From Nemertoderma westbladi (lineage: Eukaryota > Animalia > Xenacoelomorpha), in contig JAUCBJ010002619.1 of assembly GCA_032718475.1 (NCBI GenBank), positions 1 to 64,000 on the forward strand: a stretch of DNA of 64,000 nucleotides, read 5' to 3'. Positions 1 through 64,000 of this stretch are shown in pieces. Under the pieces are notes generated by a model, which searched no databases, was not told where the DNA came from, and saw nothing but the letters and a program-made list of their open reading frames with translations. How positions within the stretch are numbered: the first letter of the stretch is position 1; each line of letters begins with the position of its first letter. The position numbers were made by a program, and so were the translations under genes.

Positions 1-263
1 ATGTAATTGTGTTAATCGAGTTTCATTGCTAACTTTACAAGGTTAGCAATTTATTTAGCCTCCTGTAATTATCATTTATTCAATAATTAATTCAAAGTAA
101 AATAATATAAAATCAATGTAAAATAATTTAAATTCAATGTAAAATAATGTAAAAAATCAATGTAAAGTATTGTAAGATGAATGTAAAATAATCTAAAATC
201 AATCTAAAAAACGCAATTTTATAAGCAAATTGAAATAAGCAAGTTGGAAAAACCACACGTGAA

Positions 264-2145
264 GGCCCGTGCTACACTGGTAAGTCGTATAAAGTCTTAG
301 TCAGAATAAATTATGGAACACATTATTGGTTCCTCAATGGGAGCGTCTCCACTGGTAAATCGTAAGTTACGACTGTGATTATGACCCATGTTCCATCTTT
401 TGACACATGACTCATGTGTTATATCCGGCAAGAGGCCTGTGATTGGTTACTTTGGGTATAATAATATGCAGTAAATGTGAGACGCATCTTATATTTTTTA
501 TCAAATGATTTATGACTTGTGTTACCAATGGAGCAAGGAGGCATTCATTTTGACATTCTGACTACCCAGTTAAAAACAACTATGTGCATCATATGTGGCT
601 GCATAAATATTTTACACAAATGTGGCATACATCGAAATGAAACAGTCCAGACACATATGCAGTGCATATGTCTAAGCATATATGGTCCAAAAATTATAAA
701 CACAGTGGTTGCACGTATGCATGTGCTGTGCATCCCAGCAAACAATGTACGCTGAGACAGTTTATCCAATCACAGGGCGTTCCTAGTGCATGCTGTGATT
801 GAGAGAGAGGGGGTGGGGGTTAGCCTACCTTATCTTATGTCTATGTCTACACCCTACGGCCCTACACTTACTATACTCTATACATACTGTGATCTAATCG
901 CTTGAGTACATATGAAAATATATAATTCATTAAGACTGAGGAGTATCCTATATAACTTTCAGCGACGATCAAAAAATATTACTTCGAATATTAAAATCGA
1001 TATAATTGATCTTCTTTTCAACTATATTAGATAATTCATAAGTATGAATTTACTAAAAATAGTACATTGTAGAACTGTTTAATATATAATTATAAACCAT
1101 ACATCTATCCAATAATTTAAGTTTTTTGCAATTTAAGTCGGGGGTGGTGGAGGGAGGGGTGGGGAGAAGGGGGGTGGTTGGTGTTTTGCGCTAGTTGAAT
1201 TTTTGATCGTTTCAATTTTTTATTTATGTTCACAGTATAAAATGCTAAAAAACAGGATATAATGTTTTTTGCTAAAATGTATCCCTTGAGAGGGTTACAT
1301 TATTTTTTCCTTTGATTGAGTTTAGAAAATATATCATCATCAAAAGAAAATATATCAATATGAAAAGTATTCTAATTGCGAAATGCTTTGTTGATAGGCT
1401 TATGTTGTAAATAATTTGAATTATCAAACAATTGTAAAAACGACATTGGGATAGCTTTAATTATGGTAATTTCATTTTAGGTACTCTACTATCGGAATGG
1501 ACGCAAAACGTAATGTGTCGGCAGGATGTACTGTAGCTATATATTGACGTAGCTATTTCAATATCCACTTTTAGCTATTTCAATACAATATCGACCTTTA
1601 GCTATCTCAGTATATTGACGTAGCCGTAGCTATCTCACTATATTGACTTAGCTATCTTAATATATTGACGTACTGTAGCTATCTAAGGCAACTAATGTGA
1701 TGATTTTCATACGCATAAAAGTGTTTGAGTCAAATAAACACACCGTTAGGTTAAAACGAGAGAAGGCGTGGGAAAATAGAGATATGTACAGAAGAACATA
1801 AGCTGTGACTGGCATATGTTTTGCACAAATTCCACACATATTCTCGCCATAAATTTTCTGTCATGTTTACAGTAGCACATGTTAATCTTATGGGTATCTG
1901 ATATGTTAATGCACAAATTATTGTGTGTCAAAGGCATATGTTTTAAATATATCAATCACAATTACATGAAACTGAGATTTAATGTGTGCCTTTACCACAT
2001 CCTCTGCTTATTTGCTGAAATTATGTTGCTGCATATATTTTTGTTGGGCATAAGTTTCCCACATGACACATGTAATTCACATATGATACATATTACCATT
2101 TTTAACTGGGTAAGCGACTTACGACTTACCAGTGGAGCACGGGCC
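264..2145. mobile_element. PIF/Harbinger-like non-autonomous element nested in the hAT copy
   Basis: TIR GGCCCGTGCTACACTGGTAAGTCGTA (264) versus TACGACTTACCAGTGGAGCACGGGCC (ending 2145). Flanks gaa/taa resemble a TWA 3-bp TSD with one mismatch. Superfamily is inferred from the termini only. Confidence 0.55.
565..2110. mobile_element. CCCAG-terminated (EnSpm/CMC-like) non-autonomous element nested in the Harbinger-like element
   Basis: TA|CCCAGTTAAAAA...catatgtg at 565 versus cacatatg...TTTTTAACTGGG|TA at 2110: imperfect ~40-bp TIR with TA on both sides. This segment is absent from the 48918-51061 copy. Confidence 0.55.
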
Positions 2146-2390
2146 TAATGATGCATTTCATAAAATATCTTCAGAAGGACAAAGGGTTTAATCAGTTAAT
2201 GTAAATTAAAAGGGTTATTTTGAATTGTATATGAATACTACTTAAGTGGTGTTACAGATGGTGGGACCATTTTAGTTTGATTACAAGGAGAAATTTTTTT
2301 GGAAATGTGTTACATACCCATCCAAGACTGAATTCACTTTAATAAACAGGGTGGCTGTGAATTTTCCTTCGTTACATAGGTTAGTTAGGT

Positions 2391-2470
2391 TCCACCTTGG
2401 TGTAGTGGTTGCATTGAATTCCAATCTATCTGGAGGTCGTGGGTTCGATCCCTGCATGTGGGCCAAGGCA
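2391..2470 (+). mobile_element. Degenerate tRNA-derived SINE head or pseudo-tRNA carried inside the hAT element
   Basis: A-box-like GGTGTAGTGGTT (~2399) and B-box GGGTTCGATCCC (2441). A decayed homolog lies at ~50636-50690. No clean cloverleaf. Confidence 0.4.
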
Positions 2471-3170
2471 GTTTTCGATTCGGCACGAATGGTTTGAAGG
2501 GGCTAACCAGGGGGCATCTATGCCTTTCATCCTTAAGGGGGGGGTACACCCCCCCTGGGTCAAAATTTTCAAAATTTTGTTTTTTATTTCACTTAGAGCA
2601 GAATTTAATGAGGATTTCAAATCTGAAAACGGCTTAGCGATATCTCTTTTAGTTCTGGAGTTATAGCCGTTTGTCCGTTCATATGTCTGTCATTCTGTCC
2701 AACAATATATAAGAAACCATATGACGTACTCATATTTTCGTTTTGGCAGTTGTTATTGGCGTTGGCTTCATTTCCGAAGTTAGTTTTGATGTTTGGTGGA
2801 ATCAAGTCCATCTATCTGTCTTCCTGCCTGGTTGTCTGTTCGTGTGTCTGTCTGTCTGTTTGTGTGTCAGTCTGTCCATCAATTTATAATAAAATACACC
2901 ACCTAGCTGAAGTTTTCGATATGGGGGTTTTCCTAGTCAGTGATTCCATTTCCAATGTCAGTTGTAATGTTTTGTGAAATGTAGTTGGTCTGTCTGTAGG
3001 TTTGATAGGTAGGGCAGACAACCGACAGAAAGATATGCAGACTCCCAAGATTCCATCGAATATGAAAATTTCCATCGAAACATGACCTTCTAAACAAGTT
3101 ATTGATGTTTAGAAGGCCATGCATCGAAATGAAACAGCCAAGTTTTCATGTTTGATAGAATCTTTTTTTT

Positions 3171-4620
3171 AGAAAATTTTGGCGAGGTTGCGTGCTTTCT
3201 TATGTTTTGACATATAGACCTGTAAACTGACATAAAGACGGACAGACAGACCAACCGACAATGTGAAGTCAGAAATAAAAACTGAGATCGGAAATGAAAT
3301 CGGCGACCTGGAAAACCCCTGTAACAAAAATTTTGGCGAGGTTGCGTGCTTTCTTATGTTTTGACATATAGACCTATAAACTGACATAAAGACGGACAGA
3401 CAGACCAACCGACAATGTGAAGTCAGAAATAAAAACTGAGATCGGAAATGAAATCGGCGACCTGGAAAACCCCTGTAACAAAAATTTTGGCGAGGTTGCG
3501 TGCTTTCTTATGTTTTGACATATAGACCTATAAACTGACATAAAGACGGACAGACAGACCAACCGACAATGTGAAGTCAGAAATAAAAACTGAGATCGGA
3601 AATGAAATCGGCGACCTGGAAAACCCCTGTAACAAAAATTTTGGCGAGGTTGCGTGCTTTCTTATGTTTTGACATATAGACCTATAAACTGACATAAAGA
3701 CGGACAGACAGACCAACCGACAATGTGAAGTCAGAAATAAAAACTGAGATCGGAAATGAAATCGGCGACCTGGAAAACCCCTGTAACAAAAATTTTGGCG
3801 AGGTTGCGTGCTTTCTTATGTTTTGACATATAGACCTATAAACTGACATAAAGACGGACAGACAGACCAACCGACAATGTGAAGTCAGAAATAAAAACTG
3901 AGATCGGAAATGAAATCGGCGACCTGGAAAACCCCTGTAACAAAAATTTTGGCGAGGTTGCGTGCTTTCTTATGTTTTGACATATAGACCTATAAACTGA
4001 CATAAAGACGGACAGACAGACCAACCGACAATGTGAAGTCAGAAATAAAAACTGAGATCGGAAATGAAATCGGCGACCTGGAAAACCCCTGTAACAAAAA
4101 TTTTGGCGAGGTTGCGTGCTTTCTTATGTTTTGACATATAGACCTATAAACTGACATAAAGACGGACAGACAGACCAACCGACAATGTGAAGTCAGAAAT
4201 AAAAACTGAGATCGGAAATGAAATCGGCGACCTGGAAAACCCCTGTAACAAAAATTTTGGCGAGGTTGCGTGCTTTCTTATGTTTTGACATATAGACCTA
4301 TAAACTGACATAAAGACGGACAGACAGACCAACCGACAATGTGAAGTCAGAAATAAAAACTGAGATCGGAAATGAAATCGGCGACCTGGAAAACCCCTGT
4401 AACAAAAATTTTGGCCAGGTTGCGTGCTTTCTTATGTTTTGACATATAGACCTATAAACTGACATAAAGACGGACAGACAGACAGACCGACAATGTGAAG
4501 TCAGAAATAAAAAGTGAGATTGGAAATGAAATCAGCGACCTGGAAAACCCCCATAACGAAAATTTTAGTGAGGCGGCGTGCTTCCTTATTTAGAGACATA
4601 AATTTGACAGACAGACAGAC
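3171..4620. repeat. 154-bp tandem repeat, about 9 near-identical copies, inside the Kolobok-like element
   Basis: Identical 62-aa spurious ORFs recur every 154 bp (3374, 3528, 3682 ... 4144). The last unit is diverged. Confidence 0.95.
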
Positions 4621-5010
4621 AGAAAAACAGAAATAGACACCAGAAAGTTTAATTGCGTTTTTCTCAACTTTATAATTTTGCACTAAAATAGCTTTTATTC
4701 AGCCATTTCTTGGCGAAATTTAAAAATTTTTTTTTTCCCTGAAAGGTCCCACGGAGACGCAACTTTCCATAAGAGGAATTTTTAAAATTTGGCCTATTTC
4801 GTCTTTTATGGTACTTGGAGCTCCTACAACACCTAAAAATTTATTAATATACACGTGTACTGCGACCTAGAGCAGATATCAAAAAATCCTCTTATGGAAT
4901 TTTAAAGTTACTCAAGGTGATTATAGCGCAAAAAAATTTTTTGAAAAATATTGGGAATTGGTGGAGAAATTTCGTTTCAAAAAATGTATCTCTATTTTTG
5001 TGATTATTGC

Positions 5011-5031
5011 TGTGGCGCCCCCTAGCGGCCA
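5011..5031 (-). promoter_or_regulatory. CTCF-like binding motif inside the transposon
   Basis: Minus strand reads TGGCCGCTAGGGGGCGCCA, close to the CTCF consensus TGGCCACCAGGGGGCGCTA. Motif match only. Confidence 0.4.
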
Positions 5032-5959
5032 AAATTGTTGATTTTTTTTATTTCAGTTAAAACCAGTTTTTATTCCTCTATCCGATGATATATAGAGGTA
5101 TGGCGTGCCGCCTATATTTTTGAAGATATATAACATTATAAAAATGTTGGTATTGGGGGGTGTACCCCCCCCTTAAATGTTAGCTCTAACGGTTGAAGAA
5201 AACTTTATTTCTATACTTTTTTGCAAGTGTTGAAAAGTATCTTAAACTAATTGGTAATAATGTTTAAAAAATATAAATGTTGATAATCATTTAACAAACT
5301 AATTGCAACTATTAATCTAGATATGAACCTTGTAATTCCGGTAAAATTCCGGCCGGAATTGACCCCATTCCGGCAATTCCGGCCGGAACCGGAATCGGGC
5401 AAAAACCGCCGGAATTCCGGCCGGAAGGAATTCCGGGACATCCCTATTTACCACCCACCCCACACTCTTACTATTTTTATTACATAAATTATTACTATAA
5501 ATGTTAATGGTGCGGGTATTTCTCTATTTCACTATATTTAAAGTTAATTAAAGTTAAGGGGTGGGTTAGGTTTGTTTTTTGGTTTTAGAAGTTTTTTTTG
5601 GCACAAACCCTAATTAAAATTTGTCTTGTAACGTTGGTAACACTATCCCCATGTATGTCATCATTAAGAAATGTAGCGGAATGTTGGTCATTATTGCCAT
5701 CACGGCCCTATTAGGGTTTGTGCCACCACTCCTATAATTCCTGCGGGATCTAAATTCCCCAAACCAAAACAGGTGAAACAGTAGATACGTTGAAATATGA
5801 AAGGCGATGTCTAAGGCAAAAAATAACTGGTTCGTAAATTTGATAGTTTCCGAATAAAAGACCGCCTTCTACTGTATTTATATCATGAAAAAAGATTAAT
5901 TTATTGTCTAATAAAATTACCAAATGCATTATCTCCCCTGCCCTACCCAAAGTAAAGGT

Positions 5960-6211
5960 TTACAGTTTTTTATGCAATAATGTGCTACCGTTACTAACGT
6001 TGGGTTTTCCGGCGTAGTAGTTGCTAGGTGACGCTTGGTTACGTAAGAAATGAGCCAATAGGAAAGTATTGATGAACATATCCTGGTCACCCGAAGCAGC
6101 ATATTTTGTATGATTGCAGTTCGATTGGACCCATTCCCACGACATGACTAACTTTAACGTCAAATTACGAAAACTATCGATAAAATCCCCTTGAATTATA
6201 TCTCCATATTT
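5960..6211 (-). CDS. GT31 beta-1,3-galactosyltransferase-like gene, coding exon 2 (3' boundary uncertain)
   Basis: Acceptor TTTTCACAG|AAA at 6211, phase 0, joins exon 1 to give NEFK|KYGDIIQGDFIDSFRNLTLK...WVQSNC...DQDMFIN, typical Galactosyl_T motifs. Similarity is lost after YYAG. Possible donor AAC|GTTAGT near 5998, otherwise a stop at 5960. Confidence 0.8.
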   Translation of the reverse strand, partial: KYGDIIQGDFIDSFRNLTLKLVMSWEWVQSNCNHTKYAASGDQDMFINTFLLAHFLRNQASPSNYYAGKPNVSNGSTLLHKKL

Positions 6212-6479
6212 CTGTGAAAAGTGTAATAAAAGTTTTACCATAAAACTGAACTATACTTGCACACATATTTATGCTTCTTTTGGTTAATTGGGGGGGGGGG
6301 GGGGGGGGGGGGGGGTGGTGCTCTTTGGTCCAAAATATAATGAAATTATATTTATGCTCGATATCATACGCGATTAAATTGAGTTTCTAAATTTAAAAAT
6401 CGCCTTTCAATATCTCTTTTCAGTTATCACAATTTCCATTAGTAAAGACTTGATGATAGTAGGCCTACTTAGTCAGTAG

Positions 6480-9400
6480 GCTTCCCTACAAAGATACCGA
6501 TATCTGAGACTTCCTTACAAAGATATCGATATCTGAGACCTCCTTACAAAGATCCCGATATCTGGTACTTCCTTACAAAGATCCCGATATCTGGTACTTC
6601 CTTACAAAGATACCGATATCTGAGACTTCCTTACAAAGATACCGATATCTGAAACTTCCTTACAAAGATATCGATATCTGGTACTTCCTTACAAAGATAC
6701 CGATATCTGGTACTTCCTTACAAAGATACCGATATCTGAGACTTCCTTACAAAGATACCGATATCTGAAACTTCCTTACAAAGATATCGATATCTGGTAC
6801 TTCCTTACAAAGATGCCGATATCTGAGACTTCCTTACAAAGATACCGATATCTGAGACTTCCTTATTATAAAGATGCCGATATCTGAGGCTTCCTTACAA
6901 AGATACCGATATCTGAGACTTCCTTACAAAGATACCGATATCGGAGGCTTCCTTACAAAGATACCGATATCTGAGGCTTCCTTACAAAGATACCGATATC
7001 GGAGGCTTCCTTACAAAGATATCGATATCTGCGACTTCCTTATTACAAAGATATCGATATCTGCGACTTCCTTATTACAAAGATACCGATATCTGCGACT
7101 TCCTTATTACAATGATACCGATATCTGAGGCTTCCTTACAAAGATACCGATATCTGGTACTTCCTTACAAAGATTCCGATATCTGGTACTTCCTTACAAA
7201 GATACCGATATCAGAGGCTTCCTTACAAAGATACCGATATCTGAGACTTCCTTACTAAGATACCGATATCTGAGGCTTCCTTACAAATATACCGATATCT
7301 GGTACTTCCTTACAAAGATATCGATATCTGAGACTTCCTTATTACAAAGATACCGATATCTGAGGCTTCCTTACAAAGATACCGATATCTGGTACTTCCT
7401 TACAAAGATATCGATATCTGAGACTTCCTTATTACAAAGATACCGATATCTGAGACTTCCCTACAAAGATACCGATATCTGAGACTTCCTTACAACGATA
7501 CCGATATCTGGTACTTCCTTACAAAGATACCGATATCTGAGACTTCCTTATTACAAAGATACCGATATCTGCGACTTCCTTACAAAGATACCGATATCTG
7601 GTACTTCCTTACAAAGATACCGATATCTGAGACTTCCTTACAAAGATACCGATATCTGAGACTTCCTTACAAAGATACCGATATCTGGTACTTCCTTACA
7701 AAGATACCGATATCTAGTACTTCCTTACAAAGATACCGATATCTGAGACTTCCTTATTACAAAGATGCCGATATCTGCGACTTCCTTACAAATATACCGA
7801 TATTTGAGACTTCCTTACAAAGATACCGATATCTGAGACTTCCTTACAAAGATACCGATATCTGGTACTTCCTTACAAAGATACCGATATCTGGTACTTC
7901 CTTACAAAGATACCGATATCTGAGACTTCCTTACAAAGATACCGATATTTGAGACTTCCCTACAAAGATACCGATATCTGGTACTTCCTTACAAAGATAC
8001 CGATATCTGGTACTTCCTTACAAAGATGCCGATATCTTAGAATTCCTTACAAAGATACCGATATCTGAGACTTCCCTACAAAGATACCGATATCTGGTAC
8101 TTCCTTACAGAGATACCGATATCAGGTACTTCCTTACAAAGATACCGATATCTGAGACTTCCTTAAAAAGATACCGATATCTGGTACTTCCTTACAAAGG
8201 TACCGATATCTGGTACTTCCTTACAAAGATACCGATATCTGAGACTTCCTTAAAAAGATACCGATATCTGGTACTTCCTTACAAAGATACCGATATCTGG
8301 TACTTCCTTACAAAAATACGGATATCTGAGACTTACTTACAAAGATCCCGATATCTGGTACTTCCTTACAAAGATACCGATATCCGAGACTTCCTTACAA
8401 AGATACCGATATCTGGTACTTCCTTACAAAGATACCGATATCTGAGACTTCCTTACAAAGATACCGATATTTGAGACTTCCCTACAAAGATACCGATATC
8501 TGGTACTTCCTTACAAAGATACCGATATCTGGTACTTCCTTACAAAGATGCCGATATCTTAGAATTCCTTACAAAGATACCGATATCTGAGACTTCCTTA
8601 AAAAGATACCGATATCTGGTACTTCCTTACAAAGATACCGATATCTGGTACTTCCTTACAAGATACCGATATCTGAGACTTCCTTACAAAGATTCCGATA
8701 TCTGGTACTTACTTACAAAGATTCCGATATCTGAGACTTCCTTACAAAGATTCCGATATCTGGTACTTCCTTACAAAGATACCGATATCTGAGACTTCCT
8801 TACAAACATACCGATATCTGAGACTTCCTTATTACAAAAATACCGATATCTGCGACTTCCTTACAAAGATACCGATGTCTGAGACTCCCTTACAAAGATT
8901 CCGATATCTGAGACTTCCTTATTACAAAGATACCGAATCTGAGAGTTCCTTACAAAGATACCGATATCTGAGGCTTCCTTACAAAGATATCGATATCTGA
9001 GACTTCCTTACAAAGATACCAATATCTGAGACTTCCTCGCAAAGATATCGATATCTGAGACTTCCTTACAAAGATACCGATATCCGAGACTTCCTTACAA
9101 AGATACCGATATCTGGTACTTCCTTACAAAGATACCGATATCTGAGACTTCCTTACAAAGATACCGATATTTGAGACTTCCCTACAAAGATACCGATATA
9201 TGGTACTTCCTTACAAAGATACCGATATCTGATACTTCCTTACAAAGATGCCGATATCTTAGAATTCCTTACAAAGATACCGATATCTGAGACTTCCTTA
9301 AAAAGATACCGATATCTGGTACTTCCTTACAAAGATACCGATATCTGAGACTTCCTTACAAAGATTCCGATATCTGGTACTTACTTACAAAGATTCCGAT

Positions 9401-12400
9401 ATCTGAGACTTCCTTACAAAGATTCCGATATCTGGTACTTCCTTACAAAGATACCGATATCTGAGACTTCCTTACAAACATACCGATATCTGAGACTTCC
9501 TTATTACAAAAATACCGATATCTGCGACCTCCTTACAAAGATACCGATGTCTGAGACTCCCTTACAAAGATTCCGATATCTGAGACTTCCTTATTACAAA
9601 GATACCGAATCTGAGAGTTCCTTACAAAGATACCGATATCTGAGACTTCCTTACAAAGATACCGATATCTGGTACTTCCTTACAAAGATACCGATATCTA
9701 GTACTTCCTTACAAAGATACCGATATCTGAGACTTCCTTATTACAAAGATGCCGATATCTGCGACTTCCTTACAAATATACCGATATTTGAGACTTCCTT
9801 ACAAAGATACCGATATCTGAGACTTCCTTACAAAGATACCGATATCTGGTACTTCCTTACAAAGATACCGATATCTGGTACTTCCTTACAAAGATACCGA
9901 TATCTGAGACTTCCTTACAAAGATACCGATATTTGAGACTTCCCTACAAAGATACCGATATCTGGTACTTCCTTACAAAGATACCGATATCTGGTACTTC
10001 CTTACAAAGATGCCGATATCTTAGAATTCCTTACAAAGATACCGATATCTGAGACTTCCCTACAAAGATACCGATATCTGGTACTTCCTTACAGAGATAC
10101 CGATATCAGGTACTTCCTTACAAAGATACCGATATCTGAGACTTCCTTAAAAAGATACCGATATCTGGTACTTCCTTACAAAGGTACCGATATCTGGTAC
10201 TTCCTTACAAAGATACCGATATCTGAGACTTCCTTAAAAAGATACCGATATCTGGTACTTCCTTACAAAGATACCGATATCTGGTACTTCCTTACATAAA
10301 TACGGATATCTGAGACTTACTTACAAAGATCCCGATATCTGGTACTTCCTTACAAAGATACCGATATCCGAGACTTCCTTACAAAGATACCGATATCTGG
10401 TACTTCCTTACAAAGATACCGATATCTGAGACTTCCTTACAAAGATACCGATATTTGAGACTTCCCTACAAAGATACCGATATCTGGTACTTCCTTACAA
10501 AGATACCGATATCTGGTACTTCCTTACAAAGATGCCGATATCTTAGAATTCCTTACAAAGATACCGATATCTGAGACTTCCTTAAAAAGATACCGATATC
10601 TGGTACTTCCTTACAAAGATACCGATATCTGGTACTTCCTTACAAGATACCGATATCTGAGACTTCCTTACAAAGATTCCGATATCTGGTACTTACTTAC
10701 AAAGATTCCGATATCTGAGACTTCCTTACAAAGATTCCGATATCTGGTACTTCCTTACAAAGATACCGATATCTGAGACTTCCTTACAAACATACCGATA
10801 TCTGAGACTTCCTTATTACAAAAATACCGATATCTGCGACTTCCTTACAAAGATACCGATGTCTGAGACTCCCTTACAAAGATTCCGATATCTGAGACTT
10901 CCTTATTACAAAGATACCGAATCTGAGAGTTCCTTACAAAGATACCGATATCTGAGGCTTCCTTACAAAGATATCGATATCTGAGACTTCCTTACAAAGA
11001 TACCAATATCTGAGACTTCCTCGCAAAGATATCGATATCTGAGACTTCCTTACAAAGATACCGATATCCGAGACTTCCTTACAAAGATACCGATATCTGG
11101 TACTTCCTTACAAAGATACCGATATCTGAGACTTCCTTACAAAGATACCGATATTTGAGACTTCCCTACAAAGATACCGATATCTGGTACTTCCTTACAA
11201 AGATACCGATATCTGATACTTCCTTACAAAGATGCCGATATCTGGTACTTCCTTACAAAGATACCGATATCTGGTACTTCCTTACAAAGATAACGATATC
11301 TGAGACTTCCTTACAAAGATTCCGATATCTGGTACTTCCATACAAAGATACCGATATCTAGTACTTCCTTACAAAGATACCGATATCTGGTACTTCCTTA
11401 CAAAGATAACGATATCTGAGACTTCCTTATTACAAAGATACCGAATCTGAGAGTTCCTTACAAAGATACCGATATCTGAGGCTTCCTTACAAAAATACCG
11501 ATATCTGCGACTTCCTTACAAAGATACCGATGTCTGAGACTCCCTTACAAAGATTCCGATATCTGAGACTTCCTTATTACAAAGATACCGAATCTGAGAG
11601 TTCCTTACAAAGATACCGATATCTGAGGCTTCCTTACAAAGATATCGATATCTGAGACTTCCTTACAAAGATACCAATATCTGAGACTTCCTCGCAAAGA
11701 TATCGATATCTGAGACTTCCTTACAAAGATACCGATATCCGAGACTTCCTTACAAAGATACCGATATCTGGTACTTCCTTACAAAGATACCGATATCTGA
11801 GACTTCCTTACAAAGATACCGATATTTGAGACTTCCCTACAAAGATACCGATATCTGGTACTTCCTTACAAAGATACCGATATCTGATACTTCCTTACAA
11901 AGATGCCGATATCTTAGAATTCCTTACAAAGATACCGATATCTGAGACTTCCTTAAAAAGATACCGATATCTGGTACTTCCTTACAAAGATACCGATATC
12001 TGAGACTTCCTTACAAAGATTCCGATATCTGGTACTTACTTACAAAGATTCCGATATCTGAGACTTCCTTACAAAGATTCCGATATCTGGTACTTCCTTA
12101 CAAAGATACCGATATCTGAGACTTCCTTACAAACATACCGATATCTGAGACTTCCTTATTACAAAAATACCGATATCTGCGACCTCCTTACAAAGATACC
12201 GATGTCTGAGACTCCCTTACAAAGATTCCGATATCTGAGACTTCCTTATTACAAAGATACCGAATCTGAGAGTTCCTTACAAAGATACCGATATCTGAGA
12301 CTTCCTTACAAAGATACCGATATCTGGTACTTCCTTACAAAGATACCGATATCTAGTACTTCCTTACAAAGATACCGATATCTGAGACTTCCTTATTACA

Positions 12401-15400
12401 AAGATGCCGATATCTGCGACTTCCTTACAAATATACCGATATTTGAGACTTCCTTACAAAGATACCGATATCTGAGACTTCCTTACAAAGATACCGATAT
12501 CTGGTACTTCCTTACAAAGATACCGATATCTGGTACTTCCTTACAAAGATACCGATATCTGAGACTTCCTTACAAAGATGCCGATATTTGAGACTTCCCT
12601 ACAAAGATACCGATATCTGGTACTTCCTTACAAAGATACCGATATCTGGTACTTCCTTACAAAGATGCCGATATCTTAGAATTCCTTACAAAGATACCGA
12701 TATCTGAGACTTCCCTACAAAGATACCGATATCTGGTACTTCCTTACAGAGATACCGATATCAGGTACTTCCTTACAAAGATACCGATATCTGAGACTTC
12801 CTTAAAAAGATACCGATATCTGGTACTTCCTTACAAAGGTACCGATATCTGGTACTTCCTTACAAAGAGACCGATATCTGAGACTTCCTTAAAAAGATAC
12901 CGATATCTGGTACTTCCTTACAAAGATACCGATATCTGGTACTTCCTTACATAAATACGGATATCTGAGACTTACTTACAAAGATCCCGATATCTGGTAC
13001 TTCCTTACAAAGATACCGATATCCGAGACTTCCTTACAAAGATACCGATATCTGGTACTTCCTTACAAAGATACCGATATCTGAGACTTCCTTACAAAGA
13101 TACCGATATTTGAGACTTCCCTACAAAGATACTGATATCTGGTACTTCCTTACAAAGATACCGATATCTGGTACTTCCTTACAAAGATGCCGATATCTTA
13201 GAATTCCTTACAAAGATACCGATATCTGAGACTTCCTTAAAAAGATACCGATATCTGGTACTTCCTTACAAAGATACCGATATCTGGTACTTCCTTACAA
13301 GATACCGATATCTGAGACTTCCTTACAAAGATTCCGATATCTGGTACTTACTTACAAAGATTCCGATATCTGAGACTTCCTTACAAAGATTCCGATATCT
13401 GGTACTTCCTTACAAAGATACCGATATCTGAGACTTCCTTACAAACATACCGATATCTGAGACTTCCTTATTACAAAAATACCGATATCTGCGACTTCCT
13501 TACAAAGATACCGATGTCTGAGACTCCCTTACAAAGATTCCGATATCTGAGACTTCCTTATTACAAAGATACCGAATCTGAGAGTTCCTTACAAAGATAC
13601 CGATATCTGAGGCTTCCTTACAAAGATATCGATATCTGAGACTTCCTTACAAAGATACCAATATCTGAGACTTCCTCGCAAAGATATCGATATCTGAGAC
13701 TTCCTTACAAAGATACCGATATCCGAGACTTCCTTACAAAGATACCGATATCTGGTACTTCCTTACAAAGATACCGATATCTGAGACTTCCTTACAAAGA
13801 TACCGATATTTGAGACTTCCCTACAAAGATACCGATATCTGGTACTTCCTTACAAAGATACCGATATCTGATACTTCCTTACAAAGATGCCGATATCTTA
13901 GAATTCCTTACAAAGATACCGATATCTGAGACTTCCTTAAAAAGATACCGATATCTGGTACTTCCTTACAAAGATACCGATATCTGGTACTTCCTTACAA
14001 GATACCGATATCTGAGACTTCCTTACAAAGATTCCGATATCTGGTACTTACTTACAAAGATTCCGATATCTGAGACTTCCTTACAAAGATTCCGATATCT
14101 GGTACTTCCTTACAAAGATACCGATATCTGAGACTTCCTTACAAACATACCGATATCTGAGACTTCCTTATTACAAAAATACCGATATCTGCGACCTCCT
14201 TACAAAGATACCGATGTCTGAGACTCCCTTACAAAGATTCCGATATCTGAGACTTCCTTATTACAAAGATACCGAATCTGAGAGTTCCTTACAAAGATAC
14301 CGATATCTGAGGCTTCCTTACAAAGATATCGATATCTGAGACTTCCTTACAAAGATACCAATATCTGAGACTTCCTCGCAAAGATATCGATATCTGAGAC
14401 TTCCTTACAAAGATACCGATATCTGAGACTTCCTCACAAATATATCGATATCTGAGACTTCCTCACAAAGATATCGATATCTGAGACTTCCTTACAAAGA
14501 TACCGAAATCTGGTACTTCCTTACAAAGATACCGATATCTGGTACTTCCTTACAAAGATACCGATATCTGGTACTTCCTTACAAAGATAACGATATCTGA
14601 GACTTCCTTACAAAGATTCCGATATCTGGTACTTCCATACAAAGATACCGATATCTAGTACTTCCTTACAAAGATACCGATATCTGGTACTTCCTTACAA
14701 AGATAACGATATCTGAGACTTCCTTATTACAAAGATACCGAATCTGAGAGTTCCTTACAAAGATACCGATATCTGAGGCTTCCTTACAAAGATATCGATA
14801 TCTGAGACTTCCTTACAAAGATACCAATATCTGAGACTTCCTCGCAAAGATATCGATATCTGAGACTTCCTTACAAAGATTCCGATATCTGGTACTTCCA
14901 TACAAAGATACCGTTATCTAGTACTTCCTTACAAAGATACCGATATCTGGTACTTCCTTACAAAGATAACGATATCTGAGACTTCCTTACAAAGATTCCG
15001 ATATCTGGTACTTCCATACAAAGATACCGATATCTAGTACTTCCTTACAAAGATACCGATATCTGAGACTTCCTTATTACAAAGATACCGATATCTGAGA
15101 CTTCCTTACAAAGATACTGATATCTGGTACTTCCTTACAAAGATACCGATATCTGGTACTTCCTTACAAAGATAACGATATCTGAGACTTCCTTACAAAG
15201 ATTCCGATATCTGGTACTTCCATACAAAGATACCGATATCTAGTACTTCCTTACAAAGATACCGATATCTGAGGCTTCCTTACAAAGATACCGATATCTA
15301 GTACTTCCTTACAAAGATACCGATATCTGAGGCTTCCTTATAAAGATACCGATATCTGGTACTTCCTTACAAAGATACCGATATCTGAGGCTTCCTTACA

Positions 15401-18400
15401 AAGATACCGATATCTGGTACTTCCTTACAAAGATACCGATATATGGTATTTCCTTACAAAGATACCGATATCTGAGACTTCCTTACAAAGATACCGATAT
15501 ATGGTATTTCCTTACAAAGATACCGATATCGGAGACTTCCTTATTACAAAGATACCGATATCTGCGACCTCCTTACAAAGATGTCGATATCTGATACTTC
15601 CTTACAAAGATACCGATATCTGAGATTTCATTACAAAGATATCGATATCTGGTACTTCCTTACAAAGATACCGATAACTGAGACTTCCTTACAAAGATAC
15701 CGATATCTGAGACTTCCTTATTACAAAGATACCGATATCTGCGACTTCCTTACAAAGATACCGATAACTGAGACTTCCTTATTACAAAGATACCGATATC
15801 TGCGACTTCCTGACAAAGATATCGATATCTGAGAATTCCTTATTACAAAGATACCGATATCTGAGACTTCCTTACAAAGATATCGATATCTGGTACTTCC
15901 ATACAAAGATACCGATATCTGAGACTTCTTTACAAAGATACCGATATTGAGACTTCCTTATTACAAAGATAACGATATCTGAGACTTCCTTACAAAGATA
16001 TCGATATCTGGTACTTCCTTACAAAGATACCGATATCTGAGACTTCCTTATTACAAAGATACCGATATCTGCGACTTCCATACAATGATATCGATATCTG
16101 GGCATCCTTATTACAAAGATACCGATATCTGAGACTTCCTTACAAAGATATCGATATCTGGTACTTCCTTACAAAGATACCGATATTTGAGACTTATTTA
16201 CAAAGATACCGATATCTGAGACTTCCTTATTACAAAGATACCGATATCTGAGACTTCCTTACATAGATATCAATATCTGGTACTTCCTTACAAAGATACC
16301 GATATCTGAGACTTCCTTACAAAGATACCGATATCTGAGACTTCCTTATTACAAAGATAACGATATCTGAGACTTCCTCACAAAGATACCGCTATCTGAG
16401 GCTTCCCTACAAAGATACCGATATCTGAGACTTCCTTACAAAGCTACCGATTTCTGAGACTTCCTTACATATATATCGATATCTGAGACTTCCTTACAAA
16501 GATACCGATATATCATAGACTTCCTTACAAAGATATCGATATCTGAGACTTCCTCACAAAGATATCGATATCTGAGACTTCCTTACAAAGATACCGAAAT
16601 CTGGTACTTCCTTACAATTATACTGATATCTGAGACTTCCTTACAAAGATACCGATATCTGGTACTTCCTTACAAAGATACCGATATCTGAGACTTCCTT
16701 ACAAAGATACCGATATCTGGTACTTCCTTACAAAGATACCGATATCTGAGACTTCCTTACAAAGATACCGATATCTGAAACTTCCTTACAAAGATATCGA
16801 TATCTGGTACTTCCTTACAAAGATGCCGATATCTGAGACTTCCTTACAAAGATACCGATATCTGAAACTTCCTTACAAAGATATCGATATCTGGTACTTC
16901 CTTACAAAGATGCCGATATCTGAGACTTCCTTACAAAGATACCGATATCTGAGACTTCCTTATTATAAAGATGCCGATATCTGAGGCTTCCTTACAAAGA
17001 TACCGATATCTGAGACTTCCTTACAAAGATACCGATATCGGAGGCTTCCTTACAAAGATACCGATATCTGAGACTTCCTTACAAAGATACCGATATCTGG
17101 TACTTCCTTACAAAGATACCGATATCTGAGACTTCCTTACAAAGATACCGATATCTGAAACTTCCTTACAAAGATATCGATATCTGGTACTTCCTTACAA
17201 AGATGCCGATATCTGAGACTTCCTTACAAAGATACCGATATCTGAAACTTCCTTACAAAGATATCGATATCTGGTACTTCCTTACAAAGATGCCGATATC
17301 TGAGACTTCCTTACAAAGATACCGATATCTGAGACTTCCTTATTATAAAGATGCCGATATCTGAGGCTTCCTTACAAAGATACCGATATCTGAGACTTCC
17401 TTACAAAGATACCGATATCGGAGGCTTCCTTACAAATATACTGATATCTGAGACTTCCTTACAAAGGTACTGATATCTGGTACTTCCTTACAAAGATACC
17501 GATATCTGGTACTTCCTTACAAAGATACCGATATCTGGTACTTCCTTACAAAGATAACAATATCTGAGACTTCCTTACAAAAATTCCGATATCTGGTACT
17601 TCCTTACAAAGATACCGATATCTAGTACTTCCTTACAAAGATACCGATATCTGAGGCTTCCTTACAAAAATACCGATATATGGTACTTCCTTACAAAGAT
17701 ACCGATATCTGAGGCTTCCTTACAAAGATACCGATATCTGGTACTTCCTTACAAAGATACCGATATATGGTACTTCCTTACAAAGATACCGATATCTGAG
17801 ACTTCCTTACAAAGATACCGATATATGGTACTTCCTTACAAAGATACCGATATCTGAGACTTCCTTAAAAAGATACCGATATCTGGTACTTCCTTACAAA
17901 GATACCGATATCTGGTACTTCCTTACATAAATACGGATATCTGAGACTTACTTACAAAGATCCCGATATCTGGTACTTCCTTACAAAGATACCGATATCC
18001 GAGACTTCCTTACAAAGATACCGATATCTGGTACTTCCTTACAAAGATACCGATATCTGAGACTTCCTTACAAAGATACCGATATTTGAGACTTCCCTAC
18101 AAAGATACCGATATCTGGTACTTCCTTACAAAGATACCGATATCTGGTACTTCCTTACAAAGATGCCGATATCTTAGAATTCCTTACAAAGATACCGATA
18201 TCTGAGACTTCCCTACAAAGATACCGATATCTGGTACTTCCTTACAGAGATACCGATATCAGGTACTTCCTTACAAAGATACCGATATCTGAGACTTCCT
18301 TAAAAAGATACCGATATCTGGTACTTCCTTACAAAGGTACCGATATCTGGTACTTCCTTACAAAGATACCGATATCTGAGACTTCCTTAAAAAGATACCG

Positions 18401-21400
18401 ATATCTGGTACTTCCTTACAAAGATACCGATATCTGGTACTTCCTTACATAAATACGGATATCTGAGACTTACTTACAAAGATCCCGATATCTGGTACTT
18501 CCTTACAAAGATACCGATATCCGAGACTTCCTTACAAAGATACCGATATCTGGTACTTCCTTACAAAGATACCGATATCTGAGACTTCCTTACAAAGATA
18601 CCGATATTTGAGACTTCCCTACAAAGATACCGATATCTGGTACTTCCTTACAAAGATACCGATATCTGGTACTTCCTTACAAAGATGCGGATATCTTAGA
18701 ATTCCTTACAAAGATACCGATATCTGAGACTTCCTTAAAAAGATACCGATATCTGGTACTTCCTTACAAAGATACCGATATCTGGTACTTCCTTACAAGA
18801 TACCGATATCTGAGACTTCCTTACAAAGATTCCGATATCTGGTACTTACTTACAAAGATTCCGATATCTGAGACTTCCTTACAAAGATTCCGATATCTGG
18901 TACTTCCTTACAAAGATACCGATATCTGAGACTTCCTTACAAACATACCGATATCTGAGACTTCCTTATTACAAAAATACCGATATCTGCGACTTCCTTA
19001 CAAAGATACCGATGTCTGAGACTCCCTTACAAAGATTCCGATATCTGAGACTTCCTTATTACAAAGATACCGAATCTGAGAGTTCCTTACAAAGATACCG
19101 ATATCTGAGGCTTCCTTACAAAGATATCGATATCTGAGACTTCCTTACAAAGATACCAATATCTGAGACTTCCTCGCAAAGATATCGATATCTGAGACTT
19201 CCTTACAAAGATACCGATATCCGAGACTTCCTTACAAAGATACCGATATCTGGTACTTCCTTACAAAGATACCGATATCTGAGACTTCCTTACAAAGATA
19301 CCGATATTTGAGACTTCCCTACAAAGATACCGATATCTGGTACTTCCTTACAAAGATACCGATATCTGATACTTCCTTACAAAGATGCCGATATCTTAGA
19401 ATTCCTTACAAAGATACCGATATCTGAGACTTCCTTAAAAAGATACCGATATCTGGTACTTCCTTACAAAGATACCGATATCTGGTACTTCCTTACAAGA
19501 TACCGATATCTGAGACTTCCTTACAAAGATTCCGATATCTGGTACTTACTTACAAAGATTCCGATATCTGAGACTTCCTTACAAAGATTCCGATATCTGG
19601 TACTTCCTTACAAAGATACCGATATCTGAGACTTCCTTACAAACATACCGATATCTGAGACTTCCTTATTACAAAAATACCGATATCTGCGACCTCCTTA
19701 CAAAGATACCGATGTCTGAGACTCCCTTACAAAGATTCCGATATCTGAGACTTCCTTATTACAAAGATACCGAATCTGAGAGTTCCTTACAAAGATACCG
19801 ATATCTGAGGCTTCCTTACAAAGATATCGATATCTGAGACTTCCTTACAAAGATACCAATATCTGAGACTTCCTCGCAAAGATATCGATATCTGAGACTT
19901 CCTTACAAAGATACCGATATCTGAGACTTCCTCACAAATATATCGATATCTGAGACTTCCTCACAAAGATATCGATATCTGAGACTTCCTTACAAAGATA
20001 CCGAAATCTGGTACTTCCTTACAAAGATACCGATATCTGGTACTTCCTTACAAAGATACCGATATCTGGTACTTCCTTACAAAGATAACGATATCTGAGA
20101 CTTCCTTACAAAGATTCCGATATCTGGTACTTCCATACAAAGATACCGATATCTAGTACTTCCTTACAAAGATACCGATATCTGGTACTTCCTTACAAAG
20201 ATAACGATATCTGAGACTTCCTTATTACAAAGATACCGAATCTGAGAGTTCCTTACAAAGATACCGATATCTGAGGCTTCCTTACAAAGATATCGATATC
20301 TGAGACTTCCTTACAAAGATACCAATATCTGAGACTTCCTCGCAAAGATATCGATATCTGAGACTTCCTTACAAAGATTCCGATATCTGGTACTTCCATA
20401 CAAAGATACCGTTATCTAGTACTTCCTTACAAAGATACCGATATCTGGTACTTCCTTACAAAGATAACGATATCTGAGACTTCCTTACAAAGATTCCGAT
20501 ATCTGGTACTTCCATACAAAGATACCGATATCTAGTACTTCCTTACAAAGATACCGATATCTGAGACTTCCTTATTACAAAGATACCGATATCTGAGACT
20601 TCCTTACAAAGATACTGATATCTGGTACTTCCTTACAAAGATACCGATATCTGGTACTTCCTTACAAAGATAACGATATCTGAGACTTCCTTACAAAGAT
20701 TCCGATATCTGGTACTTCCATACAAAGATACCGATATCTAGTACTTCCTTACAAAGATACCGATATCTGAGGCTTCCTTACAAAGATACCGATATCTAGT
20801 ACTTCCTTACAAAGATACCGATATCTGAGGCTTCCTTACAAAGATACCGATATCTGGTACTTCCTTACAAAGATACCGATATCTGAGGCTTCCTTACAAA
20901 GATACCGATATCTGGTACTTCCTTACAAAGATACCGATATATGGTATTTCCTTACAAAGATACCGATATCTGAGACTTCCTTACAAAGATACCGATATAT
21001 GGTATTTCCTTACAAAGATACCGATATCGGAGACTTCCTTATTACAAAGATACCGATATCTGCGACCTCCTTACAAAGATGTCGATATCTGATACTTCCT
21101 TACAAAGATACCGATATCTGAGATTTCATTACAAAGATATCGATATCTGGTACTTCCTTACAAAGATACCGATAACTGAGACTTCCTTACAAAGATACCG
21201 ATATCTGAGACTTCCTTATTACAAAGATACCGATATCTGCGACTTCCTTACAAAGATACCGATAACTGAGACTTCCTTATTACAAAGATACCGATATCTG
21301 CGACTTCCTGACAAAGATATCGATATCTGAGAATTCCTTATTACAAAGATACCGATATCTGAGACTTCCTTACAAAGATATCGATATCTGGTACTTCCAT

Positions 21401-24400
21401 ACAAAGATACCGATATCTGAGACTTCTTTACAAAGATACCGATATTGAGACTTCCTTATTACAAAGATAACGATATCTGAGACTTCCTTACAAAGATATC
21501 GATATCTGGTACTTCCTTACAAAGATACCGATATCTGAGACTTCCTTATTACAAAGATACCGATATCTGCGACTTCCATACAATGATATCGATATCTGGG
21601 CATCCTTATTACAAAGATACCGATATCTGAGACTTCCTTACAAAGATATCGATATCTGGTACTTCCTTACAAAGATACCGATATTTGAGACTTATTTACA
21701 AAGATACCGATATCTGAGACTTCCTTATTACAAAGATACCGATATCTGAGACTTCCTTACATAGATATCAATATCTGGTACTTCCTTACAAAGATACCGA
21801 TATCTGAGACTTCCTTACAAAGATACCGATATCTGAGACTTCCTTATTACAAAGATAACGATATCTGAGACTTCCTCACAAAGATACCGCTATCTGAGGC
21901 TTCCCTACAAAGATACCGATATCTGAGACTTCCTTACAAAGCTACCGATTTCTGAGACTTCCTTACATATATATCGATATCTGAGACTTCCTTACAAAGA
22001 TACCGATATATCATAGACTTCCTTACAAAGATATCGATATCTGAGACTTCCTCACAAAGATATCGATATCTGAGACTTCCTTACAAAGATACCGAAATCT
22101 GGTACTTCCTTACAATTATACTGATATCTGAGACTTCCTTACAAAGGTACTGATATCTGGTACTTCCTTACAAAGATACCGATATCTGGTACTTCCTTAT
22201 TACAAAGATACCGATATCTGGTACTTCCTTATTACAAAGATACCGATATCTGAGACTTCCTTACATAGATATCAATATCTGGTACTTCCTTACAAAGATA
22301 CCGATATCTGAGACTTCCTTACAAAGATACCGATATCTGAGACTTCCTTATTACAAAGATAACGATATCTGAGACTTCCTCACAAAGAGCTTCCCTACAA
22401 AGATACCGATATCTGAGACTTCCTTACAAAGCTACCGATTTCTGAGACTTCCTTACATATATATCGATATCTGAGACTTCCTTACAAAGATACCGATATA
22501 TCATAGACTTCCTTACAAAGATATCGATATCTGAGACTTCCTCACAAAGATATCGATATCTGAGACTTCCTCACAAAGATATCGATATCTGAGACTTCCT
22601 TACAAAGATACCGAAATCTGGTACTTCCTTACAAATATACTGATATCTGAGACTTCCTTACAAAGGTACTGATATCTGGTACTTCCTTACAAAGATACCG
22701 ATATCTGGTACTTCCTTACAAAGATACCGATATCTGGTACTTCCTTACAAAGATAACAATATCTGAGACTTCCTTACAAAAATTCCGATATCTGGTACTT
22801 CCTTACAAAGATACCGATATCTAGTACTTCCTTACAAAGATACCGATATCTGAGGCTTCCTTACAAAAATACCGATATATGGTACTTCCTTACAAAGATA
22901 CCGATATCTGAGGCTTCCTTACAAAGATACCGATATCTGGTACTTCCTTACAAAGATACCGATATATGGTACTTCCTTACAAAGATACCGATATCTGAGA
23001 CTTCCTTACAAAGATACCGATATATGGTACTTCCTTACAAAGATACCGATATCGGAGACTTCCTTATTACAAAGATACCGATATCTGAGACTTCCTTACA
23101 AAGGTACTGATATCTGGTACTTCCTTACAAAGATACCGATATCTGGTACTTCCGTACAAAGATAACAATATCTGAGACTTCCTTACAAAGATTCCGATAT
23201 CTGGTACTTCCTTACAAAGATACCGATATCTAGTACTTCCTTACAAAGATACCGATATCTGAGGCTTCCTTACAAAAATACCGATATCTGGTACTTCCTT
23301 ACAAAGATACCGATATCTGAGGCTTCCTTACAAAGATACCGATATCTGGTACTTCCTTACAAAGATACCGATATATGGTACTTCCTTACAAAGATACCGA
23401 TATCTGAGACTTCCTTACAAAGATACCGATATATGGTACTTCCTTACAAAGATACCGATATCGGAGACTTCCTTATTACAAAGATACCGATATCTGCGAC
23501 TTCCTTACAAAGATATCGATATCTGATACTTCCTTACAATGATACCGATATCTGAGATTTCATTCCAAAGATATCGATATCTGGTACTTCCTTACAAAGA
23601 TACCGATAACTGAGACTTCCTTACAAAGATACCGATATCGGAGACTTCCTTATTACAAAGATACCGATATCTGCGACTTCCTTACAAAGATATCGATATC
23701 TGAGACTTCCTTATTACAAAGATACCGATATCTGAGACTTCCTTACAAAGATATCGTTATCTGGTACTTCCTTACAAAGATACCGATATCTGAGACTTCC
23801 TTACAAAGATACCAATATCTGAGACGTCCTTATTACAAAGATAACGATATCTGAGGCTTCCTTACAAAGATACCGATATCTGAGACTTCCTCCCAAAGAT
23901 ACCGATATCTGAGGCTTCCTTACCAAGATACCGATGTCTGAGACTTCCTTACAAAGATATCGATATCTGAGACTTCCTTACAAATATTCCGATATCTGAG
24001 GCTTCCCTACAAAGATACCGATATCTGAGACTTCCTTACAAAGATTCCGATATCTGAGACTTCCTTACAAAGATACCGATATCTGAGACTTCCTTATTAC
24101 AATGATACCGATATCTGAGACTTCCTTACAAAGATACCGATATCTGGTACGTCCTTACATAGATATCGATATCTGAGACTTCCTTACAAAGATTCCGATA
24201 TCTGGTACTTCCTTACAAAGATACCGATATCTGGTACTTCCTTACAAAGATACCGATATCTGGTACTTCCTTACAAAGATACCGCTATCTGAGGCTTCCC
24301 TACAAAGATACCGATATCTGAGACTTCCTTACAAAGATTCCGATATCTGAGACTTCCTTACAAAGATACCGATATCTGAGACTTCCTTATTACAATGATA

Positions 24401-26792
24401 CCGATATCGGAGACTTCCTTATTACAAAGATTCCGATATATGCGACTTTCTTACAAAGATATCGATATCAGAGGCTTCCTTACAAAGATACCGATATCTG
24501 AGACTTCCTTATTACAATGATACCGATATCGGAGACTTCCTTATTACAAAGATTCCGATATCTGCGACTTTCTTACAAAGATATCGATATCAGAGGCTTC
24601 CTTACAAAGATACCGATATCTGAGACTTCCTTATTACAAAGATACCGATATCTGGTACTTCCTTACAAAGATACCGATAACTGAGACTTCCTTACAAAGA
24701 TACCGATATCTGAGATTTCCTTATTACAAAGATACCGATATCTGCGACTTCCTTACAAAGATATCGATATATGAGACTTCCTTACAAAGATACCGATATC
24801 TGAGACTTCCTTACAAAGATATCGATATCTGGTACTTCCTTACAAAGATACCGATATCTGAGACTTCCTTACAAAGATACCGATATCTGAAACTTCCTTA
24901 CAAAGATATAGATATCTGGTACTTCCTTACAAAGATACCGATATCTGAGACTTCCTTACAAAGATACCGATATCTGAGACTTCCTTATTATAAAGATACC
25001 GATATCTGAGGCTTCCTTACAAAGATACCGATATCTGAGACTTCCTCACAAAGATACCGATATCTGAGGCTTCCTTACAAAGATACCGATATCTGAGACT
25101 TCCTTCCAAAGATACCGATATCTGAGACTTCCTTACAAAGATATCGATATCTGAGACTTCCTTACAAATATTCCGATATCTGAGTCCTTACAAAGATACC
25201 GATATCTGGTACTTCCTTACCAAGATTCCGTTATCTGGTACTTCCTTACAAAGATACCGATATCTGAGACTTCCTTACAAAGATTCCGATATCTGAGACT
25301 TCCTTACAAATATACCGATATCTGAGACTTCCTTATTACAATGATACCGATATATGAGACTTCCTTACAAAGATTCCGATATCTGGTACTTCCTTACAAA
25401 GATACCGATATCTGAAACTTCCTTACAAAGATACCTTTATATGAGACTTCCTCACTAAGATACCGATATCTGAGGCTTCCTTACAAAGATACCGATATCT
25501 GGTACTTCCTTACAAAGATATCGATATCTGTGACTTCCTTATTACAAAGATACCGATATCTGAGGCTTCCTTACAAAGATACCGATATCTGGTACTTCCT
25601 TACAAAGATATCGATATCTGAGACTTCCTTATTACAAAGATACCGATATCTGAGACTTCCTTACAAAGATTCCGATATCTGAGACTTCCTTACAAAGATA
25701 CCGATATCTGAGACTTCCTTATTACAATAATACCGATATCTGAGACTTCCTTACAAAGATACCGATATCTGAGACTTCCTTACAAAGATTCCGATATCTG
25801 GTACTTCCTTACAAAGATACCGATATCTGAGGCTTCCTTACAAAGATACCGATATCTGGTACTTCCTTACAAAGATACCGATATCTGAGACTTCCTCACA
25901 AAGATACCGATATCTGAGGCTTCCTTACAAAGATACCGATATCTGAGAATTCCCTACAAAGATACCGATATCTGGTACTTCCTTACAAAGATTCCGATAT
26001 CTGAGACTTCCTTCCAAAGATACCGATATCTGAGACTTTCTTATTACAAAGATACCGATATCTGAGACATCCTTATTACAAAGATACCGATATCTGAGAC
26101 TTCCTTACAAAGATACCGATATCTGGTACTTCCTTACAAAGATTCCGATATCTGGTACTTCCTTACAAAGATACCGATATCTGAGGCTTCTTTACAAAGA
26201 TACCGATATCTGAGACTTCCTCACAAAGATACCGATATCTGAGGCTTCCTTACAAGATACCGATATCTGAGACTTCCTTACAAAGATATCGATATCTGAG
26301 ACTTCCTTACAAAGATACCGATATCTGAGACTTCCTTATTACAATGATACCGATATCTGAGATTTCCTTACATTCCGATATCTGGTACTTCCTTACAAAG
26401 ATACCGATATCTGAGACTTCCTTACAAAGATACCATATCTGAGACTTCCCTACAAAGATTCCGATATCTGATACTTTCTTACAAAGATACCGATATCTGG
26501 TACTTCCTTACAAAGATACCGATATCTGAGACTTCCTTACAAAGATACCGATATCTGGTACTTCCTTACAAAGAAACCGATATATGAGACTTCCTTACAA
26601 AGATTCCGATATCTGAGACTTTCTTACAAATATACCGATATCTGGTACTCCTTTACAAAGATACCGATATCTGATACTTCCTTACAAAGATACCGATATC
26701 TGAGACTTCCTTCCAAAGATACCGATATCTGAGACTTCCTTACAAATGATACCGATATCTCATACTTCCTTACAAAGATACCGATATCTAAG
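6480..26792. repeat. 29-bp intronic satellite (GATACCGATATCTGAGACTTCCTTACAAA), ~700 copies, with higher-order repeats
   Basis: Directly visible, with GAG/GGT dimorphism and +TAT variants. Higher-order periods of 2655 bp (9547/12202) and 5498 bp (15581/21079) follow from recurring ORFs. Confidence 0.98.
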
Positions 26793-26820
26793 ACTAACTG
26801 TATCTACCAACTAAACTAAC

Positions 26821-27282
26821 CTTGAACTCGTTGTAAACTCCAATCTGTGATTCTTTATCCCGGTACCCCATGGAGAATAAAGTAATGACACCCGATCTGT
26901 TGAGAAACGATTTGCTTCCCCAGGTCTCCCTTATTATATTCCGTTTGTCAACGTCTGGTGGCGCTGATTTTACAATAACAACAGTCAATACGCGAGCAGG
27001 TCTATCAATAGACATGTGGAAACAAGCTAGTTTGTTTTCAATCAGATAAGATGGTTGAGATGAATTTAATTCGGGATTTAGCTGTAGGCGTTCATTAATA
27101 ATATGGCTCTCTTCTATTTTTCGCGTGGTCTTGTAATCGTAGAGTTTATCTTCGTTCATAGATTTCTGAACAAGGACTTTTACAACAACCGATCCCGGGA
27201 GAAGAACGCTTTGTATCATGATGCAGGTTAAACAGAAAATTACTCCAGTTGCGCACAACATACACAATCGTTGTAAACTCAT
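26821..27282 (-). CDS. GT31 beta-1,3-galactosyltransferase-like gene, coding exon 1
   Basis: ATG at 27282. N-terminal hydrophobic type II anchor (LCMLCATGVIFCLTCIMIQSVLL), a stem, then VVIVKSAP...KRNIIRETWG...TLFSMG, the GT31 motif I. Donor AAG|GTTAGT at 26820. Confidence 0.88.
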
Positions 27283-27882
27283 TATTGTAATGCGATAAAT
27301 AATCACTAGAAGTTCTATAAAACCGGTAATACCGGTGAATTGACTCTAGTTTCTATTAAAATTATTCTCATCCATGATAAATATTACAAATTTTCTTTTG
27401 TTTATAAATAAATTTTGCAAACCAATATAATGAAAAAATTGTTTTACCTTAAGCCACCTGACCTTAAGAAGAACACTTAAGAAATACACCCTAAAAATCA
27501 TTGAATAATTTATTTATATAAAACGACTTGTGGGTATCGGATTCAGATTCATTAATAAACCAATTTGAATGTTTCACAGAAGTTAAGTTATAAGTTAATC
27601 TAAGCGTAAGGAATAGGCAGCGGATGTGTTTCTTATACTAATGTATCAAGAGGATTTCTAAGTTACGGTCTATAGAATATTGAGGGGTGCCATGTTGGAT
27701 GTATGATTGTTTGGTAGCATCACTAACTAACTACTACAGTATGGTAGTTCTGGGAAGAATTTCATGGTTCGTTTATTCCGCTATAATAGTTACTTACTAA
27801 AATTTCCAACGTTTCAACTAAACAGTAGCCGTTATCAGGGATAATTAAACACAAAAGAAGTAAAGAATGCTGAATAATAAAT

Positions 27883-28112
27883 TAAGTATGAAATAAAGTA
27901 AGTATGAAATAAAGTAAGTATGAAATAAAGTAAGTATGAAATAAAGTAAGTATGAAATAAAGTAAGTATGAAATAAAGTATGTATGAATTAAAGTAAGTA
28001 TGAAATAAATAAAGTAAGTACGAAATAAAGTAAGTATGAAATAAAGTAAGTATGAAATAAAGTAAGTATGAAATAAATAAAGTAAGTACGAAATAAAGTA
28101 AGCATGAAATAA
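27883..28112. repeat. 16-bp minisatellite (AAGTATGAAATAAAGT)n, ~14 copies
   Basis: Directly visible tandem array upstream of the glycosyltransferase start. Confidence 0.92.
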
Positions 28113-28858
28113 CTATGTAGTTAGCATTGAGTCTTTTCCACCACCTACCACTACAGTTAGTATGCCTATGCATTTGGCACGTGACACTTTAAGCCGAAAA
28201 AAGCGGTCAAAACATTTTCTTATTTTTTTTAGTACTAATGAGAAAGGACAGAATTAAGAAAGGACAAATTAAAAAATAAAATGTGGTAAAATTTTCCAAA
28301 TCCGTCTCCCAGACTACAAATCGGAGACAAGTCTACGCTAGACAAGACTACAATAATTGTAGTTTTGTACAACTTCCAAGGAAGACTACATTGTAACCTT
28401 AGCTTGCTTATTTCCCACAAGATGATACCTAGGTATGTCACATGGCCATAAAAGACAAAAGATGAATGACACGAGCATTATCACGTTAATTTTATTATAA
28501 TTTATCATAAATCATTAATTAAGATTTATTATGATTTACAGATAAAACAAACAATTACCTCTAACGGAACCTTTACATAAATTATACGACATAATGAAAT
28601 TTGCTTTCAGTACTAGATCTTTCAATATCCATTAACAATAAAAGTACATTACGTCTACATTTATATAAAATTGATTAACAATGAAATTAAATTAATAATT
28701 TCGATATTAGGGAGACTACTGTATTATTGACAAGTTACTCATTTCATTGTAACTTGTCACGAAGATATGTATATACTTGTCCAACAATTTACAGTATCCC
28801 CGAAGTCAGAGTTACAAGACTACTAGATTTAGGGATAAATCACTCTATATTTGCCAAG

Positions 28859-28910
28859 GGGGTAACTCTGCTGGGACTCTCACTGCACTGCAAATCTAGA
28901 GCCTGTAAAA
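28859..28910 (-). repeat. Split direct repeat B2 (52 bp)
   Basis: GGGGTAACTCTGCTGGGACTCTCACTGCACTGCAAATCTAGAGCCTGTAAAA, identical to 29432-29483. Confidence 0.9.
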
Positions 28911-28968
28911 TACCCGTAAGTGCAACACAGTCAGAGTATCAGCAAAGCTAAAGGGTGGGTTGGGTGGG

Positions 28969-29341
28969 TAAAAATAAGTCTTGTACATTTAACAGAAATG
29001 TAAATAGCTAGCCAATATTGTCTTCTGAGCAGAATATTATAGTCAGTCTGAACTATTAATTACTCGCTGTTCTTACCAATATATATCTAAGAACCAATCA
29101 CAGCACAGTGTCAGTCAGCTTTCCTGCTGTGTCTATCTATCGTGGTTACTGGCTCATTACTTCTAATCAGTGCTAACCCAGCCTGCCTACAGCAGGCTAC
29201 CTATAGAGAGGGTTAGGAGTTGCTCTGTCTTGTCGGGCTGTCTTGGTAGTTGCTATGGTTACACCCACCTCTGTATTCTGTTCCTTATAGTAAACCTTAG
29301 CCTTACCAGGTAAAGAGCTTTACTTATACCAAAGACACATT
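28969..29341 (-). repeat. Split direct repeat A2 (373 bp)
   Basis: Matches 36442-36821 apart from a 7-bp duplication (ctgaact) and one substitution seen by eye. Confidence 0.93.
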
Positions 29342-29431
29342 ACCTGGCCAGTCTATGGTTGTTATGACCCTGATCGACTATGACATATCATCTGATATGA
29401 TCATTCAAATGCATTATGTGATGAGTGTTTT

Positions 29432-29483
29432 GGGGTAACTCTGCTGGGACTCTCACTGCACTGCAAATCTAGAGCCTGTAAAA
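29432..29483 (-). repeat. Split direct repeat B1 (52 bp)
   Basis: Identical to 28859-28910. Confidence 0.9.
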
Positions 29484-29640
29484 AACCCCCAAACCCCAGA
29501 AATAAAAAATGTAAGAGAGGATTTCTAGAATGCAATATTTTTCTTATACAGGTAGTTAGGTTTATCTAATGAAATAATAGTTAGGTTTATCTAATGAAAT
29601 AATACAATTTTTTCAATGTTTGTGTTTCGGAATGATAAGT

Positions 29641-29988
29641 TTATTTGTATATTCCCAATAGTGCAATTGTTTTTTGTGCTTCTACTAGTTCTCGATCGTA
29701 CGGTCTAATATATCGTTCGTAGCATGAGCTGCGCCACCTTCCTAGCTTCTGTATGATGGTAGTTGGTAGACCCGCTCTGGACGCTTCTGTGGCAAGTCCT
29801 GACCGGAAACTGTGACTCGAGTATCCTGGCCCTAAAATATCTCTAACCATGCAGTTCACTTTCTGTGCGCGCAATGGTATACCTTCGCAAAACATGAACA
29901 ATTTCATGTTTGGTAACATCACGGAGTCCCGGTATCTAAGGTAAGTTTTGACACGTTTATGTGGACAAAATGCACCCCCTACCTCTGC
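29641..29988 (-). pseudogene. Tyrosine recombinase, C-terminal fragment (N-terminal part deleted)
   Basis: FCPHKRVKTYL...YSSHSFRSGLAT...IQKLGRWRSSCYERYIR contains the HxxR, GRW and catalytic Y of DIRS-type YRs. The first catalytic Arg box is absent. An out-of-frame ATG near 30025 may be the original start. Confidence 0.85.
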
Positions 29989-30370
29989 GGCCTTTGTTGG
30001 ATAGCACAGCCACAGCTTTCGACATGGATAATGAATTACCAGTATGAGTTAGAAATTTTAAGGATGTGTTTATTTACATGCATATAATGTTTATATTAAA
30101 CGCATAACAGCTGTGATATAGTACATAACACAAATTTAAAGTCCTATAGTCTGAATAATATAGACATTAAAACTAAACATAACTAGATATGAAACACACA
30201 GAATACAGTTAGACCATGCATAATAACAATTCATCAACAGATTATTAATACCTACTCAGAGGTTTATTTATAATTGAGTGGGTACGCAATGATAGAACAT
30301 GACTTGTAGTAATATATTAGGTACTTTCTCTTGTGATTATCTACTCCAGTTAGTAGGGAAAGCTGGGTGC

Positions 30371-31534
30371 TTACCCCTGCTGTATGTATTGCTTCCCAAG
30401 AGCTTTCTTTGGCTGAGTCTTGATTGTGGGTATATACGCCCTATCGCGGTTAGAGGATCCTGACTGATAGGCATTGTCATCTCTGCTGCGTTTACTATCA
30501 GGTGCGTTATATCCGTCGTTACGTGAGCTACTTGTCTCTTGAATGTCCGAATCGTCAAAACGACGACGACGGCTGCGACAATCGAAACGATAGTGGCCTT
30601 CACGACCGCAATGATGACATATTACACCCTTACGGAAGCTGTCTGACATGCTTGGACGTGGCTTGTTGAAACCCTTCACAGCTTCCCAGCGTACACAGCT
30701 ACCTAGGTGCTGTTTGTCGCAATTCCTACACTGAGACATGTAGTCATTTCGAAGCGGGTTTCTAAGTGTAAGAGGGCGCCCCCATTCTCCCTTTGCTGCC
30801 TGAACATAGAGTCGATGGTCTCTATCCATTCTTTGAATATACCCAAAGGTATAAATCGGAGCAATCTCTAGAATGTGACGGTAGTACGTCCATATTGAAG
30901 CTGAATCCTCAGGAAACAACTCGCTTTTATAGCTACAGAAGAGCGCTAGACAATTGAGGAGTGACCCTGTCGATTCAAGTTCGGCATTCTTGCCAGGTTT
31001 CCCATTGGTCTCATGGCGCTCCGCCAGTTCAGCTAAATTCACAAATTTATGTTGCACACGTAATTTGTCTATAATTGCTTCATCTAAAGGTCGTGTGCAT
31101 GACAGAATTGCAGGTAAAACCACCTTTGACTTAATCTCAATAAGGCCTGAATTTTCATGTGTCTGAATGTTGCCAGCTGTATGGCCTCCATTTGCGACTT
31201 TAACCATTAGTTCCACCAGTTTATTTAGAGCGGAGGTTTCGTTTAGCTGTTGCAGATTAGCTGCTGAGTGAATAGAATCGATATCTCCACTCGTTGATGC
31301 CGCTTGAATTGGCAGGAACATTTTTAGTCCATCCTTTGACTGACCCATTTCATAATGCACTCCCGTGATTGTTAATGGTTGATCTGTTGTTAATTTCGAT
31401 AAAACGTCGGTGGTCAGTGAGATTTTCTCCCATACTTTCTGATTAGAAGTCTGATTTATAGCCAACTTCTGCCACTCACCGGACTGTAGAGTTTGGCAGA
31501 GAGATCCCACCGGATATGAAACATCAGGATTCAT
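30371..31534 (-). CDS. Gag-like ORF of the YR retrotransposon, with CCHC zinc knuckle
   Basis: 387 aa. The segment IIDKLR..KFVNLAEL...LALFCSY...FP...IWTYYRHI...DRDHR...W resembles DIRS/Ngaro ORF1. CHHCGREGHYRFDC is a CX2CX4HX4C knuckle followed by a basic tail. Confidence 0.75.
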   Translation of the reverse strand: MNPDVSYPVGSLCQTLQSGEWQKLAINQTSNQKVWEKISLTTDVLSKLTTDQPLTITGVHYEMGQSKDGLKMFLPIQAASTSGDIDSIHSAANLQQLNETSALNKLVELMVKVANGGHTAGNIQTHENSGLIEIKSKVVLPAILSCTRPLDEAIIDKLRVQHKFVNLAELAERHETNGKPGKNAELESTGSLLNCLALFCSYKSELFPEDSASIWTYYRHILEIAPIYTFGYIQRMDRDHRLYVQAAKGEWGRPLTLRNPLRNDYMSQCRNCDKQHLGSCVRWEAVKGFNKPRPSMSDSFRKGVICHHCGREGHYRFDCRSRRRRFDDSDIQETSSSRNDGYNAPDSKRSRDDNAYQSGSSNRDRAYIPTIKTQPKKALGKQYIQQG

Positions 31535-31726
31535 AGTTCATGAATATATATCAATTATTATGTTATATATAATATAGCTGTATATGTAGCTTCTCACATA
31601 TCGCTGTGTATACCAAATACCATAATAATGTAATATGAATATATGTGTAATAAAACTATTGTTAGACAGAGGTGAAACTAGTTAAACACAAGGTGATATA
31701 ATCAAATCGGAAATTAAAGAGTGTAA

Positions 31727-32218
31727 TTACTTGGTGCAATCCTTAGGGGTTAGCAATTTTTTAATGTGTTTCCATTCCTGTAAAACTACAGTTGGTTCGT
31801 CCTCCATTTGCGGAAACAGTCGTTTAAACGAATCGATCTTTAATCTGCTTAGCAGATCGGGTCCTAAATTGTCATGGGATCTGATGTGTTGGCAGAAAAT
31901 CATAATGCCGTATCTAGTACAGACTTGCAATAAATATCTAATCAAATCCATGAGGTAGTTATTGCTTGATGCACCCTTGACCATGGCATTCAGGACTGTT
32001 TCACTATCACTGTGTAGTAGCAGCCGTGACCCTGTAAAGGCACGTCCAAATACTGCAGTAGCTAACACAATGGCAGCCATTTCCTTAATGGCTATTGGAT
32101 ATCCACTCACTATGTCATCCGAAAGCTGTAATGCAAACCATTGTTTGCTATGAACCGCTCCTAGCCCATAGCCTGAAGCATCGGTAGCCATATTATGTTG
32201 GCTAGGTTTAATCATGAC
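31727..32218 (-). pseudogene. RNase H domain of the YR retrotransposon pol, separated from RT by a LINE insertion
   Basis: TDASGYGLG...IAIKEMAAI...LHSDSETV...HIRSHDNLGPDLLSR: DIRS-type RNase H with the D-E-D-D catalytic residues. Confidence 0.88.
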
Positions 32219-33549
32219 TACTAGGATCGGCATGCTGCATTGCAGCTGCATTTTTAAGAATGCTGTGCCGGCTTGTCAACAAAATTGCACCGCCACAACT
32301 CCCTATCACCCATGACATTTGCTAGATCATCCGCATCTTTAAGGCCAGTGTCCTTTAAGATGCGTCTCAAGAAAGTCATGGGCTGTCCACCATGCTTATT
32401 CACTCCATGAGGCTGCCAAAGTACAAGATTATGCACTGGCTGGTCCTCACGGCGAAAGCAATGTCCTGCAAAGCGGAGGCGGTTTTGTTCTAGTGTCAAG
32501 CTTGGGGGAACCAATGAGACACCTCCAATGTTATATAGTGTCTGGTTGGAGATGTGTGCATTGTACTTGACACAATGAACCCGGCGTAGCATTCTTGTGA
32601 ATGTGCCATCCAGAGATTTGGTGTCCTCAGCAGTTAGAGCCCAGCATGGACTCCCATAGAGGAGTACTGGAACTACTGCTGCTCTAAATAATCGGACCTT
32701 AAGTTTCCGATTAATTCTCGGTGACTTCCAAATCCTGGAAAGCCTATTCAAGGCTGCCCATGCCTTTCCCTTACGTATTCGAAGGTCCTCACCTGACTTC
32801 CGGATCCATGATCCCAGGTAACAGAAGTCGTCCACATGCTCAAGCATACCATCCTTTGAGCTTATGCTCATCCGATCAGAGACTTGCTGAGGACTTTCAA
32901 AGTTAACGGTCAGAATTTTGGTCTTTCTGGAGTTAATAAAAAGACCAACACTAGAAGCAGCATGTTCTAATGAGCTGAGGAGCCGTTGGGCTCCCTCTAA
33001 TGATTCTGAGAGTACTCCTAAGTCATCAGCAAAGTCTAGATCAGTTAGGTACTTGGCAGGATTTCCTCGACTTCTGGAGCCAGTAGGTGGAGTTATCATC
33101 ACCCCATCATCATTATGATGATCTAAGGACATGCGTAGAACATAGTCAACCACAATAATGAACAAGAATGGTGCAAGTGTGTCTCCTTGGAGGACGCCCC
33201 ATAACACTTCAAATGGTTCTGTGTCACCGTCAACAGTAGACACAAATGTTGTCGAACCATCGTATACTGATCTGATTGCTGCAATAATTTCATCAGGAAT
33301 CCCATATAATGAAAGTATGCTGAACATACGTGAGCGAGAGACTGAATCAAAGGCCTTGAAGAAGTCAACAAAGATAACAGCCAGATGCCTGTCTTTCTTT
33401 TTTGATAATTCTTCAATTATCCTTCTAAGTGCCAAAATGGGCTCCATGGTCCCACGACCTTTACGGAACCCATTCTGATTTCCACGGAGCAGTCTCTCAA
33501 TGGGATCCCTGATGCGATTTAATAGAATCCTATTGTATAGCTTTGCAGC
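32219..33549 (-). mobile_element. 5'-truncated RTE-clade LINE with 9-bp TSD
   Basis: RT motifs QNGFRKGR, FVDFFKAFDSV, GVLQGDTLAP, LDFADD, FCYLGS and C-terminal RLRFAGHCFR. Short 3' UTR ending in a TAG repeat. TSD AATCATGAC at 32210-32218 and 33550-33558. Confidence 0.92.
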
Positions 33550-34825
33550 AATCATGACAGGGTTCTGTAAAGGTGCCCTATGTTGCTCTACACAGTCCAG
33601 AGCCAACTTCCAATAGTCAAGGTCTTCATGCAAGTTGTCTGGAATGCTAATCATCTTTTGCTGATGTGGAACACATGTTGCATCTATCAACCTCCGCAGG
33701 AATGTCCTACTTGCACATACTGCTTTACATAAAAAAGAGAGCCGACCTATACCTTTCTTTCTTATCATCAGGTATAAAAAACTTCATGGTTGACGTGTCG
33801 ATGCCTATACCAAATACAATTTGATGTTTAGCCGGACGGAATAATTTATGTTCATTTAAAGGTATGTTATATCTACTGAACAAGTCTATGACCATGTCTA
33901 AAATGTGGTCTGCAAGGGCAGGCACATCTACTGTAACTATGATAAAATCATCTAAAAGATGATCGACGTCTGCTACTGATGCAAGTGACAACTCTCTTTG
34001 TTCAGTTGCAAGTAATTTCATATGTTCAGCAGGGCAGGTCGTCTCAGAAAGACGCTCATAAATGACGTTTCTCACCAGGGTGCTATAGTTCTGGAATATC
34101 CGACTGGCAGATCTTAACCCGAAAACTAATCTAGTATAAACAAAATAAAAATCTCGCCACTGTATACCTAAGAGATGCCAGTCTAATTTGGAGACTGGGA
34201 TAATCTTAAAGGCATCCTTAACATCCAACTTGGCAATCAGTGCGCCATCACCTGAACTAATTATGTTTCGAACAATCGTATCGATTGTTGTATATGACAC
34301 AGTGGAATCCTCATCCGAAATAAAGCTGTTGACAGTTCCTTTTCTATCATTGGAGAAGTCTACACACAGGCGGGTCTTTTTGCCTGGAATTTGACTGAGG
34401 GTCAGAGGATCAATGACATTTAGAAAAGTGTTGGTTGTAATGTTTGGTAGGGTCAGAAAAGGTCCTTCTAGGTATCCAGAGTTTACTTCCTTCGCAATAA
34501 TGTCATCAACAATCTGTGAGTTGTCGGTGGCTGACTTGTTGTTCTTGCGGTGTATGTAAGTGTTTCGTGGCCCATTATACCCAATACGCACACCTTGGCG
34601 TAACTGTTGCATTAATTCTGAAACCTCTTGCGATTGGGCATGGAAACGTAAATCATCCTCAAGTTTGTCTACATTGATGGGAGTAGATGGGTGTTTTTCT
34701 ATGATGTAACTGCCTTTTCGTATTTTCAAGTGTTGAAATGCCTCTGACGCTATGTTTGCTAGATCGTTTTGATCTATGTAATAAATATGGTCAGCCACTG
34801 TTGAACTCGTGATATCCATTATCAT
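33550..34825 (-). pseudogene. Reverse transcriptase of the YR retrotransposon (frameshift/deletion near 33750)
   Basis: GVRIGY, NNKSA, RLCVDFS...VNSFI, AKLDVKDAFKIIPV...LLGIQW, RLVFGLRSASRIF, LLDDFII, FGIGIDT. Continues in another frame as IGRLSFLCKAV..SRTFLRRL...DLDYW. Confidence 0.9.
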
Positions 34826-35049
34826 ATAATCATTTTAAAAGTCCTATAGAACTAGACTTATAATATCTGATAGCTCTAACTGTTAGTCGCCTACTGGTAA
34901 CTATCTCTATAGCTCAGTAGCTGTACTTATGTTGTATGCCAATATGCACTAATGCACTTGCACTACTGCACTAAATGACTACGCAATATATCAGTGCGCT
35001 TCAAGTATTATTTTCAGATAAATGACAGTAACTCAGCTTCAGTAATACT

Positions 35050-36062
35050 ACAATAGGGCCCAAGTACTGTCCAATATTTTCAAGGCAACAGACCCAAGTC
35101 CAATAAACTACAGTTGTTGGATGCTTGAAAGTGCAGAAGTGCAACAACTCAACTTGTGCAACAGGCTGAAGTCCGGTGAAATGGTTGGTAGACAATGCAA
35201 GAAGTCTACTTGTCTGACTCATGTCCAATAGTTGACAGTGCAATAACTGAATAACTCCTTGGTAAACAGACAAGTCAGCAAGTTTTGTCTATTACTTCAG
35301 TACTTGACAGTGCAATAATAATAATTGCATAGTTGTGCAACAGGCCCGAGTCCCCTGGAATAGTTGGCAGTGCAATAGCGTCACTTTGCTCTTGGACAAC
35401 AGATCCGAGTCCTGTCTAATAGTTGCATCACGATATAACTCCACTTGGGAAACAGGCCCGAGGTCTGTCAAACAATTGACAGTGCAACAACTCCACTCGC
35501 TCATCCAAATACTTAACAGCGCAATACTGCAATAACTCCACTGGCTAACTGGGGCAACAGACCCAAGTCATGTCAAATGCTTGACAGTGCTCTAACTCCA
35601 CTTGGACAACAACTCCAAGTCATGTCCAATACTTGACAGTGCTCTAACTCCACTTGGACAACAACTCCAAGTCCTGTCAAATAGTTGACAGTGCAATATA
35701 TCTACTTGGTCAACAGACCCAAGTCCTGTCCAATACTTGACAGTGCTATAACTCCACTTGGAAATCAAATCCAAGTCCTGTCCAATACTTGACAGTGCTC
35801 TAACTCCACTTGGACAAGAAACCCAAGTCCTGTCAAATAGTAGACAGTGCAATAAATCCACTTGGTCAACAGACTCAAGTCCTGTCCAATACTGTGACAG
35901 TGCTCTAACTCCACTTGGACAACAAATCCAAGTCCTGTCAAATAGTAGACAGTGCAATAAATCCACTTGGTCAACAGACCCAAGTCTTGTCCAATAGTTG
36001 ACAGTGTAATAAATCCACTTGATCTACAGATCCAAGTTGTGTGTAAATAGTTGACAGTCTGA
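35050..36062. repeat. Degenerate 52-bp tandem array with two inverted repeats per unit, in the 5' leader of the YR element
   Basis: TTGACAGTG recurs at 35581, 35633, 35685 and 35737. One unit reads ACTTGGA-caacaac-TCCAAGT-c-CTGTCAA-atag-TTGACAG (35652-35691). Confidence 0.85.
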
Positions 36063-36441
36063 CAGTGAGCAGTGGCAGAGTAATAAATGCGATCACAACG
36101 CAATGTTTACTTATCGTGTATTTACAATATATGGAATGTGTCAGTACAGCAGTATGTGTGTGTGTAAATACAATACGGAGTGGCCTACGCATACACAGGC
36201 TGTATGCAATGGGTATGCGCGTGGTATACTGTAAACGGTATTGTACTGTGACAGACCAAGAGTATACAGGTAAAGCTCATCAAGAAGGGAAAGAGCAAAA
36301 TTGCTCATCAAGCACTGAAGCAGAAATTGTATCAGCGAAATCGAAAGGAATGCTGCAAGTCAGCAAATTCAAACAGAACTGCAGAGAAAATAAATAAAAA
36401 ATCAATAAATATAGGTGTTCAATCTGCAATCTGTTAATCAA

Positions 36442-36821
36442 TAAAAATAAGTCTTGTACATTTAACAGAAATGTAAATAGCTAGCCAATATTGTCTTCTG
36501 AGCAGAATATTATAGTCAGTCTGAACTCTGAACTATTAATTACTCGCTGTTCTTACCAATATATATCTAAGAACCAATCACAGCACAGTGTCAGTCAGCT
36601 TTCCTGCTGTGTCTATCTATCGTGGTTACTGGCTCATTACTTCTAATCAGTGCTAACCCAGCCTGCCTACAGCAGGCTACCTATAGAGAGGGTTAGGAGT
36701 TGCTCTGTCTTGTCGGGCTGTCTTGGTAGTTGCTATGGTTACACCCACCTCTGTATTATGTTCCTTATAGTAAACCTTAGCCTTACCAGGTAAAGAGCTT
36801 TACTTATACCAAAGACACATT
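36442..36821 (-). repeat. Split direct repeat A1 (380 bp), 5' end of the YR element
   Basis: Near-identical to 28969-29341. Confidence 0.93.
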
Positions 36822-37741
36822 CTAGCTTCTGTAGCCAAACTACACTTTATTAAATATATGACACTTAATGCCTAACACTATGTGTATGTCTTGGAAGCAT
36901 AACATTGGATTTTTAGGGATAGTCTCTATATTTTTTTATTGGCTTGAATTTTGATTTCTAACAGCTTGTCTCTATATTTCGCGCAGTTGTAATAAAATTT
37001 ATCCCAATTTCATACCGCTAATAGATATGATGTTTTGGATATTTTGGATGGTTCCACCGAATAGAACATCCAATTTTAGTATACAGTAGAAGAATTACAT
37101 ATGAAGTATAATACTGAAATTTCAAGATATAATTTTTTTAGGCAAAGAAGAGGTTTACAGAGGTTTTTCGACACATAATTTTCTTATACTTTATACTTGG
37201 GTTTCCTGTCGCGATTAAATCGATGCAAATGTAGGCCTACTGCAAGTAATTTTACTGAACTGCAAATTATATGAGGATCAAATAATAGGTATGTAATATA
37301 CAGTAGGCCTATTTTATTTGTATTACACTCTGTATTTGCATAAACTTGCTTTGAATTCTTCATTTTTTTAGATCTATTATGACACCACCTCTTCCAAAAT
37401 AACACAAAATTTATTGACAAGTCTACTTTTTTATGTATTTTTGGATTTACTTTCTCATGTTGTGTATAATTAAATATGTGCTCAATTTTACAATATATAT
37501 GTTAAAGAGCAAAATATCACCTTTCGAATTGAATTATACTTGAATGACAAAAATCCGTTTAGCGGTTCAAATTTGACAACTTTGACCAAAATCTTGGACT
37601 TTTAATTACTTAAAGTGTTACGTGCAATTTACAATTGGGGTGACACTGCTTCGAGTGAAATTTTAATAATCAACGCCTACTGTATAATAACTAAAAATTA
37701 TTTGAAATGATTAGGTATTAATAATTAACAAATAAATTAAT

Positions 37742-38445
37742 AACAGGCATTCCTTTAGGAAACATAGTGGAAGGGTTTACTGTGGAAGATCACCCATGGT
37801 GGTGAACAGACATTACTTTAGGAAACAGAGTGGAAGTGTTAACTGTGGAAGATCACCCATGGTGGTGAACAGGCATTCCTTTAGGAAACATAGTGGAAGG
37901 GTTTAGTGTGAAAGATCACCAATGGTGGTGAACAGGCATTACTTTAGGAAACAGAGTGGAAGTGTTAACTGTGGAAGATCACCCATGGTGGTGAACAGGC
38001 ATTCCTTTAGGAAACATAGTGGAAGGGTTTACTGTGAAAGATCACCAATGGTGGTGAACAGGCATTCCTTTAGGAAACAGAGTGGAAGGGTTTACTGTGG
38101 AAGATCACCCATGGTGGTGAACAGACATTACTTTATGAAACAGATTGGAAGGGTTTACTGTAGAGGATCACCCATGTTTGTGAACAGGCATTCCTTTAGG
38201 AAACAGAGTGGAAGGGTTTACTGTGGAAGATCACCCATGGTGGTGAACAGGCATTCCTTTAGGAAACAGAGTGGAGGGGTTTACTGTGGAAGATCACCCA
38301 TGGTGGTGAACAGGCATTCCTTTAGGAAACAGAGTGGAAGGGTTTACTGTGGAAGATCACCCATGGTGGTGAACAGGCATTCCTTTAGGAAACAGAGTGG
38401 AAGGGTTTACTGTGGAAGATCACCCATGGTGGTGAACAGGCACTC
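37742..38445. repeat. 63-bp minisatellite, ~11 copies
   Basis: Unit AACAGGCATTCCTTTAGGAAACAGAGTGGAAGGGTTTACTGTGGAAGATCACCCATGGTGGTG, translating as a 21-aa repeat. Confidence 0.95.
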
Positions 38446-39067
38446 CTTGGCTTAATGAGCCTAAAAGATTCTCACATTCATTATTTGAAATAAGCAAGAG
38501 ACGAGATTTTATAACAAAAATAATATGTATATATATAATATGTATAATAATAATATTTGTATATTGAGATTATTAATTGGAATAAATTAAATCGCCCTTT
38601 ACGGCCAGGACCAAAATTTATATTTTTTTACTAAAATGCTACTTCTTCGAAAAGTTTTATTTTGTAACTTGTAACCTGATTTTTTTATTTTGATGGTCAA
38701 TTACTTGAAAAAAAATTGAGCAGAATATTTGCTTCCACTTTTTAATGCAAAAGCTGCTGTTTTCTAAATAAATATCAAATTTTCAGAAAAAGCACGGTTT
38801 CTTTTCGTAAAACAAGTTATAACAGCAGAACAAAGCATAAAATGTTGTGAGAGATAGGCCTATCCACCATGTAATGTTACTGTTATATTATATTATATAT
38901 ATAGTTAAATCACTGAGTGAGTGGACCGGGAAGCCACTTAATTATAAAATGTGAACTCAGCCTCTGGGCACTTTTTGTTAGATTTTTGTAAGATTTTTTT
39001 TATAGAAGAAGTCAGATATTTTATTGTTGTTAACCCGCGCATCTAAGTGGGCAACAAAATTTTGAGT

Positions 39068-39987
39068 TTGATCTAGACTTTGCTGATGACTTAGAGTAGG
39101 CCTACTGACAGGATTACTAGGGGACCCAACGGCTCCGCAGCTCATTGGAACAGACTGCTTTTAGTGTTGGTCTCTGTCAACTCCAAGAAGATAAAAATTA
39201 TTTGGAAAGTGAACATTGACAGCCCTAAGGAAATGTTTGATTTATGAGTATAAGCTCTAAGGATGGTGTGATTGAGTATGTGATTTCTGCTACTTGGGGT
39301 CATAGATCCAGAAGCCAGGTGAAGGCCTTCGGATATCTAAGAAGATTGCACGGGGAGCATTTAATAGTCTGTCCAGAATTAAAAAGTCCCATAGAATAAA
39401 ACGGAATCTCAAGGTTCGATTATTTACAGCAGCAGCAGATCCAGTACTCCTCGAAATGGTAGTCCATACTGGGTGGGCTCTAACTGCTGAGAACACCAAA
39501 TCTCGGGAATTTTCGGTAAAATAAACTTATCATTCGAGGTTAAGACCCCTAGATCCCTTCTTATAATAAATGTATAATAACAAACACCTCGAAAAATACA
39601 GCTTGCCAACACATAGTTACTATCAAAAATCTCGGAAAGGCATATACAAGAATTATACGCCGGGTTCATTGTCTCATTCAACCAGACACTATATGATATT
39701 AGAGGTGTTTCATTAACCCCCCCCCCCCCCCAGCTTGACACTTGAACGGAGCCGCCTCCGCTTTGCAGGACATTGGTTTCGCCGAGAGGACCACAAGTGA
39801 ACCATCATGTGCTTTGGCGGCTTCATGGAGTGAATAAGAAAGGCGGGGAGCCCATGACTTTGTTGAGACACCTCCTAAAGGATGAAGTTATTTCTCGCAA
39901 AAGTTTTGGGGGGTGGGGAGTTGTGGCGGCGCAATTTGACGATTTCATGTTTAATACAGCTGCAATGCAGCATGTTGATAGTAGTAG
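39068..39987 (+). mobile_element. Degenerate 5'-truncated RTE LINE of the same family as 32219-33549, in opposite orientation
   Basis: GATCTAGACTTTGCTGATGACTTAG (DLDFADDL) through CAGCTGCAATGCAGCATG..TAGTAGTAG aligns with the reverse complement of ~33045-32219. Many frameshifts, and an unrelated ~150-bp segment at ~39502-39655. Confidence 0.85.
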
Positions 39988-40756
39988 ATAAGTTAGTTTA
40001 TTTTGGTACATTGACTACATTCGTAGTGAATTTATATAAAACCAGTAGTGTGGGACCTTTTAGCCGGTTTCCACAGATGTCGAAATCCCATAAACATTTA
40101 CGCCATGATTAAAATAAAACAAATAAAAAAAAATAATTTACCATTTTGTTAACACTTCTAACAAAAAAATATCACATGAACTGAACGAACGCCCATCTTA
40201 ATAAGCACTTTTATGATAATTTTCATTTCAGTTCCATTGTTCTAGTGGTTCTGATTTAGGCATTTTTTCCTTATAATCGGAAAAACACATTCCACAAATG
40301 GTTTAGATGCAACATCCAGATACCATCATCCAATTTATTGATAACTACACTTTACTTAATCATCTCCAGCACTGAAATTAAAATCGTCAAAAAGTGCGGC
40401 AAACTATGCATGTTCATAACGATGTAAAGTGTTAGGAGTTATATAATATTCGATAATTATTATCCAGTCAATTTCGTTACGAAAATAAAGCAAAGAAATG
40501 CTAGTAATAGTACCTAACATCAAAATACCTAACTCAATACCTAACTCAAAATATTTATTATAAATAATAACATTCCATGCAAAGTTAAGTTTAAAATATG
40601 AATTACATGGACTAACATATATTACAATTAATTGTGTAAATTCAAAATAAATCAAGTTAAAAACTGCACAGCTTCGTATAACAATATAAGAGGTATTTTA
40701 GACACCAGAGTAAGGAATTGTTGCACCGAATATTTAAAGCAATGAGTAAATCCAAA

Positions 40757-42000
40757 CTATTTTTCTGTCTTGGATAATTCTAGAATTTCATTAAGAATTC
40801 GTAGGTCCTCTTCTTCTCTTAGTTTAGATTCATCGGCGAGCATTGCACTGAGTTTGAGGGCCTTCGAGAGTTCTGTTTCTGTAGATTGTTTGACAGTAGA
40901 TACTGGCGAGTCTATATGAACCCAGTCTGCCTGCGGTTTCATTGAGTCTGTCGGCGGTTTCATTGAGTCTGTCTGGGACCTCATTGTGTCAGCCTGTGGT
41001 TTCATTGAGTCTGTCTCGGACCTCATTGAGTCTGTCGGCGGTTTCATTGCGTCTGCCTGGGCATCTTCTGAATCCGTGGTTGACCCCGCTGCGACCGTTA
41101 GAACGTCGTTAATGTGAGGGGCTCCATCAGAAGATCCTACAAACTCACTTGTACTTTCCGGCACTACTGAACTCTCTTGTTTGCCTTCGGGAAGAACCTC
41201 CACTGCAGCTGTTTGTCCCTCTGTACCCAACTGCCCCCCTGTATCCAACTGCCCCCCTGTACCCAACGGCCCCCCAGTACCAAACTGCCCCCCCGTACCC
41301 AGCGGCATCCCTGTACCTGACGGTATGTGTCCGTTTGCCCCCTTCCATTCTCTCGCCGCGGCTATGCTAGCCTCTATGGCCTTCTGCAATTCAGCCTCCT
41401 CATCCATCGCAGAACCCCCCACTTCGCTCAAATATTCCGGATGATTAATCGATAAACTCAGTTGTATAGCCTGCTGTAGAGCATCATCCTCCATGCTGCC
41501 GCTCCCTACATGGGATTCATGAGAACGCCCCCCTGCCCCTGAGCTGGAATCCACCATGTGCACGCTGTAGCCGCTAGGTGGCCGGAAGGCGGCCTCGTCT
41601 ATACAGCACGAGGGAACCGCCACCCCTACGGGGTTCCCTTCGGAGTCTGTAGGATCTCCACCAACTACAGTCACGTAATTAGGAGTTTCTACGGATCCGT
41701 TCAAGTTGTTAAAAGTAATTCTCGTATTAAAGACGTGATACAACGGTATCTCTACCTTTATGGGGAAACCGCTGGGGATCTGTAGACTTATAAAGTCTCG
41801 GAGTTTCTTAAAGTGAGCGTTACTCACGGACATGAGATCGAGTATCGGTAGGACTTGTTCCTGCACGGCTAGCGGATGCTCTTCAACCAACCACAGCGTC
41901 GCCTTAAATCTCTGGGTCTTTACGACTTCCTCTATTGGTCGACCTATATCGCGGTCCACAAGTTCCTCAGCGGGATCGAAGTAAACCTCAGGGGGGATAC
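40757..42000 (-). CDS. ANKRD13: Ankyrin repeat domain-containing protein 13 (A/B/D-like), last coding exon with UIMs
   Basis: Acceptor TCCTCTTCAG|GT at 42000 (phase 1) gives NPTG-IPPEVYFD...DIGRP...QRFKATLWL..EHPL..QEQVLPILDLM..SNAHFKKLRDFI.LQIPSGFPIKVEIPLYHV. Four UIM-like helices (LQQAIQLSL, LQKAIEASI, LSKALKLSA, LNEILELSKTEK*). Confidence 0.93.
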
Positions 42001-42120
42001 CTGAAGAGGAAATATATTAATTTATAAACCTGCGGGAAAATATATTAATATATAAATATACGGCAAATAATATTAATTTATATAGTAGATATCTGCGGGA
42101 AAATATATTAATTTATATTT
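42001..42120 (-). repeat. Short ~30-bp tandem duplications of the 3' splice site region
   Basis: Minus strand: AATTAATATATTTTCCCGCAG (ends 42093), ATTAATATATTTTCCCGCAG (ends 42030), AATTAATATATTTCCTCTTCAG (ends 42001), plus one decayed unit. Confidence 0.75.
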
Positions 42121-42184
42121 TACGTCAAGACTGAATTCGATTTAAAAAACGGGGTGACAGTGAATTTTCCCAGTGTTGAATTTA

Positions 42185-42385
42185 TTGCATCTTAGACTAA
42201 TTGGTGAGTATATTGGTAGTTAAAAAAAATATATAAATGTTGATAATAATGTAATAAAGTAATTGCAGCTTTCATACTAGTTAGGAGGAACCTGGTATAT
42301 CCGGTAAAATTCCGGCCGGAATTGACCACATTCACAGCAAAAACCACCGGAATTCCGGCCGGAACGGAATTCCGGGACATCCCTA
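42185..42385 (+). mobile_element. Solo right end of the hAT-like element, abutting the satellite
   Basis: Homologous to ~50835-51061 and ends in GGAATTCCGGGACATCCCTA. Confidence 0.8.
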
Positions 42386-45300
42386 TTTACCAGTTGGGTT
42401 AAGTGGGTTAACTTTACTTACCAGTTGGGTTCAGTGGGTTAACTTTACTTACCAGTTGGGTTCAGTGGGTTTACTTTACTTACCAGTTGGGTTCAGTAGG
42501 TTTACTTTACTTACCAGTTGGATTCAGTGGGTTAACTTTACTTACAAGTTGGGTTCAGTGGATTAACTTTACTTACCATTTGGGTTCAGTGGGTTTACTT
42601 TACTTACCAGTTGGGTTCAGTGGGTTAACTTTACTTACCAGTTGGGTTCAGTGGGTTAACTTTACTTACCAGTTGGGTTCAGTGGGTTTACTTTACTTAC
42701 CAGTTGGGTTCAATGCGTTTACTTTACTTACCAGTTGGGTTCAGTGGGTTAACTTTACTTACCAGTTGGGTTCAGTGGGTTTACTTTACTTACCAGTTGG
42801 GTTCAGTGGGTTAACTTTACTTACCAGTTGGGTTCAGTGGGTTTACTTTACTTACCAGTTGGGTTCAGTAGGTTAACTTTACTTACCAGTTGGGTTCAGT
42901 GGGTTTACTTTACTTACCAGTTGGGTTCAGTGCGTTTACTTTACTTACCAGTTGGGTTCAGTGGGTTAACTTTACTTACCAGTTGGGTTCAGTGGGTTTA
43001 CTTTACCCACCAGTTGGGTTCAGTGGGTTAACTTTACTTACCAGTTGGGTTCAGTGGGTTAACAACTTTACTTACCAGTTGGGTTCAGTGGGTTTACTTT
43101 ACTTACCAGATGGGTTCAGTGGGTTTACTTTACTTACCAGTTGGGTTCAGTGGGTTTACTTTACTTACCAGTTGGGTTTAGTGGGCTAACTTTACTTACC
43201 AGTTGGGTTCAGTGGGTTTACTTTACTTACCAGTTGGGTTCAGTGGGTTTACTTTACTTACCAGTTGGGTTCAGTGGGTTAACTTTACTTACCAGTTGGG
43301 TTCAGTGGGTTTACTTTACTTACCAGTTGGGTTCAGTGGGTTAACTTTACTTACCAGTTGGGTTCAGTGGGTTAACTTTACTTACCAGTTGGGTTCAGTG
43401 GGTATACTATACTTACCAGTTGGGTTCAGTGGGTTAACTTTACTTACCAGTTGGGTTCAGTGGGTTAACTTTACTTACCAGTTGGGTTCAGGGGGTTTAC
43501 TTTACTTACCACAGTTGGGTTCAGTGGGTTAACTTTACTTACCAGTTGGGCTCAGTGGGTCAACTTTACTTACCAGTTGGGTCCAGTCAGTGGGTTAATT
43601 TTACTTACCAGTTGGGTTCAGTGTTCAGTGGGTTAACTTCACTTACCAGTTGGGTTCAGTGGTTAACTTTACTTACCACCAGTTGGGTTCAGTGGGTTTA
43701 CTTTACTTACCAGTTGGGTTCAGTGGGTTTACTTTACTTACCAGTTGGATTTAGTGGGTTTACTTTACTTACCAGTTGGGTTCAGTGTTCAGTGGGTTAA
43801 CTTTACTTACCAGTTGGGTTCAGTGGGTTAACTTTACTTACCAGAGTGCGTTTACTTTACTTACCAGTTGGGTTCAGTGGGTTAACTTTACTTAGCAGTT
43901 GGGTTCAGTGGGTTTACTTTACCCACCAGTTGGGTTCAGTGGGTTAACTTTACTTACCAGTTGGGTTCAGTGGGTTAACAACTTTACTTACCAGTTGGGT
44001 TCAGTGGGTTTACTTTACTTACCAGATGGGTTCAGTGGGTTTACTTTACTTACCAGTTGGGTCCAGTGGGTTTACTTTACTTACCAGTTGGGTTCAGTGG
44101 GCTAACTTTACTTACCAGTTGGGTTCAGTGGGTTTACTTTACTTACCAGTTGGGTTCAGTGGGTTTACTTTACTTACCAGTTGGGTTCAGTGGGTTAACT
44201 TTACTTACCAGTTGGGTTCAGTGGGTTTACTTTACTTACCAGTTGGGTTCAGTGGGTTAACTTTACTTACCAGTTGGGTTCAGTGGGTTAACTTTACTTA
44301 CCAGTTGGGTTCAGTGGGTATACTATACTTACCATTTGGGTTCAGTGGTTTAACTTTACTTACCAGTTGGGTTCAGTGGGTTAACTTTACTTACCAGTTG
44401 GGTTCAGTGGGTTTACTTTACCCACCAGTTGGGTTCAGTGGGTTAACTTTACTTACCAGTTGGGTTCAGTGGGTTAACAACTTTACTTACCAGTTGGGTT
44501 CAGTGGGTTTACTTTACTTACCAGATGGGTTCAGTGGGTTTACTTTACTTACCAGTTGGGTTCAGTGGGTTAACTTTACTTACCAGTTGGGTTCAGTGGG
44601 TTTACTTTACTTACCAGTTGGGTTCAGTGGGTTAACTTTACTTACCAGTTGGGTTCAGTGGGTTAACTTTACTTACCAGTTGGGTTCAGTGGGTATACTA
44701 TACTTACCAGTTGGGTTCAGTGGGTTAACTTTACTTACCAGTTGGGTTCAGTGGGTTAACTTTACTTACCAGTTGGGTTCAGGGGGTTTACTTTACTTAC
44801 CACAGTTGGGTTCAGTGGGTTAACTTTACTTACCAGTTGGGTTCAGTGGGTCAACTTTACTTACCAGTTGGGTTCAGTGGGTTAATTTTACTTACCAGTT
44901 GGGTTCAGTGTTCAGTGGGTTAACTTTACTTACCAGTTGGGTTCAGTGGTTAACTTTACTTACCACCAGTTGGGTTCAGTGGGTTTACTTTACTTACCAG
45001 TTGGGTTCAGTGGGTTTACTTTACTTACCAGTTGGGTTCAGTGGGTTTACTTTATTTACCAGTTGGGTTCAGTGTTCAGTGGGTTAACTTTACTTACCAG
45101 TTGGGTTCAGTGGGTTAACTTTACTTACCAGAGTGCGTTTACTTTACTTACCAGTTGGGTTCAGTGGGTTAACTTTACTTACCAGTTGGGTTTAGTGGGT
45201 TTACTTTACCCACCAGTTGGGTTCAGTGTGTTAACTTTACTTACCAGTTGGGTTCAGTGGGTTAACAACTTTACTTACCAGTTGGGTTCAGTGGGTTTAC

Positions 45301-48300
45301 TTTACTTACCAGATGGGTTCAGTGGGTTTACTTTACTTACCAGTTGGGTTCAGTGGGTTTACTTTACTTACCAGTTGGGTTCAGTGGGCTAACTTTACTT
45401 ACCAGTTGGGTTCAGTGGGTTTACTTTACTTACCAGTTGGGTTCAGTGGGTTTACTTTACTTACCAGTTGGGTTCAGTGGGTTAACTTTACTTACCAGTT
45501 GGGCTCAGTGGGTCAACTTTACTTACCAGTTGGGTCCAGTCAGTGGGTTAATTTTACTTACCAGTTGGGTTCAGTGTTCAGTGGGTTAACTTCACTTACC
45601 AGTTGGGTTCAGTGGTTAACTTTACTTACCACCAGTTGGGTTCAGTGGGTTTACTTTACTTACCAGTTGGGTTCAGTGGGTTTACTTTACTTACCAGTTG
45701 GATTTAGTGGGTTTACTTTACTTACCAGTTGGGTTCAGTGTTCAGTGGGTTAACTTTACTTACCAGTTGGGTTCAGTGGGTTAACTTTACTTACCAGAGT
45801 GCGTTTACTTTACTTACCAGTTGGGTTCAGTGGGTTAACTTTACTTAGCAGTTGGGTTCAGTGGGTTTACTTTACCCACCAGTTGGGTTCAGTGGGTTAA
45901 CTTTACTTACCAGTTGGGTTCAGTGGGTTAACAACTTTACTTACCAGTTGGGTTCAGTGGGTTTACTTTACTTACCAGATGGGTTCAGTGGGTTTACTTT
46001 ACTTACCAGTTGGGTCCAGTGGGTTTACTTTACTTACCAGTTGGGTTCAGTGGGCTAACTTTACTTACCAGTTGGGTTCAGTGGGTTTACTTTACTTACC
46101 AGTTGGGTTCAGTGGGTTTACTTTACTTACCAGTTGGGTTCAGTGGGTTAACTTTACTTACCAGTTGGGTTCAGTGGGTTTACTTTACTTACCAGTTGGG
46201 TTCAGTGGGTTAACTTTACTTACCAGTTGGGTTCAGTGGGTTAACTTTACTTACCAGTTGGGTTCAGTGGGTATACTATACTTACCATTTGGGTTCAGTG
46301 GTTTAACTTTACTTACCAGTTGGGTTCAGTGGGTTAACTTTACTTACCAGTTGGGTTCAGTGGGTTTACTTTACCCACCAGTTGGGTTCAGTGGGTTAAC
46401 TTTACTTACCAGTTGGGTTCAGTGGGTTAACAACTTTACTTACCAGTTGGGTTCAGTGGGTTTACTTTACTTACCAGATGGGTTCAGTGGGTTTACTTTA
46501 CTTACCAGTTGGGTTCAGTGGGTTAACTTTACTTACCAGTTGGGTTCAGTGGGTTTACTTTACTTACCAGTTGGGTTCAGTGGGTTAACTTTACTTACCA
46601 GTTGGGTTCAGTGGGTTAACTTTACTTACCAGTTGGGTTCAGTGGGTATACTATACTTACCAGTTGGGTTCAGTGGGTTAACTTTACTTACCAGTTGGGT
46701 TCAGTGGGTTAACTTTACTTACCAGTTGGGTTCAGGGGGTTTACTTTACTTACCACAGTTGGGTTCAGTGGGTTAACTTTACTTACCAGTTGGGTTCAGT
46801 GGGTCAACTTTACTTACCAGTTGGGTTCAGTGGGTTAATTTTACTTACCAGTTGGGTTCAGTGTTCAGTGGGTTAACTTTACTTACCAGTTGGGTTCAGT
46901 GGTTAACTTTACTTACCACCAGTTGGGTTCAGTGGGTTTACTTTACTTACCAGTTGGGTTCAGTGGGTTTACTTTACTTACCAGTTGGGTTCAGTGGGTT
47001 TACTTTATTTACCAGTTGGGTTCAGTGTTCAGTGGGTTAACTTTACTTACCAGTTGGGTTCAGTGGGTTAACTTTACTTACCAGAGTGCGTTTACTTTAC
47101 TTACCAGTTGGGTTCAGTGGGTTAACTTTACTTACCAGTTGGGTTTAGTGGGTTTACTTTACCCACCAGTTGGGTTCAGTGGGTTAACTTTACTTACCAG
47201 TTGGGTTCAGTGGGTTAACAACTTTACTTACCAGTTGGGTTCAGTGGGTTTACTTTACTTACCAGATGGGTTCAGTGGGTTTACTTTACTTACCAGTTGG
47301 GTTCAGTGGGTTTACTTTACTTACCAGTTGGGTTCAGTGGGCTAACTTTACTTACCAGTTGGGTTCAGTGGGTTTAATTTACTTACCAGTTGGGTTCAGT
47401 GGGTTTACTTTACTTACCAGTTGGGTTCAGTGGGTTAACTTTACTTACCAGTTGGGTTCAGTGGGTTTACTTTACTTACCAGTTGGGTTCAGTGGGTTAA
47501 CTTTACTTACCAGTTGGGTTCAGTGGGTTAACTTTACTTACCAGTTGGGTTCAGTGGGTATACTATACTTACCAGTTGGGTTCAGTGGGTTAACTTTACT
47601 TACCAGTTGGGTTCAGTGGGTTAACTTTACTTACCAGTTGGGTTCAGGGGGTTTACTTTACTTACCACAGTTGGGTTCAGTGGGTTAACTTTACTTACCA
47701 GTTGGGTTCAGTGGGTCAACTTTACTTACCAGTTGGGTTCAGTGGGTTAATTTTACTTACCAGTTGGGTTCAGTGTTCAGTGGGTTAACTTTACTTACCA
47801 GTTGGGTTCAGTGGTTAACTTTACTTACCACCAGTTGGGTTCAGTGGGTTTACTTTACTTACCAGTTGGGTTCAGTGGGTTTACTTTACTTACCAGTTGG
47901 GTTCAGTGGGTTTACTTTACTTACCAGTTGGGTTCAGTGTTCAGTGGGTTAACTTTACTTACCAGTTGGGTTCAGTGGGTTAACTTTACTTACCAGTTGG
48001 GTTCAGTGGGTTTACTTTACTTACCAGTTGGGTTCAGTGGGTTTACTTTAACTTACCAGTTGGGTTCAGTGGGTTAACTTTACTTACCAGTTGGGTTCAG
48101 TGGGTTAACTTTACTTACCAGTTGGTTTCAGTTGGTTTACTTTACTTACCAGTTGGGTTCAGTGGCTTTACTTTACTTACCAGTTGGGTTCAGTGGGTTT
48201 ACTTTACTTACCAGTTGGGTTCAGTGGGTTAACTTTACTTACCAGTTGGGTTCAGTGGGTTAACTTTACTTACTAGTTGGGTTCAGTGGGTTAACTCTAC

Positions 48301-48917
48301 TTACCAGTTGGTTTACTTTACTTACCAGTTGGGTTCAGTGGGTTTACTTTATTTACCAGTTGGGTTCAGTGGGTTTACTTTACTTACCAGATGGGTTCAG
48401 TGGGTTAACTTTACTTACCAGTTGGGTTCAGTGGGTTTACTTTACTTACCAGATGGGTTCAGTGGGTTTACTTTACTTACCAGTTGGGTTCAGTGGGTTA
48501 ACTTTACTTACCAGTTGGGTTCAGTGGGTTTACTTTACTTACCAGTTGGGTTCAGTGGGTTTACTTTACTTACAAGTTGGGTTCAGTGGGTTTACTTTAC
48601 TTACCAGTTGGGTTCAGTGGGTTAACTTTACTTACCAGTTGGGTTCAGTGGGTTAACTTTACTTACCAGTTGGGTTCAGTGGGTTTACTTTACTTACCAG
48701 TTGGGTTCAGTGGGTTTACTTTACTTACCAGATGGGTTCAGTGGGTTTACTTTATTTACCAGTTGGGTTCAGTGGGTTTACTTTACTTACCAGTTGGTTT
48801 CAGTGGGTTAACTTTACTTACCAGTTGGGTTCAGTGGGTTTACTTTACTTACCAGTTGGGTTCAGTGGGTTTACTTTACTTACCAGTTGGGTTCAGTGGG
48901 TTTACTTTACTTACCAG

Positions 48918-51061
48918 TAGGGATGTCCCGGAATCAATATTTTGATTCCGGCCGGAACCGGAACCGGAATTCAACATGCCGGAATTCCGGCCGGAACCGG
49001 AATTTTGTATAAATTAGTGAAATACACTAAATGACCCATGAAACCTTATATTTTTTTTTTTGAAATAAATGAATTTTTTGGCACGTTACGGCCTATTATG
49101 GGGAAGGGAGGGGGGGGGGGGGGGGGGTACTTCGGACTTATACGACAGGGAATTCAATTTCCTTGTTTTTCAAAAACCTATATCTTTGGCCAAAAGTTAG
49201 GTTTTTTGGCTCATACTTAAAAACCTACGTTGGCCAGAGGTTTCGGGTTTCCTGGTTTCGCGACATTAGGTCGTTTAGTGCAATATCCTGGTGTCGTTAA
49301 GGGAAAGGAGCATGTTACAGTGGCATGTTATTCGAACCAGAACAATAAACGAAAGTTAATAGTATATCTTACAGTTTAATTTTGCTGGGAATAAATAGAT
49401 TTCTGGTAAGAAATAGTTTTGCTATAAATATAAATAAACATACTGTATTATAAGCAGCACCTACGGCGCAGGGAATATTGACGCATGACCCAACGTCGCC
49501 ATCGACCACACTTGCAGGACCTAAAGACGCAGGACCTGTACGTAGTGTAATAACGTTTTATATTAGTTTTAGGTTAGCCTAGTGTATTTGTGTAATATTG
49601 TATTTGTAACCTAGTAACATAAAGCACCCACTTGGAAATAAGCTGCAAAGCTTTAGGGGTAATCTAATGTTATGTTGGACAATCAATATTATAGTCGAGT
49701 CAATCTAGCAAAAAACCCGTAAGTATTTCGCAATCAATCCGAACCACATATTTTAGATTCTATATTACCTTATTAATGACAAAAAAAGTCTATAAAATTA
49801 TATTTTGCGGATCATATGTTTATTCATGGAAATTCTGCGTAAATTTGCATAACACAAGACAAACAAAAGGAACAGTAGGGGAGAGTAAGTGGCAAATTAG
49901 TGATGTTCCAGAATAATTTAATTAATTTCACAATAAGCTGTGATTCAATGGGAAATTAGTAATAAAAAAAATTGGTTTGGAAGAATTGCGAATTTGTTAT
50001 GGGTTGACCCCCTTTTTCGGCTAGATTGACTCGCCTATTAATATTATCGTATTATTTAATAATTATATCAAAGTAAAATAATGTAAAATCAATGCATAAT
50101 AATGTAAATCAATCTAAAAAACGTTAATATAAGCAAATTGCAAAACCACTCGTTAAGATAAGACCCATGTTTCACTGGTAAGTCTTATGTCATATTATTA
50201 TGACATAAGACATTAGGTCAACTTTCAAAAAATTCCTTCAGAAAATTTTTTTACATTATGTCAAAATATAATATATTATGGAACACCAACAAATTGGTTT
50301 CAATGGGAGCGTCTCCACTCTACTGGTAAATCGTAAGTAACGACTAATGAGCGAAAGTGATTATGTCCCATGTTCCATCTTTTTTTGACAAACGACTCAT
50401 CACTTATGGCATGCTGAAAGCCTGGATTGATACCTTTGGGTATAGAAATATTTTGTAAATGTGAGACTCATCTTATATTTTTTTATAACAAATGAGTTTT
50501 GACTTGTGTTACCAGTGGAGCAAGGGAGCTGTAATTTTGACATTCTGAAGACAAAATCTGAAAACAACTTGCATTTCGAATGGATTTCTTAAAAAATCTT
50601 CAGAACGACAAAAGATTTTACAAATGTGAATTAAGTTGCATTAGATTCCCATCTATCTGGAGGTTGTGGGTTCGAACCTCGTATGGGCCCCGGCAGTTTT
50701 CGTTTCGGTACGAATGATTTGAAGAGGCTAGCTTGCGGTATCTATATCTGCTTTGCATCCTTAAAGGGTAGCTCTAAGCTAACGGCCGAAGAAAACTTTA
50801 CTTTTTAACTTTTTTTTACAAGTGTTGACAAGTACTGCATCTTAAACAATAAATTGGTAAGTATATGTTAAGAAATATATATAAATTTTGATAATAATTT
50901 AACAAACTAATTCAATTGGCAACTATCAAACTAGTTAGGAACCTGGTAATTCCGGTAAAATTCCGGCCGGAATTGACCCCATTCCGGGAATTCCGGCCGG
51001 AACCGGAATCGGGCAAAAACCGCCGGAATTCCGGCCGGAACGGAATTCCGGGACATCCCTA
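48918..51061. mobile_element. Complete non-autonomous hAT-like DNA transposon (2144 bp) with 8-bp TSD
   Basis: TIR TAGGGATGTCCCGGAAT / ATTCCGGGACATCCCTA (Ac-like TAGGGATG), subterminal CCGGAA repeats, TSD CTTACCAG at 48910-48917 and 51062-51069. No transposase ORF. Confidence 0.9.
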
Positions 51062-54000
51062 CTTACCAGTTGGGTTCAGTGGGTTTACTTTACTTACCAG
51101 TTGGGTTCAGTGGGTTTACTTTACTTACCAGTTGGGTTCAGTGGGTTTACTTTACTTACCAGATGGGTTCAGTGGGTTTACTTTACTTACCAGTTGGGTC
51201 CAGTGGGTTTACTTTACTTACCAGTTGGGTTCAGTGGGCTAACTTTACTTACCAGTTGGGTTCAGTGGGTTTACTTTACTTACCAGTTGGGTTCAGTGGG
51301 TTTACTTTACTTACCAGTTGGGTTCAGTGGGTTAACTTTACTTACCAGTTGGGTTCAGTGGGTTTACTTTACTTACCAGTTGGGTTCAGTGGGTTAACTT
51401 TACTTACCAGTTGGGTTCAGTGGGTTAACTTTACTTACCAGTTGGGTTCAGTGGGTATACTATACTTACCATTTGGGTTCAGTGGTTTAACTTTACTTAC
51501 CAGTTGGGTTCAGTGGGTTAACTTTACTTACCAGTTGGGTTCAGTGGGTTTACTTTACCCACCAGTTGGGTTCAGTGGGTTAACTTTACTTACCAGTTGG
51601 GTTCAGTGGGTTAACAACTTTACTTACCAGTTGGGTTCAGTGGGTTTACTTTACTTACCAGATGGGTTCAGTGGGTTTACTTTACTTACCAGTTGGGTTC
51701 AGTGGGTTAACTTTACTTACCAGTTGGGTTCAGTGGGTTTACTTTACTTACCAGTTGGGTTCAGTGGGTTAACTTTACTTACCAGTTGGGTTCAGTGGGT
51801 TAACTTTACTTACCAGTTGGGTTCAGTGGGTATACTATACTTACCAGTTGGGTTCAGTGGGTTAACTTTACTTACCAGTTGGGTTCAGTGGGTTAACTTT
51901 ACTTACCAGTTGGGTTCAGGGGGTTTACTTTACTTACCACAGTTGGGTTCAGTGGGTTAACTTTACTTACCAGTTGGGTTCAGTGGGTCAACTTTACTTA
52001 CCAGTTGGGTTCAGTGGGTTAATTTTACTTACCAGTTGGGTTCAGTGTTCAGTGGGTTAACTTTACTTACCAGTTGGGTTCAGTGGTTAACTTTACTTAC
52101 CACCAGTTGGGTTCAGTGGGTTTACTTTACTTACCAGTTGGGTTCAGTGGGTTTACTTTACTTACCAGTTGGGTTCAGTGGGTTTACTTTATTTACCAGT
52201 TGGGTTCAGTGTTCAGTGGGTTAACTTTACTTACCAGTTGGGTTCAGTGGGTTAACTTTACTTACCAGAGTGCGTTTACTTTACTTACCAGTTGGGTTCA
52301 GTGGGTTAACTTTACTTACCAGTTGGGTTCAGTGGGTTTACTTTACTTACCAGTTGGGTTCAGTGGGTTTACTTTACTTACCAGTTGGGTTCAGTGGGTT
52401 TACTTTACTTACCAGTTGGGTTCAGTGGGTTTACTTTACTTACCAGTTGGGTTCAGTGGGTTTACTTTACTTACCAGTTGGGTTCAGTGGGTTTACTTTA
52501 CTTACCAGTTGGGTTCAGTGGGTTAACTCTACTTACCAGTTGGTTTACTTTACTTACCAGTTGGGTTCAGTGGGTTTACTTTACTTACCAGTTGGGTTCA
52601 GTGGGTTTACTTTACTTACCAGTTGGGTTCAGTGGGTTAACTTTACTTACCAGTTGGGTTCAGTGGGTTAACTTTACTTACCAGTTGGGTTCAGTGGGTT
52701 AACTCTACTTACCAGTTGGTTTACTTTACTTACCAGTTGGGTTCAGTGGTTAACTTTACTTACCACCTGTTGGGTTCAGTGGGTTAACTTTACTTACCAG
52801 TTGGGTTCAGTGGGTCAACTTTACTTACCAGTTGGGTTCAGTGGGTTTACTTTACTTACCAGTTGGGTTCAGTGTTCAGTGGGTTTACTTTACTTACCAG
52901 TTGGGTTCAGTGGGTTAACTTTACTTACCAGTTGGGTTCAGTGGGTTAACTTTACTTACCAGTTGGGTTCAGTGGGTATACTATACTTACCAGTTGGGTT
53001 CAGTGGGTTAACTTTACTTACCAGTTGGGTTCAGTGGGTCAACTTTACTTACCAGTTGGGTTCAGTGGGTTAATTTTACTTACCAGTTGGGTTCAGTGTT
53101 CAGTGGGTTAACTTTACTTACCAGTTGGGTTCAGTGGTTAACTTTACTTACCACCAGTTGGGTTCAGTGGGTTAACTTTACTTACCAGTTGGGTTCAGTG
53201 GGTCAACTTTACTTACCAGTTGGGTTCAGTGGGTTAACTTTACTTACCAGTTGGGTTCAGTGTTCAGTGGGTTTACTTTACTTACCAGTTGGGTTCAGTC
53301 GGTTAACTTTACTTACCAGTTGGGTTCAGTGGGTTAACTTTACTTACCAGTTGGGTTCAGTGGGTATACTTTACTTACCAGTTGGGTTCAGTGGGTTAAC
53401 TTTACTTACCAGTTGGGTTCAGTGGGTTAACTTTACTTACCAGTTGGGTTCAGTGGGTTAACTTTACTTACCAGTTGGGTTCAGTGCGTGTTAACTTTAC
53501 TTACCAGTTGGGTTCAGTGGTTAACTTTACTTCCACCAGTTGGGTTCAGTGGGTTAACTTTACTTACCAGTTGGGTTCAGTGGGTCAACTTTACTTACCA
53601 GTTGGGTTCAGTGGGTTAATTTTACTTACCAGTTGGGTCAGTGTTCAGTGGGTTTACTTTACTTACCAGTTGGGTTCAGTGGGTTAACTTTACTTACCAG
53701 TTGGGTTCAGTGGGGTAACTTTACTTACCAGTTGGGTTCAGTGGGTATACTATACTTACCAGTTGGGTTCAGTGGGTTAACTTTACTTACCAGTTGGGTT
53801 CAGTGGGTTAACTTTACTTACCAGTTGGGTTCAGGGGGTTTACTTTACTTACCACAGTTGGATTCAGTGGGTTAACTTTACTTACCAGTTGGGTTCAGTG
53901 GTTAACTTTACTTACCACCAGTTGGGTTCAGTGGGTTAACTTTACTTACCAGTTGGGTTCAGTGGGTCAACTTTACTTACCAGTTGGGTTCAGTGGGTTA

Positions 54001-54695
54001 ATTTTACTTACCAGTTGGGTTCAGTGTTCAGTGGGTTAACTTTACTTACCAGTTGGGTTCAGTGGGTTAACTTTACTTACCAGTTGGGTTCAGTGGGTTT
54101 ACTTTACTTACCAGTTGGGTTCAGTGGGTTTACTTTACTTACCAGTTGGGTTCAGTGGGTTAACTTTACTTACCAGTTGGGTTCAGTGGGTTAACTTTAC
54201 TTACCAGTTGGTTTCAGTTGGTTTACTTTACTTACCAGTTGGGTTCAGTGGCTTTACTTTACTTACCAGTTGGGTTCAGTGGGTTTACTTTACTTACCAG
54301 TTGGGTTCAGTGGGTTAACTTTACTTACCAGTTGGTTTCAGTGGGTTAACTTTACTTACCAGTTGGGTTCAGTGGGTTAACTCTACTTACCAGTTGGTTT
54401 ACTTTACTTACCAGTTGGGTTCAGTGGGTTTACTTTACTTACCAGTTGGGTTCAGTGGGTTAACTTTACTTACCAGTTGGGTTCAGTGGGTTTACTTTAC
54501 TTACCAGTTGGGTTCAGTGGGTTAACTTTACTTACCAGTTGGGTTCAGTGGGTTTACTTTACTTACCAGATGGGTTCAGTGGGTTTACTTTACTTACCAG
54601 TTGGGTTCAGTGGGTTAACTTTACTTACCAGTTGGGTTCAGTGGGTTTACTTTACTTACCAGTTGGGTTCAGTGGGTTTACTTTACTTACCAGTT

Positions 54696-56481
54696 TTACT
54701 TACTTTGCTGTTCAGCGAAGAGGGTGTAACACAAGGAGATCCTTTAGCTATGCCTTTTTACGCTTCAGGCATCCTCCCTTTAATCCACGAGTTGCCATCA
54801 CTTAAGGTTCGCCAAAGTTGGTTCGCTGACGACTCTTCAGGTGCCGGAAAGCTCCAGGATATTCTCGAGTGGTACGAGCACTTACTTCGTCTGGGCCCTG
54901 CTCTCGGATATTACCCTCAGTCCGCCAAGAGCTTTCTCGTTGTGGCTCCGGAGTTTCTGGAGGAAGCCCAAAGTGTATTCGCCGAGCACAATATTAACAT
55001 CGTTACAGGACACCGATTTCTGGGCGGGTTTATTGGTAGCGAGTCGGAGTGTGTGAAGTATGTCGGCGCCAAAATCGCATCCTGGGTAGCCTCAGTAGAC
55101 AAGATGGCCGAGGTGGCGGAGGCCCAACCCCACGCTGCTTTCTCAGCCGTAGTTTGCTCACTCCAACGGGAGTGGGCATACCTCCAACGCGTTGTCCCAG
55201 ACTGCAGCAGTCAGTTCGATGTGCTAGAGGAAGCGATCAGCGATAGGTTCCTGCCGGCAGTCTTCGATGGGCGAATTTCGCAACCAGAACTCAAGTTGTT
55301 TGCCCTGTCTCCGCGAATGGGTGGTCTGGGGTTGCGGAACCCGGTTAACGAGGCCGATACCAACTTTGCTGTATCAGAACTTGGGACACAGTCGCTGGTG
55401 AACGCGATCGCCGGGAAGGAGCCATTCTCCTTAGCCACCCACCTGAAGTGCATGGAGGGAGCGCGCATGACATCTCGGAAAGAGAGGCAGGGTATGGAGA
55501 AAGCCCAGCAGGAGGAAGCGTTGGAAGGAATGGCGGAGCACCAGCGTGTCGCTGTCCAACGGGCGGCGGAGTTCAGGACCGGCGGCTGGCTATCCTCTCT
55601 TCCGGTAGCCGAACACCAGTTTGACCTCTCACCCCGGGAGTTTAGGGATGCTGTGGCTGTTCGGTATGGTAGACCCCTCGTAGGTGTCCCTTGCAGATGC
55701 GACGGTTGTGGCGCTGGGTTTGATCTCAACCACGGGTTGAATTGTAAGAAGGGTGGTCTAGTGATTCAGCGTCACAACGAGCTCCGCGACGCAGTCGGTG
55801 ACCTCGCGGCCCTGGCATTCGGACCGCGAAACGTTATGCTCGAGCCAGTGGTCCGCGAGCAGCACGAGGATGGCGACGGGGCTGGTCTGCGATGCGATGT
55901 CGGCATTAGGGGAGCGTTCAGTACCCAGACACAGGCGTTGATTGACATACGTACAATTAACCTTGACGCCGTGTCTTATGCTGGGCGCTCCGTGAGGTCG
56001 GTATTGGAGTCAGCGGAAGAGGAGAAGAAACGCTTATATACAGCCGCAGTTTCCGCCCGCCGAGGTGATTTCTCCCCTTTCGTCGCCTCATGCGACGGCA
56101 TACTGGCACCGCAGGCCAATAAGCTGTTGCGAATCATCGCAGACCGCCTACACACCAACTGGGGGAAACCATACAGTTCGGTAATGGGGTGGGTGCGTGC
56201 ACGCATATCGTTCGCGATAATCCGCGGCACTTCCCATTGCCTGCGAGGGTCGCGGGTGAGATGGCGAAGCGGTTTGGGGCTTGAGGACGGCGCCGGGATA
56301 CCAGGGGGCTTTGCTTAGAGTGTTTGATCGATTATGCGGGGACTGGTATGGTATGGTATATTACATAATTATTGCTCATTGTAACTGTGTAATGGAGTTG
56401 TTACCATCTGTACTGCAAGCAATATGCTATTGATCATTTAGTGCGTTTTTGCGATAATTATAATATACATATCGGAATAAA
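54696..56481 (+). mobile_element. 5'-truncated CRE-clade (restriction-like endonuclease) non-LTR retrotransposon
   Basis: Abrupt GC-rich insert in the satellite. 3' UTR ends AATAAA. The apparent 17-bp TSD TACTTTACTTACCAGTT is at 54679-54695 and 56482-56498, with an ~11-nt satellite-like filler at the 5' junction. Confidence 0.85.
54708..56318 (+). CDS. Truncated RT plus CCHC and RLE endonuclease ORF of the CRE-like element
   Basis: EGVTQGDPLAM, WFADD, HRFLGGFIG, GGLGLRNP, GWLSSLP, CRCDGC..HGLNCKKGG..RHNELRD, EP..RCDV..IDIR..EEEKKRLY..FSPFV. Uninterrupted, starting inside RT. Confidence 0.88.
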   Translation: MFSEEGVTQGDPLAMPFYASGILPLIHELPSLKVRQSWFADDSSGAGKLQDILEWYEHLLRLGPALGYYPQSAKSFLVVAPEFLEEAQSVFAEHNINIVTGHRFLGGFIGSESECVKYVGAKIASWVASVDKMAEVAEAQPHAAFSAVVCSLQREWAYLQRVVPDCSSQFDVLEEAISDRFLPAVFDGRISQPELKLFALSPRMGGLGLRNPVNEADTNFAVSELGTQSLVNAIAGKEPFSLATHLKCMEGARMTSRKERQGMEKAQQEEALEGMAEHQRVAVQRAAEFRTGGWLSSLPVAEHQFDLSPREFRDAVAVRYGRPLVGVPCRCDGCGAGFDLNHGLNCKKGGLVIQRHNELRDAVGDLAALAFGPRNVMLEPVVREQHEDGDGAGLRCDVGIRGAFSTQTQALIDIRTINLDAVSYAGRSVRSVLESAEEEKKRLYTAAVSARRGDFSPFVASCDGILAPQANKLLRIIADRLHTNWGKPYSSVMGWVRARISFAIIRGTSHCLRGSRVRWRSGLGLEDGAGIPGGFA

Positions 56482-59400
56482 TACTTTACTTACCAGTTGG
56501 GTTCAGTGGGTTTACTTTACTTACCAGTTGGGTTCAGTGGGTTAACTTTACTTACCAGTTGGGTTCAGTGGGTTAACTTTACTTACCAGTTGGGTTCAGT
56601 GGGTTAACTTTACTTACCAGTTGGGTTCAGTGGGTTAACTTTACTTACCAGTTGGGTTCAGTGGGTTAACTTTACTTACCAGTTGGGTTCAGTGGGTTAA
56701 CTTTACTTACCAGTTGGGTTCAGTGGGTATACTATACTTACCAGTTGGGTTCAGTGGTTTAACTTTACTTACCAGTTGGGTTCAGTGGGTTAACTTTACT
56801 TACCAGTTGGGTTCAGTGGGTTTACTTTACCCACCAGTTGGGTTCAGTGGGTTAACTTTACTTACCAGTTGGGTTCAGTGGGTTAACAACTTTACTTACC
56901 AGTTGGGTTCAGTGGGTTTACTTTACTTACCAGATGGGTTCAGTGGGTTTACTTTACTTACCAGTTGGGTTCAGTGGGTTAACTTTACTTACCAGTTGGG
57001 TTCAGTGGGTTTACTTTACTTACCAGTTGGGTTCAGTGGGTTAACTTTACTTACCAGTTGGGTTCAGTGGGTTAACTTTACTTACCAGTTGGGTTCAGTG
57101 GGTATACTATACTTACCAGTTGGGTTCAGTGGGTTAACTTTACTTACCAGTTGGGTTCAGTGGGTTAACTTTACTTACCAGTTGGGTTCAGGGGGTTTAC
57201 TTTACTTACCACAGTTGGGTTCAGTGGGTTAACTTTACTTTCCAGTTGGGTTCAGTGGGTCAACTTTACTTACCAGTTGGGTTCAGTGGGTTAATTTTAC
57301 TTACCAGTTGGGTTCAGTGTTCAGTGGGTTAACTTTACTTACCAGTTGGGTTCAGTGGTTAACTTTACTTACCACCAGTTGGGTTCAGTGGGTTTACTTT
57401 ACTTACCAGTTGGGTTCAGTGGGTTTACTTTACTTACCAGTTGGGTTCAGTGGGTTTACTTTACTTACCAGTTGGGTTCAGTGTTCAGTGGGTTAACTTT
57501 ACTTACCAGTTGGGTTCAGTGGGTTAACTTTACTTACCAGAGTGCGTTTACTTTACTTACCAGTTGGGTTCAGTGGGTTAACTTTACTTACCAGTTGGGT
57601 TCAGGGGGTTTACTTTACTTACCAGATGGGTTCAGTGGGTTTACTTTACTTACCAGTTGGGTTCAGTGGGTTTACTTTACTTACCAGTTGGGTTCAGTGG
57701 GTTTACTTACTTACCAGTTGGGTTCAGTGGGTTTACTTTACTTACCAGATGGGTTCAGTGGGTTTACTTTACTTACCAGTTGGGTTCAGTGGGTTTACTT
57801 TACTTACCAGTTGGGTTCAGTGGGTTTACTTTACTTACCAGTTGGGTTCAGTGGGTTTACTTTACTTACCAGTTGGGTTCAGTGGGTTTACTTTACTTAC
57901 CAGTTGGGTTCAGTGGGTTAACTTTACTTACCAGTTGGGTTCAGAGGGTTAACTTTACTTACCAGAGTGCGTTTACTTTACTTACCAGTTGGGTTCAGTG
58001 GGTTAACTTTACTTACCAGTTGGGTTTAGTGGGTTTACTTTACCCACCAGTTGGGTTCAGTGGGTTAACTTTACTTACCAGTTGGGTTCAGTGGGTTAAC
58101 AACTTTACTTACCAGTTGGGTTCAGTGGGTTTACTTTACTTACCAGATGGGTTCAGTGGGTTTACTTTACTTACCAGTTGGGTTCAGTGGGTTTACTTTA
58201 CTTACCAGTTGGGTTCAGTGGGCTAACTTTACTTACCAGTTGGGTTCAGTGGGTTTACTTTACTTACCAGTTGGGTTCAGTGGGTTAACTTTACTTACCA
58301 GTTGGGTTCAGTGGGTTAACTTTACTTACCAGTTGGGTTCAGGGGGTTTACTTTACTTACCAGATGGGTTCAGTGGGTTTACTTTACTTACCAGTTGGGT
58401 TCAGTGGGTCAACTTTACTTACCAGTTGGGTTCAGTGGGTTAATTTTACTTACCAGTTGGGTTCAGTGTTCAGTGGGTTTACTTTACTTACCAGTTGGGT
58501 TCAGTGGGTTAACTTTACTTACCAGTTGGGTTCAGTGGGGTAACTTTACTTACCAGTTGGGTTCAGTGGGTATACTATACTTACCAGTTGGGTTCAGTGG
58601 GTTAACTTTACTTACCAGTTGGGTTCAGTGGGTTAACTTTACTTACCAGTTGGGTTCAGGGGGTTTACTTTACTTACCACAGTTGGGTTCAGTGGGTTAA
58701 CTTTACTTACCAGTTGGGTTCAGTGGTTAACTTTACTTACCACCAGTTGGGTTCAGTGGGTTAACTTTACTTACCAGTTGGGTTCAGTGGGTCAACTTTA
58801 CTTACCAGTTGGGTTCAGTGGGTTAATTTTACTTACCAGTTGGGTTCAGTGTTCAGTGGGTTAACTTTACTTACCAGTTGGGTTCAGTGGGTTAACTTTA
58901 CTTACCAGTTGGGTTCAGTGGGTTTACTTTACTTACCAGTTGGGTTCAGTGGGTTTACTTTACTTACCAGTTGGGTTCAGTGGGTTAACTTTACTTACCA
59001 GTTGGGTTCAGTGGGTTAACTTTACTTACCAGTTGGTTTCAGTTGGTTTACTTTACTTACCAGTTGGGTTCAGTGGCTTTACTTTACTTACCAGTTGGGT
59101 TCAGTGGGTTTACTTTACTTACCAGTTGGGTTCAGTGGGTTAACTTTACTTACCAGTTGGGTTCAGTGGGTTAACTTTACTTACCAGTTGGGTTCAGTGG
59201 GTTAACTCTACTTACCAGTTGGTTTACTTTACTTACCAGTTGGGTTCAGTGGGTTTACTTTACTTACCAGTTGGGTTCAGTGGGTTAACTTTACTTACCA
59301 GTTGGGTTCAGTGGGTTTACTTTACTTACCAGATGGGTTCAGTGGGTTTACTTTACTTACCAGTTGGGTTCAGTGGGTTAACTTTACTTACCAGTTGGGT

Positions 59401-62400
59401 TCAGTGGGTTTACTTTACTTACCAGTTGGGTTCAGTGGGTTTACTTTACTTACCAGTTGGGTTCAGTGGGTTTACTTTACTTACCAGTTGGGTTCAGTGG
59501 GTTAACTTTACTTACCAGTTGGGTTCAGTGGGTTAACTTTACTTACCAGTTGGGTTCAGTGGGTATACTATACTTACCAGTTGGGTTCAGTGGTTTAACT
59601 TTACTTACCAGTTGGGTTCAGTGGGTTAACTTTACTTACCAGTTGGGTTCAGTGGGTTTACTTTACCCACCAGTTGGGTTCAGTGGGTTAACTTTACTTA
59701 CCAGTTGGGTTCAGTGGGTTAACAACTTTACTTACCAGTTGGGTTCAGTGGGTTTACTTTACTTACCAGATGGGTTCAGTGGGTTTACTTTACTTACCAG
59801 TTGGGTTCAGTGGGTTAACTTTACTTACCAGTTGGGTTCAGTGGGTTTACTTTACTTACCAGTTGGGTTCAGTGGGTTAACTTTACTTACCAGTTGGGTT
59901 CAGTGGGTTAACTTTACTTACCAGTTGGGTTCAGTGGGTATACTATACTTACCAGTTGGGTTCAGTGGGTTAACTTTACTTACCAGTTGGGTTCAGTGGG
60001 TTAACTTTACTAACCAGTTGGGTTCAGGGGGTTTACTTTACTTACCACAGTTGGGTTCAGTGGGTTAACTTTACTTACCAGTTTGGTTCAGTGGGTCAAC
60101 TTTACTTACCAGTTGGGTTCAGTGGTTTAATTTTACTTATCAGTTGGGTTCAGTGTTCAGTGGGTTAACTTTACTTACCAGTTGGGTTCAGTGGTTAACT
60201 TTACTTACCACCAGTTGGGTTCAGTGGGTTTACTTTACTTACCAGTTGGGTTCAGTGGGTTTACTTTACTTACCAGTTGGGTTCAGTGGGTTTACTTTAC
60301 TTACCAGTTGGGTTCAGTGTTCAGTGGGTTAACTTTACTTACCAGTTGGGTTCAGTGGGTTAACTTTACTTACCAGAGTGCGTTTACTTTACTTACCAGT
60401 TGGGTTCAGTGTTCAGTGGGTTAACTTTACTTACCAGTTGGGTTTAGTGGGTTTACTTTACCCACCAGTTGGGTTCAGTGGGTTAACTTTACTTACCAGT
60501 TGGGTTCAGTGGGTTAACAACTTTACTTACCAGTTGGGTTCAGTGGGTTTACTTTACTTACCAGATGGGTTCAGTGGGATTACTTTACTTACCAGTTGGG
60601 TTCAGTGGGTTTACTTTACTTACCAGTTGGGTTCAGTGGGCTAACTTTACTTACCAGTTGGGTTCAGTGGGTTTACTTTACTTACCAGTTGGGTTCAGTG
60701 GGTTAACTTTACTTACCAGTTGGGTTCAGTGGGTTAACTTTACTTACCAGTTGGGTTCAGGGGGTTTACTTTACTTACCAGATGGGTTCAGTGGGTTTAC
60801 TTTACTTACCAGTTGGGTTCAGTGGGTTTACTTTACTTACCAGTTGGGTTCAGTGGGTTTACTTACTTACCAGTTGGGTTCAGTGGGTTTACTTTACTTA
60901 CCAGATGGGTTCAGTGGGTTTACTTTACTTACCAGTTGGGTTCAGTGGGTTTACTTTACTTACCAGTTGGGTTCAGTGGGTTTACTTTACTTACCAGTTT
61001 GGTTCAGTGGGTTTACTTTACTTACCAGTTGGGTTCAGTGGGTTTACTTTACTTACCAGTTGGGTTCAGTGGGTTAACTTTACTTACCAGTTGGGTTCAG
61101 TGGGTTAACTTTACTTACCAGAGTGCGTTTACTTTACTTACCAGTTGGGTTCAGTGGGTTAACTTTACTTACCAGTTGGGTTTAGTGGGTTTACTTTACC
61201 CACCAGTTGGGTTCAGTGGGTTAACTTTACTTACCAGTTGGGTTCAGTGGGTTAACAACTTTACTTACCAGTTGGGTTCAGTGGGTTTACTTTACTTACC
61301 AGTTGGGTTCAGTGGGTTTACTTTACTTACCAGTTGGGTTCAGTGGGCTAACTTTACTTACCAGTTGGGTTCAGTGGGTTTACTTTACTTACCAGTTGGG
61401 TTCAGTGGGTTAACTTTACTTACCAGTTGGGTTCAGTGGGTTAACTTTACTTACCAGTTGGGTTCAGGGGGTTTACTTTACTTACCAGATGGGTTCAGTG
61501 GGTTTACTTTACTTACCAGTTGGGTTCAGTGGGTTAACTTTACTTACCAGATGGGTTCAGTGGGTTTACTTTACTTACCAGTTGGGTTCAGTGGGTTAAC
61601 TTTACTTACCAGTTGGGTTCAGTGGGTTTACTTTACTTACCAGTTGGGTTCAGTGGGTTAACTTTACTTACCAGTTGGGTTCAGTGGGTTTACTTTACTT
61701 ACCAGTTGGGTTCAGTGGGTTAACTTTACTTACCAGATGGGTTCAGTGGGTTTACTTTACTTACCAGTTGGGTTCAGTGGGTTAACTTTACTTACCAGAT
61801 GGGTTCAGTGGGTTTACTTTACTTACCAGTTGGGTTCAGTGGGTTAACTTTACTTACCAGTTGGGTTCAGTGGGTTTACTTTACTTACCAGTTGGGTTCA
61901 GTGGGTTAACTTTACTTACCAGTTGGGTTCAGTGGGTTAACTTTACTTACCAGTTGGGTTCAGTGGGTTTACTTTACTTACCAGATGGGTTCAGTGGGTT
62001 TACTTTACTTACCAGTTGGGTTCAGTGGGTTTACTTTACTTACCAGATGGGTTCAGTGGGTTTACTTTACTTACCAGTTGGGTTCAGTGGGTTAACTTTA
62101 CTTACCAGTTGGGTTCAGTGGGTTTACTTTACTTACCAGATGGGTTCAGTGGGTTTACTTTACTTACCAGTTGGGTTCAGTGGGTTTACTTTACTTACCA
62201 GTTTGGTTCGGTGGGTTAACTTTACTTACCAGTTGGGTTCAGTGGGTTAACTTTACTTACCAGTTAGTTGGGTTCAGTGGGTTAACTTTACTTACCAGTT
62301 GGGTTCAGTGGGTTAACTTTACTTACCAGTTTGGTTCGGTGGGTTAACTTTACATACCAGTTGGGTTCAGTGGGTTAACTTTACTTACCAGTTGGGTTCG

Positions 62401-62822
62401 GTGGGTTAACTTTACTTACCAGTTGGGTTCAGTGGGTTAACTTTACTTACCAGTTGGGTTCAGTGGGTTAACTTTACTTAAAAGTTGGTTTCAGTTGGTT
62501 TACTTTACCCACCAGTTGGGTTCAGTGGGTTTACTTTACTTACCAGATGGGTTCAGTGGGTTTACTTTACTTACCAGTTGGGTTCAGTGGGTTAACTTTA
62601 CTTACCAGTTGGTTTCAGTTGGTTTACTTTACCCACCAGTTGGGTTCAGTGGGTTAACTTTACTTACCAGTTGGGTTCAGTGGGTTTACTTTACTTACCA
62701 GTTGGGTTCAGTGGGTTTACTTTACTTACCAGTTGGGTTCAGTGGGTTTACTTTACTTACCAGTTGGGTTCAGTGGGTTTACTTTACTTACCAGTTGGGT
62801 TCGGTGGGTTAACTTTACATAC

Positions 62823-63264
62823 CAGTTGGGTTCAGTGGATTTACGTGGGTCTCCACGTTATCTTCCACCTCTTCCATTCCAATCTCCCTCGACTCCGCGA
62901 CGCTACTAAGAATCCCGCCCAACGGAATCGCGTTGCGTAGCGACCGCTCCTGCTCCTTGGCCCTATCTTTATCCTCCTTAGACAGGTGCTCGGTGCGAGT
63001 CTTAGTGAATATATCCACGTTGTCTGCCGCGAATACCTTGGACTCGTAACCGTTTACAGACTCGCTGCGATCTGTTCTCCACCCCCAGATCCCGGACTTA
63101 CATCGCTGGAAGGTGATGGAGTCGGTATCGAGACTGGTGCAGAGAAGCGGGGAGGTTAGTTTCTCTGTGACGTCACACTGACGGGGTCTGAAAGAATCCC
63201 GTTGGAGGTCCGACGCTCTGATCTCCATGCGTTCCAGGTAAACGCAGTTGTGATCGTGGTCAAT
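62823..63264 (-). CDS. ANKRD13: ANKRD13 internal coding exon (upstream exons outside the window)
   Basis: Acceptor TTCGCAG|ATT at 63264. IDHDH...LTSP...LDT..ITFQRCKSGIWGWRTDRSESVNGYESKVF.A.NV...TKTRTEHLSKEDK...NPLNPTG. Donor CTG|GTATGT at 62822, phase-compatible with the 42000 exon. Confidence 0.92.
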
Positions 63265-64000
63265 CTGCGAAGTAATTACCGGTAAGTGGGGAGGGGGGGG
63301 GGGGGGAGTTGCTATTGGATGTCCATCGAGATATATTGTACTAAAAACTTCACATGGATGAAATCCACGTTATTATAAGTGAAAAAAGTAGATTAATCCT
63401 TTGAATTATTATTTAAGATACGCGGCACTTAACATACCGCGTAACGGTATAGATTGAGTGCCATAGTTGATTTATATAACTTCTATCACTTCCATCATGA
63501 AGTTTAATATAAAACAATCAAACCTTATTATGTTTATGTCCCACACTGTGGCCAGCCTGTTATCTGTTCCTCCCTGTTACATCAAGGGACGAGCATAACG
63601 AATATGCAAAACATGATGGAATACTTCGTCACACAGTGTAGGTACTCTCTACTTTGTACACAGTTTTATATTGAGAGAAGTGTGTCTGTTGTTTTGTAAG
63701 ACATGTAGTTGGTGTCAGTGAATAATATTTAAAAGTATTTGTGGGGGGGGGGGGGGGGGGGCAATTATACTCAATAGTTTACAGATAGGGGGCCGTCCAG
63801 ATTTTGCGTAATTATTATGGATTCTTATGGATTAGCATTGGGGGAATATCTGAGCCTCAGAAAATCGTTTTGCTAACGCTAATTATACATTATATTGATA
63901 CAATAATGTAAATTAATATTTATAAATTAACCTCTAGAAGTTGGGCCCTTTGGGCGTCACCTTGAAACACGTAGCTACGCCAACCTCGTTGCCACGAACG

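Follow-up and report, generated by a model that had tools for sequence, protein, structure and literature searches.

A decayed Ngaro-like retrotransposon of Nemertoderma westbladi in which reverse transcriptase-RNase H precedes a likely gag and a tyrosine recombinase

The described systems closest to the element reported here are tyrosine recombinase (YR) retrotransposons of the order DIRS. Ngaro-like elements, as presented in the available parts of three papers (PMC9210276, PMC3783388, PMC8547959), carry gag first, then reverse transcriptase-RNase H (RT-RH) without a methyltransferase, and last a co-oriented YR, in non-overlapping ORFs enclosed by split direct repeats (A1-[ORFs]-B1-A2-B2) in which B1-A2 follows the YR. 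VIPER/TATE elements (PMC6681497, in excerpt) likewise have such repeats, no methyltransferase and, in some gags, a CCHC knuckle. PAT-like elements, including Kangaroo and TOC3, share the split direct repeats, and Pat1 has a gag with a zinc finger, but these elements encode a methyltransferase and the Kangaroo YR is inverted (PMC4157794, in the portion available). The A-coding-B-A-B repeats are also found in SymbioDIRS-Dnmt3, a precedent for shuffled ORF order in YR retroelements; there the shuffle is of YR versus Pol, a DNMT is carried, and the main text, as far as it is available, does not use the word gag (PMC5890265).

The element at 28859..36821 (minus strand) of the window, a stretch of 64,000 nt from N. 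westbladi contig JAUCBJ010002619.1, encodes RT and RNase H together with a YR in place of an integrase or endonuclease, as expected in the order DIRS. It is Ngaro-like by its repeats and its absent methyltransferase, and it shares with Ngaro the terminal, co-oriented YR and the separate ORFs. However, its order is RT-RH, Gag-like ORF, YR, so that the Gag-like ORF is second and not first, and it has AT-rich spacers of 190-350 bp, a 1.6-kb array-bearing leader and a B1-A2 gap of 90 bp. It does not have the gag, YR, RT/RH order of VIPER-like elements, nor the methyltransferase that follows RNase H in PAT-like elements. VIPER/TATE elements, which are known only from kinetoplastids and resemble ours by description, also differ in being gag-first and in having an RT/RH of up to ~950 aa, versus ~608 aa here (PMC6681497, as excerpted). 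The initial annotation regarded the lack of overlap between genes as a departure from known YR elements; this part has to be withdrawn, as overlaps are usually absent in Ngaro and VIPER (PMC3266345, available portion). We consider it probable that the locus belongs, as a decayed copy, to a small, young Ngaro-like family that has RT-RNase H, a likely gag and YR, in that order, between A1 and B1-A2-B2, that likely transposes in this form, and in which Gag and YR are likely each produced from a shorter RNA of their own.

It is unlikely that the pol-gag-YR order has already been catalogued in Repbase, Dfam or subscription reviews. ORF order is fluid in the order DIRS, where SymbioDIRS shuffle YR and Pol (PMC5890265) and Kangaroo inverts its YR (PMC4157794), at least in the parts of these papers available, and this lends the idea some weight. 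Against it, the open-access papers that state an order for these elements put gag first throughout in the text available, and we found no report of pol-gag-YR in the open-access literature; Repbase and key subscription reviews lie outside that scope.

On the minus strand the element reads A1, a non-coding leader, RT-RNase H, a 387-aa zinc-knuckle ORF, YR and B1-A2-B2. A1, at the 5' end (36442..36821, 380 bp), contains TATA-like and CCAAT-like words and is likely the promoter. The Ngaro-like group after the YR consists of B1 (29432..29488, 57 bp), an interval (29342..29431, 90 bp) that differs between copies, A2 (28969..29341, 373 bp) and, at the 3' end, B2 (28859..28915). The repeats are near-identical, as had been noted: A1 and A2 differ by 1 mismatch in 373 and a 7-bp duplication, and B1 and B2 agree at 56 of 57 positions. 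There is no target-site duplication around the element, whose flanks share at most 1 base, and contigs of the flank repeat continue through 28858 without the element. Unlike DIRS1-like elements, which have inverted terminal repeats and an ICR, the element shows no inverted repeat pair at its ends. No second copy was found in the window, and no Rfam match at E 0.1.

The leader (34820..36441, ~1.6-1.7 kb) holds 12 ATGs and a 52-bp tandem array of 9.8 copies at 35548-36058, with decayed units reaching ~35150; in X1-X3, its contig coverage is as deep as that of the element. Between A1 and RT, no minus-strand Met-ORF exceeds 73 aa, which bears out the claim that no long ORF lies there. We rejected the leader ORFs as genes, since they are translations of the array, whose 52-bp unit is not divisible by 3. 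The first gene begins with the RT domain (33752..34819; ATG at 34819), which has an LLDD active-site motif and a match to Pfam RVT_1 (E 1.8e-5), and continues through a connecting part of 66 stop-free codons (33550..33751) into RNase H (31727..32209; Pfam RT_RNaseH, E 9.9e-5), with candidate acidic residues in TDAS, KEM, SDS and PDLLSR (n=4). The ORF ends 38 aa past the last RNase H motif and thus has no methyltransferase, nor any Pfam match to one. After spacer 1 (31535..31726, 192 bp, 25.5% GC) comes the Gag-like ORF (30371..31534), with a CxxC..H motif and a CCHC knuckle, and then spacer 2 (30017..30370; 29.5% GC over the 322 bp that precede the stop-free YR frame, which opens at 30048). 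Both the AT-rich spacers and the position of the zinc-knuckle ORF downstream of RNase H had been described correctly. The YR remnant (29641..30016, ~115 codons; Pfam Phage_integrase, E 3.3e-4) is the C-terminal catalytic part, with HSFR, GRW and the Tyr. Compared with the YR of L001 (39%), it retains HxxR, W and Tyr, and the N-terminal catalytic Arg falls in the missing part.

The copy in the window is dead and triply broken. A 74-bp deletion at 33751/33752 shifts the frame of RT-RH; contigs of X1 and X3 carry 74 letters there. A 5'-truncated non-LTR RT fragment, a LINE insertion on the minus strand (32210..33549, 1,340 bp including one copy of its target duplication), lies between RT and RNase H, flanked by a 9-bp duplication at 32210-32218 and 33550-33558. 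The main X1 and X3 contigs are without it: their joint 32209-33550 skips 1340 letters, and 9 letters fit either side. Between 30016 and 29988 the window has 27 letters versus 609 in the contigs, a net loss of 582 bp or 194 codons from YR; a full-length YR in L001 has 194 residues ahead of its aligned part, as many as are missing here. Thus, of the earlier description of three genes in order and without overlap, order and non-overlap stand, but the genes are not intact, RT-RH being split twice and YR reduced to ~115 codons.

How would such an element be expressed and copied? Following the model for the order DIRS, a full-length RNA would start inside A1 and end in B2, the knuckle protein would package it, and reverse transcription would follow. 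Missing ends would be recopied from the internal A2 and B1, which would yield near-identical repeat pairs, and YR would insert the product without target duplication. The ~1.7-kb leader with its 12 ATGs and the AT-rich spacers would keep frameshifting or readthrough from linking the genes, and we therefore somewhat favor the view that Gag and YR would be translated from subgenomic mRNAs whose starts or splice sites lie within the spacers. With the same family structure, YR could instead arise as a Gag-YR fusion, spliced from a donor-like word that overlaps the stop of gag, or trans-splicing could cut the RNA, operon-like, into single-gene mRNAs. The word GG/GTAAGC (GTAAG) does overlap the gag stop, at 30374, AATAAA is present after gag and after YR, and the YR start is not visible (there is no in-frame YR ATG in the window, the ATG at 30025 being out of frame). 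However, the element has 12 donor-like words outside the LINE, the only AG that can be seen within the stop-free YR frame is out of phase, and AATAAA is expected in AT-rich DNA; we regard either form of splicing as rather improbable. No expression signal in the element passed a chance test. A word of 12 letters that occurs ahead of both RT and YR was rejected as a common signal: exact matching gave 4 of 200 resamples for the RT-YR pair, but local scoring gave 100 of 1,000 for that pair and, taking the best of ten pairs, 620 of 1,000.

The order is very probably a trait of a transposing family. Fixed differences from the window show that the contigs of X1 and X3 represent other copies (X1-X3 contigs derive from two samples, one of which may be the source of the window). 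An X1 contig of 2,627 nt extends from the leader (35574) across RT-RH and reaches 75 nt inside spacer 1; it skips the LINE and carries the 74 letters, giving an RT-RH frame of 609 codons including the stop. An X1 contig of 829 nt and an X3 contig of 311 nt each join spacer 1 to gag, the latter overlapping the RT-RH contig over 31652-31667. A further X1 contig (1,248 nt) connects the 66 nt at the end of gag, through spacer 2, to a YR that includes the 609 letters. Among the contigs listed, none has at least 31 coding letters on both sides of spacer 1, and the RH-gag linkage is a chain of overlapping contigs. Contigs of a relative with 87-90% identity (46 differences in 465 nt and 68 in 523 nt) form the same kind of chain, RH continuing into spacer 1 and the spacer continuing into gag; one of the joints is 31546-31629. 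Lesion-free copies thus keep the gene neighbors seen in the window, in support of a pol-first family, and contigs of other copies did not show gag upstream of RT. In X4, contigs cover the 5' array and not the ORF bins, an uninformative gap; X5, presumed to be RNA, gave 0 matching records, and X7 gave 2 flank pieces only.

Could an ordinary gag-pol-YR Ngaro element have been rearranged once and then multiplied passively, through segmental duplication or by being copied in trans by a canonical element, without adapting its expression? Depth is level over RT, RH, gag and YR (~120-156 in X1, versus 19 for one flank contig), although contig depth is not copy number, and the copies may number only 3, judging from minor alleles at ~1/3 of depth. 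Such small numbers would suit passive multiplication, as would the flanks, which are themselves repeats of similar depth, so that segmental duplication could add copies. One sub-group, again at ~1/3 of depth, has a broken gag with the knuckle deleted and a 2-bp loss, and the fetched relatives L001 and L002 are both gag-first. However, the main contigs have an in-frame RT-RH and a YR of full-length size, the relative diverged by 10-13% has the same RH-spacer-gag chain, the two members of each repeat pair (A, B) differ very little, contigs of the flank repeat read on without the element, and L001 lies outside the RT clade of the element. Together these make passive multiplication distinctly improbable, and a family trait, rather than a nested element or a local scramble, is the most likely explanation of the order.

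We tentatively regard the 387-aa ORF as the likely gag of the element. Its sole Pfam match is of the knuckle to zf-CCHC (E 0.0015, below the gathering cut-off), and PDB sequence matches also cover only the knuckle. It has 9 protein matches, including 4 full-length relatives (P0005, P0006, P0007 and P0012). A colinear alignment of 160 columns pairs it with the gag of the canonical-order L002 (hhalign E 7e-4, probability 23-26%); the probability against the gag of L001 is 2%. The predicted structure is of low confidence (pLDDT 48) and gave 0 Foldseek matches to viral structures at E 0.001; the best structural match by VIA (Z 6.2) was dismissed as a common helical arrangement. A word-indexed search with gag gave 0 of 1,377 candidates. 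The knuckle-only match and the low hhalign probability could mean that the ORF is a captured accessory gene or nested element in a family that is gag-less or borrows Gag, but this is very unlikely, as no repeats or target duplication flank the ORF, its depth and its linkage (contigs tie it to spacer 1 and to YR) equal those of RT and YR, its size, helical core with knuckle and colinear match fit a gag of the order DIRS, and no other candidate gag was found in the element.

The wider relationships of the family are suggested by its RT, whose nearest proteins are the metagenomic P0001 and P0014 (44% identity). In the RT-RH tree, which has 9 rows and no named DIRS, PAT, Ngaro or VIPER reference, the element falls with these two in a separate clade (100/100), apart from canonical-order L001; L002, with its fragmented RT, was omitted from the trees. 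Scans of viral, metagenome and genome contigs found no locus of the RT clade or the gag family; the broad RT query alone gave 2 loci. P0001 and P0014 are encoded on contigs of 3.4 and 1.8 kb, and P0005 and P0012 on contigs of 4.4 and 4.6 kb. VIPER has the order gag-YR-pol, of which pol-gag-YR is a circular permutation. It is thus possible, though doubtful, that the element is the first seen member of a deep, widespread pol-first YR lineage, with P0001 and P0014 as RT relatives and the four gag relatives above, which would have dropped the gag-first layout, would express each gene from its own processed RNA, and might have arisen as repeat ends moved around a VIPER-type gene circle.

Pipelines that assume a fixed domain order (e.g., ReDoSt; PMC3266345, available portion) or search for gag only upstream of RT could miss or mis-annotate families of this kind. 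Expression of YR retrotransposons is, to our knowledge, almost unstudied, and three spaced genes make sharp predictions for RNA starts and junctions. In retroelements, a leading gag allows a single RNA to yield abundant Gag and little Pol. Where a family transposes with pol in front, its Gag:Pol ratio has to be set by other means.

The YR retrotransposon copy at 28859-36821 (minus strand) lies between satellite arrays and carries, on its own strand, the repeats A1 (36821-36442), B1 (29488-29432), A2 (29341-28969) and B2 (28915-28859), delimited by repeat search and alignment. This layout matches the A1-[ORFs]-B1-A2-B2 arrangement of Ngaro, PAT and VIPER in excerpts of PMC4157794, PMC9210276 and PMC6681497. 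The initial annotation's near-identical repeat pairs and its gene order were both borne out. A1 and A2 differ at 1 base in 373, plus a 7-bp duplication, and B1 and B2 at 1 base in 57. A non-coding 1.6-kb leader with a 52-bp array, in which no Met-ORF exceeds 73 aa, separates A1 from RT, confirming that no long ORF precedes it. RT (ATG at 34819) and RNase H (to 31727) come next, followed by spacer 1 (192 bp), the 387-aa ORF (31534-30371), spacer 2 (322 bp) and the YR C-terminus (to 29641), all on the minus strand. Comparison of the flanks showed no target duplication at either side. A 90-bp gap (29342-29431) parts B1 from A2. Neither element end contains this stretch, and it differs from copy to copy, so the internal junction does not simply reproduce a circle junction. 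A long hairpin is predicted, without a shuffle control, at the start of A2.

The spacing of the three genes thus holds, but RT-RH and YR are broken in the window copy by a LINE insertion, an RT frameshift near 33752 and a shortened YR. The element's RT-RH connector and a non-LTR RT, which matches RVT_1 (E 2e-24) and DUF6451, together form the chimeric 509-aa ORF at 32254-33783, and a 9-bp duplication edges the insertion. A second fragment of this LINE family lies at 39069-39987 (plus strand; 71-77% identical to the inserted one), and the family's summed contig depth is enormous. Of the 324-aa YR of L001, a locus with a gag-first element, the window YR matches residues 195-288 alone (39%).

Other copies were studied through assembled contigs of public sequencing runs aligned to the element region, which is partly present in seven of eight listed runs and more than half present in three. 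In runs X1 and X3, which come from two samples and two studies, the main contigs lack precisely the LINE (1,340 bp, joint 32209-33550) and have 74 additional letters at 33751/33752. Once both offsets are applied, RT-RH reads as a single frame of 609 codons, stop included, provided that the unseen 74 letters are stop-free. A 1,248-nt X1 contig matches 30436-30016 and 29988-29771 with 609 letters between; its YR exceeds the window YR by a net 194 codons, the size of the part missing relative to the L001 YR.

The evidence on the 387-aa ORF is weak but agrees with a gag. A word-indexed search gave no matches, and a full HMMER search gave nine. Four (P0005, P0006, P0007 and P0012; 330-362 aa, 20-25% identity) are similar over their whole length and share a CxxC..H motif and a CCHC knuckle with the ORF; the other five match only around the knuckle. 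The family profile gives a 160-column colinear alignment to the first ORF of a second gag-first RT-RH-YR element, at L002 (E 7e-4), but at a probability of 26%; alignment to both gags gave 23%, and to the L001 gag fragment alone 2%. A repeat search revealed no element ends belonging to the ORF itself.

Overlapping contigs in X1 and X3 give the same gene order. The 1,248-nt contig joins the end of gag, spacer 2 and YR, and a 2,627-nt X1 contig starts in the leader, crosses RT-RH and reaches 31652. Spacer 1 continues into gag in X1 (31625-30797) and X3 (31667-31357). The RH-to-gag pieces overlap by 16 nt across different runs, and none of the contigs listed reaches from one coding part to the other. 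The same two links, RH to spacer 1 and spacer 1 to gag, also occur in X2 and X3 in diverged relatives of 87-90% identity. The order is seen in one species.

Contig depth, which is not copy number, is even across the four domains (about 120-156 in X1) and 19 in one flank contig, among the contigs listed. There may be as few as three near-identical copies, judging from linked minor alleles at about one third of depth. A minor-allele sub-group, about one third of X1 and X3 contig depth, has three letters in place of the knuckle (30575-30632) and a 2-bp loss at 30774; this sub-group is decayed or non-autonomous. The element fits insertion into a repeat, since flank-repeat contigs (at least two in X1, at least three in X3) continue element-free past 28858. 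The word CAAGTCTA, which matches the likely empty-site sequence, recurs twice nearby in this repeat (28328, 28855-28858/36821, 37418), and an insertion-site preference for it is possible. Further out are 29-bp (694 copies) and 31-bp (652 copies) satellites at 6481-26795 and 42387-62838, arrays of 154 and 63 bp at 3173-4589 and 37742-38448, and a 183-aa ORF (26794-27345, minus strand) without a Pfam match at E 0.01, which we take to resemble a glycosyltransferase exon.

On the DIRS model, as excerpted from PMC7192593 and PMC3266345, the ends would be recopied from the internal repeats and YR would insert the element without duplication. RNA likely starts inside A1, giving a leader of about 1.7 kb with 12 ATGs. 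We suspect that gag and YR are most likely expressed from separate RNAs, because the spacers rule out frameshifting or readthrough. A spliced Gag-YR fusion is a possible alternative, since one of 12 donor-like words coincides with the end of gag, overlapping its stop codon, and YR has no visible in-frame ATG. A motif ahead of both RT and YR was rejected as a common signal after failing a corrected chance test.

In excerpts of the YR-retrotransposon papers that state gene order, gag comes first; the excerpt of PMC12477816 makes no statement on it. SymbioDIRS already has a shuffled YR/Pol order (PMC5890265, in part), and YR is inverted in Kangaroo and a Daphnia PAT (PMC4157794, in part). Non-overlapping genes, which the initial annotation counted as a departure, are not new, since Ngaro and VIPER usually lack overlaps (PMC3266345, in part). 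The claim of an undescribed order holds within the open-access literature searched, where excerpted text yielded no pol-gag-YR element.

The RT shares 44% identity with its nearest relatives, P0001 and P0014, against 29-33% with the remaining six. A nine-row tree without named reference elements, where placement is relative to unnamed rows, joins it to this pair at 100/100 and sets it apart from the gag-first L001. L001 and L002, the two loci with DNA context, are both gag-first. Their elements (1-4356 and 4245-10294) are in records labelled bacterial MAGs, have eukaryote-like neighbours and are likely host contamination. We conclude that the family is a real, small and young group of Ngaro-like YR retrotransposons that works as Ngaro does, but with gag not first, an order apparently unreported.

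What the first reader, a model, noticed from the sequence alone, without database searches (positions are those of the whole stretch)
42386..62842. A satellite made of the host gene's own 5' splice site: ~500 tandem decoy donors in an ANKRD13 intron
Seen: the 31-bp unit is the last ~19-20 nt of the exon (encoding NPLNPT) plus the first ~11-12 nt of the intron. The first donor is CTG|GTATGT, while almost all downstream copies are CTG|GTAAGT, a better U1 match. Using any later donor reads GGT ATG TAA, an in-frame stop, so only the first donor yields protein. Both flanking exons are intact and phase-compatible. Established: GTAAGT is the U1 consensus, and U1 bound in long introns suppresses premature polyadenylation. 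Inference: the cell must pick one weaker site against hundreds of stronger ones. The array could act as a U1 sink or telescripting array, an NMD-coupled expression rheostat that depends on copy number, or a substrate for stepwise intron removal.
Basis: partly seen in the sequence, partly recalled or inferred. Interest (0 to 1): 0.88.

Follow-up and report, generated by a model that had tools for sequence, protein, structure and literature searches.

The report
Giant splice-donor repeat in ANKRD13 intron
In an animal's ANKRD13 gene, a 31-base piece covering the end of an exon and its splice signal is copied about 530 times into the next intron; this is a very large case of a repeat type already known from human and lancelet genes, and the cell likely keeps using the first signal, so the repeat is likely tolerated and not a control device.

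Summary
The 20.8-kb ANKRD13 intron (62822-42001, minus strand) holds 531 units of 31 bp: 22 exon bases plus 9 intron bases. The first donor is CTG|GTATGT; 472 later ones are CTG|GTAAGT, which pair better with U1 in a duplex calculation. Any later donor gives a stop two codons on. The kind is known: human F7, CBS, 6-16 and ABCA7 (up to about 427 units), and lancelet 'mirages'. In these the first donor dominates. This scan has also noted the kind in other genomes. The proposed functions get no support: the donor bases are not conserved above the rest of the unit (P=0.53), only one unit has an AG|GT ratchet, and the second donor's stop lies too near the junction for junction-dependent decay. No RNA or genome was available, so donor use is untested. 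What is still of interest: the decoys are naturally stronger than the true site, and the intron position is not shared by the homologous loci sampled.

The parts
62823..63264 (-). ANKRD13 internal coding exon (442 nt), ends in phase 1 after ...HVNPLNPT; its last 22 nt are the exon part of the repeat unit
   Evidence: (PF11904, E 4.9e-20)
62815..62825 (-). Authentic donor CTG|GTATGT (first intron base 62822); intron +6..+8 (62817-62815) is the in-frame TAA read whenever a later donor is used
56482..62844 (-). 31-bp array, segment 1; first unit is the real exon-intron boundary; most diverged units in the first kb
54695..56481 (+). 5'-truncated non-LTR retrotransposon fragment, antisense to the gene, with an unbroken frame (reverse-transcriptase C-terminus, Cys/His motif, endonuclease-like tail; the CRE-like label is recalled, not from a call)
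51062..54694 (-). 31-bp array, segment 2
48918..51061 (.). Non-autonomous DNA transposon with terminal inverted repeats TAGGGATGTCCC and an 8-bp target duplication CTGGTAAG (the donor itself); hAT-like by these features (label recalled)
42386..48917 (-). 31-bp array, segment 3, with a 1953-bp higher-order duplication (1717 bp exact)
42126..42385 (-). Left end only of a second element of the same hAT-like family; it closes the array (75% identical to the first over 256 bp)
42001..42117 (-). Tandemly repeated acceptor region (period about 28): two decoy acceptors (exon starts 42092 and 42029, both give early stops) ahead of the true one (42000)
40757..42000 (-). Last coding exon (1244 nt): ANKRD13 C-terminal domain, UIM-like helices, stop at 40757
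   Evidence: (PF11904 E 4.1e-40; UIM E 0.0066, below cut-off)

Best explanation
This is a tandem repeat whose unit is the gene's own exon end plus splice donor, likely grown by ordinary repeat turnover and likely tolerated because the spliceosome would mostly use the first donor it meets. Shown: the unit's origin, the 531 copies, the intact frame through the first donor, the stop after any later donor, higher-order duplications and two transposon insertions. All extra copies fell on the intron side, so the protein was untouched. Unequal exchange then grew the array and spread a variant with +4 A and a synonymous C, while the edge units kept older letters. Inferred from F7, CBS, 6-16 and ABCA7: donor 62822 carries most splicing, and a minor leak to the next one or two donors makes truncated messages.
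For: The unit matches the exon end at 21 of 22 nt, and the match stops there. No unit-like copy lies elsewhere in the window at up to 7 mismatches, and there is no exact match in metagenome contigs. The spliced frame is open for 561 codons and collinear at the junction with 23 ANKRD13D homologues picked from the 120 listed. There is no excess conservation of donor bases (P=0.53). Mean divergence is 1.5%, highest in the first kb (0.82 against 0.22-0.63 substitutions per unit). Exact duplications run up to 1717 bp. A neighbouring gene has a 20.3-kb array of a 29-bp unit that starts 25 nt inside its intron and has only weak donor matches, so arrays of this size arise here without an exon end. Papers: in F7 only the most upstream donor is used, even when pseudo-sites are raised to consensus value 91, and monomer number does not matter. 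In ABCA7 alleles reach about 427 units, second-donor use does not change with length, and the two frameshift isoforms are minor (14% and 2%). Lancelet mirages do not disturb splicing.
Against: There is no RNA evidence for this gene, so first-donor use is borrowed from mammalian and lancelet cases. Here the decoys are stronger than the true site (556 GT sites in the intron pair better with U1), and +4 U is also the less favoured base against methylated U6. In F7, perfect-consensus pseudo-sites took 70-90% of splicing, and CTG|GTAAGT is one mismatch from perfect over -3..+6. By copy count the donor positions are somewhat less altered than the rest (5.7 against 9.0 altered copies per position), and no full unit has a deletion in -3..+6, whereas upstream positions do. 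An open frame is weak proof of life: random change at 1.5% leaves it free of stops in 39% of trials.
Confidence: 0.7

Rival explanations
1. Leaky burden: the same neutral origin, but the stronger decoys take a large share of splicing (a fifth or more), so this allele makes much truncated message and less protein, without adaptive meaning.
For: Decoys pair better with U1. +4 A is favoured over +4 U when U6 is methylated. Perfect pseudo-sites won 70-90% in F7. CBS and 6-16 use the two nearest pseudo-sites. Long ABCA7 alleles lower expression and raise exon skipping. A possible 178-nt pseudo-exon has an acceptor in the hAT-like insert and a donor in the array.
Against: F7 pseudo-sites at consensus value 91 did not compete at all. 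The array has persisted through two insertions and many duplications with both exons intact.
Confidence: 0.15
2. Regulatory device, as the first reader proposed or through U6: the array tunes ANKRD13 output by competing donors, U1 loading or protection from early 3' end formation. The single difference between true and decoy donors over -3..+8 is at +4, the base read by methylated U6.
For: There are 497 sense-strand GGTAAGT sites. Every later donor ends in a stop. The +4 U/A contrast matches the axis that METTL16 loss shifts.
Against: No excess conservation of donor alleles. Only 1 AGGT in the repeat units, with no pyrimidine tract. The intron without repeats and inserted elements would be under 400 nt, and all 8 AATAAA come from the array or the inserts. 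The donor-2 stop is 23 nt and the donor-3 stop 54 nt from what appears to be the last junction, at or under the 50-55 nt rule. Copy number did not change donor choice in F7 or ABCA7. One internal unit also has +4 T (62357).
Confidence: 0.06
3. Dead or mis-assembled copy: the gene is a recent non-functional duplicate, or the array length is an assembly product.
For: Both large introns in the window are almost the same length (20,822 and 20,609 nt), and both hold long exact internal duplications. An open frame can survive recent death (39%).
Against: Each array segment is at most 6.5 kb and is anchored at both ends by unique sequence. Unit variants form nested patterns. The insert has a clean target duplication. 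Both exons keep family motifs.
Confidence: 0.07
4. On origin, and compatible with the best explanation: the intron is a gain of this lineage, built from a transposon fragment with boundary repeats at both ends, as in the intron-gain model proposed for lancelet mirages.
For: None of 27 multi-segment homologous loci has an intron at this position. By eye, 20 of the 27 (about 12 distinct genes) have one about 25-34 nt further upstream, in phase 0. Donor repeat, LINE, hAT-like pieces and acceptor repeat account for nearly the whole intron. Both ends read C-W-G|GTAT.
Against: The loci are unnamed and distant (about 35-66% identical); no close relative was seen. The nine intron bases of the unit match the next exon at only 4 of 9, so a pure exon duplication does not fit. 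No right-hand inverted repeat lies at the acceptor.
Confidence: 0.2

Closest known systems
Human F7 intron 7 37-bp VNTR, with CBS intron 13, 6-16 (IFI6) intron 2, LMNB2 and PDGF (Borensztajn et al. 2006, PMC1557585; read parts 1, 3 and 4 of 6: abstract, introduction, part of results, discussion; the other four genes only as cited there)
   Same: The first monomer spans the exon-intron boundary and repeats the donor down the intron; the later donors are potentially functional.
   Different: 5-25 units there, 531 here. F7 pseudo-sites are identical to the true site; here nearly all are stronger at +4. Use of the first site is shown there and untested here.
Human ABCA7 intron 18 25-bp VNTR (De Roeck et al. 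2018, PMC5954066; PMC13747324; passages read)
   Same: The repeat begins at the donor GT; alleles reach 10,678 bp, about 427 units; use of the second unit's donor gives a frameshift and early stop.
   Different: The unit is described as starting at the GT and is C-rich, whereas this unit carries 22 exon bases and a near-consensus donor. ABCA7 length is linked to lower expression and exon skipping; nothing comparable is measured here.
Lancelet 'mirages' in Adh3, troponin C, globins BflGb6/BflGb9 and PGBD5 (Ebner et al. 2010, PMC3087553; PMC3902484; passages read; the 2002 Adh3 paper was not held)
   Same: Invertebrate tandem duplications of exon-intron boundaries at donors or acceptors; edge units escape homogenisation; proposed as a route to new introns.
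   Different: 3-6 units in the globin case, against 531 here. Here both ends of one intron are repeated, and transposons have inserted in the array.
Recursive splicing at AG|GT ratchet points (defining features recalled, no paper read)
   Same: A long intron with many internal donor motifs.
   Different: The units read CTG|GT, with no acceptor in front. One unit of 531 has CAG|GT, and it has no pyrimidine tract.

Membership tests
Exon-intron boundary minisatellite ('mirage', F7/CBS type) | Tandem unit whose first monomer spans a real exon-intron boundary | tested here: met
   22 exon + 9 intron nt; exon identity from Pfam and homologue alignment
Exon-intron boundary minisatellite ('mirage', F7/CBS type) | Splice signal reiterated inside the intron | tested here: met
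   472 CTG|GTAAGT; GT intact in 521 of 526 full units
Exon-intron boundary minisatellite ('mirage', F7/CBS type) | Concerted turnover with more diverged edge units | tested here: met
   0.82 substitutions per unit in the first kb and 0.63 in the last, against 0.22-0.59 between; higher-order duplications
Exon-intron boundary minisatellite ('mirage', F7/CBS type) | mRNA made mainly from the authentic (first) site | not testable with these tools
   No sequencing run was listed, so no reads could be laid
Exon-intron boundary minisatellite ('mirage', F7/CBS type) | Length variation between alleles or individuals | not testable with these tools
   One haplotype only; no genome held
Recursive (ratchet) splicing substrate | Pyrimidine tract + AG directly followed by a donor | tested here: not met
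   19 AGGT in the intron, 1 in a repeat unit (52768) with an A/C-rich upstream; units are 19% T
Splicing-coupled NMD switch | Alternative site creates a premature stop | tested here: met
   Donors 62791, 62760 and 62729 all give NPTGM-stop
Splicing-coupled NMD switch | Stop more than 50-55 nt upstream of a junction | tested here: inconclusive
   23 nt for donor 2 (fails), 54 for donor 3 (borderline), 85 for donor 4 (passes); rule from PMC5437961 passages, stated for mammals; a long 3' UTR route remains
Splicing-coupled NMD switch | Sequence constraint on the alternative site | tested here: not met
   12 alleles at 9 donor positions against 29 at 21 others, P=0.53; within-array test only, low power
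U1 telescripting element | U1 sites shielding intronic polyadenylation signals that would otherwise be used | tested here: inconclusive
   U1 sites are abundant, but all 8 AATAAA and the 713 AGTAAA lie in the array or inserts; use not measurable
Dispersed satellite family | Same unit at unlinked loci | tested here: inconclusive
   0 copies outside the array in the window, 0 in metagenome contigs; own genome not held

The most novel reading that the evidence does not exclude
The array is a built-in splice switch: about 470 decoy donors differ from the one productive donor only at +4 (A against U), the base that methylated U6 reads, so ANKRD13 output would be set by U6 methylation or array length, in an intron that this lineage gained and assembled wholly from boundary repeats and transposon pieces.
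Probability: 0.06. Interest if true: 0.75.

Novelty: new member of a known kind. Interest (0 to 1): 0.3.

Why it matters
As a kind it is known, so the value lies in the extreme case. It is somewhat longer than the longest donor-anchored repeat in the papers read here (531 units and 16.5 kb, against about 427 and 10.7 kb in ABCA7). Its decoys are naturally stronger than the true site, which F7 tested only with engineered mutants. One junction count from RNA would therefore test the first-donor rule in a non-mammalian animal under hard conditions. If close relatives show that the intron is new, it would also be a worked example of intron gain with boundary repeats at both ends. For gene annotation, such arrays can mislead donor prediction toward truncated models.

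Tried and rejected
RNA test: no RNA holder was listed for window 40760-42380. This is no evidence either way, and it left read laying without runs. Genome-wide scan for other boundary repeats or other copies of the unit: no genome is held. Lineage: best named homologues are lamprey, hemichordate, echinoderm, nemertean, mollusc and fish proteins at 50-58%, so the animal group stays unresolved. A search with the upstream exon found nothing at E 1e-20, and the search of cluster representatives was still queued when I stopped. Recursive splicing was rejected on sequence. Removal from the 3' side is a dead end, because joining a decoy to 42000 leaves no AG. Pure exon duplication as the intron's origin was rejected (only 4 of 9 intron bases match the next exon). 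Intron sliding by one unit was considered, because the common homologous intron lies about 31 nt upstream, but the acceptor region does not resemble the 31 exon bases; I treat it as coincidence. Papers: eight searches. In the listings no title or abstract start describes a donor satellite acting by telescripting or as a U1 sink; the library lacks most subscription papers. PMC10078293 passages added nothing on boundary-spanning units. No supplements were opened. No MaxEnt-type score was available, so U1 duplex energy was used in its place. Earlier-findings look-ups by place and by sequence were empty.

Full report
What is there. On the minus strand, an ANKRD13 exon (63264-62823) is followed by a 20,822-nt intron and a last coding exon (42000-40757). 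Both exons match Pfam ANKRD13_C, and the best homologues are animal ANKRD13D proteins at 50-58% identity. Joining 62823 to 42000 gives 561 codons without a stop. The junction NPT|GIPPEVYF lines up without gaps with NPT-AITPEEYF-like stretches in 23 homologues picked for spread from the 120 listed. The animal group could not be resolved.

The array. A wrap-around alignment gives 531 units, about 16.5 kb. The unit is the last 22 nt of the exon (21 of 22 identical) plus the first 9 nt of the intron. There are 472 exact CTG|GTAAGT donors; the first donor and one more at 62357 read CTG|GTATGT. U1 duplex energy is -6.9 kcal/mol for the true site and -10.7 for the common decoy; 556 GT sites in the intron score better than the true one (U1 end recalled). 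Donors 2, 3 and 4 were translated, and each reads GGT ATG TAA, a stop at residue 150 of the exon pair. The same stop is retained by any later donor.

The array is in three segments. A 1.8-kb 5'-truncated non-LTR retrotransposon fragment with an unbroken frame lies at 54695-56481. A 2.1-kb element with inverted ends TAGGGATGTCCC lies at 48918-51061 and has duplicated CTGGTAAG, the donor itself. A left end of the same family closes the array at 42385, and a third lies at 5446. The last 117 nt of the intron are a repeat of the acceptor, with two decoy AGs that both give early stops. Repeats and inserted elements thus make up nearly the whole intron. A second array in the window (29-bp unit, 6481-26795) fills a 20,609-nt intron of a galactosyltransferase-family gene, starts 25 nt after its donor, copies no exon, and has only weak donor matches. 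It is one case, but it shows that arrays of this size form in this genome without an exon end.

How it likely arose. The exon has GTAAA at -22 and the intron has GTAAA at +5..+9, which offers a slip point; this is inference. Extra copies land in the intron, so the protein is unchanged. Mean divergence from the consensus is 1.5%, highest at the two edges. Units form nested higher-order blocks, with exact duplications up to 1717 bp. This is the pattern of concerted turnover described for lancelet mirages. A unit near the far end (about 42570) still has the exon's AATCC spelling, which suggests that the array consensus, and perhaps its +4 A, is the derived state. No unit-like copy lies elsewhere in the window or in metagenome contigs; the genome itself is not held.

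Is it doing something? Four sequence tests bear on this. Constraint: donor positions -3..+6 carry 12 distinct substitution alleles at 9 positions, the rest 29 at 21 (P=0.53). Counted by copies the donor is a little less altered (5.7 against 9.0 per position) and has no deletions in full units, but copies are not independent. Recursive splicing: 1 of 19 AGGT sites is in a unit, and it has no pyrimidine tract. Telescripting: all 8 AATAAA and the 713 AGTAAA (a variant signal, recalled) lie in the array or the inserts, so any need for shielding is made by the array itself. Decay: the stop lies 23, 54 and 85 nt before the junction for donors 2, 3 and 4, so the most likely leak falls under the 50-55 nt rule, although a long 3' UTR could still trigger decay. 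None of these supports a device, and none can exclude one without RNA.

What is known. Borensztajn et al. 2006 (PMC1557585; parts 1, 3, 4 of 6 read) describe F7, CBS, 6-16, LMNB2 and PDGF minisatellites whose first monomer spans the boundary. In F7 only the most upstream donor is used, pseudo-sites up to consensus value 91 do not compete, and 1-12 monomers make no difference. Perfect sites do take 70-90%. The ABCA7 repeat starts at a donor and reaches about 427 units. Use of its second donor gives a premature stop and does not change with length, while expression falls and exon skipping rises with length (PMC5954066 passages; PMC13747324 passages). Lancelet mirages occur at both kinds of boundary and do not disturb splicing (PMC3087553 and PMC3902484 passages). 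Earlier notes of this scan report the same kind in annelids, sea urchins, a shark and a ray, and pointed me to the mirage papers; I checked the papers, not their DNA.

What stays open. The decoys here are naturally stronger than the true site and one mismatch from perfect, near where F7 began to leak, so a sizeable leak is possible. The difference is at +4, where methylated U6 favours A and METTL16 loss shifts use toward U (PMC11732430 passages). That makes a clean test but is no evidence of design. The intron position also looks lineage-specific. Of 80 homologous loci kept from metagenome contigs (of 113 confirmed), 76 covered the anchor and 27 were multi-segment. None of the 27 breaks at this position. 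By eye, 20 (about 12 distinct genes) have a phase-0 intron about 25-34 nt upstream, 1 has one about 10 nt upstream, 5 are continuous and 1 is cut off. These loci are distant and unnamed, so a gain is possible and not shown. An open frame alone does not prove the gene is alive (39% survival at 1.5% random change). Assembly error is unlikely for this array, because each segment is at most 6.5 kb between unique anchors, though the near-equal length of the two large introns is unexplained.

Verdict. A real, very large boundary minisatellite of a known kind; most likely neutral and tolerated through first-donor use (0.70). Rivals: leaky burden 0.15, dead or mis-assembled 0.07, regulatory device 0.06. 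Interest 0.3.

Noticed in passing
window 6481-26795: A second 20.3-kb array (29-bp unit, about 690 copies, uninterrupted, exact higher-order blocks at a 5498-bp offset) fills an intron (26820-6212, minus strand) of a galactosyltransferase-family gene (PF01762) and starts 25 nt after the donor. Both large arrays in the window begin at the 5' end of an intron, and the two introns are 20.6 and 20.8 kb long.
   Followed up: partly
window 42001-42117: The acceptor of the same ANKRD13 intron is itself repeated (period about 28); the true AG is the last of three, and the two earlier ones give early stops.
   Followed up: yes
window 48918-51061, 42126-42385, 5171-5446: Three members of one hAT-like family with ends TAGGGATGTCCC; all three left ends follow TGGTAA, so the family may prefer targets that look like splice donors.
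   Followed up: partly
window 48914-49092: A pyrimidine-rich acceptor inside the inserted element lies 178 nt before an array donor: a possible pseudo-exon.
   Followed up: no
window 42386-62822: Nearly every unit carries AGTAAA once or twice (710 in the units), a variant polyadenylation hexamer (recalled), overlapping the U1 site.
   Followed up: partly
window 29641-34834: A retrotransposon on the minus strand with reverse transcriptase, RNase H-like, zinc-knuckle and integrase-family (tyrosine recombinase) frames, DIRS-like by content (label recalled; most Pfam hits below cut-off), with a LINE reverse transcriptase frame (32254-33783) nested in it.
   Followed up: partly
window 40757-42000: The last exon lacks several intron positions seen in homologous loci (for example after GFPIKI) and has a long low-complexity insert with 18-bp and 21-bp coding repeats between the UIM-like helices.
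   Followed up: partly
window 3173-4589, 27876-28112, 35548-36058, 37742-38448: Four smaller tandem arrays (periods 154, 16, 52, 63); the 16-bp unit holds AAA-GTAAGT on the plus strand, with no exon identified beside it.
   Followed up: no
L001-L045: Many metagenome loci hold an ANKRD13-like frame with no intron over the whole stretch compared; some are on long contigs, so not all are transcripts.
   Followed up: no
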